DNA of 32,000 nucleotides from the NCBI RefSeq assembly GCF_000013905.1, contig NC_007969.1, positions 2,220,001-2,252,000 of the forward strand. Direction: 5' to 3'. Positions 1 to 32,000 of the stretch are shown here, piece by piece (positions within the stretch are counted from its first letter, which is position 1; every line of letters starts with the position of its first letter). A program made the translations under genes and the position numbers. The notes beneath the pieces are model-generated. The model had not been told where the DNA came from and did not search any database. It saw only the letters and a program-made list of their open reading frames with translations. The stretch comes from Psychrobacter cryohalolentis K5. GTDB lineage: Bacteria; Pseudomonadota; Gammaproteobacteria; Pseudomonadales; Moraxellaceae.

Positions 1-620
1 TGATCTCTGCACCTAAAACAGCTTCTTCTAACGTGCGACAAACAATGACTTTCAAACCTGAGTCTGAAAGGTTGTCAGCCGTTTTCTGCGATGCTGCTGG
101 ATCAACATCATACAAACGAACTTCTGAGATACCCATGATGGCTTTCATACCCAATGCTTGAAATTCAGACTGAGCGCCGTTTCCTATTAACGCCAGTTTT
201 GTAACGTCTTTTGGCGCACAATGTTTGGCCAACATAGCTGATGTGGCAGCCGTACGTAATGCCGTCAGGATACACATCTCTGTCAGCAAAATAGGATAGC
301 CAGTTTCGACGTCAGACAAGATACCCATCGCCGCCACGGTCTGCAAGTTTCGTTTGGTATTGATTGGATGACCATTGACATATTTGCAGGCAAACATCTC
401 TCCATCGCTGACTGGCATCAACTCGATGACACCGTTTTTTGAATGCGAAGCAAAGCGAGAAGATTTTTCAAATTGATCCCAACGAAGATAATCTTGCTCT
501 AAAGCATCCACTAGATCTGTAATACATTGCTCAACGCCATAATCATGAATCATTTTAGCCATCGCTTGTACACTAACGAATGGCACGCCTTCCTTGGGTG
601 ATACGATAAATTTAGACATT
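1..620 (-). CDS. Ornithine cyclodeaminase / mu-crystallin family protein, N-terminal ~206 codons; the 3' end lies outside the window
   Basis: Hand translation of the reverse strand from ATG (620-618) gives MSKFIVSPKEGVPFVSVQAMAKMIHDYGVEQCITDLVDALEQDYLRWDQFEKSSRFASHSKNGVIELMPVSDGEMFACKYVNGHPINTKRNLQTVAAMGILSDVETGYPILLTEMCILTALRTAATSAMLAKHCAPKDVTKLALIGNGAQSEFQALGM... The frame stays open to the window edge, which is why it is absent from the ORF track. The LTALRTAA and IGNGAQ (Rossmann) signatures are typical of the OCD family. A divergent Lrp/AsnC regulator is a usual partner. Confidence 0.8.
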
Positions 621-641
621 AATGCTGTTCCTTTTCATGAA

Positions 642-668
642 TATTGTTTGTTGAACCAACAATTAATA
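642..668. promoter_or_regulatory. Imperfect 27-bp palindrome in the divergent ocd-like/lrp promoter region (candidate Lrp-type operator)
   Basis: The sequence is tattgtttgttg-aac-caacaattaata. The inner 6+6 bp (ttgttg/caacaa) are perfect and 10 of 12 arm positions pair. It sits 22 nt upstream of the ocd-like start codon. This is positional and structural evidence only. Confidence 0.25.
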
Positions 669-787
669 TGCTACCAATTATAATTGTCAGTTAAAATGTC
701 AATAAGTTATTAAATATGGACGTATTTTTGACATATTGTTAAGTACTACTTAGCATAATGTCAAAATTCAATGAAGGAAGCATTTTT

Positions 788-1219
788 ATGGCGTATTACA
801 CTTATGACTCTTTAGATAGCGAACTGATATCTGAGCTGCGACAAGATGGTCGAGCAACCATCTCAAACCTTGCTAAAAAACTCAAAGTTTCTCGTGCCAC
901 TGTCCAAAACAGATTGGATAGACTGATTCATAACGGCGCTATTTTAGGATTCACGATTCGAGTGCATGAAGCACTAGATAAAGAAACCGTCAAAGCGATG
1001 ATGATGATTGAAGTGACAGGAAAGTCTACGTCACAAGTGATTAGGAAACTGCGGGGTATCCCGCAACTGATTAAGCTACATACAACCAATGGGGCGTGGG
1101 ACTTGGTCGCAGAGATACACACTACAAGCTTGAGAGAATTTGATGAAGTGCTGCGTCAAGTAAGAGAAATTGACGGCATTCTGAATAGCGAAACCAGTGT
1201 TCTGCTTTCGAGTTTGTAA
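788..1219 (+). CDS. Lrp/AsnC family transcriptional regulator
   Basis: This is the track ORF 758..1219. MAYYTYDSLDSELISELRQDGRATISNLAKKLKVSRATVQNRLDRLIHNGAILGF is the classic N-terminal HTH_AsnC, followed by an AsnC_trans_reg-like C-terminal domain. I prefer ATG 788 because GAAGGAAG lies 7 nt upstream; ATG 758 has no obvious RBS. Confidence 0.9.
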   Translation: MAYYTYDSLDSELISELRQDGRATISNLAKKLKVSRATVQNRLDRLIHNGAILGFTIRVHEALDKETVKAMMMIEVTGKSTSQVIRKLRGIPQLIKLHTTNGAWDLVAEIHTTSLREFDEVLRQVREIDGILNSETSVLLSSL

Positions 1220-1250
1220 TATAACTATACCCAGAAAAATATGTTCAGCA

Positions 1251-1519
1251 CAGCCAAAGGTTCAATTCCCTAGTGAGGACTTGAATCTTAGGCTGTAGGC
1301 TAAGGGTATCAATGGTTTGTGTAGTGGCATAATAAAACTGGACAGCTTCTAAGAGGTTAGATAAACCCAAAGAAGGAAAATAGTATGACCAACAAACGCG
1401 ACCAATATATCCAAGAATTCAAACTTAAAGCTATCAGCTTAGTGGTTGATCACCAACGTAAAATACTCGATGTAGCAAACTCACTTGGTATTGGTAGATC
1501 AACTGTAGTGATCAAATAA
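1251..1519 (+). mobile_element. Decayed IS3-family insertion-sequence remnant (putative left end plus truncated orfA)
   Basis: A 44-codon ORF matches the N-terminal HTH of IS3-family OrfA transposases. It begins about 100 nt downstream of a 35-nt segment (1251-1285) that recurs inverted at 26606-26640. No orfB/DDE region follows, and the next gene (GT2) ends at 1564. Confidence 0.5.
1385..1519 (+). pseudogene. IS3-family transposase OrfA, N-terminal fragment (44 aa)
   Basis: My translation is MTNKRDQYIQEFKLKAISLVVDHQRKILDVANSLGIGRSTVVIK*. The pattern (R..Y..EFKL.AV.LV........VA..LGI..ST) is typical of the IS3/IS911/IS150 OrfA helix-turn-helix. It is truncated right after the HTH and is too short for the ORF track. 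Confidence 0.65.
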
Positions 1520-1563
1520 TTTAGAACATCTGACCACTACAGTACAGTCTCATATTGCATATC

Positions 1564-2238
1564 TTAATGTAGATTGTTTTGTTCTAAATGGGTTAGAAAT
1601 GCTGCAAAACCTTCGGTTGCTCGAGCCTGTAGTCGGCTACTGGTCATTACACGGACACGATTGCTCCAAGTGATGGCATAGCTTTGAGCTTCAAATCTAC
1701 TGACCAAGTCCACATCCTCATGACAAGGTATAGATGCAAAGCCGCCAACAGCCAGATAAGCCTCACTACTAAAACTTAAATTTGCTCCATGAATATGATG
1801 GTGTCCCATTCTATCTTGGTAATGAGCGATATAATCCTTTCGAGTTTGCGGTGTTAACCGTGCCCAACTGTCAACTTGCACTACGCCGCAAATCATATCT
1901 GTCGGCTGGTGGCTAATATGTTCAATCTGCTGTGCCAACCAATCCACAGTTACCACGGAGTCAGCGTCTGTACAGGCAATCCATGTGGCACCATTTGTGA
2001 TCGCATGACGAATACCAATATCTCTCACCCTTCCCACACATTGATAGTCACAGCATAAGTAATCAATGCCAGCGGCTTTGACGATGGACTGCGTATTATC
2101 AGTGCAGTTATCCAACACCACTAGCGGATACGCTTTAATCGTTGAGGGCAATTGCTCGATAGCGGTCCGTACTGATGCCAAGCATTTAGCGATGGTCATT
2201 GCCTCATTATGAGCGGGAATCACAATGCCAATTTTCAT
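1564..2238 (-). CDS. Family 2 glycosyltransferase (GT-A fold)
   Basis: MKIGIVIPAHNEAMTIAKCL...VVLDNCTDNT...ACTDADSVV shows the GT2 N-terminal signature and a DxD-like DAD motif. It is the last gene of the ots-linked minus-strand string. Confidence 0.85.
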   Translation of the reverse strand: MKIGIVIPAHNEAMTIAKCLASVRTAIEQLPSTIKAYPLVVLDNCTDNTQSIVKAAGIDYLCCDYQCVGRVRDIGIRHAITNGATWIACTDADSVVTVDWLAQQIEHISHQPTDMICGVVQVDSWARLTPQTRKDYIAHYQDRMGHHHIHGANLSFSSEAYLAVGGFASIPCHEDVDLVSRFEAQSYAITWSNRVRVMTSSRLQARATEGFAAFLTHLEQNNLH

Positions 2239-2282
2239 AGCCTATTTACCTTTCTACTCAGTTTTTTAAAACTTACACTCTG

Positions 2283-3080
2283 TTATATCAAGTTTTCTTG
2301 CATAGCTACCGAGCTTGGAGAACGTTGCCAAATATCTAATAAGAAATCATCGTCTATCACTTGGCTTTGATGATTGAACGCAACGTGATGCTTCTCATTA
2401 TTTGCAAAGTTAAAGGCATGGTGCAGGCGCTGATGTACAGTTTCACCTGTCATAGCAAAGCCATCAATAGCATAGCGCCAATGACAGCATAGCAATGTAC
2501 CGCCTATAACGAGGTTTTGCTGAGTCCAAGCAATCACCGTGTCAATATCATTGGGTGATAAATAATATAAAATCTCACTAATGACAATTAAATCAAAGGC
2601 TGGCTCTATAGTAGGCGTATCGTTTGATAAAGGAGAAGCCTCTATGATTGCCTCCTTTAAATTTAATAATCTATTAGGAACCACACCTTGAATAACCTTA
2701 ACATGAGACAATTCTGCCAAGCGCTCTTTGGCAAGTTGCACTGCCCGTTCATTACCATCGATACTCACTAATGCCCGACAACGTTTAGCTAATAACTCAC
2801 TAAGCACGCCGTTTCCGCAGCCTAGTTCAATGGTATTGTTATATTGAGATTGGGGTAGTATCGCTAGACAAATATCACGTTTTCGTTTTTCATACCAGCG
2901 AGTTTGATACTGCCATGGGTCTGTGTTGTCATTATATAATGCGTCAAAATACGATTCTGAATAAGCAGATGATTGGCACTTAGTAGCAGAATTATCGTCT
3001 AAGACAGTTTTAGCATAATCTATACTGTCGACTAAGTTATCGGCATTCATCGACGGCTTAGGTTCAGAGGTGTGAGTCAT
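2283..3080 (-). CDS. SAM-dependent methyltransferase, NodS-like
   Basis: DPWQYQTRWYEKRKRDICLAIL...IELGCGNGVLSELLAKRC matches the NodS-type N-terminal block plus SAM motif I (ExGCGxG). I prefer start ATG 3080 (MTHTSEPK...), which overlaps the upstream PIG-L stop by 17 nt. The longer track ORF (to 3188) would lie inside the PIG-L gene. Confidence 0.85.
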   Translation of the reverse strand: MTHTSEPKPSMNADNLVDSIDYAKTVLDDNSATKCQSSAYSESYFDALYNDNTDPWQYQTRWYEKRKRDICLAILPQSQYNNTIELGCGNGVLSELLAKRCRALVSIDGNERAVQLAKERLAELSHVKVIQGVVPNRLLNLKEAIIEASPLSNDTPTIEPAFDLIVISEILYYLSPNDIDTVIAWTQQNLVIGGTLLCCHWRYAIDGFAMTGETVHQRLHHAFNFANNEKHHVAFNHQSQVIDDDFLLDIWQRSPSSVAMQENLI

Positions 3081-3924
3081 ATAAATAAACCTCCCAAGGT
3101 TGGCTGATTCTAGCGATCGTTTGCGCGGATAAAATAGGCGGATTGCCCGTACTGTCATCAGCAGTGATTTGACTTTCAAAGCAGGCAATGGCCTCTATTT
3201 TACGCTGTAGCTGCTCAGTGGTTAAGTCAACTCTCATGGCACAGTGCCAAGGAATACGGCTATCCGCAGGTTTTGCCCAATGCCATGCCCAAATCAACAC
3301 TTGATAACAGACTAAATGATGCTGCTTGGCAAATGAGACAACCACTTGTCCAGTTGCTTCATGGTCAGGATGCCCGTCGTACATAAAGGGCGTTATTAAA
3401 ATATCGTTAGGTTGAATAATGGTGGATAGTTTCTGGTGAAACTGATCTTGTTGGGCAAAGACATTACCATCTGTTAAATTTAATTCAATAGTCATAACTT
3501 GATGGGCCACACTCAACACTTCTAGCGCTTTAATACTTTCTTGTGGACGGATGACATTAAGCTTTTCTTGAGAATAAACGTGCGAGTTTGGATGACTTTG
3601 TGTGCCATTAGTCACGTGAATAAGAACGATAGGATTGCCATTCGCCGCCAGTTGTTGCAACAGACCGCCACAGCCTAGCACTTCATCATCAGGATGCGGG
3701 GCGAAGATACAGACACGCTGATGCGGGGCAAAGCTTTTTGCAATATCAAATCGAGGCATGTCTTGCAGTCCTGACCAGTTTTTCCAAGCATCTTGACTGG
3801 TGCCATCACCTTCAATAACACGGTCACCTACAATCGGATGGTTGCCTTTAAGCGTATCAACATGCGTGACGGCGACATCCTTGTTTGTAAGTTTTATAAC
3901 CTTATTGGATATTATAGTTGCCAT
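3064..3924 (-). CDS. PIG-L/LmbE family N-acetylglucosaminyl deacetylase
   Basis: FAPHPDDEVLGCGG (the AHPDDE zinc motif) and DGHPDHEATG (the HPDH motif) are diagnostic of the PIG-L/MshB/BshB family. Confidence 0.9.
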   Translation of the reverse strand: MATIISNKVIKLTNKDVAVTHVDTLKGNHPIVGDRVIEGDGTSQDAWKNWSGLQDMPRFDIAKSFAPHQRVCIFAPHPDDEVLGCGGLLQQLAANGNPIVLIHVTNGTQSHPNSHVYSQEKLNVIRPQESIKALEVLSVAHQVMTIELNLTDGNVFAQQDQFHQKLSTIIQPNDILITPFMYDGHPDHEATGQVVVSFAKQHHLVCYQVLIWAWHWAKPADSRIPWHCAMRVDLTTEQLQRKIEAIACFESQITADDSTGNPPILSAQTIARISQPWEVYLYDSHL

Positions 3925-5000
3925 ATATTGTCCTGCCCATCAGTTAAGTCATTGGCTAAAATACCAGTTAATTCGCCGATTTTCTGTAAGTCAAAAGCGC
4001 CATGACTTTGGCGGATAAACACGGGCAGATCGGCTGACAATCTTGCAAAATGGGCATTGCGACAAAATGGTGCTGCTCCCAATGCCTGCCCGACAACCTC
4101 CATTACTTGGCGAGCGACTTTCTCAACTTGTAATTTTAGCTGGCGTATGGCAAGTTCATGACTCAGCTGTGGCTGGCTATCTATTAAATCAGCAACATAA
4201 CGAAAATACTGCTGAGTGACTGCCAATGCCGTACTAATTTGACCCAAATACATCGCTTTATAATCGTTTGGTTTTTGCTCATAGGCGCTGATTAAATAGT
4301 CTGCTAGGTAAGCGGTTGCCCCGTACCAGCAAGCAGCAACACCTGCCGCTCCATGCCAAAACCCCACACGTTCTAGATAAGCATTGGCTATCCCAACTTG
4401 ACTGGCTGTCACCTTAAAAAACTGTAAAGTTGCTGTATCAGTGGCTTGCATCCCTACCGCCTGCCATTCCTCATTATCAATCTCAATGCCAGTTTGCTGC
4501 ATATCTACAATAAGTAACTGCGATTGACCATTCTTATCACGATAGGTCATTAGCGCGCGATCAACAATGTTGGCGCCAGAACACCACTCTTTTGTACCGC
4601 TGATTTTACCCTGCTGATAATGAATAGGATTGGAGTGACCCTCTGCTGCCCAAACAGCCCACAACCCTTGATCCGCTTTATCATAGCCCACCTCATGTAA
4701 AATACTTAGCGCATCCAAGTGCGACTCAAACCATTTTGCAATCGTTAAATCAACACCTGCTACATAAGCCAAAATTTGCCAACGGATCAATGTGCTTGAT
4801 ATTGCACCATTTACATTGGTAGCACCACTTGCCGGATGCGGGACTTTCTCGCTATAGGTGATTAAGGCTTTTAGAATGTCATGACGTAATGCATCAGTTA
4901 AGCCAAGCGTCCTAATGGTTTGATTATTAGTATGTATGATATTGTCTATACTGGCTTTAATCTCTGATAATAAAGGATTTGTTGCATCTAACGGTAGCAT
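3912..5000 (-). CDS. Acyl-CoA dehydrogenase-fold flavoprotein (dehydrogenase or oxygenase; function unassigned)
   Basis: 362 aa. The central GTKEWCSGANIVDRALM matches the GxKxWxS/TxA beta-domain block of the ACAD superfamily, and it is flanked by helical N- and C-terminal domains. The gene overlaps the PIG-L start by 13 nt. Confidence 0.7.
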   Translation of the reverse strand: MLPLDATNPLLSEIKASIDNIIHTNNQTIRTLGLTDALRHDILKALITYSEKVPHPASGATNVNGAISSTLIRWQILAYVAGVDLTIAKWFESHLDALSILHEVGYDKADQGLWAVWAAEGHSNPIHYQQGKISGTKEWCSGANIVDRALMTYRDKNGQSQLLIVDMQQTGIEIDNEEWQAVGMQATDTATLQFFKVTASQVGIANAYLERVGFWHGAAGVAACWYGATAYLADYLISAYEQKPNDYKAMYLGQISTALAVTQQYFRYVADLIDSQPQLSHELAIRQLKLQVEKVARQVMEVVGQALGAAPFCRNAHFARLSADLPVFIRQSHGAFDLQKIGELTGILANDLTDGQDNIWQL

Positions 5001-5019
5001 AAGGGTCTCCTAATCGTTC

Positions 5020-6621
5020 TTATGAGTCAGACATTTGGACTGTGACAGGTTTCGAAATATCTGTTTGTCGCCTTTTAACATCATACAGATCATCTAAAAA
5101 ACTCTGCTGCCAAGCTTGCAAGTTATCTTTTTGCAGTCCTTGCAGTAGAGATTGATAGCGTGACTGCCGCTCACCTAATGGCATTGTCAAAGCAATCCCT
5201 AAACCGTCTGTCATACTTTTTGGTTGATGTGGATCGATAATGACTGCGGCTTGCATTTGCGCCGCTGCCCCAGCGTAACGTGAGAGCAATAGCACGCCAG
5301 GATTATCAGGATTTTGCGCTGCAATATACTCTTTGGCAACCAGATTCATACCATCTTTGAGCGAATTGACCCAGCCGATATCACTCTGCCAAAACATCGT
5401 CATTAGTGTCTCGTGGCTTATTACACTTTCGTCATAGTTGATAGCTTGCCAATTATCTGTAGAAGCATCTTTTGTATACTTACTGGGCAAAAACTGCTGA
5501 TTAATATCATTAACAGCAGTTTTAACATCATGATGAAGTTGTTGATAAGCAGACACATCTAAGCGACTAGGACAGGCGATTTGTAATAATTTCAGTTGAT
5601 TCTGATAGGACGGATTTTGCTGTAAAAAATTGCGATATGCTGAAAAACGTTTTAATAAACCTTTTGAGTAATCAATTCTATCTACTGCAATAATCTGCTG
5701 GGCGTTATACTTTATGCCTTTTTTGCTCTGATGAGCTTTGACGGATTGTACTGAGCACTGCGAAGACAAGGGACTGACCTGTTGTTGGATTCTCTCCACA
5801 TTCACACCGATTGGATAAGCCTTAACCATTAAAGAATGCTGGGATTTTAAATCTAAATTGAGCAGTAACTGCACATCAGATGATTTATATAGAGTAGCAG
5901 CATGTTTGTCGTGTAAAACATTTATTGGTGAGAGCTCTAAAGAACAAACTTCTAAAATCTTATCTGTTAAATAATATCTGCAAACCGCAAGGCAGTTGGC
6001 TCTACCTTGATGAGTTTGTGTACCAAGTACGTCATAATGAGCAAGGTGCCTAATGAGCTCATCGCTTTTATCAAGCGATTGCCAAAATGGCAATGAGACA
6101 AATGGGATGTGTAAAAAAAATCCGATACGATTGTGAATACCCAACTGCCTACAATGATATGCCACACTTAAAAAGTGATAATCATGAACCCAAATCACAT
6201 CATCAGGCTTAATAATCTTCTTTAATTGCTTAGCAAAAAGACGGTTTACCTCTTGATAGCCTGCGTAATCCTCTGGTGTTTCATGAATTAAATCAGGTCG
6301 CTCGTGCAATAATGGCCACAATACATTATTGGCAAACCCACAGTAAAACTGCTGATATTGCTCAGTCGTAAAAGCAGTGGTCATATAGGTAATAGAAGTC
6401 TTGCCCTGTGATATATCTATGCCTGATAAGACAGCTTGTTTGGTAATACTAAATTCATGAGAGAAATCTTCATCAAGTCTATTAACAATTTCACCATTCC
6501 AGCCCATCCAAATGACTGATTTTTCCATTAACACGTCTTGCAGTGCTATCGCCAGTCCGCCTGCCATTGGATTTTTATCAGGCATTTTAACCCGATTAGA
6601 CAAGACGATTAAGCGGCTCAT
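5020..6621 (-). CDS. otsA: Alpha,alpha-trehalose-phosphate synthase (UDP-forming)
   Basis: MSRLIVLSNRV...GGLA...WMGW...FANNVLWPLLH...VWVHDYHFL...FFLHIPF...DRIDYSKGL...SLKDGMNLVAKEY are canonical GT20 OtsA blocks. I prefer start ATG 6621, which forms an ATGA overlap with the otsB stop (6618-6620). Confidence 0.92.
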   Translation of the reverse strand: MSRLIVLSNRVKMPDKNPMAGGLAIALQDVLMEKSVIWMGWNGEIVNRLDEDFSHEFSITKQAVLSGIDISQGKTSITYMTTAFTTEQYQQFYCGFANNVLWPLLHERPDLIHETPEDYAGYQEVNRLFAKQLKKIIKPDDVIWVHDYHFLSVAYHCRQLGIHNRIGFFLHIPFVSLPFWQSLDKSDELIRHLAHYDVLGTQTHQGRANCLAVCRYYLTDKILEVCSLELSPINVLHDKHAATLYKSSDVQLLLNLDLKSQHSLMVKAYPIGVNVERIQQQVSPLSSQCSVQSVKAHQSKKGIKYNAQQIIAVDRIDYSKGLLKRFSAYRNFLQQNPSYQNQLKLLQIACPSRLDVSAYQQLHHDVKTAVNDINQQFLPSKYTKDASTDNWQAINYDESVISHETLMTMFWQSDIGWVNSLKDGMNLVAKEYIAAQNPDNPGVLLLSRYAGAAAQMQAAVIIDPHQPKSMTDGLGIALTMPLGERQSRYQSLLQGLQKDNLQAWQQSFLDDLYDVKRRQTDISKPVTVQMSDS

Positions 6622-7499
6622 ATCACGTGCCTCACTGTTTCTTTTGCTAGCATTGAATGCTCTTGGCAAAAGCTTAAAAAGCTATTCAGTAATATGGTGA
6701 CCTCATGAGTATTACGTACATAGTAATTGGCATGCGTAGCCTCACTACCAACCTTAATCCCCATCCCTTTTAATGGCTGTGGTTGACTGGCTATTATTTG
6801 ATTTTCACCTTGTACAGCCACAAACCCTACTTCATCCGTAATATCATCACCGATAAAAATAGGGAACATATTATTACTACTCTGCATTCTTTTTAATAAA
6901 GTCAGAATTGCGCTACCTTTATCCACTCCTTTTGGCACTACCTCCCAAACATATTTACCAGATTTCAATGTCCAGTTAGCATAAGTTTTTAAGGTTTCTA
7001 TCATGATGGTATAAGCCGCATCAGCCAAAACAGGGTTCTTTCGGAAATGGAGGGCGACAGAATAGGGTTTATCTTCTACGGTGAAGTCATCAAAGGGAAT
7101 GCAAGATTGGATAATAGACTTTCTTATTACAGCAAGTTCCATGATATCAACAGATACAACATGTGTCTCATTATGATCACTGATATCATCAAACGCTATT
7201 TCTAGTCCATGCGTTGCGGCAATCGGTAACACTAAAGGAGACAGCATTTGCCTTGCTTCAGCCAAACTGCGTCCTGTTACGACAGCAAGTTTTACACCAT
7301 GGCTTTGTATTTTTTGTAGAAGAGTTAAGGTTGATGTTGGGATAACGCTGTCTTTTGGATTCAGTGTGAAATCCGCTAACGTACCATCTATATCTAGAAA
7401 CAAATAATAATTTTGCTGAGGGCATAAATATTCAGCAAAGTTTTTTGGCAGAATATAGATAGGTCGCCTATTTATACTGGGATTTCTTCCTGAAGTCAC
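6618..7499 (-). CDS. otsB: Trehalose-phosphatase (HAD superfamily)
   Basis: FLDIDGTLADF is HAD motif I and FIGDDITDE is motif IV. The start is GTG at 7499, with AAGGGA 6 nt upstream. The gene is directly coupled to otsA. Confidence 0.88.
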   Translation of the reverse strand: MTSGRNPSINRRPIYILPKNFAEYLCPQQNYYLFLDIDGTLADFTLNPKDSVIPTSTLTLLQKIQSHGVKLAVVTGRSLAEARQMLSPLVLPIAATHGLEIAFDDISDHNETHVVSVDIMELAVIRKSIIQSCIPFDDFTVEDKPYSVALHFRKNPVLADAAYTIMIETLKTYANWTLKSGKYVWEVVPKGVDKGSAILTLLKRMQSSNNMFPIFIGDDITDEVGFVAVQGENQIIASQPQPLKGMGIKVGSEATHANYYVRNTHEVTILLNSFLSFCQEHSMLAKETVRHVI

Positions 7500-7722
7500 G
7501 TTTATTCCCTTTTAGTATGAGACCATTTTTCGCTCTAACACCACCTAAGTTTGAAATAATTTAGCTGCTAAAAGTTACTGTCGTTTTTAATATAGATCTA
7601 TAGGAAGGCCACTATTAAGCAACTAAACCTAATAAGAAGTGTGCCATAGCTCCAGTAAAAATCTAGTGACCAGAGTGTGCTATTTGACGTGAGTTCTGTA
7701 ACTCATTGAACACGGTTGCCAT

Positions 7723-8046
7723 TTATAGCAGGCCGCTATACATTGTATGTAATTCAATGGCGCTTAGCTTTTCGCGTAGTGCGCTCATTTGTAACTTGCA
7801 GCTCTTGTAATACGCTACTTTGTCTTTTTCTTTGTCCTCTAAGTTTTTTTGATAAGTAAAATCGTCCAATAGCATTAGACAATTTGTAATTAGCTTGAGA
7901 TTATTTAATGATAGATCCTCATACTTACCTAAAGTATGCGACTTGATTTTTGAGCGTAATTCAAATAATCCCAAATTACTGTCTTGATAATATTTTTTAA
8001 TCAGTTCGTCCCTTGATTCTACGCTACTCTTATCATTTTCTTTCAT
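7723..8046 (-). CDS. Hypothetical protein, 107 aa, no recognisable motif
   Basis: This is the track ORF 7723..8058. I prefer ATG 8046 (MKENDKSS...) because GAGGA lies 5 nt upstream. The protein is predicted all-helical and K/E/L-rich, with no signal peptide. The gene and its flanks are visibly more AT-rich than the neighbours. Confidence 0.5.
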   Translation of the reverse strand: MKENDKSSVESRDELIKKYYQDSNLGLFELRSKIKSHTLGKYEDLSLNNLKLITNCLMLLDDFTYQKNLEDKEKDKVAYYKSCKLQMSALREKLSAIELHTMYSGLL

Positions 8047-8102
8047 CGCAATCCTCAAACTATATACTCCTGTGCTTATAATTACCCATTTTTTATAAAT
8101 GA

Positions 8103-8834
8103 CTAAGCATCAAGCCAATGCTGTTGTCTGGCATAAAAAAGCTGTTTGGGCGTATCGATATCATAGCTAAGTTGATGGTTTATGACCGTACTTAACTGAT
8201 TGGGCGGTAAGGCTCTAATCAAATAGCGCAGACCTTTATCCCCTCTCAGTGCTGGTTGCCATTGTTTGAGACGCTCAACATTAATAACTATCGGAAGACC
8301 GATGATATTATTCTTACCTGTATCAGTAGAATACGCTTTATCTAGATATTGATAACTACTAGCGACCACTGTACTTTTGAACGCTAATAATTCTTTCAAA
8401 TGCTCACTATCTAACAATACTTGATCGACCCCCATGATTAACACCCGATTAATCAATGAGATCTTCAAGTTAGTTAGAGCTTCAATACCAAGAGACAAGC
8501 TATGCGCCATACCCGTTTCAGGTATTAAATTAATCACGGTATAGATTATTGGATTTTGACGGACCAACCCATTAATCGCATCAGTGATTGCTGGTTGATC
8601 TTGAGGAAGGACAACAATAATGGCAAGAGGCTTTGTGGCTAATGCTATTTTAGTCATATAACAGATGAGAGGTTCGCCATGCTTGCTAAGCAGTTGCTTA
8701 GGTTGACCAAGACGCTCGCTCAGACCGCTTGCTAAAATAATAACAGTGTGGTTTTGTTTATTATTTTCTGTACTGCTGGGCAATGGCGTTTTCGTTGGTA
8801 AAATAGAATTATTAGTATCAACATCGCTAGTCAT
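8103..8834 (-). CDS. MobA-like NTP transferase domain protein, probable molybdenum cofactor cytidylyltransferase (MocA-like)
   Basis: VIILASGLSERLGQPKQLL is the MobA/MocA nucleotide-binding N-terminal motif (AGxSxRMGxxKxLL). The gene lies directly downstream of xdhC. The start is uncertain (ATG 8834 or 8846); either choice overlaps the xdhC stop at 8827-8829. Confidence 0.72.
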   Translation of the reverse strand: MTSDVDTNNSILPTKTPLPSSTENNKQNHTVIILASGLSERLGQPKQLLSKHGEPLICYMTKIALATKPLAIIVVLPQDQPAITDAINGLVRQNPIIYTVINLIPETGMAHSLSLGIEALTNLKISLINRVLIMGVDQVLLDSEHLKELLAFKSTVVASSYQYLDKAYSTDTGKNNIIGLPIVINVERLKQWQPALRGDKGLRYLIRALPPNQLSTVINHQLSYDIDTPKQLFYARQQHWLDA

Positions 8835-10176
8835 GGGCGTAATCATTTTTATAGGTATTGAAGCCTGATTGCTTTGAGGTTTGAATAGTATATTGACTAT
8901 TTGGCAGTAAGGTTTGTGGCGCGTGCCCATGAATCACGGCGCTCATTTGTGCCATGATACTGAGTGCCAATGCTTCAGGTCCATCCCCACCCAACTTATA
9001 ACCGATAGGATAATGCAGTTTACAAATACCATCAGCTAAAATATGTGGGTTAGCACTTGTCTCACTAATTTCTTTGATCAAACGCTCAGTACGATAGCGA
9101 GGTCCCAGTTGTCCAAGATAACGATATTGAGCAGAATGCTCTAGTAGTACGGCTAGTCGGGCGCGGTCTTGGGCCAGACTATGAGACATCACAGCAACGG
9201 CGGCGCCAGCACTGAGATTGAGCAATGTTTCACTATCATCCAAAGCCACGCACAGTACTGAGTCTGCTTGGCTAAAGCGCAGACGTGTCGCATATTGTGG
9301 ACGACTGTCTATGACGGTGACATGCCAATCTTGTAGCTTTGCCATTGTCACCAGCGGTAGAACATCGTTACCTGCCCCGCAAATCAGTAATCGGTTTTGT
9401 GGGTAAATCCGCTGCAATAACCACTCACTCTCATGCTTCCGATCACATGTAGCTTGTAGCTCTAGATCGCTCGTTAACTTAATGTATTCAGCATTTTTTT
9501 TATGAAACTTATGGTTTGATAGTTTTTGAATGGTATTTAACAACATATCATCTATAAACGTATTCGAATCGCTTATCGTGTTGCGGTTCAAATATAAATC
9601 AGCCAGATTTCCCGTTTTTAAATACTGATTTAAATAAATACGGGTACCAACTTGCAGGTCAATCCCTTTATATTCGCTACTACCCGATCTAATAAGAGTG
9701 GCAATTGTTACTGGCTGTTGAGTATGGCGAACCTGACGGATGAGATCAAGTAACGATATCGCTGTCGATAAACGCTCAAATAAGACATGTATTCGTCCAT
9801 TACAACCCAAGCCAAAATTGAGCTCACCCTCTAAAAAATCGTCTTCAGACCTATCTTCATCTTTGACAGTAGTGCCTTCTTCTACAACAGTTGAATCAGG
9901 ATCGCCATTGTTATGATATCCAATATCATCCCCTGTTTGGTATATCTGGACGCTCGCGCTATAACGGGTCAGCCAAAACGCGCGTTTGATAATATGCGGC
10001 TCAAGGCAGCCGCCGCTAATCATCCCAACCGAACGTCCATCAGCGCAGATAAGCATCATCGCACCCGGTTGCCGATACGCCGAGCCTTCTGTACGAACTA
10101 CGGTAGCTAATACGGCATCGATGTTTTGTTGTATCGCTTGCTCAGCAAGGTCAAGGATATCAGCAGTTTGATTCAT
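8827..10176 (-). CDS. XdhC/CoxI family molybdoenzyme maturation factor
   Basis: The N-terminal LATVVRTEGSAYRQPGAMMLI...GMISGGCLE matches the XdhC_CoxI domain. The C-terminal RLLICGAGNDVLPLVTMAKLQDWHVTVIDSRP matches the XdhC Rossmann domain. A long acidic/low-complexity insert separates them. Confidence 0.85.
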   Translation of the reverse strand: MNQTADILDLAEQAIQQNIDAVLATVVRTEGSAYRQPGAMMLICADGRSVGMISGGCLEPHIIKRAFWLTRYSASVQIYQTGDDIGYHNNGDPDSTVVEEGTTVKDEDRSEDDFLEGELNFGLGCNGRIHVLFERLSTAISLLDLIRQVRHTQQPVTIATLIRSGSSEYKGIDLQVGTRIYLNQYLKTGNLADLYLNRNTISDSNTFIDDMLLNTIQKLSNHKFHKKNAEYIKLTSDLELQATCDRKHESEWLLQRIYPQNRLLICGAGNDVLPLVTMAKLQDWHVTVIDSRPQYATRLRFSQADSVLCVALDDSETLLNLSAGAAVAVMSHSLAQDRARLAVLLEHSAQYRYLGQLGPRYRTERLIKEISETSANPHILADGICKLHYPIGYKLGGDGPEALALSIMAQMSAVIHGHAPQTLLPNSQYTIQTSKQSGFNTYKNDYAHD

Positions 10177-10218
10177 AACGTTCCTTATAGACTTATCAAT
10201 AAGCTTAGAGAATAAGCT

Positions 10219-10249
10219 AAAAAAACCCGCTGTTTAATCGGGTTTTTTT
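10219..10249. terminator. Symmetric hairpin flanked by an A-tract and a T-tract (bidirectional intrinsic-terminator-like)
   Basis: The sequence is aaaaaaacccg-ctgtttaat-cgggttttttt. On the minus strand it lies 25 nt after the stop of the Moco subunit gene and upstream of xdhC. The GC core is only 4 bp, so it may be leaky. Confidence 0.55.
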
Positions 10250-10273
10250 AAGCAAAACAGTATTTGATAAGAA

Positions 10274-12727
10274 TCAATCTGGCAGTTGGTCAATAAGCTT
10301 ATCTAGAGTAATGGGGAAATCTCGAACCCGGATACCGACCGCATTATAGATAGCATTTGCAATCGCTGCTGCAGCGCCTGAAATCGCCGTTTCACCAATG
10401 CCTTTGATATGCATTGGATTGGTATAACGGTCGTCTTCTTCTAGCAAAATAACATCCAATTGTGGTACATCAGCATTCACAGGAATATGGTATTCAGAGA
10501 GGTCATGATTACACAAGCGCCCGTCATGCTTATCATGGATAACTTCTTCCATTAACGCCGAACCTATGCCAAAAACCATACCACCATAGCACTGTGAAGT
10601 AGCAGTTTTGTGATTGAGGATACGCCCTGCGGCGAACACACCTGTCATACGCTTGACTCGAATCTCACCAGTTACTCGGTGCACAGCGACTTCCGCAAAA
10701 TTGGCACCGAATGAAGATTGGCGATGGGTTTTTTCATTTTTACCCGGTTTAATCTTGCCTTTAGCACTTAACTTTTGGTCGTCATATTGCGCGATAATAT
10801 CGGCTAGTGAATAACTATTATGGCCACTAAAATCATACCTGCTTTGTTTAGCCTCCTGCTTCTCCGGCAAGCGTTCCAATACAGATTCAGGGAGAGGCAC
10901 GCTCGTTTTTTCTGCTAACTTCTCTACAAGTTCAGTGGTGACATCCTTACCAGATTCAATGATAGTCTCTGTTGCTGTAACTTCATGCTCTCCTATTTCA
11001 CTGATCTGACCGTCATTTAGCTGGATGGTGTCGGAATATAGTCCGACTTTGTCTGCCAGCATTTCACGCAATTGCTGACACGCCAGATAAATACTGCTAC
11101 CTGAGCTTGCCGCACCCATGCTACCGCCTGAACCAACGGCTGGCGGCATACTGGTATCGCCAAGTTTCATCTCAATATGGTCAACCGGTAGACCAAGTAG
11201 GTCAGCAGCAATTTGGGTAAATACGGTATAGGAGCCCGTACCAATATCGGTCATATCCGTTTCAATAATGGCTTTGATCCCAAGATTTTTTGAGTCATCG
11301 ATTTGTAGGGTTGCTCTTGCTTCAGAAAGCTTTAACTGATTACCACGGGCAGCGGCAGCCATACCGATACCCAACCACCAGTCTCCTTCTAAGCGCTTGG
11401 CGGGTATTTTATTGCGTTTCTCCCAACCAAACTGCTCAGCCCCTTTTTCCATACAGGCGATCAGCTGTCGAGTTGAAAAAGGTATTTCTTTACTAGGATC
11501 CTGATGAGGCTCATTACGGCGGCGTAGCTCTATAGGATCCATATCTAATTGAATGGCCAACTCGTCCATTGCACATTCAACAGCAATTAACCCCACTGCT
11601 TCCCCAGGAGCGCGCATTGAACCTGATAATACTTTATTGACATCAACCATCTGATATTCGACCTGACGATTTTCACCGCGGTATAGATAGTGAGTAGACA
11701 GCGCTGCAGGCTCAAAGAAGCTCTCGCCGGGTAAATTGCTAGTGATGGTATTATGGATAAAAGTATTAATAATACCGTTCTTATTACAGCCGATGCCAAT
11801 CCGTTGACGCGTATCTGAGCGCCTTATAGTGGTTTCCATGACTTGCGGGCGAGTCATCACAATCAATACCGGACGCTTAAGCTCTTTTGCAGAAATGGCT
11901 GCGGCAATCGATTCGGGTGCAATGCCAAGTTTACTGCCAAAACCGCCACCAACGTAATGAGCAATCAGTTGTACATTATCTGGATCCAAATTTAAGGCAT
12001 CCGCCACTTGTTGTTTGCAAGATGACAACATCTGATTGGCCGTATACAATACTAACTTTTCATCCTCCCAATAAGCCAATGTAGCATGTGGCTCCATGGG
12101 CGAACTACTCTGGCTTGGCGTATGATAAATCTGATCAAACGAAACCTCAGACTCTTTAAGTGCTTGCTCTGGGTAGCCCTGCTTATAATTCTTGTCCGAA
12201 CCTTTGTTTTCATCAACCGAATGCGCATTTCCCAATGCTGAGCTGAAATCTATCACAGCATTTGCTGTTTCATCTTCATAAGTCACCTTGAGGGCTTTTG
12301 CGCCTTCAGTAGCCGCTTCAAAGGTTTCAGCGATTACGGCAGCTATGGGCTGACCATGGTAAAAAATTTCAGCGACGCCTTGAGTGGGTGCTTTTTTCTC
12401 TCCGCCTTGCTGAGCATTACGCAAAAAATGCTCGGGATCAGTAACCACTTTAATAATACCTGGAATCGCCTCTACTGCATGGCTATCGATGTGCTTCACC
12501 TTGCCTTTAGCAATGGTCGCACCCACTAAGACGCCATACACCTGCCCTTCAACATAAAATTCTGCGCTATAAGTCGCTTGTCCACTGACTTTCAAGGAAC
12601 CGTCTACACGGTTGATAGGTTTACCAACCAATTGACTGGCAGTTTTATCAAAAAGAGTATCAACTGGGTTATCCATGGTCAGTTTTTTTGTGGGTTCTGA
12701 TGGCAGTACTGCGTCCAATAGTGACAT
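10274..12727 (-). CDS. Xanthine dehydrogenase family molybdopterin-binding large subunit (PaoC/YagR-like aldehyde oxidoreductase)
   Basis: 817 aa. Typical Ald_Xan_dh blocks are present: GQATYSAEF, HYVGGGFGSK, SGSMRAPGE, and GIGETAISGAAAAIANAIYNAVGIRVRDFPIT at the C-terminus. Confidence 0.92.
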   Translation of the reverse strand: MSLLDAVLPSEPTKKLTMDNPVDTLFDKTASQLVGKPINRVDGSLKVSGQATYSAEFYVEGQVYGVLVGATIAKGKVKHIDSHAVEAIPGIIKVVTDPEHFLRNAQQGGEKKAPTQGVAEIFYHGQPIAAVIAETFEAATEGAKALKVTYEDETANAVIDFSSALGNAHSVDENKGSDKNYKQGYPEQALKESEVSFDQIYHTPSQSSSPMEPHATLAYWEDEKLVLYTANQMLSSCKQQVADALNLDPDNVQLIAHYVGGGFGSKLGIAPESIAAAISAKELKRPVLIVMTRPQVMETTIRRSDTRQRIGIGCNKNGIINTFIHNTITSNLPGESFFEPAALSTHYLYRGENRQVEYQMVDVNKVLSGSMRAPGEAVGLIAVECAMDELAIQLDMDPIELRRRNEPHQDPSKEIPFSTRQLIACMEKGAEQFGWEKRNKIPAKRLEGDWWLGIGMAAAARGNQLKLSEARATLQIDDSKNLGIKAIIETDMTDIGTGSYTVFTQIAADLLGLPVDHIEMKLGDTSMPPAVGSGGSMGAASSGSSIYLACQQLREMLADKVGLYSDTIQLNDGQISEIGEHEVTATETIIESGKDVTTELVEKLAEKTSVPLPESVLERLPEKQEAKQSRYDFSGHNSYSLADIIAQYDDQKLSAKGKIKPGKNEKTHRQSSFGANFAEVAVHRVTGEIRVKRMTGVFAAGRILNHKTATSQCYGGMVFGIGSALMEEVIHDKHDGRLCNHDLSEYHIPVNADVPQLDVILLEEDDRYTNPMHIKGIGETAISGAAAAIANAIYNAVGIRVRDFPITLDKLIDQLPD

Positions 12728-12729
12728 GA

Positions 12730-13722
12730 TTATGCTCCCTTACCCGTTAGTGCGCGCTCAATAACTTGCTTTAACAAGCGACTCGTCAGCGGTATCTTAA
12801 AATCGTTCTGACCACTACCCTTGGCATCTTTTAATAGCAAATCTGCCGCTTGCGAAATAATGTTGACGTTACCGTCTGTACCTATGAGTAATGCTTCAAC
12901 CGCTTCATTACGCCAAGGCTTAGTGCCAATACCACCAAATGCCAAACGTACCGTTTCTAATTTTCCTTGATTATTGACGTTTATTACGGCCGCACATGAC
13001 ACTAAAGCAAAGGCGTAAGAGGCGCGATCACGAACTTTGTCATAAGTGTGCATGCCTTTCACTGGAGCTGGGAGAACAATATGAGTAATCAGCTCCCCTG
13101 TCTCTAAGACAGTTTCGATATTTGGCGTGTCTTTTGGCAAGCAATAGAAGTCTTTAATCGGAATCTGGCGCGAGGTGCCGTCTGCTTTGAGCGTCTCAAT
13201 AGTGGCATCGAGTAAGCGCATCGCTACCGCCATATCTGATGGGTGCTGAGCAATACAATCATCACTCGTTCCTAAGACAGCAAGCGGACGATTTTCACCT
13301 TTAATAGCGGGACAACCAGAACCAGGATTGCGTTTATTACAAGGACTATCGGGCTGATAAAAGTAGTAACAACGGGTGCGTTGTAATAGATTGCCGCCTG
13401 TGGTCGCTTTATTACGCAATTGTCCTGAAGCCCCTGCTAGCATCGCCCGAGCTAATACAGGGTAGCCTGCCGTAACCGCTGGGTGCGCAGCCAAATCACT
13501 GTTCGTCACCAGCGTGCCGATGCGTAACCCACCATCAGCAGTAGCCTCTATTTGTTGCAGCTCTAAGCGCGTAATATCAACCAATTTTTGAGGAGTCTCA
13601 ATCTCAATCTTCATTAAATCTAGTAAATTGGTGCCACCGGCAATAAAAGATGCATCCTCAGGCGTGGCAAACATCACGGCTTGTTGCGGTTCGAGGACAC
13701 GAATATATTCAAAGCGTTTCAT
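12730..13722 (-). CDS. Xanthine dehydrogenase family FAD-binding subunit (PaoB/CoxM-like)
   Basis: MKRFEYIRV...FIAGGTNLLDLMK is the FAD_binding_5 N-terminus, and a CO-dehydrogenase flavoprotein C-terminal-like region follows. There is an ATGA overlap with the upstream 2Fe-2S gene (13719-13722). Confidence 0.9.
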   Translation of the reverse strand: MKRFEYIRVLEPQQAVMFATPEDASFIAGGTNLLDLMKIEIETPQKLVDITRLELQQIEATADGGLRIGTLVTNSDLAAHPAVTAGYPVLARAMLAGASGQLRNKATTGGNLLQRTRCYYFYQPDSPCNKRNPGSGCPAIKGENRPLAVLGTSDDCIAQHPSDMAVAMRLLDATIETLKADGTSRQIPIKDFYCLPKDTPNIETVLETGELITHIVLPAPVKGMHTYDKVRDRASYAFALVSCAAVINVNNQGKLETVRLAFGGIGTKPWRNEAVEALLIGTDGNVNIISQAADLLLKDAKGSGQNDFKIPLTSRLLKQVIERALTGKGA

Positions 13723-14402
13723 AAACGTTCTCCCTTAGCACTGGCAGCATTGGGAACATTAGCAGTTTGCTTTACCATTGAATGACCGCCAATTTGTGCC
13801 TCGCTAGGCGGCGGCGACCAAATACCACTAATAGCTACACTGGCTGGGCTATTATTAGGCGCATCGTCGGTCACTGAAGAAGAGTTTGATACTTGTTGAT
13901 TTTCGAGCACCTGTGAGATGGCTTTGATAATATTAGGATAGGCTGAACAGCGACAGATATTACCACTCATGCGCTCAGAAATTTCTTGTACTAGCAGTCC
14001 ATTAGGATTTTGCAGATCAGTAGTCACATGACTTGGCCACTGTTGTTTGATTTCCTCTATCAATGCCGTTGCAGAACAAATTTGTCCCGGCGTGCAATAG
14101 CCACATTGAAAGGCATCATGGTCTTTAAAGGCCTGTTGCAATTCTGATAGCGATTCAGGTAGTCCGATACCTTCAATGGTGGTAATCTCATCACCATCGT
14201 GCATGACCGCTAATGTCAAACAAGAATTGATTCGTCGACCATTAATAATCATAGTACAAGCGCCGCATTGCCCATGATCGCAGCCTTTTTTTGGTCCTGT
14301 GATATGTAGATGGTGACGACATACATCCAGCAATGTCGTTCGCGGGTCAAGATTATCAAACTCATAATCCTGCTGATTAATTGTTAACATTAAATTAGAC
14401 AT
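13719..14402 (-). CDS. (2Fe-2S)-binding small subunit of the molybdoenzyme (PaoA/CoxS-like)
   Basis: GCDHGQCGACTMIINGRRINSC and CGYCTPGQI...GNICRCSAYPNI are the two canonical [2Fe-2S] cysteine clusters. There is no twin-arginine leader. About 60 aa of S/N/P/A-rich C-terminal tail is present. Confidence 0.92.
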   Translation of the reverse strand: MSNLMLTINQQDYEFDNLDPRTTLLDVCRHHLHITGPKKGCDHGQCGACTMIINGRRINSCLTLAVMHDGDEITTIEGIGLPESLSELQQAFKDHDAFQCGYCTPGQICSATALIEEIKQQWPSHVTTDLQNPNGLLVQEISERMSGNICRCSAYPNIIKAISQVLENQQVSNSSSVTDDAPNNSPASVAISGIWSPPPSEAQIGGHSMVKQTANVPNAASAKGERL

Positions 14403-14526
14403 GCTGGCTTCTCGCTGGCAAAAGATAATAAAATATTAGATTAGGTCTTGTAACTAGTCTATAGATTAAATGTTAACTGTTAATGCTGTTGTATTTTTCG
14501 GAACCATGAGATTTTGGTGATTTGAA

Positions 14527-14730
14527 CTACGAACCCATAAAGCGCGCAGTTCGATTAATTTCCGACTGCGCTACTTGTTCAGATGATCCTTGCGCTACAA
14601 TTTTTCCACCTTCATCACCAGCGCCTAGACCGATATCAATAATCCAATCGCTACTTATGACAACCTGCATATCGTGCTCAACCATAATAACCGTATTGCC
14701 AGTGTCAACAAGAACCTTACAATCACTTGG
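14527..14730 (-). pseudogene. C-terminal relic (~67 codons) of a UvrA-family ABC ATPase
   Basis: My reverse-strand translation is PSDCKVLVDTGNTVIMVEHDMQVVISSDWIIDIGLGAGDEGGKIVAQGSSEQVAQSEINRTARFMGS*. It aligns with the extreme C-terminus of UvrA (...[38 protein letters not shown].VA....S.TARFL). In-frame stops lie immediately upstream, and no Walker A, signature or zinc-finger regions are present. Confidence 0.7.
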
Positions 14731-14964
14731 TTAGCTCTATCAGTACCAGTCAAAATACAAGAACGTCGTATCTCTAAAGAAGATTGGAGCAGTTAGTAAC
14801 AGTCGTAACCTTTCGTCAAGTTTCATAAAGCTACGCAACGTCATAATCCTTTATCATTTCCTTTGTCGACAGAGTAAGGCTTCATCAAGACATTTTGTTT
14901 GATGGTAAGTCTTGCTTCTCAATCAATAATTCATGTTTGAATACGAATTTGGAAGGAAATGATA

Positions 14965-15207
14965 ATGAAAAATACAATGATAAGCGCTATTGTAGCTGCT
15001 ACCGTTTGTTTTGCTATGATTGGTCAAGCAAGTGCTGCACCCGCGCCGCATGTTGCAAAACATCATGTTACCCATACAAAGCAACATAAAGCTCCTCAGA
15101 AAGTAATGGTTAAAAAAGTTGCACATAAGAAGGTTGCACATAGGAGAGTTGTGGCTCAACACCATAAACCTGCACCTAAAGTCGTATATGTTCAAAACCG
15201 TCGTTAA
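14965..15207 (+). CDS. Small secreted, highly basic His/Lys-rich protein (80-aa precursor)
   Basis: MKNTMISAIVAATVCFAMIGQASA|APAPHV... is a typical Sec signal with an AxA cleavage site. GGAAGGA lies 7 nt before ATG 14965. The ORF is followed by a strong terminator. The 56-aa mature part has 9 His, 10 Lys and 4 Arg, and no Asp or Glu. Confidence 0.6.
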   Translation: MKNTMISAIVAATVCFAMIGQASAAPAPHVAKHHVTHTKQHKAPQKVMVKKVAHKKVAHRRVVAQHHKPAPKVVYVQNRR

Positions 15208-15243
15208 TTAGCATACATTTAATGGTATTATCTGATGAAAAAT

Positions 15244-15269
15244 AGCTCCTAGTTAGGAGCTGTTTTTTA
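15244..15269. terminator. Rho-independent terminator, bidirectional
   Basis: The sequence is agctcct-agtt-aggagct, followed by gtttttt on the plus strand and preceded by aaaaat. It can therefore serve both the small secreted-protein gene (+) and the end of the BCCT operon (-). Confidence 0.8.
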
Positions 15270-15333
15270 TTGCGTTGCAGGTTGTAATTTCATCTATGGT
15301 CGTTTGAGCAGCAATGCATGCATGCTCTATAGG

Positions 15334-16059
15334 CTATATACCTCCTGCCCCTTTACTTGATGCCTCACTGTTTTCAACCAATATCGCTGCAGCGCTTTTT
15401 TTCAGAGTTGCCCACTGCCCATCATCAACATAAATACCTTCTTTCCATGCCCGCTGATGGGTTGCATACAGCTCATCTGTTGATACTTTACGATCAAAGT
15501 ACTGAATATCCTGTTCAATATCAAAGTTGGTTGTTGATAACTCAATGACCATGTCATTGGTATTGTAATTAGCCTGCGCTTCATTAAAAAAATACAGATC
15601 AGGATAGACAAATCTTCTATCTAAAGTAAATATCGTATGCTTGGGTGCGCTACCATTGTCCCACTTCGCCAAACAAGCAATGCCTTTTGCCGCCAGTTTT
15701 GCAAGCTCACTATAAGCCAGCCAGCGGTTATGACAATTCTGTAAATATACTTTAAAATGATTTCGACTGCCCATCTTTTCGATCACATAATCCATCACTG
15801 CCGGTAGATGACAGACCAGACTGCTCCCATGCAAATCTAATCTGACTTCACCCTCGCCTTGATAGATGATATCAATCGCAACATCACGTTCAGACAAAAT
15901 AAAAGGACTGGCATTATTAAAATGCAAAATACCGTTTAGACCTGCCATTTGCAGCTCAGCTACCATGGAAGCAATAAGGTCAGCTTCGCCTACTTCACGT
16001 TGCATACCCAGAAAAGCTTTATTCACCATGGTCACTATTTCGTTATGCGATACGATCAT
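15334..16059 (-). CDS. Uncharacterised protein, 241 aa (resembles DUF3726-type proteins from memory; unverified)
   Basis: The ATG at 16059 overlaps the stop of the upstream 576-aa gene by 17 nt. The N-terminal S.NEI....KA..G.....G.A......V..L...GL.G pattern and the C-terminal ...LVENSEASSKGAGG tail recall a conserved hypothetical family. I recognise no catalytic motif. Confidence 0.7.
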   Translation of the reverse strand: MIVSHNEIVTMVNKAFLGMQREVGEADLIASMVAELQMAGLNGILHFNNASPFILSERDVAIDIIYQGEGEVRLDLHGSSLVCHLPAVMDYVIEKMGSRNHFKVYLQNCHNRWLAYSELAKLAAKGIACLAKWDNGSAPKHTIFTLDRRFVYPDLYFFNEAQANYNTNDMVIELSTTNFDIEQDIQYFDRKVSTDELYATHQRAWKEGIYVDDGQWATLKKSAAAILVENSEASSKGAGGI

Positions 16060-17773
16060 GGGTTAACCCTCTTTTCGGTACAGATAAATTTGGTAACAAA
16101 GGAAACAGCCACTCATCGCTGTGTACTTCAGCAAACAAAGGCGCACCTTGGAATAGCGTGACACGCACCCAGCGATCTGATCTTGGATCGAACTTAGTCG
16201 CGCCAAACATAGACAATTTACAGCGTAACAAATGCATTGGTAATGCCGTTTTTTGCAGCACATTAATCTGAATATCGCCCATCTTTTTATGTCCCATTGT
16301 CCAGACGCGCCGAGCAATAGAACGATACTTTGGTTGCTTTAAGATAAATTCTGATAACAGTTGCTGTGGATCCGCTTGTTGTAATGCCAGATATAAAGTG
16401 TTCGCCTGCCTACCAATATCTAACAGGAATTCCTTATCATCGCCACGCTCTTGTCCACGCACACCCATTCTTGGCTCTTCTTTATCTTCTGAGCGATACC
16501 AGAACCAATAGACATTATCTTCTGCCTCAAAATCAATACTTATCGCCCATTGATAACGCGCTTCTAATACGTCAATCAAATCTTGTACGACTTTGCCACC
16601 GGGCAGCGACATGGTTTCATCAGCATTGGCTTGCCCTGCAAACGCATCAACAAGCTCAGGATACAGCTCCATCAGACAAGAGGTAATGACCTCTTGGCTC
16701 TCAAAACTAAGGTACGCCTGACGCTGTAAAAAATCAGCCCACGTAACACATCCTTCAATCTCGCTCGTAAAGTTGTTTTGTAGCTTATTCAGCTCATCAA
16801 CGACGGTACTATTCAGTAGAATTTGCGGCTCATTGATAGTGACCACTTCAGAGAAATGCTGGATAGCGCGCTTCATTAAATGTGAAAGCTGCTGGATTTT
16901 ATTATTACGATCATCTTCAATATCACAGACCAACACCGCTTGTAGCGCGCCTTCACGCGCACTCAGCCATTGATCAACGACACAAGGATGATTAATGAGA
17001 TAAGGCGCCATGCCAAGACCAGTCGCATTACCTATGCCCAGATACTGCTTAATCTCAGGATGCAAGCTGACCGCTTTATCACCGCCCTTTTTCTGAGCCA
17101 AGTAATCGACCCAGTCAAGGCTAAATTCTCGAATGAGATACACCGCACACATCTGGGCACGAAAAGATTGATTAAAATCCTCACTGTGATCTAGCGGTTT
17201 AAAGTCATAAATACCAAATTTGCCATTGCCATAAACTGCCGTGGTACGCAGTATATAACCCACTTGCGCAAGTACGTCCAAATCAGGCTGCTGACCTTCA
17301 GCAAGTGAGCTGACAATATGATCAAAGACCCGAACGCTTTTATTGGCACGTGCCAGCACCATCACCATGTTGGAGTTACGACCCGCTTCTTGTAATGGCA
17401 CATTGGCTTTTAGGTTTGCAAGTAGCTCGTCTCCTATCTCTCCATAAACGAGGGCAAAGGTGACATCCCATTTTTGCGCAATGACACGATCATTACGTTC
17501 TTCATCAGCAATCTGATTGCAAAACACCACCAGATGATAAACGTGCTCAGGGGTTTGTAAACGATAAATGACCTGTCCATAGCCGTCATTATCTAAATCC
17601 CACAGATGCTTGCTTAATGTCCAATGCTCTTTGTCGATTTTGCGCAATAACGTACGGACGAAGCTAATACGCGTTTGGTGCATAGCGCCGAGTCGTTCAG
17701 AATGCATCACCACATCGGGTGTACGGAAGCTGACTGCATCTAGCCTATCGTTGTTTGGCAAAGTATGTTCCAT
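16043..17773 (-). CDS. Uncharacterised protein, 576 aa, no recognisable domain
   Basis: This is a long uninterrupted ORF (track 16043..17806, TTG start). I prefer ATG 17773 (MEHTLPNNDR...), which has GAAGGTGA 7 nt upstream. There are no TM segments, no signal peptide, and no Rieske, Fe-S, Rossmann or P-loop motif that I can see. Confidence 0.8.
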   Translation of the reverse strand: MEHTLPNNDRLDAVSFRTPDVVMHSERLGAMHQTRISFVRTLLRKIDKEHWTLSKHLWDLDNDGYGQVIYRLQTPEHVYHLVVFCNQIADEERNDRVIAQKWDVTFALVYGEIGDELLANLKANVPLQEAGRNSNMVMVLARANKSVRVFDHIVSSLAEGQQPDLDVLAQVGYILRTTAVYGNGKFGIYDFKPLDHSEDFNQSFRAQMCAVYLIREFSLDWVDYLAQKKGGDKAVSLHPEIKQYLGIGNATGLGMAPYLINHPCVVDQWLSAREGALQAVLVCDIEDDRNNKIQQLSHLMKRAIQHFSEVVTINEPQILLNSTVVDELNKLQNNFTSEIEGCVTWADFLQRQAYLSFESQEVITSCLMELYPELVDAFAGQANADETMSLPGGKVVQDLIDVLEARYQWAISIDFEAEDNVYWFWYRSEDKEEPRMGVRGQERGDDKEFLLDIGRQANTLYLALQQADPQQLLSEFILKQPKYRSIARRVWTMGHKKMGDIQINVLQKTALPMHLLRCKLSMFGATKFDPRSDRWVRVTLFQGAPLFAEVHSDEWLFPLLPNLSVPKRGLTHDRIA

Positions 17774-17875
17774 ATAACTATCACCTTCAATAATGTGTTG
17801 AACCAACCACCTTTTAATACTGTAGATTTGCAGTTTTTATGAGCAAATAAACTATCAGCGATAACAAAGCGCTAT

Positions 17876-19561
17876 CTAATCAACTTCTTTACCAATACTT
17901 TTTTCGACAAGCTGCTCTTCGATGAGTTGATGAGCAGTTTCCACGCTATTAGGGCGATAAAGATCTTGATCCCTTGCCATCTGCTGCGCAATTTTTGGTC
18001 CATTCCATAATGATGGCAGCAAAACAAAGGAGACAGGCACCGCCGTAATGACAATAAAGGATTGCAACGCTGTCACGCCGCCTGCACCAAGCGAGATAAG
18101 AACAATCGCCGTCACCCCCATCATCACGCCCCAAAAGGTGCGAATGATAGCATTTGGCTCTCTCTCACCACTGATCACGACACTGATGGTATAGGTCATC
18201 GAATCACCAGTAGTAACAATGAAAACCATGGTTAGAATGATAAACAATAAGGAAGTAATCAAAGGAAATGGCAGCTGCTGAGTGATGGCAAGCAGTGCTC
18301 CAGGAAGATTAAAGCCTTCAAATGCTGTACTCACACTACCAGGATTGGCAATCTCAAACGCAAGACCCGAACCGCCGATGACCGTGAACCAAAAGCAGGT
18401 AACCAATGGCGCCAAAATGCACACGGTCGTAATCAATTCACGAATCGTGCGACCGCGTGAGATACGAGCGATAAATATTGCCATCATCGGGCCATAACCC
18501 AAAAACCAGCCCCAAAAGAAAACCGTCCAACCACCAAGCCAAGCTTCATCACCGCGATAGGTTGCCATCGGGATAAAGTTTTGCACCATGGTGCCAACAC
18601 CTTGAATATACCCATTAACAATAAATTTGGTAGGACCAAACATCAAAATAAAGACCATCAGACCAAAGGCCAATATGACATTAAAGCGACTGAGCAGCTG
18701 CATACCTCGAGCAAGACCACTAATGGCTGAGAGCGTATAAAGTGCAATAGCAAAGATGATAATGATAAGTTGGGTAGTAAAGGTATCAGGAATACCAAAC
18801 AGCGTATTCAACGCATAGCTGGTTTGTAATCCCAAAAATCCAATAGGACCGATCGTACCGGCAGCAACCGCGACAATACAGCAAGCGTCGATAATTGCAC
18901 CCGTATGACCTGTAAGCACGCGCTCACCAAACATAGGGTATAAAAGCGTACGCGGTTTCAGCGGCAAGCCTTTATCATAATGTAGATGCATCACCACAAT
19001 AGCCGTCAAGCTACCGACAATTGACCAAGCTAGAAATCCCCAATGCATAAAGGACTGAGATAGCGCATTGAAAGCGCGTTGTTGGATATCAGCAGATTCG
19101 CCATACAGTGGCGGTGCGCTAACGAAATGAGCGATAGGTTCAGCGGCTGCCCAAAAGACGCCGCCGCCAGCGAGCAGCGTACAGAATAAAATCGCCATCC
19201 ATTTAAAACCGTCCATCTCAGGCTTCGCTAGATTACCTAAAATGACGCGTCCTGTACGACCTGCGCCGACTGCTAGTGCAATCACAAAGGTCGCTAACAA
19301 TAAAATTTGCCAAAAAGGACCAAAGACCGTTGCCGACCAAGAAAATCCGGTATTGATGAGCTTTCCCAAACGCTCTTCGGCAAAGATGGCCATAAGAACA
19401 AAGGCAATGATAAAGCCGCCACTGTACCAAAATGCTGGGTTTTTTAGCCCTAAAGTATCTGATGGAGTCTCTACATGCATTAAATTATCCGCTATCTTAT
19501 CGGTTTTATGAGAGCGTCCTTGCTCATGTTGCTTACTGTTAAATCCTTTTAAATCAGCCAT
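17876..19561 (-). CDS. BCCT family (betaine/carnitine/choline-type) transporter
   Basis: 561 aa with about 12 hydrophobic segments. Conserved BCCT blocks are present: WGFLAWSIVG, FFWGWFLGYGPMMAIFIARISRGRTIRE (the Trp-rich TM8 signature region) and GGSGLAF. Confidence 0.92.
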   Translation of the reverse strand: MADLKGFNSKQHEQGRSHKTDKIADNLMHVETPSDTLGLKNPAFWYSGGFIIAFVLMAIFAEERLGKLINTGFSWSATVFGPFWQILLLATFVIALAVGAGRTGRVILGNLAKPEMDGFKWMAILFCTLLAGGGVFWAAAEPIAHFVSAPPLYGESADIQQRAFNALSQSFMHWGFLAWSIVGSLTAIVVMHLHYDKGLPLKPRTLLYPMFGERVLTGHTGAIIDACCIVAVAAGTIGPIGFLGLQTSYALNTLFGIPDTFTTQLIIIIFAIALYTLSAISGLARGMQLLSRFNVILAFGLMVFILMFGPTKFIVNGYIQGVGTMVQNFIPMATYRGDEAWLGGWTVFFWGWFLGYGPMMAIFIARISRGRTIRELITTVCILAPLVTCFWFTVIGGSGLAFEIANPGSVSTAFEGFNLPGALLAITQQLPFPLITSLLFIILTMVFIVTTGDSMTYTISVVISGEREPNAIIRTFWGVMMGVTAIVLISLGAGGVTALQSFIVITAVPVSFVLLPSLWNGPKIAQQMARDQDLYRPNSVETAHQLIEEQLVEKSIGKEVD

Positions 19562-19634
19562 GATGTAATTCCATATGATAATGTTGCGTCATTTAAATTG
19601 GCGTTTTATCTAAACCGTCTTACCCATCTATATT

Positions 19635-19664
19635 TTAATGCTTGTTACTTTAATGCTTATTACT
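19635..19664. repeat. 15-nt tandem direct repeat x2 (ttaatgcttgttact / ttaatgcttattact)
   Basis: Read directly. There is one mismatch. It lies in the 149-nt spacer between the M19-like gene and the BCCT gene. Confidence 0.9.
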
Positions 19665-19710
19665 TTGAGTTTTAGCCAGCATTTTAGAAAGCTACATCTG
19701 TGCCTAGCAT

Positions 19711-20700
19711 TTATACTAAAGGCTTAATGCCACTCTCAAGAAAATTAAACCAGTTTTGTCCAATGATTTTTCCAGCATCAGCATCATTAAAACCATGTTT
19801 GAGCAGACCGTTATAAATATTCTCCATCCCGTCCTTGCCTGCAAACCATGGCAAAGTATCTGGCCAACCTGAATTGTTGGCATTACCTTCGCCATAATCC
19901 ATTGCCTTTGACCAGCGTCCATTGCGCATCCATTCAAGTACCGCTTGCGGTTGGTTCAGGCACAAGTCACTACCAATGGCTAAATGCTCAACGCCATATT
20001 TATCGGCACAATCAGCAACCATGCTGCAAAAATCATTGAGCGTACAATCACTACCATTCGGCAAATGAAACGGATATAGGCTAAAACCTAACAGCCCGCC
20101 CGCTTTGGTTAAGGCACTAATAACGGCATCAGATTTATTACGCAGCGCATCGTGTGCAGCCGTTGGATTGGCATGACTGATACATATCGGGCGCGTAGAA
20201 TACTCGATCGCTTCAAGCGTTGAACGCTCTGCGCTATGCGACATATCGATAATCATCCCAACTCGATTCATCTCTGCTATCGCCTGCTGACCAAAGCGCG
20301 TAATGCCACTATCATTCTTCTCATAACAACCGGTTGCTAGTAGGCTTTGGTTGTTATACGTCAGCTGCATGATCAGTAGTCCTAAGCGGCGCATCACGCT
20401 GATAAGCCCAATTTCATCATCAATCGGTGAACAATTTTGCGCGCCAAAAAGGATACCGACTTTACCTTGCTGCTTTGCCATCTCAATATCAGTAACTGAA
20501 TACACTGGTAAGATAAGATCTGAGTTTTGCTCAAAGCGTGCATGCCATTCTGCAAAGCGTGTCATTGTCTGCCGCGAATCCTCGTGATAAACCAAGGTGG
20601 CATGTACCGCATTGATACCGCTGGCTTGCAGCATTTTGAAATAGTCACGATCCCAATGGCTATACTGTAAGCCGTCAATGACGATATGGTCTTGATACAT
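19711..20700 (-). CDS. Peptidase M19 (renal/membrane dipeptidase) family homologue with non-canonical metal-ligand positions
   Basis: 329 aa. VIDG....., GKVGILFGAQNCSPID, IIDMSHSAERS, ICISHANP and IGSDL match the M19 TIM-barrel blocks. See the findings for the ligand substitutions. Confidence 0.85.
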   Translation of the reverse strand: MYQDHIVIDGLQYSHWDRDYFKMLQASGINAVHATLVYHEDSRQTMTRFAEWHARFEQNSDLILPVYSVTDIEMAKQQGKVGILFGAQNCSPIDDEIGLISVMRRLGLLIMQLTYNNQSLLATGCYEKNDSGITRFGQQAIAEMNRVGMIIDMSHSAERSTLEAIEYSTRPICISHANPTAAHDALRNKSDAVISALTKAGGLLGFSLYPFHLPNGSDCTLNDFCSMVADCADKYGVEHLAIGSDLCLNQPQAVLEWMRNGRWSKAMDYGEGNANNSGWPDTLPWFAGKDGMENIYNGLLKHGFNDADAGKIIGQNWFNFLESGIKPLV

Positions 20701-20792
20701 GGTTAATTCCTTTTATACTTTTACGAATGCATTGTGGCAGGAGAATCTTTACCAGCCACACATCACTATTAGCACCTGTCATTAACTGACTC

Positions 20793-22268
20793 TTAATAAG
20801 CCTTTTGATAAGCCGTTTTAACAATAGTATAAAACTCTTTAGCGTACTGACCTTGTTCACGCGGGCCAAAGCTAGACTCTTTACGACCACCAAACGGTAC
20901 ATGATAGTCCGTACCAGCAGTGGCTAGATTGACCATGACGCAACCTGCTTGTACTTGCTCTTTGAACATCGCACTATTACGCAAGCTTTGGGTAATGATA
21001 CCGCCGGTTAGACCAAAGCGAGTATCATTAGTCATCGCAATCGCTTCTTCCAAATTTTTGACGCGCATGACACAAGCTAGGGGCGCAAACACCTCTTCTT
21101 GATTGATATCCCAGCTGTTATCAGTCTCAGTAAACAAGGTAGGCGACATATAATAGCCATCATGCGGCATATCTAAACGCTCGCCACCAAAGGCTAAATT
21201 GGCACCGGCTTGCTTGGCCTTTTCAATCCAGTCTAGGTTGGATGCAAGTTGCTTATCATCAACCACAGGACCCATAAAGATACCGTCATCAAGCGCATGA
21301 CCAACTTTTAGGGTTTTCATTTTTGCAATGACACCATCGACGAAAGCATCATGAATGCCATCCATGACGATCAAGCGTGAAGATGCCGTACATTTTTGTC
21401 CTGAACCCCCAAACGCACCAGCAACCGCCGCATCAATCGCGACTTGTAAATCGGCATCATCAGCGATAACCAAGGCATTCTTACTACCCATCTCAAGCTG
21501 GCAACGGACAAAGTTTGGCGCGGTTGCCGCAGCAACTTTACGACCGGTTGGCACAGAACCTGTGAAGCTAACTGCATCAATATCTTTTGAATTAATGAGT
21601 GCATCGCCAACTGATGAGCCGCCACCCAATACCAAGTTGAATGTGCCTTCAGGCAACCCTTGACGATGAATGATTTCAGCTAAGGCGACCGCACTGGCTG
21701 GTGTTAAATTGGCAGGCTTCCAAATGACACTATTGCCAAATGCTAAAGCTGGGGCTATTTTCCACACAGCAGTTGCGGTTGGGAAGTTCCAAGGAGAGAT
21801 AATAGCGACGACACCGACTGCTTCACGAGTGACTTCTACTTTAACCCCTGGACGTACTGAATCCGCAGTATCGCCCATTTGACGCAACACCTCAGCGGCA
21901 TAATAATGGAAGAACTGACCGGCACGATAAATCTCGCCGCGACCTTCCGCAAATGGCTTGCCTTCTTCACGTGACAATAAAGTACCTAATTCATCGCAAC
22001 GGGCAATCATCTCATCGCCAATTGCCTGCAGAATAGATTGCTTCTTCTCTAACGGCGTTGCCTCCCACTTTGGCTGCGCTTGGCGGGCAGCAGCAATAGC
22101 GTCTTTGACTTGATCGCTACTGGCTTGGGCGAACTCGCCGATAGTTTCGCTGATATCAGATGGGTTAATATTAGCAATAGTATCGTTACCCGCTTGCCAC
22201 TCACCATTGATATAAAGGGATTGCTGCGGGTCTTGCTGTAATACTTTTTGTGTGTTTTGAGCTGACAT
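20793..22268 (-). CDS. NAD(P)+-dependent aldehyde dehydrogenase, alpha-ketoglutaric-semialdehyde-dehydrogenase (KGSADH/YcbD)-like
   Basis: 491 aa. SPWNFP, FTGS, the catalytic ELGGK-equivalent LEMGSKNA, GQKCTASSR (catalytic Cys) and the C-terminal TAGTDYHVPFGGRKESSFGPREQG are all present. Confidence 0.92.
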   Translation of the reverse strand: MSAQNTQKVLQQDPQQSLYINGEWQAGNDTIANINPSDISETIGEFAQASSDQVKDAIAAARQAQPKWEATPLEKKQSILQAIGDEMIARCDELGTLLSREEGKPFAEGRGEIYRAGQFFHYYAAEVLRQMGDTADSVRPGVKVEVTREAVGVVAIISPWNFPTATAVWKIAPALAFGNSVIWKPANLTPASAVALAEIIHRQGLPEGTFNLVLGGGSSVGDALINSKDIDAVSFTGSVPTGRKVAAATAPNFVRCQLEMGSKNALVIADDADLQVAIDAAVAGAFGGSGQKCTASSRLIVMDGIHDAFVDGVIAKMKTLKVGHALDDGIFMGPVVDDKQLASNLDWIEKAKQAGANLAFGGERLDMPHDGYYMSPTLFTETDNSWDINQEEVFAPLACVMRVKNLEEAIAMTNDTRFGLTGGIITQSLRNSAMFKEQVQAGCVMVNLATAGTDYHVPFGGRKESSFGPREQGQYAKEFYTIVKTAYQKAY

Positions 22269-22340
22269 AGTGGCGTCCTCAGTTTATTAAAATTCAAATG
22301 ATAAAATGATTTAAAGAGCTGTATAAATATAGTGGAAAAA

Positions 22341-22730
22341 TTATGGTACGTTCGCATAAACGACTAGCTCAACCAACATCTCTTCACGAGCAAGTCCTGC
22401 TATCACTAAAGCCGCGCGATTTGGATAAGGTGCTGTAAAATATTCCGCATAGACTTGATTGACCGTTTTTAGATATTCACGATCAGTAACATAAATGAGT
22501 ACCTGTAAGACTGAGTCCATGCCTACATTGGCACATTCTAAAGTATGCTTTAAATTATCAAGGGTTTGCCGGGTTTGGGCTTCGATACCACCTGCGACCA
22601 CATCACCGTTTTCATCAATAGGAATCTGCGCGGTGTATAACGTGCCATTACTCGTGACTGCCCATTCAAGAGGTGCTTTTGAGGCATAAAGTGAAGTCTG
22701 AACCGCTTGTTTGGTTGAGGGAGTCGTCAT
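22341..22730 (-). CDS. RidA/YjgF/UK114 family protein (reactive enamine/imine deaminase family)
   Basis: APLEWAVTSNGTLYTAQIPID...QTRQTLDNLKHTLE...VLIYVTD...VYAEYF....PNRAALVIAGLARE..VELVVYA is typical of the family. I prefer ATG 22730 (129 aa); the track ORF starts at TTG 22763. Confidence 0.85.
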   Translation of the reverse strand: MTTPSTKQAVQTSLYASKAPLEWAVTSNGTLYTAQIPIDENGDVVAGGIEAQTRQTLDNLKHTLECANVGMDSVLQVLIYVTDREYLKTVNQVYAEYFTAPYPNRAALVIAGLAREEMLVELVVYANVP

Positions 22731-22830
22731 ATCGTCATATCCTTTGAATGAATGGTTTGGCAATTTCTGTGTTATTGATTATCCTACGCAATAAATAGTG
22801 ACAAATCTAACTAATTAAATATTAAATATG

Positions 22831-22845
22831 ATAGATTTAATCTAT
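22831..22845. promoter_or_regulatory. LysR-type T-N11-A palindrome (atagatt-t-aatctat) in the divergent promoter region
   Basis: The arms are a perfect 7+7 bp inverted repeat containing T-N11-A (22832-22844). A tataat hexamer follows at 22849-22854. The site is 56 nt upstream of the LysR start and 101 nt upstream of the RidA ATG (22730). Confidence 0.4.
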
Positions 22846-22900
22846 CGCTATAATAAATAGTATCTGATCAACGGCAGCAAGCACAAAGGCACTAACGATT

Positions 22901-23791
22901 ATGAAACTACAACAGTTACGACATTTTTTGTTTGTGGTAGAAGAAGGGGGTTTTCGTGTGGCAGCCAACCGCGCCAATAGAACACAGGCCGCATTATCCG
23001 CCTCTATAAAAGAGCTGGAAAAAACACTGGATCAGCGTTTATTCGAAAGTGGCAATAAAGCAACACTGACACCGTTTGGAGAAAGTTGCTTGCCAAAGAT
23101 TCAGCAGTTCATCAGTGTTTATCAAGCATTTGAGGAGGACTTAAGAGCGACCGCAGCAGGCGATAAAGGGAAGATAAGAATTGCTAGCGTACCATCACTG
23201 GTGACTAAGTTACTGCCTAGCGTATTGGTCGCCTATTCAAAGAAATACCCTGATATTGAAATTGTTTTGATAGATGATAACGCGGTTGGCGTTGCAAACC
23301 GGCTGCTCACGGGCGAAGTAGATTTGGCATTAGGTAATTGTACGAGTATCAATCAAACAGATATTGATTTTACCCCACTTATATCAGATCCTATCGGTGT
23401 GGTTTGTCTTAAAAGTAATGCGCTGAATCATGAATCGCGTCACTCTCAAGGGCTAAAATGGCAACAACTCATGGCAGAGCCTTTTATTTATAATGGCACC
23501 TGTCGATTACTCGAGAACACACCCGCAGAAGTGCTCAATCGCAAAGCTCGCTACACAGTAGAAAATATCACCTCACTGTTCTCATTGTTAAGAAACGATC
23601 TTGGTATCACCACTCTACCGAAACTTGCCTTTCCTTCTAATGAGCCCGAGTTGGTTTGGATAAACTTACTTGACCCTTCTTTAAACAGACAAATCGGTAT
23701 CTTTAAACTGGCTGACAAATCCATTTCCCCGCCCGCTCAAGCTTTTTATGAGCTCTGTGTGACCTATGTGCAAGAGCACTATCTATTATGA
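22901..23791 (+). CDS. LysR family transcriptional regulator
   Basis: MKLQQLRHFLFVVEEGGFRVAANRANRTQAALSASIKELEKTL is a canonical LysR HTH, followed by a LysR substrate-binding domain. It is divergent from the RidA...BCCT operon. Confidence 0.92.
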   Translation: MKLQQLRHFLFVVEEGGFRVAANRANRTQAALSASIKELEKTLDQRLFESGNKATLTPFGESCLPKIQQFISVYQAFEEDLRATAAGDKGKIRIASVPSLVTKLLPSVLVAYSKKYPDIEIVLIDDNAVGVANRLLTGEVDLALGNCTSINQTDIDFTPLISDPIGVVCLKSNALNHESRHSQGLKWQQLMAEPFIYNGTCRLLENTPAEVLNRKARYTVENITSLFSLLRNDLGITTLPKLAFPSNEPELVWINLLDPSLNRQIGIFKLADKSISPPAQAFYELCVTYVQEHYLL

Positions 23792-24097
23792 TGCATCCAA
23801 TAATAAAGCCACTGATTGCGGTATTGTTGTCTTAATTAGTGAGTAGTGACAGACTGAATGAGTTATCAAAGACGAAGACTTATCATGAAAGTGACTTCTA
23901 AAGATAGAGTAAACTCACTGATACCAGCGATACGTGATAGCGCTAGTTGTAACTAGCCCGAAGTGTGGCTGCAGCGCAGTGTCAACTTGTGATAAATGTG
24001 ATAGGTGTTAGAAATGCTGTGAGTGTGGTAAAAAGTAAATAGCGTCAGCACTTTTAAATCTTATAATGCATATCCATGTACAATATCGATGACACAT

Positions 24098-24130
24098 AAA
24101 AAACAGCCTATAGAATCGATTGTGTAGGCT
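24098..24130 (-). terminator. Minus-strand intrinsic terminator-like hairpin
   Basis: On the minus strand the sequence reads agcctaca-caatcgattc-tataggct (7 of 8 bp) followed by gtttttt. Confidence 0.5.
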
Positions 24131-24244
24131 AATAAAATCAATACATATAAGATATTGTCGTATTATGATATTTGGTCGACCTACTTTGAACGATATAGGG
24201 TGTTATCAGCAATTTAAGTCTGCTTATGCCTACCAAATATTTAG

Positions 24245-24277
24245 AAAGCCCCAGTCTAACGACTGAGGCTTTTTTTA
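24245..24277 (+). terminator. Plus-strand intrinsic terminator-like hairpin
   Basis: The sequence is aaagccccagtc-taac-gactgaggcttt (11 of 12 bp) followed by a 7-T run on the plus strand. On the minus strand it lies 67 nt after the ppiC stop and is followed only by a weak U-rich stretch. Confidence 0.5.
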
Positions 24278-24343
24278 TTAGGGCAATATGGAATGGACCG
24301 GAAAATCCTAGATTGATATCAATCAAAGCTCAGAATCTAACCC

Positions 24344-24622
24344 TTACGTTCTGTAAAGCACTTTAACCACATGCCAGCCAAATTTGGTTTTCACTAAGTG
24401 TGGAGTGAGGAGTTCGCCGCTGAAGCAGATTTTATCAAACGGCGGTACCATATCGCCTTGCTTAAATTCACCTAAGCTGCCGCCTTTTTTAGCTGATGGG
24501 CAGGTTGAGTATTTCTTAGCCAACACATCAAACATGTTGCCTTTTTTAAGCTTGGCAAGGATATCTTCAGCTTGTTCTTTGTCTTTTACTAAAATGTGTA
24601 ATGCGCTAGCTGTACGAGCCAT
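24344..24622 (-). CDS. ppiC: Parvulin-type peptidyl-prolyl cis-trans isomerase C
   Basis: The 92-aa protein MARTASALHILVKDKEQAEDILAKLKKG..F..LAKKYS.CPS.KKGG.LGEF.QG.MVP.FDK..F.......VKT.FGWH..KVLYR is near-collinear with E. coli PpiC. Confidence 0.92.
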   Translation of the reverse strand: MARTASALHILVKDKEQAEDILAKLKKGNMFDVLAKKYSTCPSAKKGGSLGEFKQGDMVPPFDKICFSGELLTPHLVKTKFGWHVVKVLYRT

Positions 24623-24901
24623 AAGGTAAACCCTTTATAAAATATCGATTGTCGGGGCATTATATCATTACTTACCTTGGTTGCTAACTTTACTGGTCTT
24701 CGCTACTTCATCAAAAGTCATTATCTGTCTTTTAAGTGTCAGTACAATGCATCTAACAGACACCCATAAACAGTTTAATCTGAGCTAAAAGTAATTGGCA
24801 GCTTATGTACCCAGTGCTTATAAAGTCGATTTATTAATCGCTGCTAGCCATTGTAACTTAGTCAGCGGAAGACAATAAAGTGGAGCTTGTGTAAGAATTT
24901 T

Positions 24902-24943
24902 AGTATTTATATTGCAGTATTTATATTGCAGTATTTATATTGC
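24902..24943. repeat. Perfect 14-nt tandem repeat x3 (agtatttatattgc)
   Basis: Read directly. The three units are 24902-24915, 24916-24929 and 24930-24943. The array lies between the ohr terminator and the ppiC upstream region. Confidence 0.95.
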
Positions 24944-24957
24944 TTAGTACCATAAAA

Positions 24958-24990
24958 AATTGCTTGGCTACTCTAGGTAGCCAAGCAATT
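24958..24990 (-). terminator. Rho-independent terminator of ohr (14-bp perfect stem)
   Basis: The sequence is aattgcttggctac-tctag-gtagccaagcaatt. It is flanked by aaaaaa upstream and tttaaatttt downstream on the plus strand, so a T-run follows it on the minus strand. It lies about 60 nt after the ohr stop. Confidence 0.8.
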
Positions 24991-25051
24991 TTAAATTTTA
25001 TTATTGTTGTATTATTTTTTATAGTTATTGGCTTTTAATGACAAACGCTAT

Positions 25052-25465
25052 TTAAACAATCGTAACATGCAAGCGCACATCAACATTGCCACGAGTGGCA
25101 TTAGAGTATGGGCAAACTTGATGAGCCGTCTCGATTAGAGTTTGTGCTTGCGATTCATCAATACCAGATACTTCGACAGCCAGCTCTATATCTAAGTTAT
25201 AGCTATTATCAGCTTTCATACCAATACCAACTTGGGCAGATGTTTTCGAAGCGGTTACGGGTAGTTTCATTTGTTGTGCAGTCATATTTAGCGCACTATC
25301 AAAACACGCAGCGTAACCCATCGCAAACAGCTGCTCTGGATTCACCCCCTCTTTATCTTTTTCTTGAAAGGATACCAAATCAAAACCGAGCGAACCATCG
25401 TCAAGACCTGTATGTCCAGAACGACCACCAGTTGCTGTAGCACGAGTTTTATAAAATATTTTCAT
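25052..25465 (-). CDS. ohr: Organic hydroperoxide resistance protein (OsmC/Ohr family, Ohr subfamily)
   Basis: 137 aa. TATGGRSGH, NPEQLFAMGYAACFDSAL and HQVCPYSNATRGN carry the two conserved catalytic Cys in Ohr-type context. Confidence 0.92.
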   Translation of the reverse strand: MKIFYKTRATATGGRSGHTGLDDGSLGFDLVSFQEKDKEGVNPEQLFAMGYAACFDSALNMTAQQMKLPVTASKTSAQVGIGMKADNSYNLDIELAVEVSGIDESQAQTLIETAHQVCPYSNATRGNVDVRLHVTIV

Positions 25466-25637
25466 TATGCGTTCCTTATGTAGACTTATTGAATATGATT
25501 AAAATCAGACTTGATACGTCGTGATAGGATTATTATAGATACGCAACCAACAATTCGTTAGAACAGTCCTACAAAACTCTTGCCTAATTATCCAAAAATT
25601 TATATTATCAAGCAAACCTAAAAGTAAGCGAAAAATT

Positions 25638-26492
25638 ATGCAGTTAAAGACCATTGAGCAGTTACTTAAAATATTACTCAAAAATAAAACGATCGAATCT
25701 ACTATTCCAAACTTATTTTTCTATTGCGCTGACAGACCAAGTAAAACCGTCAGCTATATTCAAGAGCCTAGCATATGTATCGTCCTACAAGGCGAGCGCG
25801 AGATTTACTTAGGAAAAGATTGCCAAAAATTTGACAATAGCAGCCTGATGTTTTGCCCTGTCGATATTCCTTTAAGTATGCATATTAAGCATGCTTCGTC
25901 AGACCATCCTGTCATCGTTTTATCAATGAAATTAAATCTTGTGATGATTCAAGAAGTACTCGCTAGAATACCGCCTCAACAACAAGTAAAAGAAGGTTAT
26001 TTGGGAATAAAATGGCAATTAGATGACGCTATAATGCAAGCGTTTGAGCGATTGGTAAACTTACTTGATTGTCCAAATGATACTGGTTTTTTATCTTCTT
26101 TAATACAGCAAGAAATTTATTATCGCCTGCTCTCGGCACAACAAGGGAATAAGTTGCGACAACTGGTCATCAATGGCAGTCATACTCACCGTATTGCACA
26201 AGCAACCGATTGGCTAAAAGCGCATTTAGACGAACCTGTGGTGATTGGAGACTTGGCGAGCCGATGTGGTATGAGTATCTCAGGTTTTCACCAACACTTT
26301 AAAGAGATTACACAGTTGAGTCCGCTACAGTATCAAAAAAAATTACGATTAATGGAAGCGAGGCGTCTGATCATAACCAATGACTCTCAAATATCACAGA
26401 TTGCCATGCAAGTAGGCTACGAAAGCCCCAGCCAATTTAGCCGAGAATATAAACGATTATTTGGAAACAGTCCAAATAGCGATTTGAGTTAA
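25638..26492 (+). CDS. AraC family transcriptional regulator (AraC_N-type ligand domain plus C-terminal HTH_18)
   Basis: The C-terminal DLASRCGMSISGFHQHFKEITQLSPLQYQKKLRLMEARRL...IAMQVGYESPSQFSREYKRLFG is a canonical AraC dual HTH. Confidence 0.9.
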   Translation: MQLKTIEQLLKILLKNKTIESTIPNLFFYCADRPSKTVSYIQEPSICIVLQGEREIYLGKDCQKFDNSSLMFCPVDIPLSMHIKHASSDHPVIVLSMKLNLVMIQEVLARIPPQQQVKEGYLGIKWQLDDAIMQAFERLVNLLDCPNDTGFLSSLIQQEIYYRLLSAQQGNKLRQLVINGSHTHRIAQATDWLKAHLDEPVVIGDLASRCGMSISGFHQHFKEITQLSPLQYQKKLRLMEARRLIITNDSQISQIAMQVGYESPSQFSREYKRLFGNSPNSDLS

Positions 26493-26550
26493 GGGGTTGA
26501 AAAAACTGGTGAAGTTATTACTGCAAATGAGTATTTTTTGAAATGGTAAT

Positions 26551-26580
26551 CTTCCAGGTTGATGTCTTCCAAGTTAATGT
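26551..26580. repeat. 15-nt tandem direct repeat x2 (cttccaggttgatgt / cttccaagttaatgt)
   Basis: Read directly. There are two G/A mismatches. It lies in the convergent AraC/truC intergenic region. Confidence 0.9.
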
Positions 26581-26693
26581 CTACGAATTTGACAGCAAAT
26601 GTCAGTTCAAGTCCTCACTATGAACTTGAAACTTCTGCTATAACGCTATAGTCAGTCCTAAATAAAAGAAAAAGAAATACAAATATTATCAAT

Positions 26694-26767
26694 CACTACT
26701 GGGGTTAATTTTTCTTGCTTGCTGTGCCTATACAGACAGAGGCTGCGAATAATTAACCCCAGTAGTG
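26694..26767. repeat. 74-bp element bounded by perfect 17-bp inverted repeats (cactactggggttaatt ... aattaaccccagtagtg)
   Basis: Read directly. The arms are 26694-26710 and 26751-26767, with a 40-nt spacer. No adjacent T-tract is present on either strand. Confidence 0.9.
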
Positions 26768-26901
26768 CTGTACTCCTTTAACAATGGATCAACTATAGTG
26801 TTTTTGGTCTTTATTATTTTAAAACCCGCTAACTACACTAAGACCTGTATGTCGACTGTTTTGATATGACTTTTGAAGATAAACCCTAAACTTTACGCTG
26901 C

Positions 26902-27672
26902 TTAAACTTTAGCGCTCTCTACCCAAGCAAACTCTTCCATAATTCGCAGCCATTGATCGTCTAATCCCGCTTTTAGTAACAATGGCTCACCAGTGACCGG
27001 ATGGCTGAGCGCTAAAGTCTGAGCATGCAGTAGCATGCGCGCGCAACCATATTGAGTACGAAAAAATCGATTGTGCCTTCCATCGCCGTGGCTGGTATCA
27101 CCCACGATATGATGGAATAAATGTCTCATATGCCGACGCAGTTGATGCTTACGTCCGGTCTCGGGGGTTAAGCGCATTAGACTATAGCGGCTCGTGTCAT
27201 GCTTTTTTGACACCGCAAATGGCAACTCAATTTGTGCCAAACTTTGCCAATGGGTTACCGCCTCTTGAGCCGGTTTATCCAAATTAGCGAACTTATCGGC
27301 AATAGCATCGGGCTGAAAGCTCAACGCATAATCAACGGTGCCTTGTTCTGACATATAGCCGCGCACCACAGCTAAATATTGCTTGGTCACTTTGTGTTCA
27401 GTAAAAGCCTCCGTAAGGCTGCGCGCCACGGCTGAGCTCTTGGCAAACAACAACACGCCTGACGTAGGCTTGTCTAACCTATGCACCGGAAATACATGGC
27501 AACCTACCGCATCACGGGTGAGCTGCATGGCAAAGCGTGTCTCGCCTTTATCCAGCCAACTGCGATGCACCAACAGCCCAGCCTCTTTATTAATCGCCAC
27601 CAGAAATTCATCTTCATAGATGATTTCTATTTGATTAGCGATTTGATTGGCGGTGTCGCTTTCGATATTCAT
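26902..27672 (-). CDS. truC: tRNA pseudouridine(65) synthase, RluA family
   Basis: 256 aa. IIYEDEFLVAINKEAGLLVHRSWLD, HRLDKPTSGVLLFAKS (catalytic Asp motif), TGRKHQLRRHM and HGDGRHNR are collinear with E. coli TruC. Confidence 0.85.
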   Translation of the reverse strand: MNIESDTANQIANQIEIIYEDEFLVAINKEAGLLVHRSWLDKGETRFAMQLTRDAVGCHVFPVHRLDKPTSGVLLFAKSSAVARSLTEAFTEHKVTKQYLAVVRGYMSEQGTVDYALSFQPDAIADKFANLDKPAQEAVTHWQSLAQIELPFAVSKKHDTSRYSLMRLTPETGRKHQLRRHMRHLFHHIVGDTSHGDGRHNRFFRTQYGCARMLLHAQTLALSHPVTGEPLLLKAGLDDQWLRIMEEFAWVESAKV

Positions 27673-27931
27673 GTTTTCAGTGCCTATATTTTAGATATCA
27701 TAATTATATATCTTTTTTAGCAAACGCTACCAATTCACGTATAAAAGGTATTCCAATAATTTTGCCCATATTTCTTGCCTATCATATAACTTTCAATCTC
27801 ACGCGCTTTTAACCGCCTCGGTATTGCCGTTAACTTATATCCGCTAACTTCTTTAATATGCGAAGTCACCCATGCTACACTTTAGAAGATAGCTTACCAG
27901 CCTTTATCGTCTCATTATTGTGCTGATTCGC

Positions 27932-27962
27932 TTTTATCAAAGATACTAAGTCTTTGATAAAA
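27932..27962. promoter_or_regulatory. Perfect 12-bp inverted repeat with 7-nt spacer upstream of ppc (candidate operator or RNA hairpin)
   Basis: The sequence is ttttatcaaaga-tactaag-tctttgataaaa. It ends 122 nt upstream of the ppc ATG. Confidence 0.3.
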
Positions 27963-28084
27963 TTTAATATTAGTCCTATTCACTGCTCATTACTAAACAT
28001 TATATTAAGCAGTATTTTTCTTTATACAACATTACAGATTTGCTGCTTCACTATTTTTTAATTAATTTAAGGAGAAGGTCAAGG

Positions 28085-30865
28085 ATGATAATAGATAATG
28101 ACATATTACGTGAACGCATTAGTTTATTAGGTTCCTTCCTAGGGGATGCGATTTCTCGCCAGACTGGTGAACAAACGCTGCATACTATTGAAACGCTGCG
28201 CAAAGGTTTTATTCAACAGCGCCGTGAGCCTAATGAAGCTCATAAGCAGAAGCTCATCGATTTTATTGCCTCTTTGGACAATCAATCCTTAAAAAATGTC
28301 ATCCGCAGCTTTTCTATCTACTTTTTCTTAGCCAATCTAAGTGAAGAGAATTATCTACGTGAAGAGCGCCATGCATTACGTATGCAATCAGAGCAGAGCT
28401 GGGAAGGATCGTTTCGCCGTACTTTACTAGAGTGTCGTGAGCGCAATATTGAGCCAGCACAGATGCAAGAGCTCATTGAGCAACTAAAATTCATCCCTGT
28501 ATTTACCGCCCATCCTACTGAAGCGCGTCGACGTACAACGATGAACTTATTACAAGGTTTATTTACGCATAGCGATGCCTTAAATAACGTTGCACAAAAC
28601 AGTTTTGCCTACGAGCAAGCCAGAGAAAAAACGGCGCAAACGATTGATCTGCTATGGTCGTCTGATGAAGTGCGGACGCGTAAGCCTTTGGTCTATGACG
28701 AAATAAATAATGGTCTGCATTATTTCAATGCCAGTTTATTCAACGCCATTCCCAAGGTTTATCGTAATATTAAAAACGCTATTATTGATATCTATCCTGA
28801 GCTAACAGACTACCCTCTACCTGCTATCATAAGCTTTGGCTCTTGGATCGGTGGCGATAGAGATGGCAATCCCTTTGTCACTCATGACACTACAGAAATG
28901 GCCGTATTGATGCATGCAGATACTGTATTGCGTCACTATCAAGTGTTGCTTAAGAAACTACGTCGTCAGCTTATTCATAGTGATACGATTGTTACTATCG
29001 AACCTGATGTGTATGCCAAGATTGAAAGTTATAGTGAGCTCGACAGACGAGTCTTTGATTACAATCTTGATGATTACGGCAATGAACCTTATCGCAGATT
29101 CCTCTCCTTAATCCTGAATAAAGTCAAAGCCACCAATCTTTTAATCCAAAGCAAAGGGAGTGATACTGAGGCTAAAAAAGATGCCTACGCCAATCCACAA
29201 GAACTATTAGAAGACTTACGCATCATCCGTCAAAGTGTGAATACTCATGATACTGCACATGGCGAAGGCTTACTACTCGATATAATACGTTTGGTCAAAA
29301 CCTGTGGCTTCCATTTGGCAGCGCTCGATATTCGCCAAGAGTCGTCTTATCATAGCGAAGTGATTGCCGATATTTTTGCCAATGCTTCTAACTTGCCTGA
29401 CTATCAAAGCCTCAATGAAACCGAGCGCCAAGAATGGCTAACGCGCCTGCTTGAGAAACCAGGCACACCGCTTATTTATACCGATAATTTAACGGATAAA
29501 ACCCGTGAACAATTGGCCTTGATGCACTCAGTAGCGACTTTACGCAAACTGGTTGGGCAAGATACTTTTGGCAGTTATGTTATCTCAATGACCAATAACG
29601 CCAGTCAATTATTAGAAGTATTGCTACTCATGCGCTTTGCAGGCTTATGTAGAGTGGATGACGAAGGGCGACTGTCTGCCGACTTGCCCGTAGCACCGTT
29701 ATTTGAGACCATCGAAGATCTTAAAAACATCGATCAGATCCTGCCTGCGGTTTTAGATAATCCGCTGTATCGAGGGTTGCTACGACACTCAGATAACACT
29801 CAAGAAATCATGCTGGGCTATTCAGATTCATCAAAGGATGGTGGCATCATTACTTCTGCATGGCAGCTTTATAGCGCGCAGCAGACCATAAATAGTATTG
29901 CTGAAAAATACGGTATCAAAACCCGCCTATTTCATGGTCGCGGTGGCTCAGTAAGTCGTGGTGGCGGCTCAACTCATAAAGCGATTGCCGCGCAACCCGC
30001 TGGTACACTGCATGGGCAAATCAAAGTGACCGAACAAGGCGAAGTCCTTTATGCCAAATATGCCAACACTGATACCGCTGTATTTGAGCTGACCATGGGC
30101 ATCACTGGCACGCTTAAAGCTTGCTCCTCAAGATTCGTGGTGCAACCGCCTGAACTGCCACATTATGAAGCGCTCTTTGCGCGTTTAGCAGATGCAGGTG
30201 AGCAGCGTTATCGCAAGCTAACGGATCATACCGAAGGGTTTTATCAGTTCTACTCTCAAGCGACGCCAGTGGCAGAAATCTCTTTATTAAATATTGGCTC
30301 ACGCCCAGCACATCGTAATAAAGGCTTACCAAGCAAAACAACCTTGCGCGCAATTCCTTGGGTATTTGGCTGGTCATTAGCGCGCTTTACACTGCCCGCT
30401 TGGTATGGTGTCGGCAGTGCGTTGCATAGCGTCATCGATGATGAAGCACTGATGAAAGAAATGATTGACTGCTGGCCATTTTTTAACGTGTTTATTAGCA
30501 ATATTGAAATGGCGTTTACCAAGTCTGATATGAGTATTGCTCATGCTTATAGCCAATTATGTGACGATGAGAGGTTACGTGAACAGATTATGACAGCGGT
30601 GACGGATGAGCACGAGCTTACCCATTCAGGTTTAAACTCTTTGCTTAACCAAGAGTCGTTATTGGAGCATCAGCAGAATCTTGCCGCTTCTCTTGAATGG
30701 CGTAATGCGTATTTAGATCCAACCAACTATATCCAAATTGAGCTATTGAAGCGTGCCAGACAAAAAGACGCTACAAGCGATACCAATCATGGTGACCTCG
30801 ACGTTGAAGATCCATTAATCCGTAGTATTAATGCCTTGGCAGCAGGTCTACGCAATACAGGGTAA
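28085..30865 (+). CDS. ppc: Phosphoenolpyruvate carboxylase
   Basis: 926 aa. VFTAHPTE, GSWIGGDRDGNP, MLGYSDSSKDGG, FHGRGGSVSRGG and the C-terminal AAGLRNTG are canonical PEPC motifs. I prefer ATG 28085, with AAGGAGAAGG upstream; the track ORF begins at an upstream TTG (28040). Confidence 0.95.
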   Translation: MIIDNDILRERISLLGSFLGDAISRQTGEQTLHTIETLRKGFIQQRREPNEAHKQKLIDFIASLDNQSLKNVIRSFSIYFFLANLSEENYLREERHALRMQSEQSWEGSFRRTLLECRERNIEPAQMQELIEQLKFIPVFTAHPTEARRRTTMNLLQGLFTHSDALNNVAQNSFAYEQAREKTAQTIDLLWSSDEVRTRKPLVYDEINNGLHYFNASLFNAIPKVYRNIKNAIIDIYPELTDYPLPAIISFGSWIGGDRDGNPFVTHDTTEMAVLMHADTVLRHYQVLLKKLRRQLIHSDTIVTIEPDVYAKIESYSELDRRVFDYNLDDYGNEPYRRFLSLILNKVKATNLLIQSKGSDTEAKKDAYANPQELLEDLRIIRQSVNTHDTAHGEGLLLDIIRLVKTCGFHLAALDIRQESSYHSEVIADIFANASNLPDYQSLNETERQEWLTRLLEKPGTPLIYTDNLTDKTREQLALMHSVATLRKLVGQDTFGSYVISMTNNASQLLEVLLLMRFAGLCRVDDEGRLSADLPVAPLFETIEDLKNIDQILPAVLDNPLYRGLLRHSDNTQEIMLGYSDSSKDGGIITSAWQLYSAQQTINSIAEKYGIKTRLFHGRGGSVSRGGGSTHKAIAAQPAGTLHGQIKVTEQGEVLYAKYANTDTAVFELTMGITGTLKACSSRFVVQPPELPHYEALFARLADAGEQRYRKLTDHTEGFYQFYSQATPVAEISLLNIGSRPAHRNKGLPSKTTLRAIPWVFGWSLARFTLPAWYGVGSALHSVIDDEALMKEMIDCWPFFNVFISNIEMAFTKSDMSIAHAYSQLCDDERLREQIMTAVTDEHELTHSGLNSLLNQESLLEHQQNLAASLEWRNAYLDPTNYIQIELLKRARQKDATSDTNHGDLDVEDPLIRSINALAAGLRNTG

Positions 30866-30891
30866 TGGATAACACAGAAAAATATATGCAA

Positions 30892-30933
30892 AAAAGACAG
30901 TACTTTTAGTATTTCCTAAAGGTACTGTCTTTT
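30892..30933. terminator. Long bidirectional rho-independent terminator between convergent ppc and the GntR gene
   Basis: aaaagacagtacttttag-tatttc-ctaaaggtactgtctttt forms an 18-bp stem with one G-U pair. It is flanked by an A-run and a T-run. Confidence 0.8.
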
Positions 30934-30986
30934 AATGTGTTTATCTCAAACGGTTACTTAATTATCAATATAGGTTTAATAAACGC

Positions 30987-31685
30987 CTAAATAATATTAA
31001 TCTCATAGCTGAACTTCTCTGCCAGCCCATAGGACTCTCTATATTCGATAGGATCACCTTCTAGATTCTTCGCAATGCGGCATACCTTAACTAAGTTTTC
31101 TTGCTTAGTATTGCCCAAATAATCGTCGCTGTGATCGGTTATAAAATACAGCGTCTCTACAGCAGACGACACAAATTGACCACACTTGGTATAGTAAAAA
31201 GGATAGAGAAGATTCTCGAAATCTTCAGGATTTAAGGTTGCAAAAGCTTGGAAGCGACTCTTAGGTAACCAAATTTTTTCACTTAACAAGACTCTGTCTT
31301 CAACCATACGCGTACGCTCTATATAAATGAGCGCTTTGTTTTTACCTATATTTAGTTTTTTATTAATGTCATCAATACCGTCTATAACTATGATTTTTTT
31401 AATTATGCCCGTCGGCGTGACATAGCGAGCATCTTTATCACGAAACTTAAAAAACCTTAATAGTGAGCTTGCAAAATCTGGACGTTTTAAGAAGGTGCCT
31501 TTGCCTTGCTGCTTTATTAACACCCCATCTTCTACCAATTTTTCGACCGCTTTACGGACGGTTCCTACAGATACTTCATACTTATCTGCAAACTCCTGCT
31601 CCGTCGGTAAGGGCGTGTTTTCATCCCACTTACTCTCTGTCAGTAACGTCTGTATATGCCATCGCACTTGCTCATAACGTGGCAT
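30987..31685 (-). CDS. GntR family transcriptional regulator, HutC/UTRA subfamily
   Basis: MPRYEQVRWHIQTLL......LPTEQEFADKYEVSVGTVRKAVEKLVEDGVLIKQQGKGTFL is a canonical GntR winged HTH, and the C-terminal part is UTRA-like. I prefer ATG 31685; the track ORF extends to 31766. Confidence 0.85.
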   Translation of the reverse strand: MPRYEQVRWHIQTLLTESKWDENTPLPTEQEFADKYEVSVGTVRKAVEKLVEDGVLIKQQGKGTFLKRPDFASSLLRFFKFRDKDARYVTPTGIIKKIIVIDGIDDINKKLNIGKNKALIYIERTRMVEDRVLLSEKIWLPKSRFQAFATLNPEDFENLLYPFYYTKCGQFVSSAVETLYFITDHSDDYLGNTKQENLVKVCRIAKNLEGDPIEYRESYGLAEKFSYEINII

Positions 31686-32000
31686 CTTAAATTCTTTGAA
31701 ATTATTTAGCATTTTTTTCACCACAGTGGAAAGGTTTTTATTAACTGTTTCAATCTCGTCAAGCACTGCTATTGCTGTAAAACTACGTTATCCCTGATCA
31801 ACTTCTCTTAAGCTTTCAGCGCATTCGATCGGTATCACATTAATATTAAAGCATTATTATATTTTTATGATGAATCTTTCCTAATTAACGCCAACTTTTT
31901 TGCTATCATTCTATTCAAACAAATGCACTTTGAAGATTTATAAGCTCTTCTAGTCCAGAAAACCCTGTGTCAATATTAGCGTAATACTCTTTACTCTGTA

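Follow-up and report, generated by a model that had tools for sequence, protein, structure and literature searches.

Trehalose synthesis genes of Psychrobacter share an operon with a widespread stress-associated four-gene module that probably makes an undescribed amino-sugar conjugate

The window, a 32,000-nt stretch of the Psychrobacter cryohalolentis K5 genome, carries six minus-strand genes that overlap or are spaced by at most 44 nt. They encode OtsB, a trehalose-6-phosphate phosphatase (6618-7499; 293 aa, GTG start), an OtsA-like GT20 trehalose-6-phosphate synthase (5020-6621; 533 aa), an ACAD-fold flavoprotein-like protein (3912-5000; 362 aa), a PIG-L/LmbE-family zinc deacetylase (3064-3924; 286 aa), a NodS-like class I SAM-dependent methyltransferase (2283-3080; 265 aa, counted from the ATG at 3080) and a small soluble GT2 glycosyltransferase of the GT-A fold (1564-2238; 224 aa). 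A previous sequence-only reading had described these genes with coupling-type junctions, and its layout matched base for base: otsB and otsA are joined by an ATGA overlap at 6618-6621, the 19-nt gap between otsA and the ACAD gene (5001-5019) holds an AGGAGA ribosome-binding site, the ACAD and PIG-L genes overlap by 13 nt, the PIG-L and methyltransferase genes overlap by 17 nt, and 44 nt lie between the methyltransferase and GT2 genes. No transmembrane segment was predicted in any of the six proteins.

The same reading had seen no hairpin plus T-tract at the junctions. Our motif scan likewise found no terminator-like site at any of the operon's junctions, and the three regions folded (otsA/ACAD, methyltransferase/GT2 and the stretch upstream of otsB) gave RNA structures no better than their shuffles. 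Promoter-like and terminator-like sites across the region were as numerous as expected from shuffled sequence, and a promoter-like hexamer pair at 3939-3911 (10/12 matches) has its -10 hexamer downstream of the PIG-L start codon. Between otsA and the four genes that follow it, neither a terminator nor a convincing promoter was seen. The tight coupling proposed for the six genes was borne out across the genus. All 14 distinct Psychrobacter loci examined share the identical gene order, with an ACAD-protein identity of 58-100% and differing flanks, so that the block is found as a unit in differing genomic contexts and the adjacency of the four genes to otsBA is neither due to chance nor peculiar to one strain. 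In most of these loci, 8-34 nt separate otsA from the ACAD gene, and a TAGGAGA site is conserved there; longer gaps were seen in one Psychrobacter MAG (~105 nt) and in Moraxella osloensis (~55-65 nt).

A putative control element (7637-7702, minus strand) ends ~140 nt before the start of otsB. It consists of GTTACAGAA (7694-7702) and TATGGCACACT (7638-7648), the latter beginning 54 nt further on. In 11 of the 14 Psychrobacter loci, whose genes further upstream are unrelated, the motif TATGGCA[ACG]ACT lies 120-240 nt before otsB, and only one more copy was present in all the fetched loci (L010:247, minus strand). In six loci GTTACAGAA stands exactly 54 nt ahead of it. An Rfam search of the element returned no match, and we regard it as a candidate promoter or operator of the operon. 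At the other end, 20 nt past the GT2 stop, a 17-bp hairpin (1502-1543, minus strand) folds at -24.8 kcal/mol (z = -4.46, none of 200 shuffles being as stable); no U-tract follows it, and it is likely the operon 3' end. Together, the sequence evidence supports one tightly coupled operon with its own conserved upstream region and terminal hairpin.

The two trehalose genes were assigned by profile searches. OtsB scored 101.8 bits against Pfam Trehalose_PPase and passed the NCBIfam TIGR00685 T6PP cut-off of 68 with 125.9 bits. OtsA scored 321 bits against Pfam Glyco_transf_20; its best NCBIfam family was TIGR02400 OtsA, at 447.6 bits below the equivalog cut-off of 564.85, and OtsA, at 533 aa, exceeds the 456 positions of that profile by ~75 aa. 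The order otsB-otsA, the stop/start overlap and, probably, the stress-linked expression are those of the otsBA operon of other Gammaproteobacteria such as Escherichia coli and Acinetobacter baumannii, from which the operons of Psychrobacter and Moraxella osloensis differ by four additional downstream genes and, in Psychrobacter, by the extra sequence and sub-cut-off score of OtsA.

The first of these four genes encodes a protein that reached 31.0 bits against Pfam Acyl-CoA_dh_M, under the gathering score of 33.3. It belongs to a distinct family (195 clusters at 50% identity, E<1e-30) with conserved blocks ExHxDA, KxWCSGA, RPGFWHGxxGVAACW and DLxVFxRQSH. Its AlphaFold2 model (pLDDT 94) has the three-domain ACAD fold, and the top Foldseek matches were acyl-CoA dehydrogenases mixed with DszC, TdsC, MsuC, DnmZ and KijD3; relatives at the sequence level were DszC, SfnB and MsuC only. 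Ser332 aligns with the catalytic-Glu position of acyl-CoA dehydrogenases. Sequence and model therefore argue against a true acyl-CoA dehydrogenase and point to a likeness with flavin monooxygenases of the DszC or nitrososynthase type. With these group D enzymes (DszC/TdsC, SfnB, MsuC and the nitrososynthases ORF36/DnmZ/KijD3), which are among its top structural neighbours, it shares the three-domain fold and the replaced glutamate. However, identity is 12-17%, the module protein is shorter (310-390 aa), its N-terminal domain being reduced, and it has its own invariant ExHxDA, RPGFWHG and RQSH motifs; both flavin binding and an oxygenase function are putative.

The deacetylase (Pfam PIG-L, 94.3 bits) has intact metal-binding motifs, and its closest solved relatives are archaeal diacetylchitobiose deacetylases. 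The methyltransferase matched Pfam NodS with 44.1 bits (gathering score 24) over part of the profile, and its PDB matches were 4ISC, an unannotated methyltransferase (E = 5.5e-30), followed by NodS 3OFJ and gentamicin 3''-N-methyltransferase (GenN), in keeping with the NodS-like character first assigned to it. NodS and gentamicin 3''-N-methyltransferase are amino-sugar N-methylases. The GT2 scored 66.6 bits against Pfam Glycos_transf_2, with TDAD (TDADS) and HED motifs and an HxHxHGAN block that is invariant in the family alignment columns. Foldseek with its model (AlphaFold2, pLDDT 85) returned generic GT-A neighbours only (6P61, WrtF, K4CP, AvpGT, TarS, GpgS), giving no pointer to donor or acceptor. 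Of the motifs reported in the sequence-only reading, GHPDH, ELGCGNG, the GT2 DxD and the ACAD-protein GTKEWCSGA are present, whereas the one given as AHPDDE in PIG-L reads APHPDDE. None of the four enzymes reached an NCBIfam equivalog cut-off and our literature searches found no published characterization of the four-gene module, in agreement with the initial view that the set matches no described pathway.

Two groups of known pathways resemble it. In bacillithiol and mycothiol synthesis (BshA/BshB, MshA/MshB), the GPI anchor pair PIG-A/PIG-L and the aminoglycoside pair BtrM/BtrD, a glycosyltransferase has a PIG-L/LmbE zinc deacetylase as its partner and the freed amine is tailored; the cytoplasmic, stress-protective context is also similar, and the module deacetylase has its best NCBIfam matches in BshB1 and BshB2. 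However, its 58 and 51 bits are far under the cut-offs of 182 and 195, the module glycosyltransferase is an inverting GT2 (GT-A fold) where theirs is a GT4, and the module has a methyltransferase and an ACAD-fold flavoprotein instead of a cysteine ligase. Nod-factor tailoring also combines a GT2 (NodC), de-N-acetylation (NodB) and a SAM-dependent N-methyltransferase (NodS), the module enzyme passing the Pfam NodS gathering score and having 3OFJ among its closest solved relatives. Here too there are differences: NodB is a CE4-family enzyme and not PIG-L, NodC is a membrane chitin-oligosaccharide synthase and not a 224-aa soluble enzyme, no NodA acyltransferase is present, the NodS equivalog cut-off is not reached (56.6 against 300 bits), and the context is stress rather than symbiosis.

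To place the module, the gene neighborhoods of the best-scoring 80 of at least 573 matching loci were explored, a phylogenetically clumped sample of perhaps 6-8 independent arrangements. The four genes keep their order in Psychrobacter, Acinetobacter (including A. baumannii), Moraxella, ~40 Pseudomonas loci, several Betaproteobacteria (Herbaspirillum, Noviherbaspirillum, Azoarcus, Paenalcaligenes) and Streptomyces, supporting, at the sequence level, an autonomous module that travels as a set. Its neighbors are general-stress genes: otsBA, treY/glgX, ligD/ku, katE, dps and SigB-like sigma factors. The arrangement is dps-katE-[module]-MFS-otsAB in the A. lwoffii group, otsA/otsB-[module]-katE in an Azoarcus MAG, malQ-treY-glgX-[module]-...-glgB in the P. 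syringae/fluorescens type and ligD-[module]-ku in the P. putida group. Neighbors in Streptomyces are dps, katE, SigB-like sigma factors, gas-vesicle genes and ku, and no trehalose gene lies nearby. Around 14 loci have no recognizable stress gene within 8 kb.

The upstream partner in translational coupling varies by lineage: otsA in Psychrobacter, glgX in the P. syringae/fluorescens type and ligD in the P. putida group. The first module gene overlaps, or begins a few nt from, the stop of glgX (L057, L053, L043, L084) or of ligD (L071, L047, L054). In P. syringae, glgA-treZ-malQ-treY-glgX is a single operon, the treY/Z operon ending at glgX (PSPTO_3130) (PMC8982409). The module sits within the Pseudomonas stress islands (trehalose/alpha-glucan genes, ligD, ku, katE), but is absent from the published accounts of them that we found (PMC8982409 stops at glgX). 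Trehalose genes take part in two of the three operon fusions and in two further adjacencies, which could signify more than co-regulation.

Expression data are available for A. baumannii ATCC 17978 under blue light at 23°C, as single FPKM values with no visible replicates: the module (AUO97_RS00050/45/40/35) was up 1.7-2.1-fold, otsA 2.1-fold, otsB 2.8-fold and the stress genes neighboring the module 2.9-4.3-fold (PMC9948694 Data Set S1, Table S2). The module is not adjacent to otsBA in this organism, yet is modestly co-induced with both genes.

The operon, the four-gene set and the oxygenase likeness of the ACAD-fold protein, as proposed or raised by the sequence-only reading, were all upheld. 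Its further proposal, which took the coupling to otsBA as a sign that trehalose or trehalose-6-phosphate is the acceptor or a co-product, was not: otsBA is absent within 8 kb of the module in most lineages and the coupling to ligD or glgX is as tight, and therefore operon fusion here follows common stress expression and need not mean common chemistry. Co-expression in a desiccation, osmotic and oxidative stress program is the best-supported reading. A metabolic link may nevertheless exist, as the module is repeatedly linked to genes of two trehalose pathways that are not homologous (OtsBA and TreY-type). Trehalose or trehalose-6-phosphate, from OtsBA or from TreYZ in Pseudomonas, could be the direct GT2 acceptor, yielding a trehalose derivative, for example an N-methylated or oxidized aminoglycosyl-trehalose. 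This possibility, which we hold to be rather improbable, would account for at least four independent linkages to trehalose synthesis genes (the otsBA fusion of Psychrobacter and Moraxella, the convergent otsAB pair of both the A. lwoffii group and A. halotolerans, otsA/otsB of the Azoarcus MAG and malQ-treY-glgX of Pseudomonas), and all six proteins are predicted to be cytoplasmic, as is trehalose. It fits less well with most module loci having no trehalose gene within 8 kb, with Streptomyces neighborhoods that are dominated by dps, katE, ku and sigma factors and have no trehalose gene nearby, with the equally tight ligD coupling, and with a GT2 whose sequence and fold give no pointer to a trehalose acceptor.

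It is unlikely that the module is non-biosynthetic, serving salvage, repair or detoxification of damaged or imported N-acetylated amino-sugar compounds under stress. Repair enzymes are common in stress islands, the Streptomyces module has DJ-1/PfpI and a glyoxalase-like protein nearby, and both the diacetylchitobiose deacetylases closest to PIG-L and the DszC, SfnB and MsuC oxygenases are catabolic, but a glycosyltransferase and a methyltransferase typify synthesis rather than degradation, and the neighborhood loci show no conserved transporter, kinase or hydrolase next to the module. A role in envelope modification is more unlikely still. The pairing of a GT2 with a deacetylase is known for lipid-linked amino sugars, and the GT2 N-terminus weakly matches NCBIfam PpgS, a polyprenyl-phospho-GalNAc synthase (E = 1.5e-6, far under cut-off), so that a polyprenyl-phosphate-HexNAc might be made, deacetylated, tailored and passed to lipid A or a wall polymer by an ArnC/ArnD or FlmF2/NaxD logic. 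However, transmembrane or strongly hydrophobic segments are absent from all four module proteins, the neighborhood loci have neither a flippase nor a final transferase conserved beside the module, and the module is unchanged between Gram-negatives and Streptomyces, whose envelopes are unlike. Finally, that otsBA and the four genes are separately transcribed and functionally unrelated is very improbable, as the hexamer pair at 3939-3911 and the few wider gaps that would favor it stand against the shuffle-level promoter count, the short genus-wide gap with its ribosome-binding site, the absence of hairpins at the junctions folded and the movement of the block as a unit.

We therefore consider it fairly probable that otsBA has been fused in one operon to a widespread general-stress module making an undescribed stress-protective amino-sugar conjugate. 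Because the module recurs from Streptomyces to Pseudomonas and A. baumannii, usually beside stress-survival genes, it probably represents a stress-protection pathway not yet described. Its product would probably be a cytoplasmic N-modified amino-sugar conjugate. In the route that we infer by analogy at the family level, all four proteins would act in the cytoplasm: the GT2 would add an N-acetyl-hexosamine to a soluble acceptor, PIG-L would take off the acetyl group, the methyltransferase would N-methylate the freed amine, and the ACAD-fold enzyme would oxidize as a flavin-dependent oxygenase, not a dehydrogenase; alternatively, the nucleotide sugar could undergo the three tailoring steps ahead of its transfer. 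The module would be part of the general-stress set (desiccation, osmotic, oxidative and stationary-phase) of many bacteria, attached by lineage to whichever stress operon lies upstream, be it otsBA, glgA-treZ-malQ-treY-glgX or ligD. In Psychrobacter, the fusion would mean that the module product is made whenever trehalose is made.

All six minus-strand ORFs, from otsB to the GT2 gene, lie at 1564-7499 exactly as the sequence-only reading had placed them, and the junctions it described were recovered when read again from the sequence. The otsB and otsA genes share an ATGA stop/start overlap (6618-6621), and otsA is separated from the gene of the ACAD-fold protein by a 19-nt gap (5001-5019) with AGGAGA inside. 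The ACAD and PIG-L genes overlap by 13 nt (3912-3924), the PIG-L and methyltransferase genes by 17 nt (3064-3080), and a 44-nt gap precedes the GT2 gene. The PIG-L motif is also present, but it reads APHPDDE, a small correction to the spelling first given. A consensus scan turned up as many promoter-like and terminator-like sites as shuffled sequence does, none of them at a junction, and RNA folding at the otsA/ACAD junction, at the methyltransferase/GT2 junction and upstream of otsB was no better than for shuffles. The six genes form one operon. A candidate internal promoter at 3939-3911 was rejected, the site counts being those expected from shuffling and the -10 hexamer lying within the PIG-L coding sequence, 3' of its start codon. 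A 17-bp hairpin was found 3' of the GT2 stop codon (1502-1543; -24.8 kcal/mol, z = -4.5 by RNA folding). It is overlapped by a 44-aa ORF on the plus strand (1385-1519), convergent with GT2, whose product hits Pfam HTH_Tnp_1, the HTH at the N-terminus of IS3-type transposases, with 22.5 bits (E = 1.3e-4), narrowly short of the gathering score; this ORF is probably an insertion-sequence remnant at the 3' boundary of the operon. The whole window gave zero Rfam RNA-family matches, and GCA_904845985.1 (contig CAJGYZ010000003.1) carries the ACAD-like protein and its locus in identical form.

The motif TATGGCA[ACG]ACT was found 5' of otsB in 11 of the 14 Psychrobacter loci, behind unrelated upstream genes, and in 6 of those 11 GTTACAGAA begins exactly 54 nt before it. 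This conserved non-coding element (GTTACAGAA and, 54 nt on, TATGGCAnACT), which most Psychrobacter species carry ahead of otsB, occupies 7637-7702 on the minus strand of the window. Elsewhere in the fetched loci the motif turns up just once more (L010:247, minus strand), and it was not found near the four last genes of the operon (the module) and near otsBA in Acinetobacter and Pseudomonas. Across the Psychrobacter loci the six-gene unit moves between genomic contexts as one block, and the element fits a single control region for that unit. A sigma-54 promoter, suggested by the TGGCA core, was ruled out by alignment, as the GG-to-GC spacing does not fit. Farther upstream, an unannotated 111-aa ORF (7723-8058), 223 nt before otsB, follows a complete xanthine-dehydrogenase-family molybdoenzyme cluster on the same strand (8103-14402, minus), made up of a 2Fe-2S subunit, a FAD subunit, an 817-aa molybdopterin subunit, XdhC and a MocA-like cytidylyltransferase. 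The genes at 15334-23791 encode a BCCT betaine/carnitine/choline transporter, an M19 dipeptidase-like protein, an aldehyde dehydrogenase, a DUF3726 protein and a divergent LysR regulator, along with a 587-aa protein that matches no Pfam family. This cluster may handle a compatible solute, and its BCCT gene accounts for the AT-skew spike at 18-19 kb.

A genome scan with the family alignment returned at least 573 loci, of which the best 80, a phylogenetically clumped sample, were then searched by tblastn with the six window proteins. Among these 80, the order ACAD-PIG-L-methyltransferase-GT2 is kept in Psychrobacter, Acinetobacter (including A. baumannii) and Moraxella osloensis, as well as in about 40 Pseudomonas loci, Herbaspirillum, Noviherbaspirillum, Azoarcus and Paenalcaligenes. 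In Caballeronia the set is reduced to its first three genes, and a Janthinobacterium contig ends after the first. The family is abundant in Streptomyces, where the four genes stand in the same order with overlaps mostly of 4 nt. The four genes are an autonomous and widespread module. Signs of decay were seen in an Acinetobacter MAG with an in-frame stop in GT2 (L019, 10293-10940), in two Pseudomonas loci where PIG-L was not detected (L064, L076) and in a Streptomyces locus where GT2 was not found (L091). A record labelled Streptomyces cinereus JCM 3040 (L030, BMPS01000015.1) closely reproduces the Moraxella osloensis loci L031 and L033, with near-identical gene order, coordinates and levels of identity to the window proteins; it probably contains Moraxella contamination.

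The neighbors of the module vary with lineage. Among the loci examined, same-strand otsBA directly upstream was found only in Psychrobacter (14 of 14 distinct loci) and Moraxella osloensis; the otsA-ACAD gap measures 8-34 nt and contains a conserved TAGGAGA in 13 of the 14 Psychrobacter loci. The Acinetobacter lwoffii group has dps-katE-[module]-MFS-otsAB with otsAB convergent, A. halotolerans has [module]-MFS-otsAB, and an Azoarcus MAG has otsA/otsB-[module]-katE. Loci of the P. syringae/fluorescens type (n=5) read malQ-treY-orf-glgX-[module], followed in most cases by an EEP gene and glgB, and their TreY and GlgX score above the NCBIfam equivalog cut-offs. The P. syringae trehalose locus was reportedly defined by Freeman et al. 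in 2010 as PSPTO_3125-3134, which would take in the four module genes. About 21-25 loci of the P. putida group show (DUF72-EEP-clsB-ybhN)-ligD-[module]-ku. In L071, L047, L054 and L045, ku lies 3' of the module and is read from the other strand, which places a sugar-type pathway inside an NHEJ gene pair. Within 9 kb of the module, Streptomyces carries dps, a large catalase, SigB-like sigma factors, gas-vesicle genes, DJ-1 and ku. The module is a member of stress islands, with no stress or trehalose marker within 8 kb in about 14 loci.

The first module gene overlaps the glgX stop codon or starts a few nucleotides from it in four loci (L057, L053, L043, L084), and it overlaps the ligD stop codon by 4 nt in three others (L071, L047, L054). 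Judged from these junctions, the gene to which the module is translationally coupled changes with the lineage and encodes a trehalose synthase, a glycogen/trehalose-pathway enzyme or a DNA-repair ligase. Mainly because three different upstream genes are coupled in this way, we take the Psychrobacter fusion to reflect shared expression and not to prove a trehalose substrate. On balance, we favor a stress-expressed module that would make an amino-sugar conjugate protectant alongside trehalose. That trehalose itself is the direct acceptor, one of the two roles proposed for it by the sequence-only reading, would agree with the otsBA fusion, and the glgX and ligD fusions speak for a more general coupling; we consider it unlikely. 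A salvage or repair role is an improbable explanation.

The proteins encoded by the operon were then compared with known families. OtsB scores above the equivalog cut-off for trehalose-6-phosphate phosphatase (TIGR00685, 125.9 bits against 68.05; Pfam Trehalose_PPase, 101.8 bits). The OtsA homologue (5020-6621, minus strand) belongs to GT20 (PF00982, 321 bits, cut-off 32.5), and its best-matching NCBIfam family is TIGR02400 at 447.6 bits, below the cut-off of 564.85, followed by glucosylglycerol-phosphate synthase at 222.8 bits. It is divergent and, at 533 aa, exceeds the 456 positions of the family profile by about 75 aa. Because of this extra length and the score below the equivalog cut-off, its specificity as a UDP-forming trehalose-6-phosphate synthase is only assumed.

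The ACAD-fold protein belongs to a large and distinct family (195 clusters at 50% identity, E<1e-30) with the invariant blocks ExHxDA, KxWCSGA, RPGFWHGxxGVAACW and DLxVFxRQSH. Of the ACAD Pfam domains, only the middle one was detected, at 31.0 bits and below its gathering score of 33.3, with no match to the N- or C-terminal domains. At the sequence level, its relatives were restricted to the group D flavin monooxygenases DszC/TdsC, SfnB and MsuC, with NCBIfam scores far from the cut-offs (SfnB, 24.3 bits against 430.9; DszC, 22.3 against 850) and a PDB match to TdsC over 72 residues (E = 1e-5). The AlphaFold2 model shows a three-domain ACAD fold (pLDDT 94), for which Foldseek ranks true ACADs together with the oxygenases DszC, TdsC, MsuC, DnmZ, KijD3 and XiaF (TM-scores of about 0.6-0.75, 12-17% identity). 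Group D monooxygenases reach TM-scores of 0.60-0.74 here, and true ACADs score just as high. In a profile alignment, the catalytic Glu364 (YEG motif) of a genuine ACAD (L005:1878-3032, ...RLYRLYEGT...) falls opposite Ser332 of the RQSH motif, and the IVD-type (helix-G) Glu position is removed by a 7-residue deletion beside RVGFW-HG. Across the family the MCAD-type Glu column holds Ser, His, Cys and others. Since Ser332 stands opposite the catalytic Glu and the IVD-type position is deleted, the protein is not a canonical dehydrogenase; an oxygenase role is plausible.

The PIG-L protein is a member of the PIG-L/LmbE superfamily (PF02585, 94.3 bits, cut-off 28.2) with intact zinc-binding motifs in its translation (FAPHPDDEVLGCGG and DGHPDHEATG). 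It is neither BshB nor MshB (BshB1, 58.1 bits against 182.5; BshB2, 50.8 against 195.25), and the conserved block has no GT4 of the BshA/MshA type and no cysteine ligase of the BshC/MshC type. Its nearest solved relatives are archaeal diacetylchitobiose deacetylases. The methyltransferase is of the class I SAM-dependent type, with an ELGCGNG motif and several Methyltransf_* Pfam families above cut-off. Pfam NodS also exceeds its gathering score, but the match is confined to positions 14-94 of the 201 in the profile, while the NodS equivalog NF041650 reaches 56.6 bits against a cut-off of 300, and no nod genes were found near the module. By these scores the enzyme is NodS-like and not NodS. The nearest solved structure is 4ISC, an unannotated structural-genomics methyltransferase (E = 5.5e-30), followed by NodS and the gentamicin 3''-N-methyltransferase, both of which N-methylate amino sugars.

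The GT2 protein falls in its family with 66.6 bits (PF00535, cut-off 23.3), and D91-A-D93 and E174-D175 are invariant across 27-33 orthologues. Its structure, predicted with an alignment of database homologues as input, is a GT-A fold (pLDDT 85). For clues to the acceptor, Foldseek with this model retrieved generic GT-A neighbors only, the PDB gave no match by sequence, and none of the named GT2 NCBIfam equivalogs was approached. No membrane-helix-compatible hydrophobic stretch was found in any of the six proteins, and modification of the envelope by the module is a far-fetched proposal.

In A. baumannii ATCC 17978, the module adjoins bipA and blsA, not otsBA. In the A. baumannii locus L092 (GCA_048988785.1, 6142-10928), it is flanked by a DUF2171 gene, bipA (YgiW/BOF family) and the blue-light sensor gene blsA. 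Published RNA-seq of ATCC 17978 compared dark and blue light at 23 C (PMC9948694). Upon illumination, FPKM values rose from 12.4 to 20.7 for the ACAD-like gene (AUO97_RS00050), from 15.6 to 30.9 for PIG-L (AUO97_RS00045), from 8.1 to 17.1 for the methyltransferase (AUO97_RS00040) and from 7.7 to 14.4 for GT2 (AUO97_RS00035). In the same experiment otsA rose 2.09-fold and otsB 2.79-fold, and of the module neighbors, DUF2171 (4.3-fold) and bipA (2.9-fold) both rose more than the module, and blsA rose about 1.5-fold (PMC9948694). The effect on the module is modest, in FPKM values without visible replicate statistics, yet all four genes respond together and in step with otsBA. The STRING neighbors of BlsA in A. 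baumannii include the LmbE protein, the glycosyl transferase and the methyltransferase (PMC9948694), the sole mention of module genes met in the open-access literature searched. Moraxellaceae are without RpoS, and otsA, otsB and katE of A. baumannii are DksA-dependent (PMC10325922); no entry could be found in the supplement of the DksA transcriptome under PIG-L, LmbE, BLUF, blsA or otsA. That the otsBA-module adjacency is incidental is hardly credible.

The favored reading, a protectant accompanying trehalose, can be put as a sequence of steps drawn from family knowledge. A soluble, inverting GT2 would transfer an N-acetyl-hexosamine onto an acceptor in the cytoplasm; the PIG-L enzyme, its metal site intact, would then de-N-acetylate the conjugate, the NodS/GenN-like enzyme would N-methylate the freed amine, and the ACAD-fold protein would oxidize it in a nitrososynthase- or DszC-like manner. 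Alternatively, a nucleotide sugar could be tailored first and transferred afterwards, in the way of TDP-amino sugars. The succession of a glycosyltransferase and a PIG-L deacetylase recalls the bacillithiol/mycothiol, GPI and aminoglycoside pathways, and that of GT2, deacetylase and NodS recalls Nod-factor tailoring. By this analogy the module would be an amino-sugar conjugate pathway, although it fails every equivalog-level test for the known amino-sugar systems. No paper characterizing the module, and no description of its combination with an ACAD-fold protein, was found in the open-access literature. More tentatively, the product could be an undescribed amino-sugar glycoside, N-methylated and/or N-oxygenated, for which trehalose or an alpha-glucan intermediate possibly provides the scaffold. 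It might serve Actinobacteria and Proteobacteria (among them Acinetobacter baumannii, Pseudomonas putida, P. syringae and Streptomyces) as a widespread protectant against desiccation, osmotic or oxidative stress alongside trehalose.

Because the coupling partner of one and the same module is a sugar-pathway gene in some lineages and in another the gene of a DNA ligase, genome mining should allow for operon fusions that report common timing and not common chemistry. The module also occurs in the genetically tractable models P. putida, P. syringae and Streptomyces, so the hypothesis is directly testable by deletion and metabolomics. Trehalose, catalase, Dps and Ku/LigD are textbook bacterial tools against drying, salt, oxidants and dormancy. 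A conserved fifth component beside them, from Streptomyces to Acinetobacter, would fill a gap in the picture of stress survival. One carrier of the module, A. baumannii, persists on dry surfaces in hospitals, and this persistence is a clinical problem.

Follow-up and report, generated by a model that had tools for sequence, protein, structure and literature searches.

The gene cluster in the 32-kb window (the whole stretch of DNA analysed, 32,000 nucleotides) represents, with a probability of roughly 85%, the Psychrobacter cryohalolentis orthologue of the homarine (N-methylpicolinate) operon homABCDER/homT, as judged by architecture rather than by aligning its proteins with the tested ones. 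It was matched by the sizes, the order, the predicted functions and the distribution of its genes to the published operon, through which marine bacteria import and degrade the algal metabolite homarine (Ferrer-Gonzalez et al., Nat Microbiol 2026, PMC13236597). The hom systems tested are those of Cobetia sp. OBi1 (ACFLL8_11490-11520) and Ruegeria pomeroyi DSS-3 (SPO3188-3192); the Cobetia cluster comprises a regulator, a glycine-betaine-type transporter (HomT) and five catabolic genes, and is induced by homarine (PMC13236597). The host considered here, a Moraxellaceae psychrophile, is absent from the text of that paper. An earlier note on this DNA had proposed an inducible operon for an imported osmolyte-like compound; homarine induction and a betaine-type HomT agree with that proposal, but the substrate would be an N-methylpyridinium and not an aliphatic betaine.

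The genes would be arranged as a divergent homR followed by homE-homD-homC-homT-homB-homA. The LysR-type regulator gene homR (22901..23791, plus strand; Pfam HTH_1 and LysR_substrate) diverges from six co-directional genes on the minus strand, which encode a RidA-family protein (homE, 22341..22730; Pfam Ribonuc_L-PSP, 4e-23), an NAD(P)-dependent aldehyde dehydrogenase (homD, 20793..22268; Aldedh, 2e-157), an M19-like amidohydrolase (homC, 19711..20700; Peptidase_M19, 1e-69), a BCCT-family carrier (homT, 17876..19561; BCCT, 7e-151), a 576-aa protein (homB, 16043..17773) and a 241-aa protein (homA, 15334..16059). The coordinates are as reported earlier; the gaps recomputed from them are 72, 92, 149 and 102 nt from homE through homB, and homB and homA overlap by 17 nt, an overlap through which HomA is proposed to be translationally coupled to HomB as its partner. 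Beyond homA lies a putative bidirectional intrinsic terminator (15244..15269) with a 7-bp stem, AGCTCCT/AGGAGCT, between AAAAAT and GTTTTTT. Because an A-run on one side and a T-run on the other flank its hairpin AGCTCCTAACTAGGAGCT (15244-15261), the hairpin is a plausible bidirectional terminator closing the operon.

The shared promoter region contains the palindrome GATAGATTTAATCTATC (22830..22846) with the T-N11-A LysR-box motif, and its core TAGATTAAATCTA, allowing at most one change, was found in the LysR/RidA intergenic region of 10/10 Psychrobacter loci, a conservation that on sequence comparison exceeds chance. As the first step of the proposed pathway, HomR would bind this palindrome and turn the operon on with homarine; the site is a prediction, and the induction of the operon by homarine and the need for the regulator homR during growth on homarine are published (PMC13236597). 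All of these features (gene order, directions, spacings, the divergent LysR gene, the palindrome and the terminator) had been described in the earlier note and were reproduced, and the Pfam matches agree with its RidA, KGSADH-like aldehyde dehydrogenase, M19-like, BCCT and LysR assignments. Its statement that known betaine, carnitine, ectoine and DMSP catabolic enzymes are lacking also holds, with no Rieske, DgcAB/Sox, BetAB, M24 or Ddd/Dmd-type domain found anywhere in the 32-kb window.

The published operon is recognised by a homA of ~700 nt and a homB of ~1,700 nt, adjacent in 97.7% of genomes, by homC and homD within 10 kb of homAB, by a neighbouring regulator homR, and by an optional homE beside homA or homD (PMC13236597). 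In the window, the two overlapping genes are 726 nt and 1,731 nt long. Upstream of homAB, at distances of 1.9-6.2 kb and with the same transcription direction, come the M19-like and Aldedh genes; the LysR gene is adjacent and divergent, and the RidA gene is directly beside the aldehyde dehydrogenase gene. The published account predicts a peptidase for HomC, describes HomD as an aldehyde dehydrogenase and HomE as variably present, and does not say in its text to which protein families homR and homE belong (PMC13236597). The homB HMM matches reported there are far stronger (down to 1e-240) than those of the homA HMM, and the homC and homD HMMs are unspecific (PMC13236597), a pattern that fits a HomB that is long and conserved, a HomA that is short and divergent, and an M19 protein and aldehyde dehydrogenase as HomC and HomD.

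The arrangement was also recovered widely across genomes. In a neighbourhood search seeded on the 576-aa protein, which the earlier note had suggested, 86 loci (80 genome-scan loci, five further fetched contigs and the present window) were compared; Cobetia sp. OBi1 and R. pomeroyi were not among the 80. The only widely shared neighbours were the seven families of the cluster, comprising the 576-aa protein (82 loci), the M19-like and DUF3726 proteins (67 each), the aldehyde dehydrogenase (64), LysR (54, divergent beside the operon), BCCT (51) and the variably present RidA (43), with every other family in nine loci or fewer. The loci span Gamma- and Alphaproteobacteria, Campylobacterota, Bacillota and Chloroflexota, and include the Vibrionales, Porticoccaceae, Oceanospirillaceae and Rhodobacterales also covered by the paper. 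Because these seven families alone are widely shared among the 86 loci, the grouping of the genes is anything but random.

Gene order was identical in 24 Psychrobacter, Vibrionaceae, Shewanella and Psychromonas loci. Halomonas and Marinobacter carry the order LysR, ALDH, M19, BCCT, 576, DUF3726, RidA, which when reversed agrees with the Cobetia tags 11490-11520, seven in a row, where homE comes first, the transporter gene is the fourth and homD the sixth (PMC13236597). Almost everywhere, the 576-aa and DUF3726 genes adjoin or are fused, and the homE gene adjoins either the ALDH or the DUF3726 gene, both placements being seen among the loci. Overall, the window resembles the Cobetia system in gene inventory, adjacency rules, variable homE position and taxonomic spread, and differs in that homE stands beside homD instead of homA.

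An alternative is that the same HomB/HomA/HomC core serves the import and breakdown of another compound (trigonelline, another N-alkylpyridinium or a cyclic imino-acid betaine) and that Psychrobacter does not degrade homarine. The HomB/HomA/M19 trio does have other surroundings: on S. meliloti pSymB its neighbours are an IclR regulator gene and genes for an ABC transporter and an aminotransferase, but no ALDH (HomB identity 28%), at one locus (L005) it lies beside MTHFR, MetH and methyltransferases, and at another (L003) beside DgcA-like and GMC oxidoreductases, so that substrates probably vary within the family. The link to hom is moreover one of architecture. However, these divergent contexts belong to much more distant homologues, whereas the window holds the full seven-gene architecture, with gene lengths and homE placement that fit the published operon. 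Additionally, the order in the window is identical to that of Vibrio, Photobacterium and Aliivibrio loci with 57-64% HomB identity, and a Vibrio isolate bearing the hom operon grows on homarine (PMC13236597). Another substrate is thus considered unlikely for this cluster.

Among the individual proteins, the carrier scored beneath the cutoffs of every NCBIfam betaine, choline and carnitine equivalog (339 vs 650, 280 vs 695, 221 vs 541). The BCCT signature ends in W-x-W-W (PROSITE). In the TM8 motif of HomT, W-T-V-F-F-W-G-W-F-L-G-Y, the last signature Trp is replaced by Phe, as it is in 51/51 orthologues. Assignment as a glycine betaine, choline or carnitine equivalog was therefore rejected. HomT is probably an importer for homarine. 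In Cobetia, the in-operon transporter gene speeds growth on homarine (PMC13236597).

HomC matched Pfam PF01244 (Peptidase_M19) with 235 bits against a cutoff of 26. The metal ligands of M19 enzymes are the His and Asp of an H-x-D motif, a bridging Glu and two more His, as in 1itq and 3id7. At the H-x-D positions, HomC orthologues carry Leu11 (65/67) and Tyr13 (62/67), and the bridging Glu position is Gln88 in 67/67; His155, His176 and Asp245 are invariant among the 67, so that of the five canonical ligands only His155 and His176 are kept. HomC thus shares the (beta/alpha)8 amidohydrolase domain of renal dipeptidase / dehydropeptidase-I (MEROPS M19; 1itq, 3id7) but differs in three of the five binuclear-zinc ligands, and from the alignment its metal site is degenerate, with conserved replacements. 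Classical dehydropeptidase-I cleaves N-acyl dehydroamino acids, the chemical type proposed for the intermediate C7H9NO5, and HomC is proposed to be a deformylase of an N-formyl enamide.

The closest solved relative of HomC, 2i5g (5e-59), is a P. aeruginosa 'amidohydrolase' of the same M19 subfamily, presumably PA5396 itself, and shares with HomC the replacement of D-G-H-x-D by I-D-G-L and of A-E-G by F/A-Q-N. As PA5396-type genes also stand within an N-methylamine catabolic operon (dgc of P. aeruginosa and V. natriegens), where a dipeptidase-like gene precedes dgcAB, the cluster could instead be read as one for glycine betaine or dimethylglycine catabolism, and one distant HomB locus does lie near a DgcA-like gene. 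This reading is very improbable: dgcA, dgcB, etf, gbcAB and sox are absent from the window and not conserved near HomB, and the partners of the PA5396-type proteins are DUF5943 and DgcAB/EtfAB, neither HomB nor HomA. The second dgc gene encodes a 177-aa DUF5943 protein and not a DUF3726 protein, leaving only the M19-like paralogue in common. Still harder to credit is a chance series of unrelated genes, each with its own promoter. The 72-149 nt gaps could hold promoters, and promoter-like sites in a consensus scan were at about the level of shuffled sequence (30 vs 24 ± 4). Against this reading, the order is kept in 24 loci with the same set recurring across phyla, homB and homA overlap here and occur as fusions at other loci, and the sole convincing terminator lies 3' of the last gene.

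In the published operon, homD (SPO3191) is an aldehyde dehydrogenase gene essential for homarine growth (PMC13236597). The nearest NCBIfam models to HomD are the 2,5-dioxovalerate and KGSA dehydrogenases (482-485 bits vs cutoffs of 750-770); with scores below these equivalog cutoffs, HomD is closest to that family but not a member of it. The catalytic Glu and Cys of HomD are kept in 67/68 and 68/68 orthologues, respectively. HomE is 129 aa long from an ATG, or 140 aa from an alternative TTG at 22763. Its Pfam score is 82 bits; it falls beneath the NCBIfam RidA and RutC cutoffs, and because it scores only 75.7 against the TIGR00004 cutoff of 106.25, it is classed by sequence as a Rid-family member and not as an archetypal RidA. 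The P-N-R-A motif, containing the carboxylate-binding Arg, is invariant in 43/43 orthologues.

The remaining two proteins had been called unrecognisable in the earlier note. For HomB this description stands, with no Pfam, NCBIfam or PDB match in single-sequence and profile searches. Its length of 576 aa is also that of the NCBI annotation, and its ~7,900 homologues are without exception named hypothetical. The AlphaFold model is confident (pLDDT 89.8, pTM 0.90), and no Foldseek match to the PDB was found below E = 0.1. HomB is proposed to be the catalytic subunit for ring opening.

For HomA the description has to be revised, as its N-terminus matches Pfam DUF3726 (1e-15) and its AlphaFold model (pLDDT 89.8) matched 27 Ldh_2-family enzyme chains in Foldseek (E <= 0.001, probability 1.00, TM 0.5-0.7). 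The closest was DpkA (1wtj, E 5e-9), a delta1-piperideine-2-carboxylate / N-methyl-amino-acid dehydrogenase, and AllD, YiaK and ComC were also matched. With hhalign, HomA aligned to genuine Ldh_2 proteins at a probability of 92.7%, and the S-H-G motif fell in a deletion; the profile alignment to Ldh_2 covers the N-terminal 130 residues, and a C-terminal helix motif aligns weakly with YiaK. HomA differs from the family in its length (241 aa vs about 340 aa for the full-length enzymes) and in having no Pfam Ldh_2 (PF02615) match. Based on the model, HomA is a truncated, degenerate Ldh_2 fold lacking the Ser-His-Gly motif, and in many homologues it is fused to the HomB C-terminus. In 8 loci, and also on a Phaeobacter plasmid, a genuine Ldh_2 gene of full length is found as a separate neighbour.

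Among the observations against the homarine reading, the FAD-binding motifs ascribed to HomA (PMC13236597) were not recovered, only DUF3726 and the Ldh_2-type fold being seen here, and the identity of Psychrobacter HomB reaches no more than 43-47% with its Halomonadaceae and Marinobacter counterparts and 39% with that of Phaeobacter. The earlier note would have yielded to a characterised enzyme family that already explains the pathway; this has come about in part, HomB and HomA now having names and genetic evidence, though not yet an enzymology.

On the homarine reading, the substrate would enter through HomT, for which partial genetic evidence is published for Cobetia, and HomB with its non-canonical Ldh_2-like partner HomA would open the N-methylpyridinium ring at C5-C6, using O2 and two reducing equivalents to form N-formyl-N-methyl-2-amino-5-oxopent-2-enoate (C7H9NO4). 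The role of HomA and HomB in ring opening is the hypothesis of the paper (PMC13236597); the bond, stoichiometry and product are our suggestion from the published formulas. HomD would then oxidise the semialdehyde to a dicarboxylate, C7H9NO5, a formula detected in the paper to which we tentatively assign this structure. In a dehydropeptidase-like reaction on this N-acyl dehydroamino acid, HomC may release the formyl group from the nitrogen as formate, to give N-methyl-dehydroglutamate / N-methyl-2-iminoglutarate (C6H9NO4). This enamine/imine would either be reduced to N-methylglutamate, the published product, and demethylated to glutamate by N-methylglutamate dehydrogenase, or be hydrolysed by HomE in a putative RidA shunt to 2-oxoglutarate and methylamine. 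No N-methylglutamate dehydrogenase was found within the 32-kb window.

The intermediates detected were C7H9NO5, C6H9NO4 and C6H9NO3, with N-methylglutamate as the product (PMC13236597); we infer that these formulas fit enamide/enamine and semialdehyde species, along a route from a formyl-enamide through an enamine to a reduced amino acid. This scheme is supported by the aldehyde dehydrogenase being nearest to 2,5-dioxovalerate dehydrogenases and by the RidA protein keeping the Arg that binds 2-imino-acid carboxylates. On such a reading of the formulas, the enamine/imine and aldehyde route anticipated by the earlier note is supported. Its allocation of the committed steps to the M19 homologue and the two unknown proteins likewise matches the paper, where HomA and HomB are proposed to open the ring and HomC is a predicted peptidase. 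Occasional extra neighbours among the loci, such as sox/mgd-like genes, a full-length Ldh_2 oxidoreductase and formate-dehydrogenase-like molybdoenzymes, would be expected from the proposed scheme.

The trigonelline (N-methylnicotinate) pathway TgnA-F of Acinetobacter baylyi ADP1 proceeds through ring opening to an N-methylformamido compound, C7H9NO5, followed by aldehyde oxidation and then hydrolytic release of C1 and amine units, and TgnAB is a two-component flavin reductase/oxygenase. The hom scheme degrades the isomeric N-methylpyridinium carboxylate, keeps the N-methyl group and shares the C7H9NO5 formula, but ends in N-methylglutamate and not succinate semialdehyde. No flavin reductase, monooxygenase, Rieske or Rossmann signature was found in HomA or HomB by Pfam, NCBIfam, PDB sequence/profile and fold searches, and HomAB was rejected as a TgnAB-type two-component flavin oxygenase since both required domains were absent from these searches. 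As no obvious oxygenase or reductase is found among the operon genes and HomA is without S-H-G, ring opening and the final reduction or hydrolysis are left without a catalyst bearing a recognisable cofactor site, which likewise counts against the homarine reading. The trigonelline pathway was itself cited as an analogy for homarine breakdown (PMC13236597).

The homarine system has been known since 2026, so that the idea of a pathway for an unknown osmolyte was right yet is no longer new. What is new here is the predicted Ldh_2 fold of HomA, the standing of HomB as a protein without a PDB relative in sequence or fold that is frequently fused to HomA, and the replacement of metal ligands in HomC.

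The six minus-strand genes of the cluster are homE (RidA, 22341-22730), homD (aldehyde dehydrogenase, 20793-22268), homC (M19-like, 19711-20700), homT (BCCT transporter, 17876-19561), homB (576 aa, 16043-17773) and homA (241 aa, 15334-16059), and they lie as described in the earlier note, with spacings of 72, 92, 149 and 102 nt followed by a 17-nt overlap; the divergent LysR gene homR (22901-23791, plus strand), the T-N11-A palindrome and the terminator (15244-15269) were also located as claimed. The palindrome core, TAGATTAAATCTA, is present with one change tolerated in 10 of 10 Psychrobacter LysR/RidA intergenic regions. The RidA-family, aldehyde dehydrogenase, BCCT, Peptidase_M19 and LysR assignments were upheld by Pfam and NCBIfam. 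Of the two proteins that had been called unrecognisable, the 576-aa protein indeed matched no family, whereas Pfam recognises DUF3726 at the N-terminus of the 241-aa protein. The window is also, as had been proposed, without a Rieske oxygenase, DgcAB/Sox-type demethylase, BetAB, M24 hydrolase or DMSP enzyme. By exact sequence look-up the proteins are identical to those of Psychrobacter cryohalolentis K5, where the five from homB, homA, homC, homD and homT (ABE75588-ABE75592) are entered respectively as hypothetical protein, DUF3726 protein, membrane dipeptidase, aldehyde dehydrogenase and BCCT transporter.

The earlier note's interpretation of a catabolic operon for an imported compound is supported, as the cluster matches the published operon for catabolism of homarine (N-methylpicolinate) (PMC13236597). 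A run of seven neighbouring genes in Cobetia sp. OBi1 (BioProject PRJNA862506, ACFLL8_11490-11520) is induced by homarine; one encodes a regulator, one a transporter of the glycine-betaine type, and the other five are catabolic genes, the function of which was given as unclear. Ruegeria pomeroyi carries five of these genes, SPO3188-3192 (PMC13236597). HomA and HomB were described as a predicted heterodimer, HomC as a predicted peptidase, HomD (SPO3191) as an aldehyde dehydrogenase, HomE as variably present and HomT as the transporter, and mutants in homB, homC, homD and homR did not grow on homarine (PMC13236597). The published lengths of ~700 nt for homA and ~1,700 nt for homB (PMC13236597) compare with 726 and 1,731 nt for the 241-aa and 576-aa genes of the window. 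Adjacency of homA and homB was reported in 97.7% of 11,755 genomes, with homE next to either homA or homD (PMC13236597); both homE placements are also seen among the present loci. The published homB HMM was much stronger than the homA HMM, and those for homC and homD were unspecific (PMC13236597), as expected if homB, homA, homC and homD are the 576-aa, DUF3726, M19 and ALDH families. Additionally, the Halomonadaceae and Marinobacter order, when read backwards (RidA, DUF3726, 576-aa, BCCT, M19, ALDH, LysR), fits the Cobetia locus tags, in which homE takes the first place, the transporter the fourth and homD the sixth. Because composition, gene lengths, adjacency, homE placement, HMM behaviour and tag order all fit the published operon (PMC13236597), the window is read as homR / homE-homD-homC-homT-homB-homA, a reading made from gene content, order and lengths and not from alignment to the tested proteins. 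A genetic description of the operon already exists (Ferrer-Gonzalez et al., Nat Microbiol 2026, PMC13236597), and the operon is no longer a discovery; what is added here, the structural features of HomA, HomB and HomC and the modular trio that they form, is modest. A trehalose-6-phosphate synthase (GT20) and a trehalose phosphatase gene (5020-7499, minus strand), an osmolyte synthesis pair, are unrelated to the hom operon despite the common window.

Conservation of the gene set was assessed across 86 loci gathered around the 576-aa family (80 from a species-representative genome scan, five fetched contigs and the window), with ORFs called per locus and all neighbours clustered into families. 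The 576-aa family was recovered in 82 of these loci, the M19-like and DUF3726 families in 67 each, ALDH in 64, LysR in 54, BCCT in 51 and RidA in 43, and any further family in at most nine; the only widely shared neighbours were therefore the cluster's seven families. The exact gene order of the window was seen in Psychrobacter, Psychromonas, Aliivibrio, Vibrio, Photobacterium, Shewanella and Enterovibrio, and permuted orders in Halomonas, Marinobacter, Amphritea, Poseidonibacter, Salinicoccus, Lentibacillus and Brevibacillus. On a Phaeobacter inhibens plasmid, the order is LysR, ALDH, dipeptidase, BCCT, hypothetical protein and DUF3726 protein, and the set is bordered by sarcosine-oxidase-like genes and the gene of an Ldh-family oxidoreductase. 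Directly 3' of homA, a 245-aa TauE/SafE-family membrane protein, which may serve in anion export, is encoded in eight loci (L055, L060, L064, L070, L073, L078, L082 and L084) that belong to Amphritea, Marinobacterium, Pseudomonas and relatives; the copy in L065 lies elsewhere in the locus.

It is possible that the HomB/HomA/M19 core in K5 serves a compound other than homarine, since distant trios of this kind sit in other contexts; against this, the window has the full architecture, its HomB shows 57-64% identity to those of Vibrionaceae operons, and a Vibrio isolate carrying the operon uses homarine for growth (PMC13236597). One distant trio, on Sinorhizobium meliloti pSymB (L087, 6223-15686), encodes a HomB-like protein with 28% identity to HomB, a HomA-like protein and a dipeptidase beside an IclR regulator, an ABC transporter and an aminotransferase, without an ALDH; the trio, found in 64 Sinorhizobium plasmid records, probably acts on a different substrate. 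Near the trio in four loci (L005, 1013-2119; L044; L049; L068) a SABATH-type SAM-dependent methyltransferase (Pfam Methyltransf_7) is encoded, accompanied in L005 by MTHFR and MetH. SABATH enzymes are a plant methyltransferase family that includes trigonelline synthase, and an N-methylpyridinium compound could be what the enzyme found here produces or alters. A role in dimethylglycine catabolism was rejected, as the dimethylglycine demethylase (dgc) operon of P. aeruginosa shares only the M19 paralogue and its second gene encodes DUF5943; PA5397 had been considered as a DUF3726 protein, but the P. aeruginosa/V. natriegens protein is a 177-aa DUF5943, so that a module of M19 and DUF3726 common to the dgc operon was rejected as well. 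Hydroxyproline betaine via KGSA, ectoine, carnitine or gamma-butyrobetaine with trimethylamine elimination, dehydration of 4-amino-3-hydroxybutyrate or isoserine, and S-methylmethionine are unsupported by the gene content and superseded by the match to the hom operon.

With the cluster read as the homarine operon, its individual proteins can be considered. HomB belongs to a family of about 7,900 matches (1,262 representatives at 50% identity), all carrying the name hypothetical. No match to its sequence was found in Pfam, NCBIfam, PHROGs or PDB sequences, nor to a 115-sequence profile among PDB sequences; when its confident predicted structure (pLDDT 89.8, pTM 0.90) was compared with the PDB by Foldseek, nothing scored below E = 0.1. 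A kinase-like fold was rejected: several protein kinases and APH(4) were among the Foldseek hits, but with E of 0.5-6 and TM of about 0.1 they were taken as noise. The family invariants comprise many Arg, Glu, Trp and Tyr residues with only one His and zero Cys, and a Rossmann or flavin signature was not found. In many homologues, 760-960 aa in length, the 576-aa module continues at its C-terminus into a fused DUF3726 module, and the overlapping homB and homA genes therefore encode partners. Profile matches of HomB to Ldh_2 or HomA were discarded as involving only C-terminal columns from the fused proteins and not the HomB core.

The HomA model is also confident (pLDDT 89.8) and matches 27 chains of type-2 malate/lactate dehydrogenase (Ldh_2) family enzymes at TM 0.5-0.7, the best being the delta1-piperideine-2-carboxylate reductase DpkA (E = 5e-9). 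In a profile comparison with genuine Ldh_2 neighbours, the N-terminal 130 residues aligned with 92.7% probability; HomA lacks the S-H-G segment in this alignment and is about 100 residues shorter than true Ldh_2 members. HomA looks like a dead dehydrogenase. It has been said to have FAD-binding motifs, and HomAB has been likened to the flavin system TgnAB (PMC13236597). No flavin signature and no basis for FAD-binding motifs was found in HomA, which has DUF3726 and an Ldh_2-type fold instead; the published guess may therefore need revision.

HomC and the P. aeruginosa structure PDB 2i5g (5e-59) fall in one M19 subfamily. Throughout the 67 orthologues, with hardly an exception, L-Q-Y stands in place of the canonical H-x-D and Gln in place of the bridging Glu, and two His and the Asp are invariant. 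Because these replacements are conserved alongside the invariant residues, HomC looks like a dipeptidase with a metal site that was rebuilt, not decayed. HomD retains the catalytic Glu and Cys and is closest to 2,5-dioxovalerate dehydrogenase equivalogs, yet outside them (NCBIfam), and HomE retains the Arg of the P-x-R motif. HomT scores under every betaine, choline and carnitine equivalog cutoff (NCBIfam), and the last Trp of its BCCT signature is replaced by Phe, a fixed change.

In the proposed pathway, homarine (C7H7NO2) with 2[H] and O2 would be cleaved between C5 and C6 to N-formyl-N-methyl-2-amino-5-oxopent-2-enoate (C7H9NO4), HomD would oxidise the aldehyde to C7H9NO5, and HomC would remove formate to leave C6H9NO4 by a dehydropeptidase-like action on an N-acyl dehydroamino acid. 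Reduction would then give N-methylglutamate or, alternatively, imine hydrolysis by HomE would give 2-oxoglutarate and methylamine. The published detections of C7H9NO5, C6H9NO4, C6H9NO3 and N-methylglutamate (PMC13236597) fit this formyl-enamide route. SoxBDAG/mgd-like neighbours, found in 5-6 loci, would serve N-methylglutamate demethylation, and full-length Ldh_2 genes, found in eight loci and on the Phaeobacter plasmid, are candidate imine reductases. A formate-dehydrogenase-like molybdoenzyme (961-aa ORF) adjoins the operon in L031, L032, L035, L038 and L040, and a 747-aa molybdopterin oxidoreductase with two molybdopterin domains only follows a fused homBA in Poseidonibacter (L001, L030); formate dehydrogenases beside the operon would fit formate release by HomC. 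For the first step, no operon catalyst with a recognisable cofactor site was found, the ring-opening pair being without a recognisable cofactor domain. We tentatively suggest, at a probability of roughly 0.4, that HomB, HomA and HomC form a new modular N-alkylpyridinium ring-opening system unrelated to flavin two-component, Rieske and molybdenum hydroxylase systems. Such a system might act by hydride reduction of the pyridinium and oxygenolytic cleavage of the resulting enamine; the trio would be reused on other substrates elsewhere (S. meliloti pSymB, L003, L005 and fused 800-950-aa forms), and HomE would provide a methylamine-releasing shunt to 2-oxoglutarate where N-methylglutamate dehydrogenase is lacking.

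Directly downstream of the hom terminator lies a complete molybdenum hydroxylase gene set (8103-14402, minus strand) encoding a MobA-like NTP transferase, XdhC, an 817-aa molybdopterin subunit, a FAD subunit and a 2Fe-2S subunit. Enzymes of this kind introduce hydroxyl groups into N-heterocycles, picolinate and nicotinate among them. As a picolinate-type hydroxylase partner of the operon, the set was rejected and left out of the pathway because it is conserved near HomB in only a few Psychrobacter loci. Between the two clusters, an 82-aa ORF (14959-15207, plus strand), 5' of the shared terminator, has a signal-peptide-like N-terminus and a repetitive His/Lys/Val-rich tail (…HVAKHHVTHTKQHKAPQKVMVKKVAHKKVAHRRVVAQHHKP…), with no match in a Pfam search.

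Homarine is among the most abundant small nitrogen metabolites of marine phytoplankton and invertebrates. The hom operon is the route from homarine to glutamate in SAR11, roseobacters, vibrios and many other bacteria (PMC13236597). Placement of the K5 cluster in this group gives function to five 'hypothetical' or mis-named genes and extends the reach of the pathway to the cold-adapted genus Psychrobacter. Members of this genus inhabit permafrost and food. Unlike the operon, the enzymology is still a discovery, with a ring-opening pair in which no cofactor domain is recognisable, a HomA resembling a dead dehydrogenase and a HomC whose site appears rebuilt, and these observations on HomA, HomB and HomC correct or sharpen the published functional guesses (PMC13236597). 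If the tentative ring-opening system is real, which we hold to be somewhat short of an even chance, it would represent a new class of pyridinium ring-opening enzyme.
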